A DNA stretch of 64,000 nucleotides from assembly GCA_002269645.1 (NCBI GenBank), contig NIVC01002287.1:1-64000 (forward strand). The letters are read 5' to 3'. Positions within the stretch are counted from its first letter, which is position 1. Every line of letters begins with the position of its first letter. Source of the DNA: Macrostomum lignano. Its lineage: Eukaryota. A model generated the notes under the pieces. The model saw only the letters and a program-made list of their open reading frames with translations. It was not told the origin of the DNA and did no database searches. Position numbers and translations under genes: made by a program. Below, piece after piece: positions 1-64,000 of this stretch.

Positions 1-257
1 ATAGTGCAGCATGAGCCTGACCCTAACCCTCCCTCCAGCCAGGTACTTCTGGTCCTTATTACTTTTCTCGAGTCATGAATGCTCATTTCCTTAAAATTCG
101 AGCTCTCACACGTACGCAGAGTCTCAGAGTGTACAAGAGCCCTTACCTTTCATCGTCAGGCATTTACAACACGTGTGGCCCTGATGAGCGGAAACGCTTT
201 ATAAGGTCTTGTTACGACTTCTCCTCTAGCGAAGACAGTGAGCCAAGACCAACAAGG

Positions 258-3200
258 TCACATATTTGCACTCTTAGACGAGCGTCCTAATTCATCGTTT
301 AATTATTTTTTATTTCAAGGCATAAAGCATCGCTTCTTTAGCTCATGACTGGTTGTGAGTATCAAATTTTCGCACCTGGAATTTCGGCCGACGCCACCGC
401 CATCTCCACGCCGTCGTCTTCGCTCTCTTTCCGATCGAATCCGCCGGACGCGTCGGCCCAGTTTTCCCTGGAGCTCCGACGCGACGAAGCGGCAGCCGCG
501 GTCGCAGTCGCCACCGCCTCCGTTGTCGCTTCCAAGCTTCGCAATCGACGCCGAATCGTTGGCGGCGGCGTTGTCGGCGGTCTCGGCGAAATTTCCTGGA
601 AATTTTGTTTAATTACGCTGTTGCCTTAGTATAAGTTTATTTTCATAATGTTTTTCTAAAATGACGTGCATATCATATTGTACCATATTGTTACCACGGT
701 GCGCGAATAGCAGAAATTGTTTTCCAAATCATTTCTATTTTTAAAAATTAACTCATCCATGGCCAAGCTAATTTTCTTATACAATAGAAGTGAAGCTGGC
801 GTCATCGGTAGTGAGGTGGGTGCTGGGAGGGGCAGAAATATAAAACGAGAATGGGAAATGAGTGCGCTCAGTGCATTTTCTATATAGTTAGGCGAGTGAC
901 TGCGACACAAAGAGTGCATGCTATTTAAATGAGAAAGGACAGTGGCAGAAACAGTTGTCTACAAGACTGAGACGAGGAACTTGTCCCAGATCCTCACGTG
1001 GACACTTGGCTTCCTGTCTGCGCCATCGTTTGAGCTGCCAGCCTCATCATTGTCCGCAGACTCCGAGGCCGCATAATTTCTGTTGTATTCCGCTGGCTCG
1101 GGCGGCACTGCAAAGCCGCTCTGCTTCGTCAACTGCGCTTTCTTGGCTCGGCGCGGCGTCGGCGCCGACGGCCTGCCGGCCTCCTCGTCGTCGTCGATTT
1201 CAGCGCCGTCCGACTCGTAACAGGAGGCGTCGAGACCGATGATCGACGAAGAGTCGGCGCGTTGGCGGCTCTGCGACGGCGCTGGCTGCATCCGGGGAGT
1301 TCGCGGAGTTCGCGGAGTCCGTGGCGTCCGCGGAGTACGCGGCGCAGACGAGGTCAAATTCGAGCTGCTGGGCTGCGGCAGGCGGGCGGCCTCGGGCGCA
1401 TGGTGAACAGGTTGCTGGCCGACCCGCCACCGGCGCTCCCACTCTGCGACTGGGATTTGGGCCCGTGCCCGGCTCCGGCAGCAGAGGATGCGGCTGCTGA
1501 TGGCTGCTGCTGGGAGCACGGGCTGGGGAACTTTGCCAGCAGCTGGCGGCGCAGGGGATGGTTAGGAGTTCGGGAGTAATTAGCTGTCACTGAGAGGAGA
1601 TAAAAGCCGCCTACTGTAAGTAGTGTTAGTTGGAAACTCTTCAACCTGAGGTGCAGCCGGCATATCAGTTGGATTAGTGGATTGTCATAAACTGCAATCA
1701 ATCAATACCAAATAAGTTGTTCGGAAGCAATTGCTTGAAAAAACAATGTCTACACATGAAACCGACCTTGCACCCTCATTCCACAACAGCCTCCAACTTC
1801 CACTCGGATTCCACAACAGCCTCCAACACACCCAATCGGATTCCACAACACCCTCCAACACACCCACTAGGATTCCACAACAGCCTCCAACACACCCAAT
1901 CGGATTCCAAAACAGCCTCCAACACACCCACTAGGATTCCACAACAGCCTCCAACACACCCAATCGGATTCTACAACAGCCTCCAACACACCCAATAGGA
2001 TTCCACAAGAGCCTCCAACACACCCAATAGGATTCCACAACAGCCTCCAACACACCCAATCGGATTCCACAACAGCCTATTACACCTCGATTCCGCTCAA
2101 GACCTGCACTACACTGGGTCACTCAATCAGCCCTCAGTTACTCAAGTGTCCCCAGGTCCCTCACCATAGGCATGGAGCCTCGAAGCTGCTCGCTCATTGA
2201 GTTCAGATCGAAGGCCGACCCTCCGGCTGCTGCGGTGGCGTCATTGTCGCGGTACCGCTGGCGGAAGTGGCTGGCGATGATCAGCTTGCAGTAGTTGAGG
2301 TGCCTCTGCTTGGCGTAGTCCCACAGCGTGGCGTTGTCGCTGTCCCGGAGCTCCAGGTTGGCTGAGGAATGAACCGTTGCCGATCAGGCATATTTTGAAT
2401 CCAATTTGTAAAAGACTACACGTGAAACCAGCCCCATACCTCCGCTGTCTAGCAGGTAGTTGAGCACCTCACCGTGACCACCCAGAGTGGCCAGGTGAGC
2501 GGCGGTCCTTTGGTCCTGATCTCGCTGGTCGATGGCTTCAACAATGGAGTCTTTGCAGGCCTCCAGGATAAGTTTGCATGCGGCCAGAGATCCTGGTTTT
2601 ATTTTTTTAAAAGTCTAAAATCAGCTCAAGTCCATCTTGCGCCGGAAAAAGCAATTTAGATAAGATTTGACCTACCTTGCTCGGCTGCGACCATCAATGC
2701 ATTTTTGCCACTGTTATCCGTGACCAGCACACTCTGAGCTGTCAGCAGGTTCTGAAGACGATGTGAAGTTACATGCAAGATTAGATTTTTAGAGGGGGTC
2801 TTTGGGGGTCCGCAGCCAGCGAGGATGATGCACGCGGACACGTACGCAGACACTCACATGGGGTGTACAGCGGCATTTTTCCTTTTTCATTTTTGGCCGG
2901 GCTTGGGGAAATAGCTGAGATTTTAAAGTTTTTGGGTGGAATTGCTGAGATGGCAAGACTTATTGGGAAATTGCTAAGATTTCAAAGCAAATAGGATTCA
3001 CATAAATAATTTTCGTAACTTGCTTTTTGGGCGCCCCGAAGGGGGGCACTAGATTGCTAGTCCATTTACTAAAAATGGTTTGTTTCCTCTAAAAACTGCG
3101 CTTATTTTCTTAGAATTCATCAACATGTTTTACAAGAAGTTTACACTGCGCTTACCTTCAAGCACTCTAAAGGCTCCTGTCGTCGCACTGCCCAGTGCAC

Positions 3201-6071
3201 GTAGGTCCTCCCCAATGCGTCTCTGTCGTCCTCGCTGCCGACTGCAGAAGCAGCCGCAAGACGGGCGCTGAGCAGGGCGAAGTGGTCGACCCGGTCCAGG
3301 CGGCAGGCCCACATCGCCGGCGTGGCCTGGTCCGCGTCCCGAACCCGCGGATCCGCCCGGTGGCGCAAAAGCAGCTTCAAGCACTCGGTGCTGGTTGACG
3401 TCACCGACCAGTGCATGGGCGCCCGGCCCAGCACGTCCCGCTCGTCTGGGCTGGCTTCGTACTTTACCAGCAGCTCCGCCAGGTCCGCGTGGCCACGGCT
3501 GATCGCCACGTGAAGGGCGGTTGATCGGTCTGGAGGGTTGGGGTGGGGTGGGGCGTCTGTAGAATCAGAGTGGTCTGTTGTAGAATCAGACTGGCCTGTT
3601 GTGGATTCAGACTGGCTTGTTGTGGATTCAGAATGGCTTGTTGTGGATTCAAGAGTGGCCTGTTGTGGATTCAAGAGTGGCCTGTTGTGGATTCAGAGTG
3701 GCCTGTTGTGGATTTAGAGTGACCTATTCTGGATTCAAAGTGGCCTGTTGTGGATTCAGAGTGGCCTGTTGTGGATTCAAGAGTGACCTATTCTGGATTC
3801 AAAGTGGCCTGCTGTGGATTCAGAGTGGCCTATTGTGGATTCAGAGTGGCCTGTTGTGGATTCAGAGTGGCCTATTGTGGATTCAGAGTGGCCTGTTGTG
3901 GACTCAGAGTGGCCTGTTGTGGAATCAGAGTGGCTTGTGGTAGAATCAGAGGAGCGGATTTGAGTTTCATTTGCATAAAAGTAGCAACCCTAAACAGACT
4001 AAATAATCAAGATACTAATAGTAGTAGTCAGGTGTCGAACCGTGCGCGCAGGCGTTGACGTTGGCCCGGAGCGGAGCAGCCACTCGGCCACGGCGAACTG
4101 GTTGTGCTGCGCCGCGTGCATCAGCGGACTGCGGCCGAAACAGTCGGGCTCGTCAATGCTGCGAGGATCTGGAAATGAATTTGATTAGATTCTCAAGCCA
4201 ATTTCGAGTCTTTTACAATGTTTGGCTTGAATATTTGTGCCTATCATGCAGTTCAAAGTCGGCAGCTGGCTAATGCTCACGCTCCATCTAGCAACATACT
4301 CATCATCGCACCGAGTATGAGTAAAGCTTTACTAGGCAATTAGCTCTGTCTGATCGTCTCTCCCTTGGTGTCTCTCCAATGTGACACGAAATACTCTAGC
4401 CAAATGGACAGCGATGTATTTTAAAGGAAAGCGTATAGACGCATTGATTATGATTAGTAAGCTGGTAACACTGGTTTTGCATGTACTTTAAACAGGACAA
4501 TTGAAGTACGAATACCTATACTCGAACATTATACTCGAACATTCGAAGATTATAAATTTACGGCCGCTGTACACCCTGAATGAGCGTGTGCACGAGTGCG
4601 TGACTGTGTACAGTATTCGCGCGCTTGTATGCGCACAGCAGTGTTGGGCACTTCCATTACCGAGTAACTTGCAAATGGTAACGCAAGTTACTTTTTCGTA
4701 AAGCGTTCCTTTTTAAAGTTACTTTTTTATTTTAGTAACGGAGTAACGGTAAGTTACTAAATTTCGAAAGTCCATTACAGTTACTTTGCAACAATCGCAA
4801 TATTTAAATTTGAAACTGAAATGCTTAGCTAGTACGCTGGTTGTCACATTTTTTGCATTTTTCATTCCTAAATTCAAAATTAAGTGAATAGTATCATATG
4901 GTATTGCGCTTATTTAATGAAGAAATACTTGAAACATGTTTTACTTTGTTAATTTCGGTAAAATATTTTCGCCTTTCATTTTCGTTACTAAAAATTTTCA
5001 AGTTTGATTCAAACAAACAACCAAAGAAAGAAATTCACCTGTAGCCTCCACAAGTCCCTCCACTGGCACTGCAGTACATTACACCATTTTATACGGTTCT
5101 ATTTATTTTACTCTATTGAATTATTGATATTCGTTTATTTTATCATTTATAATTTTAATTAAATTGATTGCCATTGCCCATTGGTCCTTCTACTTGCCTC
5201 ACATCGTGTCGCCAATTCCTGTCTCTGTCTGTTAATCGGTTAATCCCAATGCCCAATGGCAAATTTCGGTAACAACAATGTGAAAAAATGTGCAATGTGA
5301 AAATTTTGGTAATAACATGGGTATCGGAAGTGAGTAACGGACAGTAACTTAAAAGTTACCAAGTTTTTGTCTAAAGTTACTAGGCTAACATAAGTTACTT
5401 TTTAAAAATTGGTAACTTAAGTTACAGTAATGCAAGTTGCTTTTTTGAGTAACTTGCCCAACACTGGTGCTCAGGAGTCATGTGATGGGCAGCATTGCCC
5501 CCCATTCGGTGTCGTCATCCCAAAACCACATCCCGACAGTCCTCCTGCGAGTATTTATATTAACTTTATATTTGCAGCCGATCAGGCTTTCGAAAAGCTT
5601 TGTAAACCGTAATCCCATGATGCTAGAATTCTTCTCTAGAGGAAAATATTAATTATTTTCGTTGTGGAGAAAAGTGCAGCTCACCTTTTTTAAACAGCGT
5701 TTTCAGCGTCTCGAGATCGCCATTCCGGCTGACCGTCACGGACAGCGGCGCGCCGCTCTGCATGCCGGAGTCCTGCGTTGCGGCCACGTTGCCGAATCTT
5801 CGACTGTCGACCTCCGGCCAGCGCCACTGGAACTTGTCCGGCGAGTCGCTGAACGGCGTCATCGGCGACTGCAGGCCTCGAGCCGAGGAAGCGCCGCTCT
5901 GAAGTGACGGCGTCTCCCTGCCGCGGGTCTCCACCCGCCTGCGCATGGAGCGGTAGTACTTCTGCATGTACAGAAGAGCCAGGTTGAGAGTGTCGCGAAC
6001 TTCGGCGCATTCCGGCGTGAAGTCCAGCTTCAATAGGAACTGGTGAATGTAGGCCGCTGTCTTTTGAAAGT
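258..6071 (-). CDS. Multi-exon ankyrin-repeat protein (inversin/ANKRD55-like repeats) with low-complexity C-terminus
   Basis: Phase-consistent GT-AG exons: 6071-5685, 4168-4041, 3529-3156, 2751-2676, 2592-2440, 2361-2165, ~1589-998, 595-376, and a tentative last exon 286-258. Ankyrin motifs: FGRSPLMHAAQHNQ, RSTALHVAISRGHADLAELLV, LGRAPMHWSV, SGKNALMVAAEQG, QRTAAHLATLGGHGEVLNYLLDSG. Possible first coding exon 7216-7195 (MMTVKRK, phase 1). Exon 4168-4041 is one base short. Phase of the 2165/1589 junction is unresolved. Confidence 0.85.
1790..2085. repeat. Intronic minisatellite, ~32-bp unit
   Basis: GGATTCCACAACAGCCTCCAACACACCCAATC tandem copies. Confidence 0.9.
3560..3945. repeat. Intronic minisatellite, 21-bp unit
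   Basis: GTGGATTCAGAGTGGCCTGTT tandem copies. Confidence 0.9.
4639..5466. mobile_element. hAT-like non-autonomous DNA transposon (MITE)
   Basis: 12-bp terminal inverted repeat CAGTGTTGGGCA...TGCCCAACACTG; many subterminal GTAAC/GTTAC motifs; flanking 8-mers GCGCACAG and GTGCTCAG match at 6/8, consistent with a decayed 8-bp TSD. Confidence 0.7.
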
Positions 6072-6358
6072 CTGGGAGCACAAAATTAAAGGTACCATTA
6101 AATTAGGGTTGCCGATTTGAAAATTGTTGAATATTACTTTTATCCTGTAATTTCTACATGTAACAAAAGTATGGAGCTTCTACTGTATGTTCAGTATGTT
6201 TTAAGCGTCAGTAATTGTTCAAATATTCGTGTAACAGAGGTCTGGTATTACAGCGAGGGCATATTCTTTATATTCAGTTTCTTCTCCTATCTGAATTCGA
6301 ATTATCTAAAGAAGCATAACTTAGCTGACATTTAGACTTCAACTTTTAATGCTATGTA

Positions 6359-6744
6359 CAGGGTGTCCCATAAGTAACTTTACAACTTGTTTCGTGAATA
6401 ACTTTGTGATTAATGCTTGGATCCCCACCAGATTTTAGCATAGGAAAATATATAGAAAATGGTTTTTTTGACACCAAAAGCATGTTCATACGTTAAAAAA
6501 TACAGTCCGTTCAGGGTCCTTTGATGTGGCCACCGCCGTTTGTAAGGCAGGCCTCCAGCCGCCGCGGAAAGTCCAGCAGTTGGTAAGCGTCTCAGGCGAA
6601 ATCTGGGCCTGATATGAACATGCTTTTGGTGTCAAAAAATCCCTTTTCTATATATTTTCCTATGCTAAAATCTGGTTGGGATCCAAGCATTAATCACAAA
6701 GTTATTCACGAAACAAGTTGTAAAGTTACTTATGGGACACCCTG
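6359..6744 (-). mobile_element. Tc1/mariner-family deletion derivative (MITE) with ~130-bp TIRs
   Basis: TA|CAGGGTGTCCCATAAGTAAC...GTTACTTATGGGACACCCTG|TA. The internal segment reads FPRRLEACLTNGGGHIKGP* on the minus strand, the typical Tc1/mariner transposase C-terminus. Confidence 0.85.
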
Positions 6745-8645
6745 TATATATTTATATAAAACAAATAAAATGTGAATTTTTTTAAAAGCTGCATATGAAA
6801 TTTGATAAATCAATTTTATAAAACTTTAAACTGGACAGCAATAATTTTACTTTTAAAAGTCATGGGAATTGTCAATTACAGTACATAAGTCAGACACAGT
6901 CAGATAAAATCCGTAGTCTCAAAATATTGAGCGAAATTTGTCAGAAGATGCGTATGTCAGCTATAAATGCGACTACTAAAGCATCATTGAGGTATGAACT
7001 CAATTTTAATAGATTGCATAGTAAATCAAAATAAAAACATTCGGGAGTCTAGAAGTATAGAAGCAGCATAGAAGCAGTCTGTAGAGTCTGTACGACTGTA
7101 TCCCAAACTTCAGAGAACAGAAAAGCCAAAAAAGACAAAACTATGCACACTTTCAAATACTTATGCTATAAATATTCAAGAACAATAAATTTACCTTTTC
7201 TTTTAACAGTCATCATTCATTCGCTTTACTTCGCTAAAGACGATAGTAATTTTTTCATACTATGTTATTTTTCGTCCCTTTGACTTTTCGCTATAAATTC
7301 TTTGTCCAAAACCAAAGCAATAGATAAATTCGTTATCAAAGAACTAAAGAAAACTAAAAGTACTTGTTTTTTATATAGATATATTTTAAAAGAATTTTAG
7401 AAGAGATTTTTAAAGCAAATTTTATAAAAAATAGGAAAATAAGAAAAGAAACACCTGAAGGCAGCCGGGAAAAAGGAAACTTATGGCTAATTCGAAATCT
7501 TCATCGTCAGTGTAAATACTTAAGTAACTTTAACAAATTCAACAACGAAGCAGTAATAATAGCATCTCAGGCTGAATTGATTACGCTTTTGTTAACGATA
7601 AAAAAATAAAATAAATATTGCCTTTCAAAAACAATAAAAAATTTCTGTTTAAACCAAGCCTGACTATTTAACTTTTCCGTGTTCTATCAATTTATAAAAC
7701 GGGCGGTAAACACTTGAAGAGGGGATTCTTTAAGTTTTAGAATAAGTATCTTTATATACATACGATAATTCCATGAAGGGATTTCGCTGCAAAAAGTGAA
7801 ATGGTTATTTTGTTTCGAATATAAATGCAATTTACACATTTAAACTATGCTCCTCAGACCTCAGCTCATTGACTGACAGATCCAGAAATAGGGGCAAGAG
7901 GCCATGCTTTGTTCAGCTGAGCCAAAATTTTATTTTTATATCTTTTTGCCCTGCTCAAGAAATTTCTGGACCTATGATACTTATTTTGTAGAAACTTAGT
8001 ATTATAGGCTGTCAGAATTGTCCTACTCAATTTTTTAGGTGTAAAATAAAATATTTGTTATAGTTGTTTTAAATTTTTTTGAGATATAATATGTTTCCTA
8101 TATGGAAAATTTTTTTAAGTTAAATAGAATTTTTATGTGAATATATTTGATTTCTATTGTTTTTCTAAATCTGAAAATTTGTATACAAGACAAATATTTA
8201 TAGCATGATTATGCATATTATGACAAAGCCAACCTAAAAATGGAAGCAAAACAAAAAGCTATGCCTCAGATGAATATTCAAAATAGGTTTATAGGCAGCT
8301 ATTATCATGAATTCAAGTAGCAAAAGACAAGGTAGATAATTTATAATTTAATTTAACTTTTATAGTCGATAAAACTCTCATTTATATCCAAGTGGTTTTA
8401 TCTAAACTTCATATTCAATTTTATTTAAGGATAGAATGTTTTGCTCAAGTACAAGAATATTTTTAATTTTTCAGCATCATTTTAATCTTATATTTGGGCT
8501 AATAATATACTTACTAAATGCTAAATATTTAATTGAAGGTTCATTTAATTTCTAATCATTGTTTGTTTTACTGATTAAAAAATCAGAATCTTTTCAAAAC
8601 TGACTACTTCAGCAAGCCAGGCCAGGGCGCTACTGACTGAATAGA

Positions 8646-9044
8646 ATGCTTCGCAAAATCATTGCAACCACATCTGCTCCCGCTGCAGTTGGGCCATACA
8701 GCCAGGCAGTGCAGCTCGGCCAGACTCTGTACATGTCTGGTCAGATCGGCCTCAACCCTGCCACCATGCAGATGGCCGGGCCAGATGTTGAGTCGCAGGC
8801 TGAGCAGGTGCTAATTAACATGGCGGCTGTGCTGAAAGCGGCCGGCTCAGACATGAGCAAGGTGGTGAAGACCACGGTGCTGCTGGCCGATATGAACGAC
8901 TTTGCCAGGGTGAACGCCATCTACGCCAAGCATTTCAGCGAGCCATTCCCAGCCAGGGCCTGCTACCAGGCAGCTGGCTTGCCCAAGCAGGCCCTGGTGG
9001 AGATTGAGGCTGTAGCCGCTGTTGGCGACGTTAAAGACGAATGA
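8646..9044 (+). CDS. RIDA: RidA (YjgF/YER057c/UK114) 2-iminopropanoate/enamine deaminase, single coding exon
   Basis: 132 aa with family motifs PAAVGPYSQAV, LYMSGQIG, VKTTVLL, catalytic Arg in PARAC and VEIEAVA; AATAAA at 9311. Confidence 0.95.
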   Translation: MLRKIIATTSAPAAVGPYSQAVQLGQTLYMSGQIGLNPATMQMAGPDVESQAEQVLINMAAVLKAAGSDMSKVVKTTVLLADMNDFARVNAIYAKHFSEPFPARACYQAAGLPKQALVEIEAVAAVGDVKDE

Positions 9045-9439
9045 TGAAGCTTAATGAATTATGCTTGACAAAGTTGATCTAATATTGATTTGCAGTTACA
9101 TCTGATTCAACACTATTGTTGTCACTAGCAATATCCAAGAATGATCCAAGAATGCTTTGGCGCCTTAATTGCTAGACTGTCCTGGTGATTCAACTCAAAG
9201 TAGTGGCTGTTTTTACTGAGCACACGCAATCGAACACAACTGTATTCCTTTTCTAACATTAATTGTAGACACATACAGGCATTGTTAATCATTCCTTTAC
9301 ACTATAAATCAATAAATTTTAGTAAGTTAATAGAAATAATAGTCTTCCAATTTTGCACTTAAATGTTCGAGGCCTATTTTATTTGATAATATTTGACACT
9401 ATTTCTTTCTGTCAATGGCAGTGTCACAGTGCGCGCCCC

Positions 9440-9940
9440 AGGGCCTGGGCGCTTCTCTCTGTCAGGTAGGACAGAGTCCGGGGCGCCGGCATCAGCCAGC
9501 GGCAGTCGATAAAGCGCCGAATGCGCGTTTGTCCGCTCTTGTAGGGTGCCGTCAACGTCAAGATATAGCACACGTCGCTTGAACGGACTAGGTCGGCGCG
9601 GTGATTAAGTGCCGTTTTGGTGACGACGATCTTGAAGGCGAGAGGCATTACTGCCCATTCCGTCGACTCCCCTGATCAGGCACACAAGCGCGCGGATACG
9701 TACGCAGTCATACGCACAGGCACACACTCACACAGGAGTGCACAGTGGCCCTAACTTTATTTATCGTTAGGCATGTACACTTCCCTGTGCCTTGAGGGGG
9801 TTGGCCCTAAATGGCGTTAATTGCACGAGCAGAGCCAAGCCGAGATTCTAATTTAGCTCCAAATTAATGTGACTGCACTTGGAATCGAGCCTGGGCCGCT
9901 GGGACATCGGAACGCCGCCCTGGACCACTGGGCTACTGCT
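9440..9940 (-). mobile_element. tRNA-derived SINE, family A (second copy)
   Basis: A box TAGCCCAGTGG and B-box variant GGCTCGATTCC on the minus strand; body resembles the 4560/5467 and 12880 copies (GGAGTC..GATGGGCAG..TGTCGTCA). Confidence 0.55.
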
Positions 9941-10519
9941 CCCGGAAATTACACTTGCGGAGGTACTGCTTCAGGAGTTCCGCTTAAAATCTTCGCGATG
10001 ATGTTAGAATGGTTAAACAATAAAATGTAAATAAACAGATATCTTTAGTTTGGTTAATAAATAACTATACTTACTACTGACCTTGGGCACTGTCAGTAGT
10101 GTCAGCAATCACTCTCAACATTCCTGGGTGTGGTACGCAACTATCAACCCTGAGCTATCGGCTCCTAATGCCCCCCCCCCCATTTTTCAGCTCGTGGGTA
10201 TGCGAAAGTCGCACTTGTAGCTGCTGCTGACTAAGTTCGCTTTCTCTCTCGCATAATTCCATTTGTAGACTGGCGCCTGTGCAAAACTGTTTATGCAACA
10301 AGGTACGGTATATCAAATAATCTAATCTGCATGTCCGCTCTTTGTGCATTGGTCAGGCTACAAAGTTAATGTATTCGCCACTTTAATGTTAGTCGCGGGC
10401 CGATTGCTCCAACAGACCCCAACATATTGCTTTATTCGGTACGTGAAAGCAGTGGCAAACCTTAACAGTTTTTCAGTGCTTTTGACATAAAACAGAAACT
10501 GGTTTGCATCTTAGAAAGC

Positions 10520-13500
10520 ATGATAGCAAGGGAGTCTGTTTTGCTGCCACTGCTGCTGCTGGTTGTGCTTCACTTCCTACCCATTCAGCAGGCCCAGCTG
10601 CCTGATGAAGCATCGCTCATGGCCATCTTTGTCGGACGGTGCAATGAATTCCAGCTGCTGCGACACCCGGAACTATTCCCTCAGATGTGAGTGCCGGGCG
10701 GTCAATGCAGTAGTTGTCAGGGAGACGCGGGGGGCATCATTTCATAGGGACAGTAGTTAATGCCAAACGCAGTCCGCAATCAGTTAATCGCGGCTTACTG
10801 TTGTTGATCTGTCAGTTTTTGTAAAAGCCAGTCTATAAAAAAACGGCATTCAGGAGTCAAAGATTGATGCAGCGTCCAGACTCCAAGAGTTTCAGCTGCA
10901 TCTATTTGATCGAGATAGTTGTAAAGTAGCGAGGTATTTAAAATCGTCATCAGAGAATTATCAATAAAAGCTTACTTGACAAGCGCCATTAAAAGCTTTA
11001 AGGTACACGATGCATCACGAATATACACTATGCAGTACTTTATTGCCTATATGATCGTCTACGTCCTAATTGACAGCTGAAATTTATTAATCATGTCATG
11101 GCTGATTTAAACATTTCCTCAAATTAGACAGACAAAACATATCGAAAGCGCACTAAATTGTTTCTATGCTCGGTATATCTTGCCATAGAATAAAACTTTG
11201 TCTCCTTTAAGTTTGAGTTTTAAAGGCTCCGCCCCCAAAGAAAAACTCCGCCCCCAAAAAAACAGTTTTGTCTCCGCCCCCCACGCCCTCATCCTGCTCC
11301 CTCAGTTTTCATTCAATCCGTGCATACATAAGGTGCCATTTTGTAGATAATTGATAGATTTAGTGCATGGGAGTATTTTCGCAATACGTTTGTATGCAAA
11401 GTTTTCGAGCTATCTGCAAAAATCAAATTTCGTACATAATTAGTACTTCAATTGGGTATTACGGGCAGATAAAAATTGACGCATTTAAACAAAAATCCAA
11501 ATATCATTCTATAATTCCCTGTGATTTTAATCATCTAAGTTAATTAGATTGTTTGCTACATACAGCAGTTGCTTATTTTTGCGGGTTACATTTTCACTGA
11601 AAAAAGGGCCGTTTTGGATGTTTTTTTGAGATTTTTCGAATACAAAAGAGGTATCGAATATCCGTTTTTGTTATTTCATTGTAAAATTCCATCTTTTCTA
11701 CGCATTTTGACACCTGGCACAAATTAAGGGACCAGACGTAAAATTTAGAGCAGTTCTTTATCGAAATTCATCATCCAAAATTGTGACCAGACCACCTTTG
11801 CTAGCGATGGCAAAATATTTCTATCGTGGTTAATGATAGCATAAACAAGGAGAAATTATTCATCTTTGACCAAATCAACCATCGAAGAGTAGGTTCCTTC
11901 AATGCAATTGTCCGAATATGCACTGACTGCAAATACAGTCGTGAGTATGGCTGTAATCACAGTGACGAAGACGTTCATCGCAAAGAACACTTTGTCGGCT
12001 GACGCTACAACAATGCTCCACTCATTGTCTTGCAGGGGACTTGGCGGGATGTCTCCATCAGAGACCTCAGTCTGGTCAGCTGTATCTTGAGCAGCATGCA
12101 CCTGTGGTTTCCTCCCAGTCACGAGTCGGTTAAGGAATAGAGCACGGATCAGCCGGTTGCTGACGTGAGCGCTGTTGTGCTGCTTGGAGTGACACCTCAG
12201 CACGAATATGTTGCAAAGCGCGTTCAGAATTGTCATCACTGCTGCGATGCTGAAGTACCAAGCTGCAATGGAAATTGTGACCACATGAGCGTACATGTAC
12301 GTACAGAGATTTGGTCAGCAGAACGAATATCTCGCGACTCACTGATGAGTGGTACGGACTCGCTCTGCGTGGGCGTGTAGTTGCCAGCCAGCTGCAGGAA
12401 CACGTACATCGACAGCACGATGGTGATGCTGAAGGAGACTCGCTCACCGCAGTCTGGAGGCATTCGGAATGCGAATGCAGAGATGGCGAGCAGGAGGATG
12501 CTCGGAAAGAGCAGGTTCGTCACGTAGAACGCCGACCGTCTCTTAAAAGAAGCAATGCAATCAAATATTTTCAGGTCGATGTGTTCAAATTGGTCCATTC
12601 AAAAGACTACCGAGGCTTTTTGAACGCGCGAAATGATCAGTTCCGTGCGAAGTTTAGCAACTTGCACAGTCCCTAGAGCCAAAATCAAATGGTAAATGTG
12701 TATAAACTAATCTACGTTTGCATTTAATGATTGGATCATCAGGTCCACGATCCTACTTTCGGCTCTAATGAGTGGGCTAAAATGTGTATTTCATATGAGT
12801 TATAGATAGGCTCTATAGGTTGAAAGAAGCCTGAAGTCCCGTAAGGCTTAAACGGAGCTGCAATAATAATAATCACAGGATGCTGTGGACACCCTGACGC
12901 AACGCCTTCAGTGACATCTCCGCTGACTCCTGAGCACATGCAAGCGCGCACCAATACTGTGCACAGTGACGCACTCATACAGCACGCTCACACAGGCTGT
13001 ACAGCGGCCAGCTGACTTGCTAATCGTCAGATTTGAGACAGGTACATTCTCTGCGCCTTTGATATTGATTATCACAGGTGTGAGAATCACGGAATCGAAC
13101 CCGGGTCATGTTGCGAGAGTCAGACACATTTTACCGCTGAGCTACGAAATCATCCTTAGAAAGTTTAGCGAACATAATGATTTCTTACCTGAAATTTAAG
13201 CACAAGAATAACTGCATCAACTACATCCAATCGATGCTCCTCTAAAAATACTCTCTTGATGCAGAATTCGTTGTTCCTTGACAAGTATTTTTCCGGAGGA
13301 AAGTCTCTGTCGAAATGTATCTTCAGCATTGTTTGGTCAGGTGAATTTTTAGACCTGATGCTAAAGCCGCATTTCTGACTGTCAAAGGGAAAATATTGCA
13401 TCTCCATCTGACACTTAAACGTGACAAGCAGCACTTTCTCGTGTCGAACCAATCCATAGTTATAAATTGAAACAGGTGGCTCATCCAGTGAAATATCATT

Positions 13501-16500
13501 TATCCCCAACCTGTAATAGATAGGGAAAAATCATTATTAAATTGCCGCGAGATTCAGAAAACGGGGCCTCAACTTACACATTGTCAACAGAAACATCCGG
13601 TATCCAGACCATTTTTGAGGGAACGGATATTTTCTGCACTCTGCCCAATGACGAATTAGACTTCGTCATCCATGATAGGCGAGCGTCGAGCCATTGCTGC
13701 AGCAAGGTTTCGAAAAGCTTCTTTATAGCAGGTTCTTTTCGTAATGAAATCCCCCCCTAATCAATACAAGCAAGTACTGACCTTCGAAAGAGAAAACTGC
13801 AGTGTCACTTCCTGAGACGCAGAGTCCTGTGAAATCGACAAGGACTAGTAATAATTAAATCAATGTCTCCTAGAGCTTCGGAAGATATCAACTCACCACT
13901 TTGACGAGGCTAAACAGAAAGATGACCAAGGTCACAGTGTTTGCGGTGCCATTGTCCGGGGGCGGCCGGACCGCCCTGTTGTAGTCGGTGCCAAGCTTCA
14001 GCGCCGCCATCATGGCAGCGTCTGGCGAGGCTACATCGGCAGCTTCAGTGGTTGAAGCAGCGAGCAGAGCAGCGAAGAAGACGATGAGGCAACTGGGAGG
14101 AACCATGACGGACTAAGTCTGACTGATTGCGACACATGATAAGGGAACCATCTGAGCGAAAGGATTTTATAGCGTGTGTTAATAAACGGTAATTAAACAG
14201 CAATATTCTGTTGTTTGCACTGTCAGGAAATGTTTCATTTTCTGACTCCATTAACTTCATTGGATGGTGGATTTGCACTATTTTATTAAGAATCGCTTCT
14301 GTGTCCGCCTCCCGAAACAAAGGAAAATGCAATTTAATAATGCAAATATCAGACCCCATCAGCTCCAGACAAAAGTTAGTAGCACGTTCGTCGCATTTCG
14401 CCTAAACTCATTTACCGAATTTTTGAGGGAATGATCGTAAAAATGCTGGTTGAGTAGTCCGGCGCCAATATTGCCGAGTGTTCTACATATCAGTGGGGGA
14501 AATTAGTCGCACGACTCAGATACTATGGGGGAAAATTCAAGTCTTTTCTATAGGTGACAGTTACTTAGAAGTACAATAATCGGATTCGTTACTGATTTAA
14601 TAAGTGTTGTAAGCAGAGAATATCGAGTATGCATAGAATGCCAATAGAGGGGTCTAAAGTGGAGCCGATTTTCGTTCCTTCCGGGACTCTTCTTATTGGC
14701 CATGCGTTAATTTTTTAAAGCAGTTGCTTATTTTTGCGGGTTACATTTTCTCCGGAAAGGGCCGTTTTAAAAGTTTCTGGCATTCTTCGAATACAAAAGA
14801 GGTATCAAATTTCCGTTTTTTTATTTCATTGTAAAATTCCATCTTTTCTATGCATTTTGACACCTGGCAGAAATCAAGGGACGAAACTTTATCGAAATTC
14901 GTCATCAAAATTGTTCCCCGGATCTCACTATCAACTCCCTTCGGTCGTAGCCAGGAATTTCCGGGTATGCACTTAGAGTTCGGGCCATAGACAGCTCGTT
15001 GTATCAACTAATTTTTGCGCTTTCTCTATCACTCAATTTGCGGGGTTGATAATGGCACAGCTAGGTATTGGACCGCCAGGCAAAAGGCCACTCGATGGAA
15101 CGATGTATGTATGTATTTCATGTATGTTTTTTCATGGCCTCTAAGTCTGCGGCCTTGAGCCTGACTGGTTACCTATGAAGCCCGAAGGCGTTTGCTTGTA
15201 AAAGATAATTTTACGTTCGACTAGAGAGCTATGCACGGGCTCTGCTTGAGTCAATAAGGATTACCAAGTCTTCAATCTCTCTTGAATAGACAGGAAGATA
15301 GCAGGTATATTAATCTGTAAGTGCACAATGTAGCCTTGCTATTCTAGCAAATATTTAGCTATTGGAAACCCGCACTTTGCAGATCCAGCCGAAAGAACTG
15401 CTCCCGGCTGTGGGAAGAGTTTCGCTTCGTCGCCCTGCAACCGGACCACTGTCGGCCGGAGCCTGATGATTTTGCGGGGCTGCTGCAAATGGCCAATCAC
15501 GAAATTCCAGTTGACAAGGTGTGACTAACATGACTGTGTTTTCATGCACCATTTCAACTTAGAAATCCCATGGCAAGCATAGGGGGTTTTAGCCTAGTGC
15601 TTAGAGCGTAGGACTCATGATTGAAAGGTCGGGGGTTCGATTCCTGGAACAATTTGTGTCCTTGAGAAAGACACTTAACTCTGCATTGCTTCAGTCCAAC
15701 CAGCTGTTAAATGGACATCAGCATTAGCTGGGGTAATTGAGGGTGCGTGGCGACCCCCAATCCTTGCAGCCCTTCAATCCTTTCATAAAATAGCTGCGGC
15801 TGAGCTCTCGGTTGCACATCAGCCAATTAAGGCAGGTGTATTCAATTATTATTAGTATTATAGGTAATGCCAGTTTACAACACAAGTGCAATAGCAGACA
15901 TGATAAGTAATTTTAGATCCAGGAAATAAATGCTGCATGTACTGTTAGAGCACTGACTAGTGATGAGTGGTGTTAGAGTAATTCCTTCAAAGGTGACTCC
16001 TTTGGACAAAGGTGACAACTAGCTGGATGGAGAGGGTTCACTACTGCGAGTTGGCTTTCATGGGTTCGCACCTCTGATCCCCATAGTAACTAATTGTTAG
16101 TCAGTTGCTGCAAGGTAGATCTGCTGGCCGTAAAACGGAAACTGATCTTCATCAGGTTTAACCTGCTGAGCCTGAACTGAACTTTACTCAGACACCGCTC
16201 CGCAATGCTTCTCAACACACAATTTGCAGTTTGTGTTCTGGTCCGGCACCGCCTACAGCCTGGTTATCAGGGTGCGCGATATGCCCGAGTATTTCCCATT
16301 GGAGGAGACTCTGATCGGTGAGTTGAGCTGCCCGCCTAGCCGTTATTTTTGTGACACAAGCCTTCAGCTTGTTTTACCAGGAAAACAACCCAAGGCCGTT
16401 GGGGTTCGAGCCCCTTCCACCCTTAAATGAAACGGCACTTTCCTGAAATGGCGTTCGGGATTGATGGCTGTGATCAGTGAATACCTTAACAATCCTGAAT

Positions 16501-19500
16501 TTAAATGAAATCGATGTTTCATTGAACGATGCGACCCGCAGGGTTCATCATGAACTCCATGGACTGGTGCAACTACCGCTGCGACGTCAACACCAGGGGT
16601 AGTAAAATTTCTCTGAGAAGAAGGCGATCAACCAACAGTCAGGTGACGCGTCGGGACAGCTGCACCAACTTTACCTTGCCTTTCTGGATTGCCGCTTCCA
16701 GTTGGGTGAGCAACAGACTTTGTTGCTAGGCATAATTTTAGTGCAGACAGCGTCTCTGCTGAGTGCATTGCTGAGTACCGATTGGTGTGGCAGTGTCTGC
16801 TGGGTGCATTGCTGAGTACCGATTGGTGTGGCAGTGTCTCTGCTGAGTGCATTGCTGAGTACCGATTGGTGTGGCAGTGTCTGCTGAGTGCATTGCTGAG
16901 TACCGATTGGTGTGGCAGTGTCTGCTGAGTGCATTGCTGAGTACCGATTGGTGTGGCAGTGTCTCTGCTGAGTGCATTGCTGAGTACCGATTGGTGTGGC
17001 AGTGTCTGCTGAGTGCATTGCTGAGTACCGATTGGTGTGGCAGTGTCTGCTGAGTGCATTGCTGAGTACCGATTGGTGTGGCAGTGTCTGCTGAGTGCAT
17101 TGCTGAGTACCGATTGGTGTGGCAGTGTCTGCTGAGTGCATTGCTGAGTACCGATTGGTGTGGCAGTGTCTGCTGAGTGCATGACTGAATACCGATTGGT
17201 GTGGCAGTGTCTGCTGAGTGCATTGCTGAATACCGATTGGTGTGGCAGTGTCTGCTGAGTGCATTGCTGAGTACTGATTGGTGTGGCAGTGTCTCTGCTG
17301 GGTGCATTGCTGAGTTCCGATTGGTGTGGCAGTGTCTCTGCTGGGTGCATGATTGAGTAGCGAATGATGTGGCAGTGTCTCTGCTGGGTGCATGATTGAG
17401 TAGCGAATGATGTGGCAGTGTCTCTGCTGAGTGCATTGCTGAGTACCGATTGGTGTGGCAGTGTCTGCTGAGTGCATGACTGAATACCGATTGGTGTGGC
17501 AGTGTCTGCTGAGTGCATTGCTGAATACCGATTGGTGTGGCAGTGTCTGCTGAGTGCATTGCTGAGTACTGATTGGTGTGGCAGTGTCTCTGCTGGGTGC
17601 ATTGCTGAGTACCGATTGGTGTGGCAGTGTCTCTGCTGGGTGCATGATTGAGTAGCGAATGATGTGGCAGTGTCTCTGCTGAGTGCATTGCTGAGTACCG
17701 ATTGGTGTGGCAGTGTCTGTAACTTATAACACGGAGATCCTTTCGGCAAATCGTCTTCAGTCATCTGGCAGGCGCTTCTTCACCAATTTTGAGCAGCTAA
17801 AAAAACTGCAGCACCGGGACTGGAGCAAATCCCTGGACTCGCCGCCCTAAGCTGCAATTATTTTTCACTGCATTTGTAATTTTAGGCGTGATAGTTAGCA
17901 TCGCCGTTGATTCTAATTTCGATTCTGCAGACAAGGCAAACAGAGAGACGCGGGTCGGTGAGGTTTGACGAGCTGGGGCTCTGAGAATTCCAGAAAATCT
18001 TATTAAATTCGAGATGTTATCTTTTGCAAAGGATTATCATGGCAATAAGTGCTAATGTCAAACACCTCACTTATCCAGAACGTGAAGAATTTCTTATCGC
18101 ACTTGAAATATTTGAAAATGCCCATCTTTATTTGAGTGCGCTAAGAAGAGAATGAATAATCGATTTATCTTCACTTTATGCTCACAGTATCCTGGTTTGG
18201 AGAGCACAGTTAATTCTTATGACATTTGAACAATACTGAATAAACAAAAATCTTCCGCCTTGACAATCAATAAGTTTGCAGGCAAATCTACAGGAAAAGT
18301 GTCCGTCTTACTGAACGCATCTGTGGCGAATCCCTTCCGAGAGACCTCGTGAGTTATCCACCTCCACCGAAGTTCTTGTCAAATTAGTCTTCGTCTCACC
18401 ATTAGGCATGTCAGAGACTTGAGGTTTATAATTGCACAGATGGGGGAGACTGGGGTTTATAATTGGACAGATGGGGGGGACTGGGGTTTATAATTGCACA
18501 GATGGGGGGGACTGGGGTTTATAATTGCACAGATGGGGGAGACTGGGGTTTATAATTGCACAGATGGGGGAGACTGGGGTTTATAATTGCACAGATGGGG
18601 GAGACTGGGGTTTATAATTGCACAGATGGGGGAGGCTGGGGTTTATAATTGCACAGATGGGGGAGACTGGGGTTTATAATTGCACAGATGGGGGAAACTG
18701 GGGTTTATAATTGCACAGATGGGGAGACTGGGGTTTATAATTGCACAGATGGGGGAGACTGGGGTTTATAATTGGACAGGTGGGTGGGAAGATTGGGGTT
18801 TATAATTAGACAGGTGGGGGTGACTGGGATTTATAATTAGACAGGTGGGGGAGACTGGGGTTTATAATTAGACAGGTGGGGGAGACTGGGGTTTATAATT
18901 AGACAGGTGGGGAGACTGGGGTTTATAATTGGACAGGTGGGGGAGACTGGGGTTTATAATTGGACAGGTGGGGAGACTGGGGTTTATAATTGGACAGGTG
19001 GGGGAGACTGGGGTTTATAATTGGACAGGTGGGGGAGACTGGGGTTTATAATTGGACAGGTGGGGGAGACTGGGTTTATAATTGGACAGGTGGGGAGACT
19101 GAGATTTATAGTTAGACAGGTGGTGGAGACTGCGGTTTAAAATTGGACAGGTGGGGAGACTAGGGTTTATAATTGGACAGGTGGGGAGACTGGGGTTTAT
19201 AATTAGACGGGTGGGGGAGACTGGGGTTTATAATTGGACAGGTGGGGAGACTGGGGTTTATAATTGGACAGGTGGGGAGACTGGGGTTTATAATTAGACA
19301 GGTGGGGAGACTGGGATTTATAATTAAACAGGTGGTGGAGACTGGGATTTATAATTAGACAGGTGGGGGAGACTGGGGTTTATAATTAGACAGGTGGGGG
19401 AGATTGGGGTTTATAATTGGACAGGTGGGGAGACTGGGGTTTATAATTGGACAGGTGGGGAGACTGGGGTTTATAATTAGACGGGTGGGGGAGACTGGGG

Positions 19501-20980
19501 TTTATAATTGGACAGGTGGGGAGACTGGGGTTTATAATTGGACAGGTGGGGAGACTGGGGTTTATAATTAGACAGGTGGGGGAGACTGGGATTTATAATT
19601 AAACAGGTGGTGGAGACTGGGATTTATAATTAGACAGGTGGGGGAGACTGGGGTTTATAATTAGACAAGTGGGGGAGATTGGGGTTTATAATTGGACAGG
19701 TGGGGAGACTGGGGTTTATAATTGGACAGGTGGGGAGACTGGGGTTTATAATTGGACAGGTGGGGGAGACTGGGATTTATAATTAAACAGGTGGTGGAGA
19801 CTGGGATTTATAATTGGACAGGTGGGGGAGACTGGGATTTATAATTAAACAGGTGGGTGGGGAGACTGCGGTTTATAATTGGACAGGTGGGGGAGACTGG
19901 GGTTTATAATTAGACAGGTGGGGGAGACTGGGGTTTATAATTGGACAGGTGGGGGAGACATGTTTATAATTGAACAGGTAGGTGGGGAGACTAGGGTTTA
20001 TAATTAGACAGGTGGGAAAGACTGGGGTTTATAATTAGACAGGTAGGGGAGACTGGGGTTTATAATTAGACAGGTGGGAAAGACTGGGGTTTATAATTAG
20101 ACAGGTGGGGAGGCTGAGGTTTATAATTAGACAGGTGGGGAGGCTGGGGTTTATAATTGGACATGTGGGGGAGACTGGGGTTTATAATTGGACAGGTGGG
20201 GAGGCTGGGGTTTATAATTAGACAGGTGGGGAGGCTGGGGTTTATAATTAGACAGGTGGGGAGGCTGGGGTTTATAATTAGACAGGTGGGGAGGCTGGGG
20301 TTTATAATTAGACAGGTGGGGAGGCTGGGGTTTATAATTAGACAGGTAGGGGAGACTGGGGTTTATAATTAGACAGGTGGGGAGGCTGGGGTTTATAATT
20401 AGACAGGTGGGGAGGCTGGGGTTTATAATTGGACGGGTGTGTGAGACTGACAATCAAAAAATTACAACGTCTATAATTTTCTTTCACCCTGAAAATCCAT
20501 TGAGGATCTTCGGCCAGTTCGAGCTGCCCCAGCTCAGCCCGCCGCGGATTAGCCAGGTCGATGTCTACCCGCTGCGCTCGCTCAACGATCCGCGTCTGGC
20601 GTCTGCTTACAGCGCCTGTCGGATGGATCCGTCAGTGCTGCGACTGCGGCAGCGGCTGCTGTTGAAAGGCGTACGGGTCAACTGTCAGGACAATCCGCTG
20701 TGAGCGTTATTGTGCTAGTGCAGAGTATAAGTATTCTGTCTTTTTCATTTAACTCTGTTCTGTTTCTGCTCTGTTTCGGTCTGTTCCCCGCATCAGACAG
20801 ACATCTCGCCCACTCCGCAGGTTTCTCGTGCACACTCTCTGCTCGGAGTCTCCGCAGGCTGAGCGCTGTCAACTCATCGGGAGGTCAAAGTCGGACTCGA
20901 GCTGGCTGGCCGCCGGGCCGCTGCGACAGCTTCTGTGGGCCGCCGCTGCGATGGCCCTGACGGCCTGCTTTGTGAATTGA
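10520..20980 (+). CDS. ADP-ribosyl cyclase / NAD+ glycohydrolase (CD38/CD157/Aplysia cyclase family), signal peptide plus GPI-type C-terminus
   Basis: Phase-consistent exons 10520-10686, 15383-15518, 16230-16317, 16542-16705, 18275-18348, 20505-20699, 20821-20980. A possible upstream in-frame start exon ends at 10302 (ATG 10293). Motifs: IFVGRCNEF, NCSRLWEEF, FVFWSG, PLEETLIG, MDWC, PFWIAASS, VSVLLNAS, IFGQFELPQL (catalytic Glu), NCQDNP, LCSESPQAERC, then a hydrophobic tail LLWAAAAMALTACFVN*. Confidence 0.9.
11565..11785 (+). repeat. ~210-bp dispersed repeat, copy 1
   Basis: AGCAGTTGCTTATTTTTGCGGGTTACATTTTC...CGAATACAAAAGAGGTATC...CATTTTGACACCTGGCA recurs at ~14719-14915 in the same orientation. 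Confidence 0.8.
11856..14106 (-). CDS. Divergent nicotinic-type pentameric ligand-gated ion channel subunit (non-alpha, cation-selective signature), nested in the cyclase intron
   Basis: Exons 14106-~13897, 13826-13782 (the 45-nt exon typical of nAChR genes), 13696-13578, 13510-13189, 12541-12343, 12262-11856. Signal peptide, YNRAVRP, WLDARLSW, WIPDV, Cys-loop CQMEMQYFPFDSQKC, M1 proline, M2 GERVSFSITIVLS, M3 and M4. No vicinal cysteines. Confidence 0.92.
12880..13145 (-). mobile_element. tRNA-derived SINE, family A
   Basis: Minus-strand A box TAGCTCAGCGG and B box GGTTCGATTCC, followed by a body containing GCTGTACA...GTGCTCAGGAGTCA and a (TTA)n tail. Related pieces at ~2835-2875, 4560-4638 plus 5467-5530, ~9440-9940, ~30030-30100 and ~54515-54700. 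Confidence 0.65.
14719..14915 (+). repeat. ~210-bp dispersed repeat, copy 2
   Basis: Colinear with 11565-11785, with scattered substitutions and small indels. Confidence 0.8.
15585..15860 (+). mobile_element. tRNA-derived SINE, family B, with conserved central domain (Meta/V-domain-like)
   Basis: A box TAGCCTAGTGC, B box GGTTCGATTCC (15634), then GTGTCCTTGAGAAAGACACTTAACTCTGCATTGCTTCAGTCCAACCAGCTG and an (ATT)n tail; second copy at ~53560-53845. Confidence 0.7.
16752..17720. repeat. Intronic minisatellite, 41/43-bp unit
   Basis: GCTGAGTGCATTGCTGAGTACCGATTGGTGTGGCAGTGTCT tandem copies. Confidence 0.95.
18422..20440. repeat. Intronic G-rich minisatellite, ~30-bp unit
   Basis: GACTGGGGTTTATAATTGGACAGGTGGGGGA tandem copies. 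Confidence 0.95.
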
Positions 20981-21435
20981 GAAGACACAGGCTTGCTTAT
21001 CAACTGACATTTCCGAATCACTCTGATAATTTGTCTCTGCTTTTTGAAAGACTACTCAGCTCGTACGTAAGAGATAGCAGGCGTGACTTTTCTTTTGACA
21101 GAAACTTAGCATTTTGCATTGGTACTGATTTGTTTGCTATTAATACAATACCTAAGTTTTTTTATAAATTCGAACGATGCAGATCTATATTGGTCGTTTG
21201 GCCTTTCGCAGCGATGATAATTTTCGCCTGTTAGATGCTGCTTAAAATTATTCTCCACAATTGTCCTATTTTACGGCCTTTAGGATGCTTCTAAATTTTG
21301 CAACCTTTACAGCAACCCTGAGAATCGATAAAAACGATTTTAACGATTTATATTCAGCAGCACTGGTTTTCATAATTTATGTTCAAAACTTGCTGCATCA
21401 AGAATTCCCTGCAGTTTGTGTTGACTTTATTTTAA

Positions 21436-24192
21436 CCATGAGCAGACGGATGGCCCGAATTCGGGTCATGGCTCAACACCCAAAGCCAACGGGAATTTTT
21501 TATATCTATGGCCAAAAAACCAGCAAAATTGGCACACCCGTTCTGGACTGATGTGGCCCGAAAACGGGTCAAGTAGTGGCCAATAAGATAGTGAAAACGC
21601 ACTTAGAAAAGATAGCCTGTAACAAAACAAAGTAATTTCAATTACTCATATATTTTTCTTCTGTTTAAAAGTTAACGGTTTAAGTTATATTAGAACATAG
21701 TGAAGTGGGGTCATTTCTTTACTGGTCAAAACTGGAGGGAAGCTGTCACAATTGTCATGCTGTCACGTCATTTTCTGTGGAGTTGATTTTAGAAAACTTT
21801 TAGAAAACTGGAAAGAAACAGGTAATCTAAAAGCAACAAGCATCTAAATTTATTATAACTCCAAATTAATACGGAATAATGTAATTTCTATCCACGATAA
21901 TGCAACAAATATATTGTTTTATTTCAAGGGGCCTTGGTGCTAGGACTGAGGTCTAGGAGCTGAGAGACCGGGTCCCTGGATTGATTGCGAATCCTCGCCA
22001 TCTCTAACACCCCCTGCCTCCCCCCGTCTCTGCGCCTGCGGTTATCACTCGGCGAATCCGCCCCTTCCTATTGTAATTCCCTCACCTCTACCCCTCTGCT
22101 TATGACCCTACCCTCTTCTACTGTTTTCTGATTCCTACGTCCCATATTAGTAGTTTCTGTAACCAGGACAATTTCTGGACTATTTGGAACCAGGGGCTGT
22201 GGTGGCACCAGTTCAAAATGGAGTCAAAATAGAAAAGCAAATGTGCGGAAAGGGTGGATACTACAATATTTTCTATACTGTCTAATACACATCGCCAGGC
22301 GTCAGACCTAATTGGTATGAAATTGCATGAAGCAAGCACCAAGGCAGAGTGCTGGCATTCCCGGGCAAGCTTCGCATACAAACACTGTCTTCTTCAATTG
22401 GCCAGCCGCATAGCATACTCGGCATCGTTTGCGTGGCCGAGCCTGGTCCCCGTGTCTGGGAGCTTTGCTTGGAGAATGAGCAGCAGCTCCATTGCCTACA
22501 GCTTCAGCGCCAGCACCGGCAGCTGCTCCATCTGGCATTCGACCGCGTCGCCTGGCAACACCAGTGTCCTCCAACAGATATTTGACTGCGAGCCTTATAA
22601 ACTGCAAGAAGGTCTTTGTTCCGCCCGATTGCTTGAAGATGACCCAGGCATTTCTCACAAGCATCAGGAAAAGGTGGAACCCAAGCTTGTGGAACCAGCG
22701 CATGCTCTTACGATTGGCTAGGTATGGGTGCATTGAAGCGTCCAGATGGTCAACACACCCATGCTGGCACAGTATGCTAACACACTTACAGGCTTCGGCA
22801 CCACCTGCACGGCACCTCCACGACGGGTACGATGGACCTGGATGCAATCAGCTTTTCCTGCTGTATCTAGCAGATATACAGTTTTTGTGCCGCTCTGCTT
22901 CCTGTCGACAAATTTGCAAGCCAGTAGGTCCCCTGAGCGAGCGAATGCAGATGAAGTCGGATGTAGGTTGGCAGCTTGCAGTTCAGCTGGGATACCGCGG
23001 TTTTTCCGTACTGTTCCGGTTAGCAGCGTATCATGCTGCAGCAGCCAAGTAGCCAGCCGCTGAGACGTAAACCAACTGTCGGTGAAGACGTGGTGTCCAA
23101 GATTAAGCAAACCGCGGCACAGTTCTGCAACAACCTTCTCACTCATCGTCAAGTCCTGACACCCGAGGCCTTCATCGAACTGATTATTGACCTCCGGGAA
23201 TGTGTGGACGACGAAGTTCCATAAGTACGCAGTCTCACAGATACAATACATTTTAATTCCGTATTTACTTTTCTTTGTTGGAATGTACTGTTTAAAAGCA
23301 ACTCTGCCCTTGTACAAAACGAGTGTCTCATCAACCGACAGTCGCTGCCGTGGCATGTAATTGTTGCTGCACAGATGCTTTACGCTGTGCAGAAAGGGCT
23401 CCATCTTTGCCAGAGGGCCGTCTCCTAAAGCCTCAGCGCAGTTGTAAAAACGCAGGCAGGACAGCAGCTGCTTGAAGCGGTCTCTTGAGAGCGAGAATGG
23501 CTTGGCCAGAAGGGAGCAATGAAACGCTGGATCGGTTGACCAGTATAGTTGGCGATTTCCGGCTTCTTGTCGACACCCATCAAAAGCACGATTCCCACTA
23601 ACTTACGAACTTCATCCGTCGTTGAGTCCCGCCATTTCAACACTTGCTTCGGCAGTGCAGCCTCTGTTTCGGCTTCTTGAAAGATTCTCCAAGCCTTAGC
23701 ATTAGTCCAATTGCTGAGGTCTTCGAACAACTGGTCTGGAAAAAAAAGCTTTAGGAAAGCATCTTCGTTTCCATCAGCAGTTGGTGGAGGCTGCCAGTCT
23801 GGTCGGATGCCAGGTGTTCCGAGAAAATCGGGTAGGGCTGATGGCCTGTTGTCCTCATTCGGTTGAACCATGTGCCACCCACCGGCTTGCTCGTTGTTCT
23901 CAGCGATGTCCATCTTTCGAAAAGTTTCGAAAGTTTCGAAAGTTTCGAAAGTGGAATACTGACTCAACGAAGTATCAGAGTCGAAACTGGCGTCTGAATC
24001 CATGTATATTTGCTTGAAACAGAAAATCTCTGTGCAAACTCTACGCGCAGGCAGTCAATAAGTATAAGTGAAGTCTATGTAGAAACTCTGTGGTACTTTA
24101 GAAACTGTTCCCGGCGGGAATGGGTGTGAGCATTACAAGAAAAAATTTGTCTATGGCCCGATTTCGGGCCAAGCCGTCGGGAACGGGTGTGG
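21436..24192 (-). mobile_element. piggyBac element with near-complete PGBD4-like transposase (CDS 24003-22308, two frameshifts)
   Basis: Motifs FLKLFFPD, SRDRFKQLL, LSVDETLVLYKGR, QYIPTKKSKYGIK, FTDSWFTS, GTVRKNR, GVDHLD and C-terminal CRVC...CEACP...LC. TTAA at 21432-21435. Inverted degenerate GGCCCGA(A/T)TTCGGG motifs at ~21450-21575 and ~24150-24190; the ends are approximate. Confidence 0.85.
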
Positions 24193-27100
24193 ACCAAAGA
24201 GAGGTCAGTCTCGTAGTCGTTAAGACAAAATTAGGAACATTTGAGAAGCCTACTGAGTCGGTATTTGCTTTGAATTCAGCCAGGGAAGCCTCTATGGTCG
24301 AAGCGCAGTGACGATAGAGGCTTCCCTGATTCAACTTTAAAATGCAAGCAGATGTACCAGGCGTACAAATGTATCAAATGTCCTTTCGGCCCACAGACTA
24401 TGGCAGCTGCTGATGTCTATGGGACAAAAGTACGAGTAGATGCTTGCCGAGCGGCTTCAGTTGCGAGGGCTGCCTTGGCATTCTATATTAACTATAGATA
24501 TTTCTCCGGTTCGAGCTGCATTTATAGGTCACAGCTGCATTCTGGGACTGTTTGCTGCTCTCCAATAGTACTTTTCAGCATGTCAATAGACCAATTATTA
24601 GTTTGGAAGCTGAGCTATTACCAATATAGTGCCAACATTAAAGTTGCTGTCCTCCGTTGTCTGCAAAAAAACTTAAAGGATTAACAAAATGTTCAGCAAT
24701 TCTTATAAAACTGTTTTGTATTAGACAGCATTTCAATAATTCCAACGCTTTTTGAAGTTCACAATTTTTTTCGCTAATTCGAGTTGAGTCTCTTGCATAG
24801 TAAAAAACGAACTTCAATAAATCTATAGGAGGGTATGCTGTGGCAGCAGTGAGTTGCGACATGCAAGCCTGCAGCAAGTCTTCCCTATGCTTACCATGCA
24901 AATGTATATCTCTTTTCTATTCAGCGAACGTGACTTGGAATTCGCATTTCTCACTCTGAATGAACGCCTCTGCACAGCACTAAAGCATCCGGATTTTAAG
25001 TTAGTTCCGATAGTCCACACGAGAGTAATTCAATTTCAGAAATAAGCCGTTTGCTACAAGCAGAAGTCTTTCAAAGACTTGTTATTTGCATTTGTCGTAT
25101 AGCTATGTCACACAGTGCTATGGCAGGCTGCTTGTTTTGCCCGCATTCAGGGCTCTCAAAACTGTCGTTTCCGTGGCGCGAACAAACAGCTTAAAGTCAA
25201 AGTCGCTGGTGATAATAAAGTTAGACAGTAGTGTTGACAGCACACTATAACAGCGCAGTTCAAAATGCTATATGCTTGCCCGTAGAAAATCTATACTTGG
25301 AACTTCTGCTTATAACATTTTCTTTGCATAATACGCCACACACCTACTAGTTCCAAATTCTTGTACTTCAAAACTAAGCCTTGAAGGCTGAAAGGCTGAA
25401 AAGATACTGTAATGTTAAACTAGTTTTTTTGTAAGCTATCCAAATTCGAAGAAGTATTAACAAATGACTTTCAAGCAGCTAATGTGCATCCAAGTTGAAC
25501 GAATGCATCTTCAATGAGACAATGCATACAGAAAAACGGTTAAATGTAAATGTTGTCGGATACGGATTTTGATATTGCAATCCAAACAATATTAGTATAG
25601 CTTCCGTGTAGGTTTTTGGGCTTTAAAGAACTCACGGTAGCAAATGCTCTGTGTGACTTTCTTCTAAAAATCACGGACACATTAATTCTTTACGTTGGGT
25701 ACATAAAGAACTGTATTGACAAGGCAAATACGAGCCAGTCTGTAGCTGTCTTATAAACGGATCTGAATTGCTATTCATGTAGTTTTCCGCCTTTATCGCA
25801 TTTTGCTAAGCTCATCCCTTTTTACGCTAAAAAAATCACGCGCCAATAGCAAAAATTAATCCAGTTATAACTACCCGAGTTCTCTTGATTTCGGTTGATT
25901 GTACAATGCAGCACATATATATGTCTCGTTAGCGTTTCAAGACTTCCGTTTTGTACATTTTAGTTTTTTGTTTTGCTTTCCCGCTAAGCGCATGATGTTG
26001 GTCTAATTAGCCTCTATGAAGCCTGTGCTCGAACTGTTTACGTTCTCTAGTACACCAAATTTTAGACCCACTTGTGACTCTTGGGACTGTGCTTAAAGGC
26101 AACAATCGAAGTGCTTATTTATACACACAGATTAGTTTAAAATTAAAGTTTTTATCTCTTTCTGCTTGGTTGTTAGCTCAGAAAAAATATATAGACAAAA
26201 TAGGGTCCATGAACGTCAGAAAATACACTTTTTCCTAATTTTCACCTGTGTGCATTTGTTATAATATGTATATTCATCAAAGCTTCACCTCCGTTTCTAA
26301 CATGGTCTTTTTAAAAGAACTGCATAACTGCATAATTTTGTGTTTTAGGCTTAGCTATGCTCTTTAAAGTAGAATTGTTTTGCTGCTCAAACTTTTACCC
26401 AATATGACAATTGAAGCTGTTACAAGCATCTTCAAAGTTACAATAAAATGCTTTCTTTTTCGAAAACTTTATTACTTTCTGTTACAATCTACTAAACTGA
26501 AAAATTATTAAACTATTAATAAATGCTAGGCCTATCGCCATACAGATGACTGTAAATCTGTATGATTACTGTCTGACGGACGAAGACTGCTTAATTTTAT
26601 GTTGGCCTATTTAACAGAAAACAATAAAATAGAATATTATATACAACAATATGCTTAGCCCTCTTCAATTTGTTGTTTTTACACCATATATTAGTGCCTA
26701 CTTTACTACATCATTTAATTGTTAACCAAAAACTCTTGCTTTTGCATTAGATTTTAAGCTAATATAGTTATTTAAATAGATATTCTAATCAATTCACCAT
26801 CAATGAATTTTTAGCTGAGCCTATTGCTGTTTAAACTATGAACAATCATCTTCTATAAAAGCTTACTTACAGGTTTTTATTTAAATATCTTATTTAAATT
26901 TAAATGTGACATGTTTTGTTCATTTAACATAGTTTTTTCACTGTATTTTAGTACAGAACAGTTAATTATATCAGTGAGTAAAACATATTAATAAAAAAGA
27001 TGCAATTTAATTGTCAATATTATTTAAATATTCAGTCAAATTTGTATTCAATTCATCAAACTTTTTTTGCAAATCAAAATGTTCTGTTTGTTTATTTAGC

Positions 27101-27247
27101 TATAGTTCAAAATAAAGCATAGTTCTATACAGTTACAGCTTTAATCAGATTGTTCTCTCAATTATATATAACTTTACCCAAGACCCTATCTAACCCTACC
27201 CTAGCCCTACCATAAAGCTAATCATCTCTGCCACCTGCAGTGCACTG

Positions 27248-27730
27248 ATGCACTCCATGGTAAGCGAGGCCACCCGGCAGCTCCGCATTAATGACGCCTT
27301 TGCCAATGCTGACGCCGACTCGGATGGCCGGCTTTGCCGCGGTGACGTGAAGGTCGCCTGGATCGAGCTCTTTGGCTACAAGCCCTGCCGCAGGGAGCTC
27401 GACCTCATCATGCAGTCGCAGCCCGCAGTTGCTGGCCCCACTGATGATTTCGTGACTCTCGACACCTTCCGGCGACTGGCTTCAGCTCGGATGTCGCGTC
27501 TGGACGCCGATGGTCAGCTCCGGCACGCCTTTGCCGCGCTGGACTCCGGCGGCCGGAATTTCCTCCGGGCCGAGGACCTGCGCCGCGCTGTCGGTCTCCT
27601 TGCGCCGCGATTGGCTGCCGGCGGCTTCGCCGTTGACCGCGCTTTCGCCGAAGTGGACGCCGACGCTGACGGCCGAGTCACCTATCGGGACTTCGAGTTC
27701 GCCATGAAGTTTGACCCGGATCAGCGATGA
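27248..27730 (+). CDS. EFCAB11: EF-hand calcium-binding domain protein 11-like, single coding exon
   Basis: Shares diagnostic EFCAB11 segments LFGYKP, LRHAFAALD..GRNFL..EDL, APRL and EVDADADGRVTYRDFEFAM. Confidence 0.85.
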   Translation: MHSMVSEATRQLRINDAFANADADSDGRLCRGDVKVAWIELFGYKPCRRELDLIMQSQPAVAGPTDDFVTLDTFRRLASARMSRLDADGQLRHAFAALDSGGRNFLRAEDLRRAVGLLAPRLAAGGFAVDRAFAEVDADADGRVTYRDFEFAMKFDPDQR

Positions 27731-28015
27731 GACTACTTCCCCAGTCTACTTCTCCACTCTCCTTCCCCAGTCTACTTCTCCACCCTCCTTCCCGAGTCTA
27801 CTCCGCTCTCCTTCCCCAGTCACTTCTCCGCTCTCCTTTCCGAGTCTGCTTCTCCACTCTCCTTCCCTAGTCTACTTCTCCGCTCTCCTTCCCGAGTCTA
27901 CTCCGCTCTCCTTCCCCAGTCACTTCTCCGCTCTCCTTTCCGAGTCTGCTTCTCCACTCTCCTTCCCTAGTCTACTTCTCCGCTCTCCTTCCCGAGTCTA
28001 CTTCTCCACTCTATT
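27730..28015. repeat. Pyrimidine-rich degenerate tandem repeat starting at the EFCAB11 stop
   Basis: TCTACTTCTCCGCTCTCCTTCCC variants with an internal block duplication. Confidence 0.8.
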
Positions 28016-28261
28016 TTCCAGAATGGACTATAATATATATTATAGTGATGCAGCATTTGTCCTCAGCTTGCGAAACAGGGATAGAATACTCTATGTCATC
28101 AGGTGTTTATAAAGCCAGTTCTATTTAAATAGTGTTTAAATTTACATTTCTCAATACGAGCTGGTTCTCGTGCAGAAACTCGTTCGAATCTAAGCAAATC
28201 TGAGGCCGCTTCTCTGCGTTTGTTAATTTGATATTAGCAGATCTTGAGATGGCTCATCCGT

Positions 28262-29270
28262 TGACCGATCCATCCCTGACTCCCGACCGATCCATCCCTG
28301 ACTCCTGACCGATCCATTCCTGACTCCTGACCGATCCATCCCTGACTCCTGACCGATCAATCCCTGAATCATTCCTGACCGATCAATCCCTGAATCATTC
28401 GTGACCGATCAATCCCTGACTCCTGACCGATCAATCCCTGAATCATTCCTGACCGATCAATCCCTGAATCATTCGTGACCGATCAATCCCTGAATCATTC
28501 GTGACCGATCAATCCCTGACTCCTGACCGATCAATCCCTGAATCATTCCTGACCGATCAATCCCTGAATCATTCGTGACCGATCAATCCCTGAATCATTC
28601 GTGACCGATCAATCCCTGAATCATTCCTGACCGATCAATCCCTGAATCATTCCTGACCGATCAATCCCTGAATCATTCGTGACCGATCAATCCCTGAATC
28701 ATTCCTGACCGATCAATCCCTGAATCATTCCTGACCGATCAATCCCTGACTCCTGACCGATCAATCCCTGACTCCCGACCGATCCATCCCTGACTCCCGA
28801 CCGATCAATCCCTGACTCCTGACCGATCCATCCCTGACTTCTGACCGATCCATCCCTGACTCCTGACCGATCAATCCCTGACTCCTGACCGATCAATCCC
28901 TGACTCCTGACCGATCAATCCCTGACTCCTGACCGATCAATCCCTGACTCCTGACCGATCAATCCCTGAATAATTCCTGACCGATCAATCCCTGACTCCT
29001 GACCGATCAATCCCTGAATAATTCCTGACCGATCAATCCCTGACTCCTGACCGATCAATCCCTGACTCCTGACCGATCAATCCCTGACTCCTGACCGATC
29101 AATCCCTGAATAATTCCTGACCGATCAATCCCTGACTCCTGACCGATCAATCCTTGAATAATTCCTGACCGATCAATCCCTGACTCCTGACCGATCAATC
29201 CCTGAATCATTCCTGACCGATCAATCCCTGACTCCTGACCGAGCAAATCCCCTGACAGATCGATCCTCTG
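28262..29270. repeat. Minisatellite of interspersed 22- and 26-bp units
   Basis: GACCGATCAATCCCTGACTCCT and GACCGATCAATCCCTGAATCATTCCT. Confidence 0.95.
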
Positions 29271-30419
29271 ACCGACAACCTCCTGACCAATTCCTGACTC
29301 AGTTACTCATGATCAATTCAGCGATACGAGATCAGCTTAGCCAAAGCATGCCCAGGTTACAAACGTACCAGCTGCTAATGCACTTGGGTTTCGTTGTTAA
29401 TCCGGCGGTGTATTTTTACAGCTTAAAAAGTAGCAACAGATGCAGTTCTCTTTCTGCCTACTCAGATCTACGTCATATGGGGAGCTGATAACTGAAGCAC
29501 GTATTCAGGCTAACTAAATATGGAAATTCAGACTTCTGTGCGGGCAGAATTCAAAATCTCATTGCTTTAAGATTTCATGAATAAAAAAATTGTATCGGAA
29601 CTGAGGATCATTTGCAAATTCATCCCGCAGTTGAAATTCTGCAATGGTTAGAATACAGTGTAACAATTTCGACTGAAGAATGAAGCGTCTTGAAGAATTC
29701 TGCGGGCAAGCCATTCTTAAATTTCTTAGCTTAGTCTCTGATTTCGATGCATCTTCAGTAGATTGCTTGTGCCAAAAAGCTCCAATTACTCGAAAGAGAT
29801 AAAAAATTACCAATATTGTAAAAATCTTTACTTTTAAGCTTCTCATTGCACAGCAGAACTCTCAAGTAGGCAAAAATGTCAATAAAAGCGCAAAAACTAC
29901 ACACGGTACGCATCGAATTTCAAATTCGCGCCAAAAGAGCGTTACTGTTTACGAGCTTTTAAACATCATTCAAATACCATTAAACGCCTAACAATTAATC
30001 GACTTTCTAAGATGAGATTTCTCAGCTAAATGTATGACTCTCGCGCCATACGACGACCCCTGGTTCGATTCCGTGCGCTGTAATATTCATTCGGGGCTCG
30101 TGTGCAGAAAAATTGGCCCAGGGGGGTTGTCGTGTGATTCACGCTTGTGTGTGCTGAGAAGTCAGCGGAATGGGCAGAATAATTTTTCATTTGGTATATT
30201 AGCGTTGCTTAGCAATATCTGTTTTGGCGCGAATTCGAATTCAACAACACAAAACTTGTCTACTCAGCGCTGATTTACCGAAAACAAAGTGTTAAATTCT
30301 ATTTAAAAAGTGTAATTATTAGTGGTCCTAGATGAGCTCGCAGCTATACGCAATCATCAATGTTCGAGTAAATTCGCAGTTTTATTTTGTCAATAAAAAT
30401 AAAGCTGAGTCCCAGTTCG

Positions 30420-33400
30420 TCACAGGCCGCTTGGATTCCTGCCCTGCCAGATCCACACAAAGTCGTCGCATCCATTTGACGACCCGGCAGCTCCAGTCGC
30501 CGGGTCTCGCGGCCTACCGCGAGCCTCTAGCAGGTCCAGCTTCTCCGCAGCTTCATCCTGGCCTATACGGCTGACGTCGGTGACGTCGAGGACTCGCTGC
30601 TGCTCGTCCAGTCCGAGACCCACGGCTTCCACCGGCGAATCTCGCGGCTGGCCGCGAGCCGCCGCTGCCGACTCGGAGCGTCGGTCGAACACCATTCGGT
30701 AGAGCAGCTCGACGCATTCGACAAAGAAGGCCAGAGTCAGTCCGATGTACATCGAGCACAGACCGCCGATCCGGCTGAACAGGGCGTTGATTGTCAGCAC
30801 GATCTTCTCCTGGCGCACCAGAGTATTGTTCGACTGGCGCTTCACCACCACGTACGTGAAGCTGTCGTTAAACTGGAAGGTGCCGGCGTCGCTGCCGCGC
30901 AGCAGTTGCGGATCCGTGATGTTCTGCATCCTGAAGTATTCCAGCAGTTGCTCGAGGTTGCTTCTGAACTCCGCCTCCGGTGTTTTTCTCTTCTCGAGAC
31001 TGTTGATGTGCGAGGCCCACTTCTCAGAGACTTCCTTGATCCAGTGCAGCATCCACTGGGTGTCCCGCCACTTGGTCACGGACAGCTCCTTCTCGTAGCT
31101 GAGCTGCTGACATCTCGGCAGGCACTCGCTGGCCTCGAAGGCCTGCCGGATTCTCCTCTGGTCCAGAGTGCTGGCGCATTCGGCCCTCTCGTAGATTTTC
31201 TCGTCCAGGTGGGCGCAGTATGGGTGCGTCTTGTTCGGAGGCGTCACAGAAGGCATCTCCACGTAGAGGCAGCGGCAGGAGCTGAGGAAGGCCTCCTGGA
31301 CTCGGGAGTTCAGACAAAGCTCCTGGTCGTAGGCGTACCTGCGGAGTATGCGGTTCTGAGCAGGTCACTGCGACTGTAGCCTGGAGAACTACAGGTAAAA
31401 CCCTATGGTTCGTGTTTTGAAGCTAAGAACCAGCTACAAGAAAATAATAGCTCTCCTACCCCAATCTCCTACCCCACTCAACCCCACTTCTCCTACCCCA
31501 GTCCAAGGACTACTAGACTAGAACGAAGTGTTCCTAGTGGTCCTTGACTCAGCCAACACCACTTCTTCTACCCCAGCCAACCCCACTTCTCCTACCCCAG
31601 CCAACTCCACTTCTTCTACCCCAGCCAACCCCTTCTCCTACCCCAGCCAACCCCACTTCTTCTACCCCAGCCAATCTCACTTCTTGTACCCCAGCCAATC
31701 CCACTTCTCCTACCCCAGCCAATCCCACTTCTCCTACCCCAGCCAACTCCACTTCTTCTACCCCAGCCAATGCCACTTCTTCTACCCCAGCCAATCCCAC
31801 TTCTTCTACCCCAGCCAATCCCACTTCTCCTACCCCAGCCAATCCCACTTCTCCTACCCCAGCCAATCCCACTTCTCCTACCCCAGCCAATCCCACTTCT
31901 CTTACCCCAGCCAATCCCACTTCTCCTACCCCAGCCAATCCCACTTCTCCTACCCCAGCCAATCCCACTTCTCCTACCCCAGCCAATCCCACTTCTCCTA
32001 CCCCAGCCAATCCCACTTCTCCTACCCCAGCCAATCCCACTTCTCCTACCCCAGCCAATCCCACTTCTCCTACCCCAACTAACCCCTTCTCCTACCCCAG
32101 CCAACTCCACCCCAATTCTACTATGCGGTGCAAATTTTGAGAAAAATGAGACCAGTAAAAGCTTTACTAACAGTTTTCCAAAGTCGACAAATTTTCGAAA
32201 ATTTTGACGCTCATCTTCAGCGCTGACGCACGGATTCTTTGGCGTGTTGGCCCGGATGAAGCGGACTGGCTGGTAATTGATCTCGTTCATCTTGCCCGGC
32301 TCAGTCTGGATGCCCTGTTCCAGGATCTGGGGGTTCCAGGGTGGCAGTACAAATGCAATTTCAGCTCAGAGATCGTCTAATAATAGTGAATTATTACTGT
32401 AAAGCATGGCGCTTAATGTGCTTTAACAGGTTCAGCTTGAGCATTATCGGGTAAGTGATGGTCCAGGTTGAGCACCATCGGGTTAGCGATGGTCCAGCTT
32501 GAGCACCATCGGGTTAGTGATGGTCCAGCTTGAGCACCATCGGGTTAGCGATGGTCCAGCTTGAGCACCATCGGGTTAGCGATGGTCCAGCTTGAGCACC
32601 ATCGGGTTAGCGATGGTTCAGCTTGAGCACCATCGGGTTGGTGATGGTCCAGCTTGAGCACCATCGGGTTAGCGATGGTTCAGCTTGAGCACCATCGGGT
32701 TGGTGATGGTCCAGTTTGAGCACCATCGGGTTAGTGATGGTCCAGCTTGAGCACCATCGGGTTAGCGATGGTCCAGCTTGAGCACCATCGGGTTAGTGAT
32801 GGTCCAGCTTGAGCACCATCGGGTTAGCGATGGTCCAGCTTGAGCACCATCGGGTTAGCGATGGTTCAGCTTGAGCACCATCGGGTTGGTGATGGTCCAG
32901 CTTGAGCACCATCGGGTTAGCGATGGTTCAGCTTGAGCACCATCGGGTTGGTGATGGTCCAGTTTGAGCACCATCGGGTTGGTGATGGTCCAGCTTGAGC
33001 ACCATCGGGTTAGTGATGGTCCAGTTTGAGCACCATCGGGTTAGTGATGGTCCAGCTTGAGCACCATCGGGTTAGCGATGGTTCAGCTTGAGCACCATCG
33101 GGTTGGTGATGGTCCAGCTTGAGCACCATCGGGTTAGCGATGGTTCAGCTTGAGCACCATCGGGTTGGTGATGGTCCAGCTTGAGCACCATCGGGTTAGC
33201 GATGGTTCAGCTTGAGCACCATCGGGTTGGTGATGGTCCAGCTTGAGCACCATCGGGTTAGCGATGGTTCAGCTTGAGCACCATCGGGTTGGTGATGGTC
33301 CAGCTTGAGCACCATCGGGTTAGCGATGGTTCAGCTTGAGTGCTTTGGGTTTTCAGAGTTGCCATCTAGCAATGCAGTTTAGCGATCAAGTGAAAGTGCA

Positions 33401-36283
33401 GTAAGCGGCATTTTGTGAGCAGCCATGATCGCTGTTGCAATTGTTTCCGAGCTTCACAAGCTGAACAGTGAACGCGATTCATCTCAGCCAGGAATTTCAC
33501 TCAACCACCGGTTGAGCAACGGGAAATCCGTCTGCCGGCAAAGCCATCGGAGCTCTCTGGAGCGCGGTTCGATAAGCGGCCCGGCACGCGAGACAAAACT
33601 CAATAAGGCAGAGTTCACGCTCCACCGCGCTATCCGGCTGTGCCAATGTCTCTGCGTTTCGAGTCGCTCTGAGAATATCGACTAGAATTTAAGCTCCCGT
33701 CTTTGACTTTCATTTTTCTTATCGGATCTGTCCGTCTGATTAGCGAAATCGAGCTTCTTTTTCCATTTATTCTTGCCCGCTCTGAATGCCCCGCTGATGG
33801 GGCGGAGTTCAGATTGTCTCATGAATCTGTCAGTCAAAGCCGCCCCCCCCCCAGAGCTCCGATGGACGGCGGGCAACTAGCAGCAAAAAGTGGATTAGGA
33901 GCAGCAATTTGCCTAATTAATGTTTCATGCGTTTTGAGCTCAATAGCAGAAAATGCAGGAGCTGCGACTCTCCTGAGTAGCCTGGAGGGGGGGGGCGAGC
34001 ATTCTGAGCCTGTTGCCCCAATCTGCTGCAGAAGACGAGAAAGTTGGACTAGAATTTGTTATTGTCAAAGCTCATCAGTGCAGCCATGCGGAATGCCTGC
34101 GGAAGCCGTTCCAGATTGGCGGCGCAGCTCCGGAGAGGTGAAAAGTTGAGGGTGAAGCGCACCAACGCGGAGGGGGGCTGTATACGGAAGACTAAAGGAA
34201 AATGTAGGCAGGCAGAACTGCAGAGGATTGCAGGGGGTTCACAGAATCAAGGTGTGGGAGAAGAATCACTCGGAAACCTGCTGCGTCTCTCACGTGCTGA
34301 ATTGCAGCCATGTTATCTGCTGCAGCCTCCCAGCCGCCGGTGGCTGCTAATGGACACCCACCCCTATTTTCTTCGTCATCGATTCATTCCAGCTTCCTTT
34401 TTCCCGAACCCCGCGGACTTTTTCACAGTTGCTTGCTTAACTTCTTTCTGTCTCTCGTCTCTGGCCTGCTCAGCCGGCATGGATTTCCCGAGAAGATGGA
34501 GCTCAGCGGCTGTGAGGGACAAAAGCGATTGCCGATGGAGTCACGCCAGCCACAGCACTCCATGAGGGTGAAGTGCCTCCGGCTCCTGGTTGAAGCCGGA
34601 TAAGCAGCCGATACGTTTTTTAACGGGCGCATTGGCTATTTTATGGCTTTATTTTCCCGAGCTGTTCACCGCTGCCGGCTAATGATTGAGAGCCTTCGTG
34701 AGTGGCTCTTTCAGCTTTCCCGCGAGCCGGCATAGTTGCTTCTTGTCTTCAATTTTTTATGCTGCTTGCGCGCTTCGGACAAGAATTTATTCGGCGGCAA
34801 AGGAAGCGGAGACTTTACAGGTTTGTCTGGCCAATTAGTGGCAAATAGGGACGCACGCGCTCCATAGCGAATGCGGTATGGGGTTCGTTGGCGATCGAGG
34901 AGAAAAGGCTGAGATGGTTGAGGATATCGAAGAGTGGGGAGGGTGAGGATTGGGTAGGTGAGGATTGGGTAGGTGAGGATTGGGTAGGTGAGGATTGGGT
35001 AGGTGAGGATTGGGTAGGTGAGGATTGGGTAGGTGAGGATTGGGTAGGTGAGGATTGGGTAGGTGAGGATTGGGTAGGTGAGTATTGGGTAGGTGAGGAT
35101 TGGGTAGGTGAGGATTGGGTAGGTGAGGATTGGGTAGGTGAGTATTGGGTAGGTGAGGATTGGGTAGGTGAGGATTGGGTAGGTGAGGATTGGGTAGGTG
35201 AGGATTGGGTAGGTGAGGATTGGGTAGGTGAGGATTGGGTAGGTGAGGATTGGGTAGGTGAGGATTGGGTAGGTGAGGATTGGGTAGGTGAGGATTGGGT
35301 AGGTGAGGATTGGGTAGGTGAGGATTGGGTAGGTGAGGATTGGATCGGTGAGGATTGGGTGGACTAATAACAAAAGCCTCTCAGCAAAGAGTTTATATCT
35401 GCAGCTCACCCTGGGGTGGCTGTAGGGCTCGTGAATGGACACCCGAAGCCCATACGCCTGTTCAAAGATGTCGTACAAGAAGCCCTGCCGATGTCTGATG
35501 TCGTAGTTTTCCCGCGGCCCCAGCCACATGATCAGCGTGAGGCTGTGCACCTCTGTGAGCCTCTCCGTGTCGAATTCGAGCGTCAGACAGTTGAAGTAGT
35601 TGGGGTGGCTAAAGCTGGTAACCTTGATCATGCTGTCGTAGCATCCCTTGGTGCCCTGCACCTGCTGCGAGTTGTACTTGAAGATGCAGTCAACTATCGA
35701 CTTGTTCCGCTCGTGGCCCAGCTTCGCGGCCTCATCCGGCGATAGGTTTTGATAGTACAGCCGCGACGAGTCCATGAACAGCGTGGCCACCAGCGCCTTC
35801 ATGCTGTTCGTCCTTTGCTGGTTAAACTTGGCCATCGTCTTTTCATCAGCTTGTCCGCTGCGCACTTTGGCGTACACGTCCGGCATGCTGGGATCCTGCA
35901 TCAGCTTGAGGCCGCGCTGCCTCAGCTCCCTGTTGAACACCGTTGGCGACTTGATCCGCTTTGCCGACCACTCCTCGTAGGCGCGCTCCGAGAACGGCTG
36001 GTTGTTGCAGATGCTCACCGCCGGGAACGGGGTGGCGTCATCGATGTCCAGGCGAGTCTGAATGTTCACGTCGTACTGCAGGTAGTCGATGGTGACTTTG
36101 AACGCGCTGTAGAACAGCAGCGACGTGGAGCCCAGGACGAACAGGGCCCACAGTCTGCGCAGGAACTTGCTCTGGCTCTTCAGGATCTTGCCAACTCCGC
36201 GGATGCTGGTGCTTTCAAGGAACGCTCGGGCCGTGTCAGAGACGGAGCCAGTGCGGTGGAAACACCTCTGAGTTCGCTCTCCG
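30420..36283 (-). CDS. DEG/ENaC (amiloride-sensitive sodium channel family) subunit; start exon not located
   Basis: Exons 36283-35410, 32326-32172, 31338-30420 join in phase. Pre-TM1 TSIRG, TM1 LWALFVLG, FPAVSICNNQP, YFNCLTL, GLRVSIHEP, Cys-rich domain (ELC...CRC...YC...CLPRC), TM2 FSRIGGLCSMYIGLTLAFFVE; AATAAA on the minus strand at 30381-30386. Confidence 0.92.
31485..32115. repeat. Intronic minisatellite, 24-bp unit
   Basis: CCCCAGCCAATCCCACTTCTCCTA tandem copies. Confidence 0.95.
32452..33340. repeat. Intronic minisatellite, 31-bp unit
   Basis: GATGGTCCAGCTTGAGCACCATCGGGTTAGC tandem copies. Confidence 0.95.
34941..35360. repeat. Intronic minisatellite, 15-bp unit
   Basis: GTGAGGATTGGGTAG tandem copies. 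Confidence 0.95.
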
Positions 36284-38094
36284 CTGCGGAGGCAAACAGT
36301 TGGGAGAAGTGAGGTCTTTGAGTATTTGAATAAATGCTTGATATGTGGCCCCTCATCGGTACTGAATTTGGTTGAGGAGACTTTTTGGGGGAGGAAAAGC
36401 GATGAATTGCATTCGGCTAGCTGGTGACATTTTCAACTAGAATAGTTCTCTCAGGAATGACTCGAGCCTTCTCTGACAATTTTTAATACTCTCCGTTGTA
36501 ATCCATGGTTGCTTGATAATTTATACGGTGCTTAAGTCTGTCATGACAAGTGTTAAATAATTCAATACTTAAAGTATGGTCACCGATACGCGCGTAGTGC
36601 GAAATTTCTGTTCCGGCTGGCAGGAATGAAAAAATGTACTGAAAATTATTTGAGTTCAGGTTTGGAGACTCTATACGAGTGTCCGGTGCTCGACCTTTCA
36701 GTAGAATTGATGAAGAATTGAGAACTCTGACTCTGCCAGCGACTTTCACTTGGGATTCTGTCGGGATTATTTTGGACTTATTAAACTCGCCAAATCCCAG
36801 CTCCCCATCTCTCAATTAGCCGACAGATTATCCAGCTGCTGCCCTGGCCCTTTCCTGTCAGTGAAGCTGCCAATCTGTCCCTGCATCGGCAGCAGCTGCC
36901 AGCCATATTAATTTTTGCTTCCGCCCTCCTCAGATGCCAGGGGGAGAGCAGCAGACGGCACCGCCAACAGGCAGTCTAGAAGACAAACCCGCACTCCAGC
37001 GGTTGCAAACATCTTCCAGAAGATAAATAAAGCACGATAGGGATCGATTTTGCCGCTGTACACCCTGCCCATTGGGTTTCCGATTCCCGGACCCTGAGCC
37101 CGAAGCTTTCAGCGCTATTCTTGTCTGGAAAAATCAATGACAGACACAGAGGCAGCACCGCCAGCGTCATTGTCTGCTGATGTTGATTCTTCAATCAAGT
37201 TTCCGTCCCAGCCGGCTTTGAGAATCGGCTGCTGAAGGGTTCTCAAGATTGAGACATTGCAGTCTGAGTGTCTCATTGGTGAGGCATTCTTATATTTTCA
37301 TCTCCATTCTTAGTTCTTAATGGGGCACGTTATGATTGAGTATAAGTACGAATCGAATCCTGCAACAAAAATAAGATTTCGACAATGTATTCAGACTTTT
37401 GATGGCAAGCCAAGTTTGCAGAGGTCTCTGTGGCTGCTGCGTGTCTTCTGGCAGCCATTGAGCAGGCAATCAAGAATGCTCCTCCATGTGACTCCTCAGC
37501 AAGCACACCTAACGAAATGTACATACTCTGTGCCTTAGACTGTAAGTCGATTTAATATTTCTTGACCTACGTAACTATGACGACAAACAAATGAAACTGC
37601 GAAATTTACCCCATAGTCGTGTCCAATGCCGTGTCTCGGAATTGTGTCTCTGAAATGTTAATTGAATTAAAATGTCCAGCCACATTATCTGCAAATCTGT
37701 CTTCCATTTTAATTCGAATTGTACCTAGAAATTATATAAATCCTGCAGTGCTCAAAAACTCACGCTGATGATAGATGTTGCCGAGGAAGTCTTCAAAAAG
37801 TCGCCGACCAACGCAGGATCCTTAAAATGAGTCCTGTGCGCAAGTGACTGCGTATTTAGTGGTGAATTCCGAATCGGCTGGTTGGCTGTCGGCTCGTCTG
37901 TCCCCCGTTGGCTGCTGACCTGGTGGTGGAGGGGAGACGAGAAAAGATCAGAACTTAGGGCCAATCCCCAGGCTTCATCATCTCATTGATCAGTCTGGCT
38001 TACTGGATGCTGATAGTAGCTCGTAGCTTACCAGGACACGATAGTTCTGCTGCGAGAATATGAAAATCACCATGGCATTGCTGCCAAGGAGCAT

Positions 38095-38900
38095 CTTCCC
38101 ATTACTTCTTTGTGGCCTCTCCAAGGTGCTTCTAACCATTGCTGCCAAGGAGCATCTTCCCATTACTTCTTTGCGGCCTCTCCAATGTGCTTCTAACCAT
38201 TGCTACCAAGGAGCATCTTCCCATTACTTCTTTGTGGCCTCTCCAAGGTGCTTCTAACCATTGCTACCAAGGAGCATCTTTCCATTACTTCTTTGTGGCC
38301 TCTCCGAGGTGCTTCTAACCATTGCTACCAAGGATGGCATCTTCCCATTACTTCTTTGTGGCCTCTCCAAGGTGCTTCTAACCATTGCTACCAAGGAGCA
38401 TCTTCCCATTACTTCTTTGTGGCCTCTCCAAGGTGCTTCTAACCATTGCTGCCAAGGAGCATTTTTCCATTACTTCTTTGTGGCCTCTCCGAGGTGCTTC
38501 TAACCATTGCTACCAAGGAGCATCTTCCCATTACTTCTTTGTGGCCTCTCCAAGGTGCTTCTAACCATTGCTGCCAAGGAGCATCTTCCCATTACTTCTT
38601 TGCGGCCTCTCCAAGGTACTTCTAACCATTTCTACCAAGGAGCATCTTTCTATTACTTCTTTGTGGCCTCTCCAAGTTACTTCTAACCATTGCTACCAAG
38701 GAGCATCTTTCCATTACTTCTTTGTGGCCTCTCCAAGTTACTTCTAACCATTGCTACCAAGGAGCATCTTTCCATTACTTCTTTGTGGCCTCTCCAAGGT
38801 GCTTCTAACCATTGCTACCAAGGAGCATCTTTCCATTACTTCTTTGTGGCCTCTCCAAGGTGCTTCTAACCATTGCTACCAAGGAGCATCCTTCCATTAC
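38095..38900. repeat. Minisatellite, 61-bp unit
   Basis: CCATTGCTACCAAGGAGCATCTTCCCATTACTTCTTTGTGGCCTCTCCAAGGTGCTTCTAA tandem copies. Confidence 0.95.
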
Positions 38901-39736
38901 TTCTTACCAGCACCTCTCTTTGAACTGTTTTTTGGACCATGTCAGCTTCTCTTGACTGAGAGAAGCCACGGAAAGAGGGGAGGTAGAATCGAGAAAACCG
39001 TTCCAACGCGTCTTAAAAGAAAGAGTTTATCTGCTGTTTGTCAATGAATCGGAAAAAGGTGAGCTTGATACGATGAAGCCAAGGCCAGAGTAGCAGAAAT
39101 TCAACACTCAGAATTTCAAATGATGAAGACGCGCAGTCTGGCAACGGGGCGGAAAATGCGGCAGCTGGGAGGCAGCAGCAGCCGTCTTCTTGCACGGCTG
39201 GGCGATGGGCAAAGTGAGTGGCAGTTGGCGCCAGTGAATGCCTTGGAGCAAATATCGATTTTACGACTGTCGCGTTTCACCAGAATTCTGGGAAGGCTTG
39301 AGTCCTACTTGACAGCAAAATACTTCTTTCACGCCTTATTCACTCAGCTCTGAGCAGTTGAATTTGCATGCTAGCAAGGCCTAAGCGAGTTTTTTTTTCA
39401 GACAACAGCTTTGTTCGATGTTTTTGCTGTACCAAATTCGACTTGGCTGTGCTGACTGTGCATGCGGTTCACACGCTGCCGTTCAGGTGCGATCCGATTG
39501 GCTGTAGGGCTTACTAGCCACTAAAGCCACTCAAGTGCTAAATATCGACTTCTTTGTCCAAACAAGAATGGATAGTTGCAATCCACACGTGTACTAGTTC
39601 AAGATTGAGACATTTAAGACATGATTACTGCCATGTGCTTGTGAAACTTTTCAGCACTGGCACTACTATTAGTAGACTAGGCGAGTATTTTTCCGATTAG
39701 AGCTCGGGTGGTATAATTTTTTTGGGGTCGGGATCA

Positions 39737-40555
39737 GATGGGACGAGATGGGATGGGATGAGATAGGATGGGACGAGATGGGAGGAGATGGGATGGGATG
39801 GGAAGAGATTATGTTGGAGGATGGGATGGGACGAGATGGGAGGAGATGGGATGGGATGGGAAGAGATTATGTTGGAGGATGGGATGGGACGAGATGGGAT
39901 GAGATGGGATCATGGGACGAGATGGGATGGGAGGAGATGGGATGGGAGGAGATGGGATGGGAGGAGATAAGATGGGAGGAGATGGGACGAGATGGGGTGG
40001 GACGAGATGGGGTGGGACGAGATGGAGTGGGACGAGATGGGATGGGACGAGATGGGGTGGGACGAGATGGGGTGGGACGAGATGGGGTGGGACGAGATGG
40101 GGTGGGACGAGATGGGGTGGGACGAGATGGGGTGGGACGAGATGGGGTGGGACGAGATGGGGTGGGACGAGATGGGGTGGGACGAGATGGGGTGGGACGA
40201 GATGGGGTGGGACGAGATGGGGTGGGACGAGATGGGGTGGGACGAGATGGGGTGGGACGAGATGGGGTGGGACGAGATGGGGTGGGACGAGATGGGGTGG
40301 GACGAGATGGGGTGGGACGAGATGGGATGGAAAGGGATAGGATGGGACGAGTAGGAAGAAGATTTGATAGGATGGGACGAGTAGGAAGAAGATTTGATAG
40401 GATGGGACGAGCAGGAAGAAGATTTGATAGGATGGGACGAGTAGGAAGAAGATTTGATAGGATGGGACGAGATGGGGTGGGACGAGATTATGTTGGAGGG
40501 GATGGGATGGGATGAGATAGGATAGGAAGAGATGGGAGGAGATGGGATGGGACGG
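39737..40555. repeat. Purine-rich compound repeat with 15-bp core
   Basis: GGGACGAGATGGGGT core flanked by GGGAT-based variants. Confidence 0.9.
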
Positions 40556-42639
40556 GAATTCGCCATATTTACCATCAAAATATCTATAATTAGAGACTAC
40601 TACCATCTTTAGGATGTGGTATCAAATTTTTAAGACGTCAAGAACCCAGACTACGAAGCAATTTCGTATCCATGTAGCATTTTAGCAATTCTTATCTTAG
40701 AAAAATCTAAAACTCCGAACTCTAAAATGCCATATTTTTACTTCCTGTCATCCCGGACAACTTTAGAAGTTCGTAAACTACATGTACTCGTACCAGAAGT
40801 CAGTCGTCTTTGAAAAACTTCTTTCAGACTGCTGAAATTTTCCAAATTTCCTTTCGACGTGTCCTGAAAATCGGGATTTCAGTGCCCCAGATCCCGTCCG
40901 AGCATTGGTGCATTGGTGCAGGGCAACGCACCAATTCCCGCAGAATCCCACACCCGAAGGTTTATTGTCGTATGCTCTCTAAATACGCAGTTTAGCGGAG
41001 CCCTCCGTCCGACGTGTTGTATCAATTATCTGTGACGCAAAATCTTTCGCTCTGGCAAGCTGGCACGAACTCTGACAACATGCCAAGCGAACTGTTTCGA
41101 GTGTTTATGCTCAACCGTGGTGTTGTTGCCATATAGCTAAAATTTATTGCTTATGCGTGGACCAAAACATCAACAAAAAACAAGGCAAATTCCTGGATTG
41201 TTTTCCGTGTGCGATATCTATACCTATAGGTGAAAAAAAGCAGGACTGATATCGTTTTAAACTCAACTGGACTCTCCGGTCAGCACTCGGAATTCAGATA
41301 AGAATGCGCAAAATGAATTCAGTTTCTTATGACAAACGCAGAAGATTTCTATAATTATTCAGACTGCAGAGCGAAGAAGATGCAGAGCGAAGCCTTCTCT
41401 AGCTTTGGCTTGTAAAAAAGAACTTGAAAAACCACGAAAGTTCTCAAGATTCTTCTTACAAGTTGAGAATTAACGACGCAGTTGGACGAGCAAAATATTC
41501 CAAAGAGATTTCCATGCTCACAAGAGAATAGGACAGGCTCATTATTCATGTCTACCTGTGCTTGCCAGGCGCAAGGCTACCCAAGGCCTTGCCAGACCGA
41601 TTTGCAGCGCACTGCTAAGAATGCGCCTGTGTATGCTTTGTCCCTACCGCGACCCCCTGCCAGGCTTGCCATATTTGGCAGATTTCTTTTCACCATCTTT
41701 ATGTAGCCAATTGTTCTGCAGAACTCCCGCAGAATCATAGCTCTCACTGCCCGCTGTCTTGGCCCTACCATCTCTCAGCATGGAGTCCGACTGAGTGTCA
41801 GTGCAGCTGCCGATTGTCTCTAGTCTGAGTCGGACTCGGAGACAAATAAAACTGAGGCATAATTTAGTGCCAGGAAAAGAACAGACGGATTTGAACTGCA
41901 GCTCGCCCTTGTCGCTCTCAGTTGGCAGTGCGAAAAGTTTATTGCGCCTTCGCTTTTAGATTTATCGTTCAATTTCTCTGTCTAAAAATGCACTTCAGCA
42001 GCGTTATTATAAAGATAGTGAGCACAATTGAGGCCACGAAACCCCCTCCCGTGCTCAAGCTCATCGCCCGGTTTAAAACCATGAGAAAGTTTGGCAGAAT
42101 AAAGTGGATAGAAGGGTGGGTGGGGCTGCGGGGAGTTGACGGCGTTCGAAAACTCCAGCGGGTAAAGAAGAAAAGGTAGTTAGCAAATAATAAAGCGCCT
42201 GAGGGTTCTTTCTGTCCATTTACTGGAGTGACCCGGGGACAATCATTTCAAATTTTCATTGTGTGCGTCCCACCAGAAAGATTCGCATCACCTCAGCACA
42301 GTATTCATTAAGGGCTAGCTCTTATTATTAATGTTAAGATCACGCCGAACAGTCTTCCGGAAACTGCCGAACAACTTGCAAAGTATTCAGTTGGAGATTG
42401 TCACAGAGAGCAGATTTTCACTGGGATAGTGCTTAAGTGAGCAAAATGTACAACTGAATGTCAAGAGTTAGCAAAAATCTAGTAGACGCTGGGTTTGTTT
42501 ATTTAGCAGGCAGCCCATTAGCAGCCCATTTAGCACGTCTGATTACTCATACAGCACACCGCTTTTGTGAATTTAAAAAAAATGTGAAAATGTGAAAACC
42601 GTCCAGGTGATTGACGTCCCGCAACTTTTGCAGCTTTTA

Positions 42640-42890
42640 TACCTCACCAGTTGGTCATTCGACGTTCAAGAGGCTCTGTGGATCCACGTGGACTGCTCCT
42701 CATTCTGAGTTTGTGAGGGCAGCCTTATCGTAGAGCTAGATCGTGCCGTAGTTTCAGACGGTTGTTGTGAGGCTCAAAACTGATGTTGCGATGTTGGCCG
42801 GTCAAGTCTACCATGCCGAATGGCACTGCTCATGGCCGTTGCAGTAGGTCCACAGCCTCAGCGTAGCATCAGAACGAGGAATAAAGCAAG
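42640..42890 (-). pseudogene. Possible decayed WD40-repeat exon
   Basis: One frame reads SDATLRLWTYCNGHEQ...GTI*LYD with several stops and ends at a GTGAGG donor. Confidence 0.25.
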
Positions 42891-43319
42891 ATGGTGTTAC
42901 TAGTAGTCACAATTAGACTACCTTGAGCACTAGACAAGAATAAAGATGCAGATTTATTGATCGTAGAAAGCTAATAAACAGCGCACATTGCGATATGAAC
43001 TGAATGACTCTACGTAAAAGTAGCATGCAGCCTTGCGAGTACTCAAGTTGAGCAAGTGCATATTTTGAACATTCTTGGCACGACGTTTGGTTTAATTATT
43101 ATCAGAAAGGAAGCCACACGAGGCATGCCTGGCCAACTATGCACTAACCAGATTCCATGTATTCTAGGCGTTTTTGTACACTTGCATCCATCTATGGACG
43201 ACTCATTATTTGTCATTTTCTATTTACTGCCTCACAAACAGCTGCCCCTCCTTTGCGCCCGCCTATGCACTGGTGCTCAGGTCCCACCCCAGCTATTTTT
43301 GGCTCACTCGCCTCAGCCT

Positions 43320-43327
43320 TATAAATA
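43320..43327 (+). promoter_or_regulatory. Candidate TATA box of the SLC6 gene
   Basis: TATAAATA in a GC-rich context about 115 nt upstream of ATG 43441. Confidence 0.35.
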
Positions 43328-43440
43328 CGGCCGCCCACGGCTTTCCAGCTCCGCTCGGAGCTCTCCACTCAAGCGTCGGCCACCGCCTTTCTCTGAAGCT
43401 GAATTAACGATTTGAACAGGTCGAATTGGCTACAAAGCAA

Positions 43441-46400
43441 ATGGACAGCCACGACTCCCAGGTGGTGTCTCCAGAAGACATCAGCATGCAGCAGCGCGGC
43501 GGCCAGGAAGAAAGCGTTGAGGAGTCAATTAGCGACATCCGACAGAAGCTTAGCCGGATTGAGGCCAACCAGATGGAGGTAAGTAGCTTATCATTCAAGA
43601 GTAACAGTTGTCACGCCATCGCAATAGAGTCGCTAAGCTATCAAAACCACGGACTTTCAGCTCTCTAAAGCTCTGGCCAAGAAAAAAGGCTTCTCTCTGA
43701 CCTTCGAAGAAGAGGAGAACCCGGAGCGCGGCAACTGGTCGGGAAAATTCGACTTCTTTTTGAGCTGCCTGGGCTACGCTGTCGGTCTCGGCAACGTCTG
43801 GCGATTTCCCTACCTATGCTACAAGAACGGAGGAGGTGAGTGATCGTGGATGTGGATGGATTAACTTTTTGTGTACAAGGTCTTTATGCGGCGCCTAATT
43901 ATTTTTCTTCTACTTAGGTGCGTTCTTCATTCCGTATTGCATCTTTTTGTTCTTCTGCGGCATGCCCATCTTCTGCTTGGAGCTGTCGCTCGGCCAATTC
44001 TGCAGCTCCGGGCCGCTGTCCTGTTGGGAGTTCGCTCCGCTGTTCCGAGGTGAGTCGGCAATAATGAGCCGCTTATACTGCACGTAGAGTTACGGCAAGT
44101 GTAAACCAATTAAATATCTATTTTCTCTTTCAACTTTTAAACCCAGGCGTCGGTGTCGGCATGGTGATCGTATCCGGCCTGGTGGGAATTTATTACAATA
44201 TCATCATTGCCTGGTCCTTCTGGTACCTGTTCACCTCGTTCACCTCGAAGCTGCCCTGGAGCGAGTGCGGCTCGTGGAGCACCGAACGTAAGCATTTTGC
44301 GGTTATTATGATGTCTTGATTAGTATATTAATTGGCACTAAAATTAATTTTACCAACTTCACAGTCTGCCGCGAGCGTCTTACTCCGGTGAACTCAACGT
44401 GCAACAACGACTTGAACCTCCGAATCGACAATGGCACCGGCATCAACGGCACATGCTGGCTTGACACCAACGGAACTCGAACTCTGTACGGCATCTATGA
44501 CGCCGAGGCCGCCACTGCCGCTGGTTACAGCGCCAGGCCCGCCAGCAACGAGTACCTCAAGTGAGTTGATCGTGATTACTTGTGCCCAACGATCTGAGCT
44601 TCATAGCCAGCTAAAGCTATAGAAAGTGTGCACATACCCGTCGTATGGTCTTCCACGCATCCATTTTTTGGTCCACTTCGAAACTAGTGACTGCATGACT
44701 TTTCTCTCCCTTTTAGCTACGTTGGCCTGCAAGACCGGCTTGGCAGCATCGGCAACATGGGCCCGCTGCGCTGGGACATGAGCCTCTGCCTTCTGCTGGG
44801 CTGGATTGTCGTCTTCGCCTCGCTCTCCAAGGGTATCAAGAGCAGTGGAAAGGTTAGGTTACAATTAAAAATGTTAGCAGAAACATTTAATTGCATCAAA
44901 GGCTACAGTCGCAGCCGCCGAAAAAAGGTCGTTATATGCCAATGCATTACACGGAATAGGCGCTGGTTTTGCGCGCCAAAACTGCTGAAAGACTAATGCC
45001 GCGCATTCCTTTCGTGCACAGTAGGCGACAGTGGAATCTTCCACTCACAGCTCAGAGCTGGCATCGGAATTTTCCACCGACGTAGTTTGGCCGAGTCCGC
45101 TCGCGCAGAAGCTGTCACGTGAAGGTGCATAAATGGGTTGCGCTGCTTTTCTTTCCTTCTCTCCTATTTTTCTTACCTTTTTTATTTCACCTGCTTTGGC
45201 CAACTCTCTCTAGCGGCCGTCATCCCCGGCGCAGCTCAGCCTTCAAAAGCTTTGCATCGCTCGCACAAAATTCTTTCAAAAACAAGCGTACTTGCATCAG
45301 TCTGTCTGCAAGTCTGCATCGGCAACTAGTTCGTATGCTATGAAAATAAAAATGTTCTCTCTCTCTTGTTCAAAAAATGTACCGAGTAGCAGCAGTAGAG
45401 CGTGTCGCACAATGAACCCCCCCCACCTTGCCGATCCAACCTTTTCAATTTAATACACCCGTATAGGTTTGTCCGCGGAGCATAAATATTTTTCTCACCG
45501 GTGGGGGCGTACGGAAACGCTTCTTCGCTAAAAAACAGCGATATGCTTTTTGATTAACTGTGTCAGCTGTTACAAAACTAGGCTTAATTAGCTAAACCTG
45601 CTTCCATATTAATTCAAGCTAATTAATGTGTCTTAAATTGACCACTTTTCGCAGCATGACTAAGACTATTTCTTCAACAAGCTACTTACAGTAACAAGCG
45701 ATGGTACAACTTTTGATTAAGCGATCTTCACGTATTAAGCGTTTGGGAACTTACTTCCTTGTTGAAGAAATCGGTTGTAGAGAAATACTTTAACATGATA
45801 ATAATGCACCAAAGTAAATATTCTAAGATAGTCTGCTTCAGTATCCCGGATGTGTCATCACTCCCATAGGTGGTCTACTTCACGGCTATCTTCCCCTACG
45901 TGGTGCTGATCATCCTGCTGATTCGCGGCCTCACCCTGCCGGGCTACGAGAAGGGCATTGATTTCTACCTGAAGCCGGATCTGAGCCGCCTGCAGGACTC
46001 CACGGTGTGGAAGGACGCTGCTGTTCAGATCTTTTTCTCCCTGTCCGCCAGCTGGGGCGGCCTCATCACTCTGGCCAGCTACAACCGGTTCAAGACCGAT
46101 ACAGTCCGGGACGCTATGCTGGTGTCGATTTGCAACTGCGCCACCTCCGTGTTTGCCGGCTTTGTCGTGTTCAGCTTCCTTGGCTACCTAGCCACTCTGC
46201 TCAATACTGAAGTGACCAACGTGGTTGACAGCGGTGAGTTGTCCTACTCAGTTGAGAACCCGCACGAAGCTGATACGCACAATAAGCAGAAAATTTAAAC
46301 CTTAAATCTTATCTTGCTTTCAGGTGTGGCCCTGGCTTTCATCGTTTACCCCCAGGCTGTGACTAGCCTGCCCGTGTCGCCGCTGTGGGCTATTCTGTTC

Positions 46401-48262
46401 TTCGTGATGCTGATCACCCTCGGCCTGGACTCGCAGTTCACCCTGATCGAGACCGTTGTCACCGCAGTGCAGGACAAGTGGCCTCGCACCCGGCGCTACA
46501 AGACCCTGCTAATCCTGGGCATTTCAGTCGTATTCTTCTTCATCGGACTGAGCATGTGCACTCCTGGCGGACCGCAGCTGCTGACCATCTTTGACGACTA
46601 CAGCGGAGGCTGGAACATCATGGTGATCGCCATTCTCGAGTGCGTCTCCATCTGCTATGTATACGGCGTGAAGCGCTTTTGCGACGACATTGAGGCCATG
46701 ACTGGACCCATCGTGGCTGGCTGCATCCCCTGGTTCATTTTTAAGTGGTGGTGGATCATCTGCTGGTGCGCCTTTACACCCGGCCTCGTCGCCGTGAGTA
46801 TCTTTTGCACATGAAACTCTTTCGTTAATCAGAATCATAGGCGGAATACCTAGAGTTTCTTTTAATGTCTTTCAGTGTCTGCTAGTGTCTGCTAGTATCT
46901 TCTAGTGTCTTCTAGTGTCTTCTAGTGTCTTCTAGTGTCTGCTACTGTCTTCTAGTGTCTGCTACTGTCTGCTAGTGTCCGCTAGTGTCTTCTAGTGTCT
47001 GCTAGTGTCTGCTAGTGTCTGCTAGTATCTTCTAGTGTCTTCTAGTGTCTTCTAGTGCCTTCTAGTGTCTTCTAGTGTCTGCTAGTGTCTGCTAGTGTCT
47101 TCTAGTGTCTGCTACTGTCTGCTAGTGTCTTCTAGTGTCTGCTACTGTCTGCTACTGTCTTCTAGTGTCTGCTAGTCTCTGCTAGTGTCTTCTAGTGTCT
47201 TCTAGTACTCAAATATTCTAATATCGTTTTGTTTCTTCTTGTTTAGAGTGTCGTCGCTGTGATAAGTTAAAAGAATCTAGGTAGAAAATGCTAAAAGTTG
47301 GCAGAGCAGAGCTGATCAAACCAATCTAGTTGATTTTCTTCTAAAACTCCACATCAACAGGTGACGATGGTTTTCTCCTGGGTGAAGTTCAGCCCATCAT
47401 CGTACGGCGGCAACGTGCTGCCCGACTGGGCTCAGGTCATCGGCTGGCTGCTGACTTTCAGCGTGCTGGCCAGCATCGTTGTGGTATCGGGCATCGCCGT
47501 CTGGCAGTCCCGTGGCAACCTGCGCGCCCTGGTGCAGCCGACTCGCTACTGGGGCCCAGCGCTGGTCAAGTTCCGACAGGAGGTGGCCGATGCCGGCTAC
47601 GCGCCCGGCTTCGTGGTCGATCCCTGGACTGAGGACAATATCGAAGATCCGTCGAACCCGCATCACAAGTATGACGAGGACAAGGGCTACCAAGTGAGTT
47701 ATGGGGCCATTAGTAGTAAGAAAAGGACGAAACACTATAAAGATCATGAACTGTTATTGGGAAGGCCAATTCTGCTTAAAATTGATGCATCAGTGAGAGC
47801 AGATATGTATTGTCTATTGTCAACTTCCTTTGCATCGTTTTGAATTAGTAGGTATAATGTTGAGCCTGAGGTGCCTTTGCAATATTTACAAATGTGTTTG
47901 TGAGATAAAACTACACAATTAATATAGACAATATGCTCGTATTTTTTCTCGTCTAAAGACTGCTCGTAACAAAATCCTGTCAATATTTAATATTTATTTA
48001 AAATTAAAATATTTAGGCTTGCAATTATATATATTATGAATATATAATGAATATATAAAAGTAGAGGCTAGAAAGGGAACAGCACCGATCTAAATGATGA
48101 ATTCAGAAGAGGAATTTGTCCTTCAGATAAAATTTGTACATTTTAAATAGTTGTCTTCTTAATAGCAGTGCTGTTCAAAAGTTTAATCGGACGCTTAAAT
48201 ATTCGACAATCAACCCATTGCAGAATTCGCAGTTCGAGCATGACGAAGCCACAAAGATGTGA
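43441..48262 (+). CDS. SLC6 Na+/Cl- dependent amino-acid transporter, most like glycine transporter GlyT2
   Basis: Exons 43441-43578, 43661-43835, 43918-44049, 44147-44287, 44365-44560, 44717-44852, 45870-46233, 46324-46793, 47361-47693, and probable last exon 48224-48262 ([12 protein letters not shown]). Motifs [34 protein letters not shown]6 [22 protein letters not shown]8 LGLDSQF. Confidence 0.93.
46875..47205. repeat. Intronic 10-bp tandem repeat
   Basis: CTAGTGTCTG/CTAGTGTCTT units. Confidence 0.9.
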
Positions 48263-49803
48263 ACGAATAGCGATGAGCAGTTTTAACAAACTTGATTTAC
48301 TGTGAGGCTTCTGGGGGATACAGCAGTTTGGGTCTCGCGTGCGTTCTACGTTTTACAGTAGCTTTCTGCTGTGTAACTTCGTTTGATAAAGTTTTAATTT
48401 ATAGCTTATTTGTTATTTTACTTACAGCATAAAATTGTAGAAAATTTCATTTATCCTTCCTTTTGGCTCAATGTATTCTTTATTAGAGCACATTACCGTA
48501 GGTCATAGTCGTATGTAATTGCATTGAAAAGCAAATAATCAGTCCAAATTATTTTAATCGCTTGACACGACTAAAACACGCGATAAAGGAAAAATTTTGT
48601 TTTTTATTGCGAAATTTTTTTAATAGACGCGCTAACAGAAAGGCTATTTATAGTTTTAGTTTAGTGTATGACTTCCATTTCCTACAAATAAAAACACTAT
48701 CTTAAGTAATTTTTTTAAAACCTTTTTTGAATACTTTATTCATATGTTTAATAAGAACTAAGTTTTGCTTTCTCGTTGGTGTTTTATCGTTGGAAAACTA
48801 TTAATCATTTACCTCGCCACTGCGGTGAACCGCTTTTTTCATAAATTTTAAATCATGGTGAATAGTTTCTTGGAAAATTAATGTTAAATAGTTTATAAAC
48901 CATACATTTAATTACTCTATCGATAGCATTGGACGCGTCTTGATTCTTTGAACATAAATAAATAAATATTCGATGTCATCTAACAATTTTTACGGGATGC
49001 ATCTGCAGTAGCTATGACTTGTTTTCTGATTTCTCATTCTAGACTGGTCTGTTTCACATGGATTTCCCAGTGAAATAAATGTCATTAAGCTGATGGCTCA
49101 AAGAAAAATTTTATCTGTTTAGAAATAAATTATTTATTCAAATAAATAAATAAATTATTTCAAACAATTAAAGGAAATCTCTAATTCCAAAAAACAAAGA
49201 TTTTTTAATTTGTTTAGTTTTAATTATTTAACATATAAACTCAACATTGAATACGCTGACCAGTATGAATCTTCATGCTTATAATTAATTAATATAATTC
49301 ATACGGTTGACACTCTGAGAAACGAATCGAATTCGCGCAAAACTTACACGAAGAAACCAGTCTAAAACATTAATATAAAGCAGAACTAGCTACATGTACT
49401 TGACCAATTTAGATGGTAATAACGCCGAATTATTTGAAAAATCGGAAACATCTGCTCGAAGTTCTGTTAAAATCAGTTTCCTAATCAAGTTTAATTTTGA
49501 TTCCGTTTCGCTCCGGCGCAATCATCGTAATGCTGTTTATTGGTTAAGAAATCAAGCACATTATAAAAGCAATTTACTTAACTAATTAAAAAATTAATAT
49601 AGAAAAAAGCTAATTAATGCTTTACTGCTCAACATTCACTGCTCGAAGCTCGAAGCATGGAATTAGCTACCAGTTCAAAACATCTTTATGCCGGAGCCTG
49701 AAGATTAAAATTCTGTTCCCACCGGCTTGGTCAGCAGGGCTGGCCAATGGCCATAGACTAACGCTGCCACTTTAACACTCTGCTATGCATGTGTACATGT
49801 CAT

Positions 49804-50786
49804 TATTGTACCCTTTTGACTTCCCTTGTCTATGGCCCAGACATAGTGCGGATGCTGAGTATGAAATGCGATTGTTGCCGGAATGCGCTTTGAAAGGGTT
49901 GTAGAGATAATCAATCGTCTATGGCAAATTTAGTTGCTCTCTAAATGAAAGGGTTGTAGAGATAATTAATCGCTTATGGCAAATTTAAAGGACAGTGAAG
50001 ACAGCTAGCCTGGCTGCCATGATTTAATTCTCAAGTTGATTTTGAGCTTGAATTAATTCTCCTATTCGGAGTGCAAATAGGAAAAGTAGCTATGATTCGC
50101 TACGCAAACATTCCTGGCGGAGAAATATGTGGACTCTCCACGGACGAGTTGGCTTTTGTCACCCGAGAGTCGAGCACGCGCTACGTTCTGGAGATGGACA
50201 ACCTGGATAACTGTATGGAATGGAACCTGGATGGAAAACTGTAAGAATACTGTCTTACCCAACTGCTGAAACTTAGGTGAACTGTTTGGCCAAGGCCGGT
50301 TTCGATAATCAAGCGATTACACTAATGACGGGACACAAGAATTCGAGCTCAGTGGATGTATACAAGCGGCGAGACATGGACTGTGTGGCCCGAATGAGCG
50401 CTTGTCTGGCTGCCTATGGGTCCAAAGTCACCAAGATTGACGACGATGCGGAATCCACCATCGAAAGTGTGACAACTGGGTCTGATAGAGGCGAGCTGAT
50501 GAAAGCACCCGAGGGCGGCCAAGACCTGCCGAGAAGCCTCTGTGGTGGTCAGTTCCACAACTGCACATTCAACTTTTACGGAAAGTAAAACAATTGATTC
50601 GATCGGTTTGTTCTTAAGAACTTTTTGTGACTATGAAACACTTTCGCCGTGTTGCTATTGTTGTTCCTTGTTTTGATAGCCAAATACATTCGTCTGAAAT
50701 CCGGCAACAATCGAAAAAAGCCGACAAACAATTAAATTGTTACCGCAAGTATGAATGCCGGAAACCATAGACAAAAGGGAACAATA
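49804..50786 (+). mobile_element. Crypton-like tyrosine-recombinase element remnant with inverted termini
   Basis: ORF 50277-50588: L.KAG...I...TGHKNSSSVDVYKR...MS..L, ending FHNCTFNF, as in the C-terminus of DUF3504/Crypton recombinases. Inverted ends TATTGTACCCTTTTG..TTGTCTATGG (49804-49835) and CCATAGACAAAAGGGAACAATA (50765-50786). Confidence 0.6.
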
Positions 50787-51007
50787 TTCAATGACTGGGG
50801 ATCACTGCTGGCCATGCTAGGCAGGAAAGGCTCTCTAGAAGTCAAGTTTGTCTCACCCACAGACTATGGAACTATAGACCCACAGGCTAAGGGTTTTACA
50901 TGTAGTTAAGGACAACTGTGTTGACTACCAGGCAGCTTGAAGTTTTAAAGAGGTAGCATACAGACACTTCAATTTAAGCACGGGATCCAAATAGTACCAC
51001 TAAGTAT

Positions 51008-59132
<8,125 letters not shown>

Positions 59133-59807
59133 ATGCCGACTACTACTATCATTGAGAGCAGGCCTCCGGTTGAATTACAGAGCAAATAGTTGCCTTGAGC
59201 AAGGAGGAAGCAAAGCAAATGAGGATAGTTGGTAAGGCAAGGGCTGCAGGCATGCAGAGTACTGCTAATAGAAAAAAGAAGGGCTTCAATCCCTCGGAAG
59301 TGAAACCTTTTCTCCCTCCCTCTGCCTTCTGCCCCTGGTGTGTATATTTATTCACCGCGTGGCTGAAAGCCAGCACCAATTGGCCTTGGCCTCGGGAACA
59401 AGTAGCGAGACCCCGCCTCTCAGCTCGCAGCCCCGGGTCGATTCGCCAGCCACTCCCTCCAGCCCTACGCATGCGCCATTAGGGTATGGGGGAGCAGCGC
59501 CACAGGGATTAGGGATTAGCGCGCATAAAAATAGTCAGGGATAGGTGGACTGGGCTGTTGCAAGTTGTCAGAAAGGATTCCAATCTTCACCACAAAATCT
59601 TGTTGGCTAATCAGCAAAGGTTACTGATAGATCACAGAATTTTGCCGCTAAACCAGTGACAAAATGACTAAGACACGATGAACCACTATAAATGTATAAC
59701 GGCGCCAGCTACTGCAAGTAGCGCATTGCGGAAAAGTTCACGACTCTAAGTCTTGGTTAGTATAAGATCAGCTGAGAATTTGTCCAGGACTTCTCGTACT
59801 CTTGGTC

Positions 59808-60803
59808 ATCAGATAGACCAACACTTACTCAGAGGTCCTCAGACAGACCAACACTTACTCAGAGGTCCTCAGATAGACCAACACCTACTCAGAGGTCCTC
59901 AGACAGACCAACACCTACTCAGAGGTCCTCAGACAGACCAACACTTACTCAGAGGTCCTCAGACAGACCAACACCTACTCAGAGGTCCTCAGACAGACCA
60001 ACACTTACTCAGAAGTCCTCAGACAGACCAACACTTACTCAGAGGTCCTCAGACAGACCAACACTTACTCAGAGGTCCTCAGATAGACCAACACTTACTC
60101 AGAGGTTCTCAGACAGACCAACACTTACTCAGAGGTCCTCAGACAGACCAACACTTACTCAGAGGTTCTCAGACAGAACAACACTTACTCAGAAGTCCTC
60201 AGACAGACCAACACTTACTCAGAGGTCCTCAGACAGAACAACACTTACTCAGAGGTCCTCAGACAGACCAACACTTACTCAGAGGTCCTCAGACAGACCA
60301 ACACTTACTCAGAGGTCCTCAGACAGACCAACACTTACTCAGAGGTCCTCAGACAGAACAACACTTACTCAGAAGTCCTCAGACAGACCCAACACTTACT
60401 CAGAGGTTCTCAGATAGACCAACACTTACTCAGAGGTTCTCAGACAGACCAACACTTACTCAGAGGTCCTCAGACAGAACAACACTTACTCAGAGGTCCT
60501 CAGACAGACCAACACTTACTCAGAGGTTCTCAGACAGAACAACACTTACTCAGAGGTCCTCAGACAGACCAACACTTACTCAGAGGTCCTCAGACAGAAC
60601 AACACTTACTCAGAAGTCCTCAGACAGACCCAACACTTACTCAGAGGTTCTCAGATAGACCAACACTTACTCAGAGGTTCTCAGACAGACCAACACTTAC
60701 TCAGAGGTCCTCAGACAGAACAACACTTACTCAGAGGTCCTCAGACAGACCAACACTTACTCAGAGGTTCTCAGACAGAACAACACTTACTCAGAAGTCC
60801 TCA
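59808..60803. repeat. Minisatellite, 30/31-bp unit
   Basis: CAGACAGACCAACACTTACTCAGAGGTCCT tandem copies. Confidence 0.95.
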
Positions 60804-61741
60804 ATGATAAGTCGCTAATCACCACGTGGTCCTTGTACACCAGCAGACAGTTACCAAATGGTCCCAAACAAAAACAGTGCCACTCCAACCCTTAAATAAA
60901 ACACAGCACGAGAAACTGCAAGACTTGCATTATTGAAAAGCAAAATCCGACTGAAAGAAATAAAGTGCACAGCCGCTTCGCACTGCTCGGCCGTGCCTAG
61001 CAATATTTATTTACATAAAAAGCAAAATTAAAAGTCAATAAACCAATTCCGAAATTCAATAACCAATTCAATGCTCAATGCAGATGACACAGTTATTTAA
61101 TTATTTAAATTTATGAACGAATAATGAACACAACAGCTGTTGAAAACTGATAATTAACCAATTAATTTTTTGTTTGGAGAAGTCAGCAAAGTACATTGGA
61201 ATTTGAAAGCCAATGGAACTGCCACTTTTCTGCGGACTGAGACCATGCAATAAAATAAAACATATTGAAGCATCAGGTGACCTGGCAATCACATCGCATG
61301 GATACTATATTAAAATATAACAGACGATTATCTTATGGTATACACGAAATTAGTATTCTACTAATCTAAGGCACACAGGAATTTGTGACGTAAATTATTT
61401 TATCCCATTGCAATTCAGAGAGACATTCGACAGCCAATGCATAAAATCCACCAATGGTAGGTATTGAATATCATAGAAAACCAAAAATTAAAAAAGCTGT
61501 ACTAATTAAAAAACGCGCAAGATTCTGAACTGCCTATACAATAATAAAGTGCAGATAATAATGATAATATGCATACTTGAAAGCTTGTTCAATGGTGGCT
61601 TGTAACCAACAACAGCACAACAGCAAAAGAGTAATGAAGGGAATGATGAAGCGTGCAAAGTTTTGATATGGACTGTGGCGGCTGGGAGGGGGGCGGAGGA
61701 AGATTGAAGCAAATCCGGACAAAGATCAGAAAAAACAACAA

Positions 61742-61988
61742 CTACCCGCGGGGAAAAATTGCAGCGACGACAAGCAACGACAGGCTAGAAACGACAGCCT
61801 TGTCGATTTACTATAATATGAATGATGTATGATGTAGGATACAACTCAGTAGTATCCTGCAAATGCGCGCTTGCAAATCCGATTCGCTGCCTGCTTTCGA
61901 TCGGCTTCTGATTGGTCGACTGCCAATGCCAACGACAGGGTGACTTGTCGTCAACTTGCCGTCATTGCAATTTTTTCCCAGCGGCTAG
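61742..61988. mobile_element. Possible short MITE with ~40-bp imperfect inverted ends
   Basis: CTACCCGCGGGGAAAAATTGCAGCGACGACAAG versus the reverse complement of the right end, CTAGCCGCTGGGAAAAAATTGCAATGACGGCAAG; no clear TSD. Confidence 0.35.
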
Positions 61989-62233
61989 GGAACAATGGTG
62001 GCTTTGTACCATAACGCAGCGCACATACTACTCAAGCAACTTCAGCAGTAGTATTATTGCTTAGTTTCTTACCATTACCTTCCAACTTGTTCATTTTATT
62101 ATCTATCTTAAAAAACACCATAGACAAAAACTGGAAGCCTATTGAATACCTACGAATTTGTGTTTGGGATGATAATGAATGTTGATAATGAAGAATAGGA
62201 GATTGATAGTTCCCCAAAAAGAATTCTTCATTG

Positions 62234-63699
62234 TCATACTTTAATCTGCTGTCCGCGCCGGTCCACAAGGCGCTGGCGCAGATCAATCAGGCTCTGCCGG
62301 ATGCCGTCCAGAGATTCTAACGCTGCCTCCACTGCCGAGGCCAGCTGTTCGACATCCACAGGCTGCTGCGGCCCGCCCTCAGCTGCCGGCGTGGACGACT
62401 GAGACGCCGGCTGGTGCTGGTGCGGCAGCAGGGCGGCCTGGTCCAGCAGCACCTGCAGCCGATTGCAGCGGGCGTGCAGGCTGCAGAAGCAGATCAGCAG
62501 AAGACAGCAGAGAGCAAGCAGGCAGCCAACCACAAGCCGGCCACTGCCAACGCTGGTGGAGCGTTGAAAGAAGGCGCCGCTGCTGACGGGGGAAGCGCCG
62601 TCGGCTGGCAGGGGCGGCGCAGCGGACTGCAGGTCGGGCACGAGTTCGTCAGCTTCCAGAGCGTCGACGCCGCCGACCGCGGCCAAGCTGGCGGCCGAGG
62701 CGTCGGCGTCCTCAACGGCGGCCGGATTGGCGCCGGCGGAGTTGGGCAGGCCGGGCGCGCCGCGCGCCGCCAAATAGCTGATAAGGCAGGCGCGCATGGC
62801 GCTAAAATGCTCCGCTAAGCCTTTCTTAGCCGAGCTGTCAATCAGGTTGCGCACAATTTTAAAGAGCGACCGAGTGAAGCGCAGATCGGTGGTGACGCGC
62901 AGCCTGCAGGAGTCCGGGCCGTGGCCGCGCAGGCAATAGCGGGCCCGGGTGTGGAAGCTGTCGCAGTAGGGCACCTCCCGGCTGCGCACCGTGACGTCGA
63001 CGCAGTAGGAGCGGCCAGGCCGGCAGTCGGCCAGGCGGTAGGCCTGCTCCTCCACCTGCTGGGCCGAGCGCGGGCCCACGGCGTTGTTCAACGGCAGGGT
63101 GAAAGTCACCCGGCGGGCGCGCCATTCAACAACGTCGGCCGCGGAATCGACGACTGCTGCTGATTCCGTCATCGCCTGATCGACTGCCGGCGGCAGCGCC
63201 GGGCGCCAGGGCTCGGCGCAGACGTCCGTCATGCCGCGATGACGGGCGAACTGGCGGAACCAGGCGGACTTGTGAGCGAACAGGCACTGGAACACGGTGT
63301 CTACATTGGCTGGCAGCTGTACATTCAGATATTCGTCGGCGAAGTGCTCGTGCCGATCGCACGGGTCTGCCGAGTGGTCGCCGGCCTCGCTAGACTCCGG
63401 GTCCTCGTCGGCACCGCGGCCGCCTGTCCGACGGTTGCGCAAGCCGAACTCAGCAGCCAGCGCGTCAGCAGCGGCCGGACTGGACGAGTTACCGTCGGTG
63501 CCGCCGCCACCAGCGGCACCGCTGATGCTGGCTTCGTCGCCGCCGGTATCTGAAGCCGTCGCCTGAGCGGCATCCTCGCCGTTGGAGTCGGCGGATCCGG
63601 CGCCCACCGAGGAGCGTCTGCGGCCGGACGACGGGGCACCGCCTTGATCTGCGTCTTCTTTGTCCAGGCCTGGAACCCGGGGAGTCGGAAACACCTTTA
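62234..63699 (-). CDS. 3' exon of a VASt-domain sterol transfer protein (GRAMD1/Aster-like); 5' exons lie beyond the window
   Basis: VASt motifs VDTVFQCLF, RRVTFTLPLNNAVGPRSA, VDVTVRSREVPYCDSFHT..RYCL, CRLRV; then a TM helix LVVGCLLALCCLLLICF and a coiled-coil tail; acceptor CTCCTGTAG at 63700. Confidence 0.85.
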
Positions 63700-63709
63700 C
63701 TACAGGAGA

Positions 63710-63975
63710 ACACTCTAAAGTACATGGATACAGCGACACTCTAAAGTACAGTAGAATAAGAACACTCTAAAGTACAGGAGAATAAGAGCACACACTAAAG
63801 TACAGGAATGAGAATAAGAACATTCTAAAGTGCTAAGAACACTCTAAAGTACAGGAATAAGAACACTAAGAACACTCTAAAGTACAGGAGAATAAGAACA
63901 CTCTAAAGTACAGGAGAATAAGAACACTCTAAAGTACAGGAGAATAAGAACACTCTAAAGTACAGGAGAATAAGA
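63710..63975. repeat. Intronic minisatellite, ~27-bp unit
   Basis: AGAATAAGAACACTCTAAAGTACAGG variants. Confidence 0.85.
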
Positions 63976-64000
63976 ACACACTCACCCAACTGACTGCCGT

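What the first reader, a model, noticed from the sequence alone, without database searches (positions are those of the whole stretch)
10293..20980. Hidden CD38/CD157-family ADP-ribosyl cyclase spread over 10 kb in small exons
Seen: seven small exons splice in phase into a ~300-aa protein. Most are absent from the ORF track or buried in longer junk ORFs. It has a signal peptide, GRC, FWSG, LEETL, WC, FW..AS, FGQFELP and a hydrophobic C-terminal tail. Known: these correspond to the CD38 active-site residues W125, E146, W189 and catalytic E226. The CD38-specific extra cysteine in PCNK is absent (IPVDK), and D147 is replaced by E. Inference: a GPI-anchored ecto-NADase or cADPR/NAADP-producing enzyme like CD157 or schistosome NACE, possibly with an altered cyclase/hydrolase ratio.
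Basis: partly seen in the sequence, partly recalled or inferred. Interest (0 to 1): 0.8.

Follow-up and report, generated by a model that had tools for sequence, protein, structure and literature searches.

The report
Flatworm CD38-family NAD cyclase gene
This is a real seven-exon gene of the flatworm Macrostomum lignano that encodes a CD38/CD157-family NAD-cleaving enzyme, but it is an ordinary member of a well-known family and the identical protein is already in GenBank.

Summary
Seven GT-AG exons on the + strand (10520-20980) join in frame into a 327-aa protein. It matches Pfam Rib_hydrolayse (PF02267) end to end (166 bits, E 1.4e-48). Its predicted fold matches CD38 and Aplysia ADP-ribosyl cyclase.

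Two coordinates needed correction. The start codon is at 10520, not 10293. Exon 5 starts at 18275.

All catalytic residues are present: W105, E126, W179 and E216, equivalent to CD38 W125, E146, W189 and E226. There are ten ectodomain cysteines, a signal peptide and a GPI-type hydrophobic tail.

The gene is not hidden. The window is the first 64 kb of M. lignano contig NIVC01002287.1. The corrected protein is identical to GenBank PAA59199.1 (BOX15_Mlig004070g1), a model built from RNA-seq transcripts. Near-identical UniProt entries are already named ADP-ribosyl cyclase/cADPR hydrolase.

Two features are mildly interesting. It keeps the tryptophan that the schistosome NACE homologue (seen here in the S. 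japonicum sequence) has replaced by histidine. It also carries a lineage-specific basic loop containing RRRR.

The most likely function is a GPI-anchored ecto-NAD glycohydrolase/ADP-ribosyl cyclase. The biochemistry is untested. Interest is low.

The parts
10520..10686 (+). Exon 1 (aa 1-56). Start codon at 10520. Predicted signal peptide is about aa 1-25 (10520-10594). The first conserved Cys is C41, in GRC (10640-10642).
   Evidence: The donor is gtgagt at 10687.
15383..15518 (+). Exon 2 (aa 56-101). Contains C62 and C79, sequon N61 (NCS), and IPVDK where CD38 has PCNK (no Cys).
   Evidence: Acceptor is tttgcag|, donor is gtgtga.
16230..16317 (+). Exon 3 (aa 102-131). FWSG with W105 (16239-16241), equivalent to CD38 W125. 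LEETL with E126 (16302-16304), equivalent to E146, and E127, equivalent to D147.
16542..16705 (+). Exon 4 (aa 131-185). N135 (equivalent to Aplysia N107 and CD38 D155), WC with C140, the displaced C144, C171, and FW with W179 (16685-16687), equivalent to CD38 W189.
   Evidence: The strong donor gtgagc is at 16706.
16571..16660 (+). Lineage-specific basic loop within exon 4 (aa 141-170, NYRCDVNTRGSKISLRRRRSTNSQVTRRDS). The RRRR run is at 16616-16627.
   Evidence: There are 39 residues between WC and FW, against a mode of 28 in 127 relatives. AF2 pLDDT is below 50 for residues 141-169. The longer stretch analysed (aa 141-171) has 9 basic and 2 acidic residues.
18275..18348 (+). Exon 5 (aa 186-210). 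Core beta-strand VSVLLNAS with sequon N199, and R207, equivalent to Aplysia R170.
   Evidence: The acceptor is ataag|TTTGCAG.
20505..20699 (+). Exon 6 (aa 210-275). I211 (20506-20508), equivalent to Aplysia F174 and CD38 T221. F212. Catalytic E216 (20521-20523), equivalent to CD38 E226 and Aplysia E179. Also C248 and C270.
20821..20980 (+). Exon 7 (aa 275-327 plus stop). C282 and C291. Candidate GPI omega region S299-S302 (20891-20902). Spacer WLAAGPLRQ. 16-residue uncharged tail LLWAAAAMALTACFVN (20930-20977). TGA at 20978-20980.

Best explanation
The locus is a functional, expressed Macrostomum lignano gene (GenBank BOX15_Mlig004070g1) for an ADP-ribosyl cyclase/NAD glycohydrolase of the CD38/CD157/Aplysia-cyclase family.

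Shown:
- Seven exons encode 327 aa with a full-length Rib_hydrolayse domain.
- The catalytic residues are intact and the predicted fold is that of CD38 and Aplysia cyclase.

Inferred mechanism:
1. An N-terminal signal peptide (about aa 1-25) takes the protein into the ER.
2. The domain folds with five disulfides from ten cysteines and is N-glycosylated at up to three sequons (N61, N173, N199).
3. The C-terminal signal (small residues S299-S302, a 9-10 residue spacer, then a 16-residue uncharged tail that ends the protein) is exchanged for a GPI anchor. The enzyme then sits on the outer face of the cell, as CD157 and schistosome NACE do.
4. E216 cleaves the nicotinamide-ribose bond of NAD(P)+. 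W105 and W179 position the substrate. E126, N135 and W179 hold the nicotinamide.
5. The ADP-ribosyl intermediate is either hydrolysed to ADPR or cyclised to cADPR. Base exchange to NAADP is possible.

The enzyme keeps Trp105, where the schistosome NACE homologue (S. japonicum, P0173) has His, and it has Aplysia-like N135, R207 and F212. I therefore expect measurable cyclase activity alongside NADase activity.

My sub-probabilities: family member and real gene 0.98; catalytically active 0.8; GPI-anchored 0.6; appreciable cyclase activity 0.5.
For: - PDB sequence hits are Aplysia cyclase at about 5e-25, BST1 at 1e-21 and CD38 at about 1e-13 to 1e-16. The AF2 model has pLDDT 75.9. Foldseek top hits are all CD38 or Aplysia cyclase, probability 1.00, TM 0.71-0.78 on the target.
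- Residue map, with references verified and residue roles taken from PMC2785692.
- Family table: among the 127 relatives, W105 is W in 119, E216 is E in 119 and W179 is W in 124. Nine of the ten Cys align with conserved family Cys columns.
- Gene model: all sites are GT-AG and the exons are in frame. The protein is identical to PAA59199.1, annotated at exactly 10520-20980. That annotation is transcript-derived.
- Selection: the second genomic copy differs by 6 nt in the 984-nt CDS, 5 synonymous plus D169E, while introns differ in sequence and length.
- Architecture: a signal peptide plus a terminal hydrophobic tail is shared with BST1, S. japonicum NACE and most invertebrate relatives. SmNACE is reported to be GPI-linked (PMC7549896).
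- Schistosome comparison: S. japonicum NACE has His at the W105 column.
Against: - There is no enzymology, localisation or direct read-level junction data here.
- The GPI anchor and signal-peptide cleavage are rule-of-thumb readings; no predictor was available. The -3 residue before the likely cleavage site is Gln, which is not small.
- The loop between C140 and C171 is rearranged. The middle Cys (C144) lies only 4 residues from C140, with a 26-residue basic stretch after it. The usual C160-C173-type disulfide is therefore uncertain, and the region is modelled with pLDDT below 50.
- The only flatworm relatives studied experimentally, the schistosome NACE enzymes, are reported as almost pure NADases.
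- Ile at the F174/T221 position has not been characterised in the papers I read.
- Evidence for purifying selection rests on only six substitutions.
Confidence: 0.8

Rival explanations
1. Same family and same surface location, but functionally an NADase only, like schistosome NACE or CD38. On this reading it serves extracellular NAD scavenging through nicotinamide salvage rather than production of Ca2+-mobilising messengers.
For: SmNACE, a flatworm enzyme, is reported to make only trace cADPR and to feed NAD salvage. The aromatic Phe174 that directs cyclisation in Aplysia cyclase is not present; the residue here is Ile211. The F174G mutation shifts Aplysia cyclase towards hydrolysis.
Against: The NACE-type His substitution at the Trp125 position, seen here in the S. 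japonicum sequence, is absent; the residue here is Trp105. N135, R207 and F212 are Aplysia-like. The protein is much closer to mollusc, hemichordate and amphioxus enzymes (E 1e-23 to 1e-27) than to S. japonicum NACE (E 2.7e-11).
Confidence: 0.3
2. The enzyme is not GPI-anchored. It is either a soluble, secreted or granule-stored enzyme like Aplysia cyclase, or it is held by the C-terminal hydrophobic stretch as a tail-less type I membrane protein.
For: No GPI predictor was run. The tail is only moderately hydrophobic and Ala-rich, with Kyte-Doolittle 9-residue means of about 1.4-2.2. Aplysia cyclase, the best PDB sequence match, is soluble (the solubility is from my own knowledge).
Against: The 16 uncharged residues are too short for a typical transmembrane helix, and no cytoplasmic residues follow. 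Small residues (SDSS) lie 9-12 positions upstream. The same layout is seen in GPI-anchored BST1 and in schistosome NACE.
Confidence: 0.3
3. The locus is a pseudogene, or the gene model is an artefact, so that chance exon-like pieces have been joined.
For: The most obvious exon 4/5 junction is out of frame. Older database models of the same gene skip exon 5 or are frameshifted (P0002-P0005).
Against: A canonical in-frame acceptor exists 7 nt upstream and improves the Pfam score. The resulting protein is identical to a transcript-derived GenBank CDS. Two genomic copies keep an intact ORF, with 5 synonymous changes against 1 conservative change. All catalytic residues and the ten Cys are kept.
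Confidence: 0.03

Closest known systems
Aplysia californica ADP-ribosyl cyclase (PDB 1lbe, 3zwm)
   Same: It is the best solved-structure sequence match (E about 5e-25, roughly 28% identity). It has the same domain over its full length. It shares the ten-Cys pattern without the CD38-specific sixth disulfide. The active site matches at W77/W105, S78/S106, E98/E126, N107/N135, W140/W179, R170/R207, F175/F212 and E179/E216.
   Different: Aplysia has Phe174 where this protein has Ile211, and Asp99 where this protein has Glu127. Aplysia has no C-terminal hydrophobic tail, so it is soluble. This protein has a basic loop about 11 residues longer between the WC and FW motifs, and a displaced middle cysteine.
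CD157/BST1 (vertebrate, GPI-anchored; PDB 1isf)
   Same: Both have a signal peptide, an ectodomain and a C-terminal GPI-type signal. Both lack the CD38-specific C119-C201 pair. The PDB sequence hit scores E 1e-21, with about 27% identity.
   Different: BST1 has Ser at the E146/E126 position, Glu at the S126/S106 position and Phe at the I211 position. The two are not orthologous in any demonstrable sense: invertebrate sequences score higher.
Schistosome NACE (SmNACE/SjNACE), the experimentally studied flatworm members
   Same: Same phylum and same family. Both have a signal peptide and a hydrophobic C-terminus. The catalytic FG..ELPQL motif is shared. SmNACE is reported as a 35-kDa GPI-linked tegumental ecto-NADase.
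   Different: Identity is only 29% over the C-terminal 178 residues, and the N-terminal half is barely alignable. In the sequence examined here (S. japonicum, P0173), NACE has His where this protein keeps Trp105 and Thr where this protein has Ile211. SmNACE is reported to make only trace cADPR. M. lignano is free-living, so no host-NAD-scavenging or immune-modulation role applies.
CD38 (vertebrate type II membrane enzyme)
   Same: Same fold, with Foldseek probability 1.0. The residues W125, E146, W189 and E226 are conserved, as is the LNGS/LNAS sequon.
   Different: CD38 has an N-terminal signal-anchor, making it a type II membrane protein, and no C-terminal tail. It has the extra C119-C201 disulfide, D155 and T221. 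This protein has none of these. Identity is about 22%.

Membership tests
ADP-ribosyl cyclase / NAD glycohydrolase family (Pfam PF02267 Rib_hydrolayse) | Profile match above the curated gathering score across the whole domain | tested here: met
   165.8 bits against a cut-off of 25, E 1.4e-48, profile 3-241/241.
ADP-ribosyl cyclase / NAD glycohydrolase family (Pfam PF02267 Rib_hydrolayse) | CD38/cyclase two-domain fold | tested here: met
   The AF2 model has pLDDT 75.9. The top 50 Foldseek PDB hits are all CD38 or Aplysia cyclase, probability 1.00, TM (target) 0.71-0.78. The MSA was mostly vertebrate CD38 sequences, so the model leans on them.
ADP-ribosyl cyclase / NAD glycohydrolase family (Pfam PF02267 Rib_hydrolayse) | Catalytic Glu (CD38 E226, Aplysia E179) in the F-G-x-x-E-L/V-P context | tested here: met
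   E216 lies in FGQFELP. The column is E in 119 of 127 relatives.
ADP-ribosyl cyclase / NAD glycohydrolase family (Pfam PF02267 Rib_hydrolayse) | Two active-site Trp (CD38 W125 and W189) and the TLEDTL-box Glu (E146) | tested here: met
   W105, W179 and E126 are present. The box reads PLEETL, with E127 instead of Asp; Glu occurs here in 9 of 127 relatives.
ADP-ribosyl cyclase / NAD glycohydrolase family (Pfam PF02267 Rib_hydrolayse) | Ten core cysteines forming five disulfides | tested here: inconclusive
   Ten ectodomain Cys are present. Nine align with conserved family Cys columns: C41, C62, C79, C140, C171, C248, C270, C282 and C291. The tenth, C144, is displaced relative to CD38 C173. Disulfide pairing cannot be tested with these tools.
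ADP-ribosyl cyclase / NAD glycohydrolase family (Pfam PF02267 Rib_hydrolayse) | NAD+ glycohydrolase, cyclase or base-exchange activity | not testable with these tools
   This needs a recombinant enzyme assay.
CD38 subfamily | Type II topology (N-terminal signal-anchor, no C-terminal tail) and the extra C119-C201 disulfide | tested here: not met
   The N-terminal hydrophobic core is about 15 residues and looks like a cleavable signal. A C-terminal hydrophobic tail is present. V99 and T191 occupy the two Cys positions.
CD157/BST1-like GPI-anchored cyclases | Signal peptide plus a C-terminal GPI-attachment signal (small omega residues, spacer, terminal hydrophobic stretch) | tested here: inconclusive
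   The layout fits by inspection: SDSS, a 9-10 residue spacer, then 16 uncharged residues ending the protein. No GPI predictor or experiment was available.
Schistosome NACE type (NADase with negligible cyclase) | His in place of the CD38 Trp125-equivalent residue | tested here: not met
   S. japonicum NACE (P0173) has YFHSQ at this column, while M. lignano has VFWSG. The link between this His and loss of cyclase activity comes from my own recollection of the SmNACE mutagenesis literature and was not read here.

The most novel reading that the evidence does not exclude
The free-living flatworm enzyme is a true cADPR/NAADP-producing ecto-cyclase, which would make the cyclase-dead schistosome NACE a derived trait of parasitism. 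Its lineage-specific disordered basic loop (LRRRR|S, a proprotein-convertase-type site) replaces the conserved C160-C173 hairpin and acts as a proteolytic or polyanion-binding regulatory switch not seen in any characterised family member.
Probability: 0.12. Interest if true: 0.4.

Novelty: already known. Interest (0 to 1): 0.15.

Why it matters
Little changes for the field.

- The gene is a correctly recognised member of a textbook enzyme family, and the exact protein is already public. GenBank lists it as PAA59199.1, labelled 'hypothetical protein'. Near-identical UniProt models are already named ADP-ribosyl cyclase/cADPR hydrolase.
- The gene has modest practical value. M. lignano is a transgenic, regenerating flatworm model. 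A canonical enzyme that retains Trp would be a useful free-living comparator for schistosome NACE, which has been studied with inhibitors in the parasite. It would also offer an entry point to cADPR/NAADP calcium signalling in flatworms.
- The GenBank product name could be upgraded from 'hypothetical protein'.

Tried and rejected
1. Exon 4 to exon 5 through the strong donor at 16706 and the 'cag' acceptor at 18282. This is out of frame (977 nt), so I rejected it.
2. Rescue through a weak donor, GTTGGG at 16701. This is in frame and gives 323 aa with a Pfam score of 151 bits. I rejected it in favour of the upstream acceptor at 18275, which reproduces the deposited protein and scores 166 bits.
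3. A 44-nt GT..AG 'mini-intron' inside exon 4 that would remove the odd basic loop. I rejected it by hand count. It would shift the frame and destroy the conserved FW motif, and the deposited transcript-derived CDS retains the loop.
4. The upstream ATG at 10293 as the start codon. I rejected it because it is not in frame with the CDS.
5. A second paralogue in the window. None was found (tblastn).
6. Direct look-up of spliced cDNA contigs for my model. It was later resolved through the cluster look-up and P0195.
7. Literature search for Macrostomum plus ADP-ribosyl cyclase, and for the gene IDs. No papers were found.
8. tRNA and Rfam scans of the window, prompted by tRNA-like intronic pieces. 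Nothing was found.
9. Horizontal transfer from bacterial CD38-fold toxins. I did not pursue this. The gene has six spliceosomal introns, and all of the 15 closest relatives that carry an organism name are metazoan; several of the closest hits are unnamed assembly contigs.

Full report
**What the sequence is**

The window is eukaryotic. It has GT-AG introns, long intronic minisatellites and transposon remnants. It turns out to be bases 1-64000 of Macrostomum lignano contig NIVC01002287.1 (assembly GCA_002269645.1, Mlig_3_7). The deposited gene lies at record coordinates 10520-20980, identical to the window coordinates of my model.

**Checking the observation**

I located the seven proposed exons and translated them. 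Six of the seven joined in phase at once. Exon 4 (strong donor gtgagc at 16706) joined to the obvious acceptor cag| at 18282 gave 977 nt, which is out of frame. A weak alternative donor rescued the frame and gave 323 aa. That protein already hit Pfam Rib_hydrolayse at 151 bits, E 4.8e-44, end to end, and Aplysia ADP-ribosyl cyclase, BST1 and CD38 in the PDB.

A database search identified the organism and returned a 327-aa model that reads ...FWIAASSW-FAG-KSTGK.... This corresponds to an acceptor ataAG|TTTGCAG at 18274/18275, 7 nt upstream of the one I had used.

The final model is:
- E1 10520-10686
- E2 15383-15518
- E3 16230-16317
- E4 16542-16705
- E5 18275-18348
- E6 20505-20699
- E7 20821-20980

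All sites are GT-AG. The CDS is 984 nt and encodes 327 aa. The Pfam score rises to 165.8 bits, E 1.4e-48. tblastn finds each exon once and no paralogue elsewhere in the window. The signal-peptide ATG is at 10520.

**Is it expressed and real?**

The 327-aa translation is an exact match to GenBank PAA59199.1 / UniRef A0A267EEC4, 'hypothetical protein BOX15_Mlig004070g1'. That annotation was produced from genome-guided RNA-seq transcript assemblies (StringTie and TACO, plus a mapped de novo transcriptome) with TransDecoder ORFs (PMC5730564). All six junctions therefore have indirect transcript support. I could not inspect reads directly.

A second genomic copy (PAA79305.1, contig NIVC01000641.1, locus L001) is collinear with the window. 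Outside the minisatellites, aligned blocks are about 89-99% identical. Intron lengths differ; intron 5, for example, is 2156 nt here and 556 nt there. In the 984-nt CDS the two copies differ at six positions: five synonymous and one conservative D169E in the disordered loop. By my rough estimate, if about 73% of random changes were non-synonymous, seeing 1 or fewer in 6 has p of about 0.007. The sample is small, but it points to purifying selection on both copies. M. lignano is known to carry large duplicated blocks.

**Anatomy of the protein**

I aligned it with human CD38, human BST1 and Aplysia cyclase. The equivalences are:

| M. lignano | CD38 | Aplysia |
|---|---|---|
| W105 | W125 | W77 |
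| S106 | S126 | S78 |
| E126 | E146 | E98 |
| E127 | D147 | D99 |
| N135 | D155 | N107 |
| W179 | W189 | W140 |
| R207 | - | R170 |
| I211 | T221 | F174 |
| F212 | F222 | F175 |
| E216 | E226 | E179 |

The roles of these residues (catalytic Glu; the Glu-Asn-Trp nicotinamide triplet; diphosphate contacts; F174/T221 as the cyclase-versus-hydrolase determinant) are described in PMC2785692.

Ten ectodomain cysteines are present: 41, 62, 79, 140, 144, 171, 248, 270, 282 and 291. The CD38-only pair C119/C201 is absent (V99, T191). There are three N-glycosylation sequons (N61, N173, N199). N199 aligns with the conserved LNGS of CD38 and BST1.

The N-terminus has a short charged head and a hydrophobic core of about 15 residues, which fits a signal peptide. 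The C-terminus has SDSS, then a 9-10 residue spacer, then 16 uncharged residues that end the protein. BST1, S. japonicum NACE and most invertebrate relatives have the same layout. I read it as a GPI signal; this is inference.

An AlphaFold2 model has mean pLDDT 75.9. Its only very-low-confidence segment is residues 141-169. Its best PDB fold matches are exclusively CD38 and Aplysia cyclase.

**How typical is it?**

An exhaustive profile-free search of 1.84 billion representatives found 299 relatives with E up to 1e-3. The nearest one outside M. lignano is only 33% identical. The best named relatives are from a scallop, an apple snail, hemichordates, a nemertean, a starfish, amphioxus and lower vertebrates.

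In an alignment of 127 full-length relatives:
- The catalytic columns are nearly invariant, and this protein has the consensus residue.
- Ile at the F174/T221 column is the commonest residue (31 I, 28 F, 24 T, 18 Y).
- Glu at the D147 column is a minority state (9 of 127).
- Asn versus Asp at the D155 column is about even.

The one lineage-specific feature is the loop between WC and FW. It is 39 residues long against a mode of 28. It is strongly basic (9 K/R against 2 D/E over aa 141-171) and contains LRRRRS. The middle cysteine has moved to four residues after C140.

**Relation to schistosome NACE**

The S. japonicum NACE cluster (P0173; source names include 'NAD+ nucleosidase' and a CD38-homologue description) is a distant hit (E 2.7e-11). 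It is 29% identical over the C-terminal 178 residues only. It has His at the Trp105 column and Thr at the Ile211 column.

SmNACE is described as a 35-kDa GPI-linked tegumental ecto-enzyme that hydrolyses NAD but makes only trace cADPR. It has been linked to NAD salvage and egg production (PMC7549896; PMC7252647).

The M. lignano protein shares the ecto-enzyme layout but keeps the canonical Trp. Its active site looks more like that of the mollusc cyclase. I therefore expect NADase plus measurable cyclase activity (probability about 0.5 for the cyclase part).

**Verdict**

The gene is not hidden in any database sense. [quoted passage not shown] No paper in the searchable library discusses it, and nothing about its biochemistry is known. 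It is an ordinary, uncharacterised member of a known family. Interest is low.

**Surroundings**

- Intron 1 carries an intact six-exon gene on the opposite strand (14106-11856, 433 aa, all GT-AG) for a Cys-loop ligand-gated channel subunit. It matches Neur_chan_LBD at 2e-29 and Neur_chan_memb at 2e-18, has the Cys-loop CQMEMQYFPFDSQKC, and has GER before M2, as in cation-selective nicotinic-type receptors.
- That nested gene is not among the genes called on this contig in GenBank. It does have a counterpart model in the older M. lignano proteome (P0207).
- One old isoform model of the cyclase (P0004) contains a segment that I judge, by comparing translations by eye, to be the antisense reading of this nested gene. 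I take that to be an unstranded-assembly artefact.
- Introns 4 and 5 hold 41-bp x 23 and 31-bp x 66 minisatellites.
- Downstream lie a piggyBac-like transposase remnant inside a 3-kb insertion that is absent from the other copy, an EF-hand gene, a DEG/ENaC channel gene, an arrestin-domain ORF and a VASt-domain ORF.

Noticed in passing
window 11856-14106, minus strand (inside intron 1 of the cyclase gene): An intact nested antisense gene with six GT-AG exons encoding 433 aa, a Cys-loop ligand-gated ion-channel subunit. It matches Pfam Neur_chan_LBD at 2e-29 and Neur_chan_memb at 2e-18. It has the Cys-loop CQMEMQYFPFDSQKC, a 'GER' pre-M2 ring typical of cation-selective nicotinic-type receptors, and no loop-C Cys-Cys. 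It is not among the genes called on this contig in GenBank, but it has a counterpart in the older M. lignano proteome (P0207, 82% identity). The nearest named relatives are tapeworm and mollusc nAChR subunits.
   Followed up: partly
window 16755-17719 (intron 4) and 18414-20449 (intron 5): Two large intronic minisatellites: a 41-bp unit x 23 copies and a G-rich 31-bp unit x 66 copies (GAGACTGGGGTTTATAATTGGACAGGTGGGG). They generate long spurious ORFs. Intron 5, which holds the 31-bp array, is 2156 nt here and 556 nt in the second genomic copy.
   Followed up: partly
window 21157-24220; ORFs 22718-23404 and 23425-24003 (minus strand): A roughly 3-kb insertion that is absent from the second genomic copy (L001). 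It carries a piggyBac-type transposase (Pfam DDE_Tnp_1_7, 7e-34) split into two ORFs, so it is probably a decayed transposon just downstream of the cyclase gene.
   Followed up: partly
window 27248-27730 (+): A single-exon EF-hand (calmodulin-like) ORF of 160 aa lies about 6 kb downstream of the cyclase gene and is annotated in both genomic copies. Its position next to a putative Ca2+-messenger-producing enzyme is probably coincidence.
   Followed up: no
window 11561-11784 and 14716-14914: A direct repeat of about 200 bp (about 88% identity, 3.15 kb apart) brackets the nested channel gene inside intron 1. No other copy is present in the window. Its origin is unknown.
   Followed up: partly
window about 13070-13150 (minus strand) and about 15580-15650 (+): tRNA-like sequences with A/B-box-like motifs (GGTTCGATTCC) sit in introns 1 and 2. 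They are probably tRNA-derived SINE fragments. One has a diverged second copy at 53561-53667. ARAGORN and Rfam call nothing here.
   Followed up: partly
locus L001 (NIVC01000641.1) compared with the window: A second, collinear copy of the whole region exists in the same assembly, with aligned blocks about 89-99% identical outside the minisatellites. The cyclase CDS differs by only 6 nt. This fits the known large-scale duplication (hidden polyploidy) of the M. lignano DV1 genome.
   Followed up: partly
window 30420-36069 (-), 53135-53791 (-), 62234-63739 (-): Other coding pieces in the window: DEG/ENaC (ASC) channel exons, an arrestin C-domain ORF and a VASt-domain ORF. Gene models were not built for these.
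   Followed up: no
database models P0002-P0005 (UniProt, older M. lignano assembly): Older models of this same gene skip exon 5 and use an internal acceptor at about 20516/20517, or are frameshifted, or contain a segment I judge by eye to be the antisense reading of the nested channel gene (P0004). [quoted passage not shown]
   Followed up: partly
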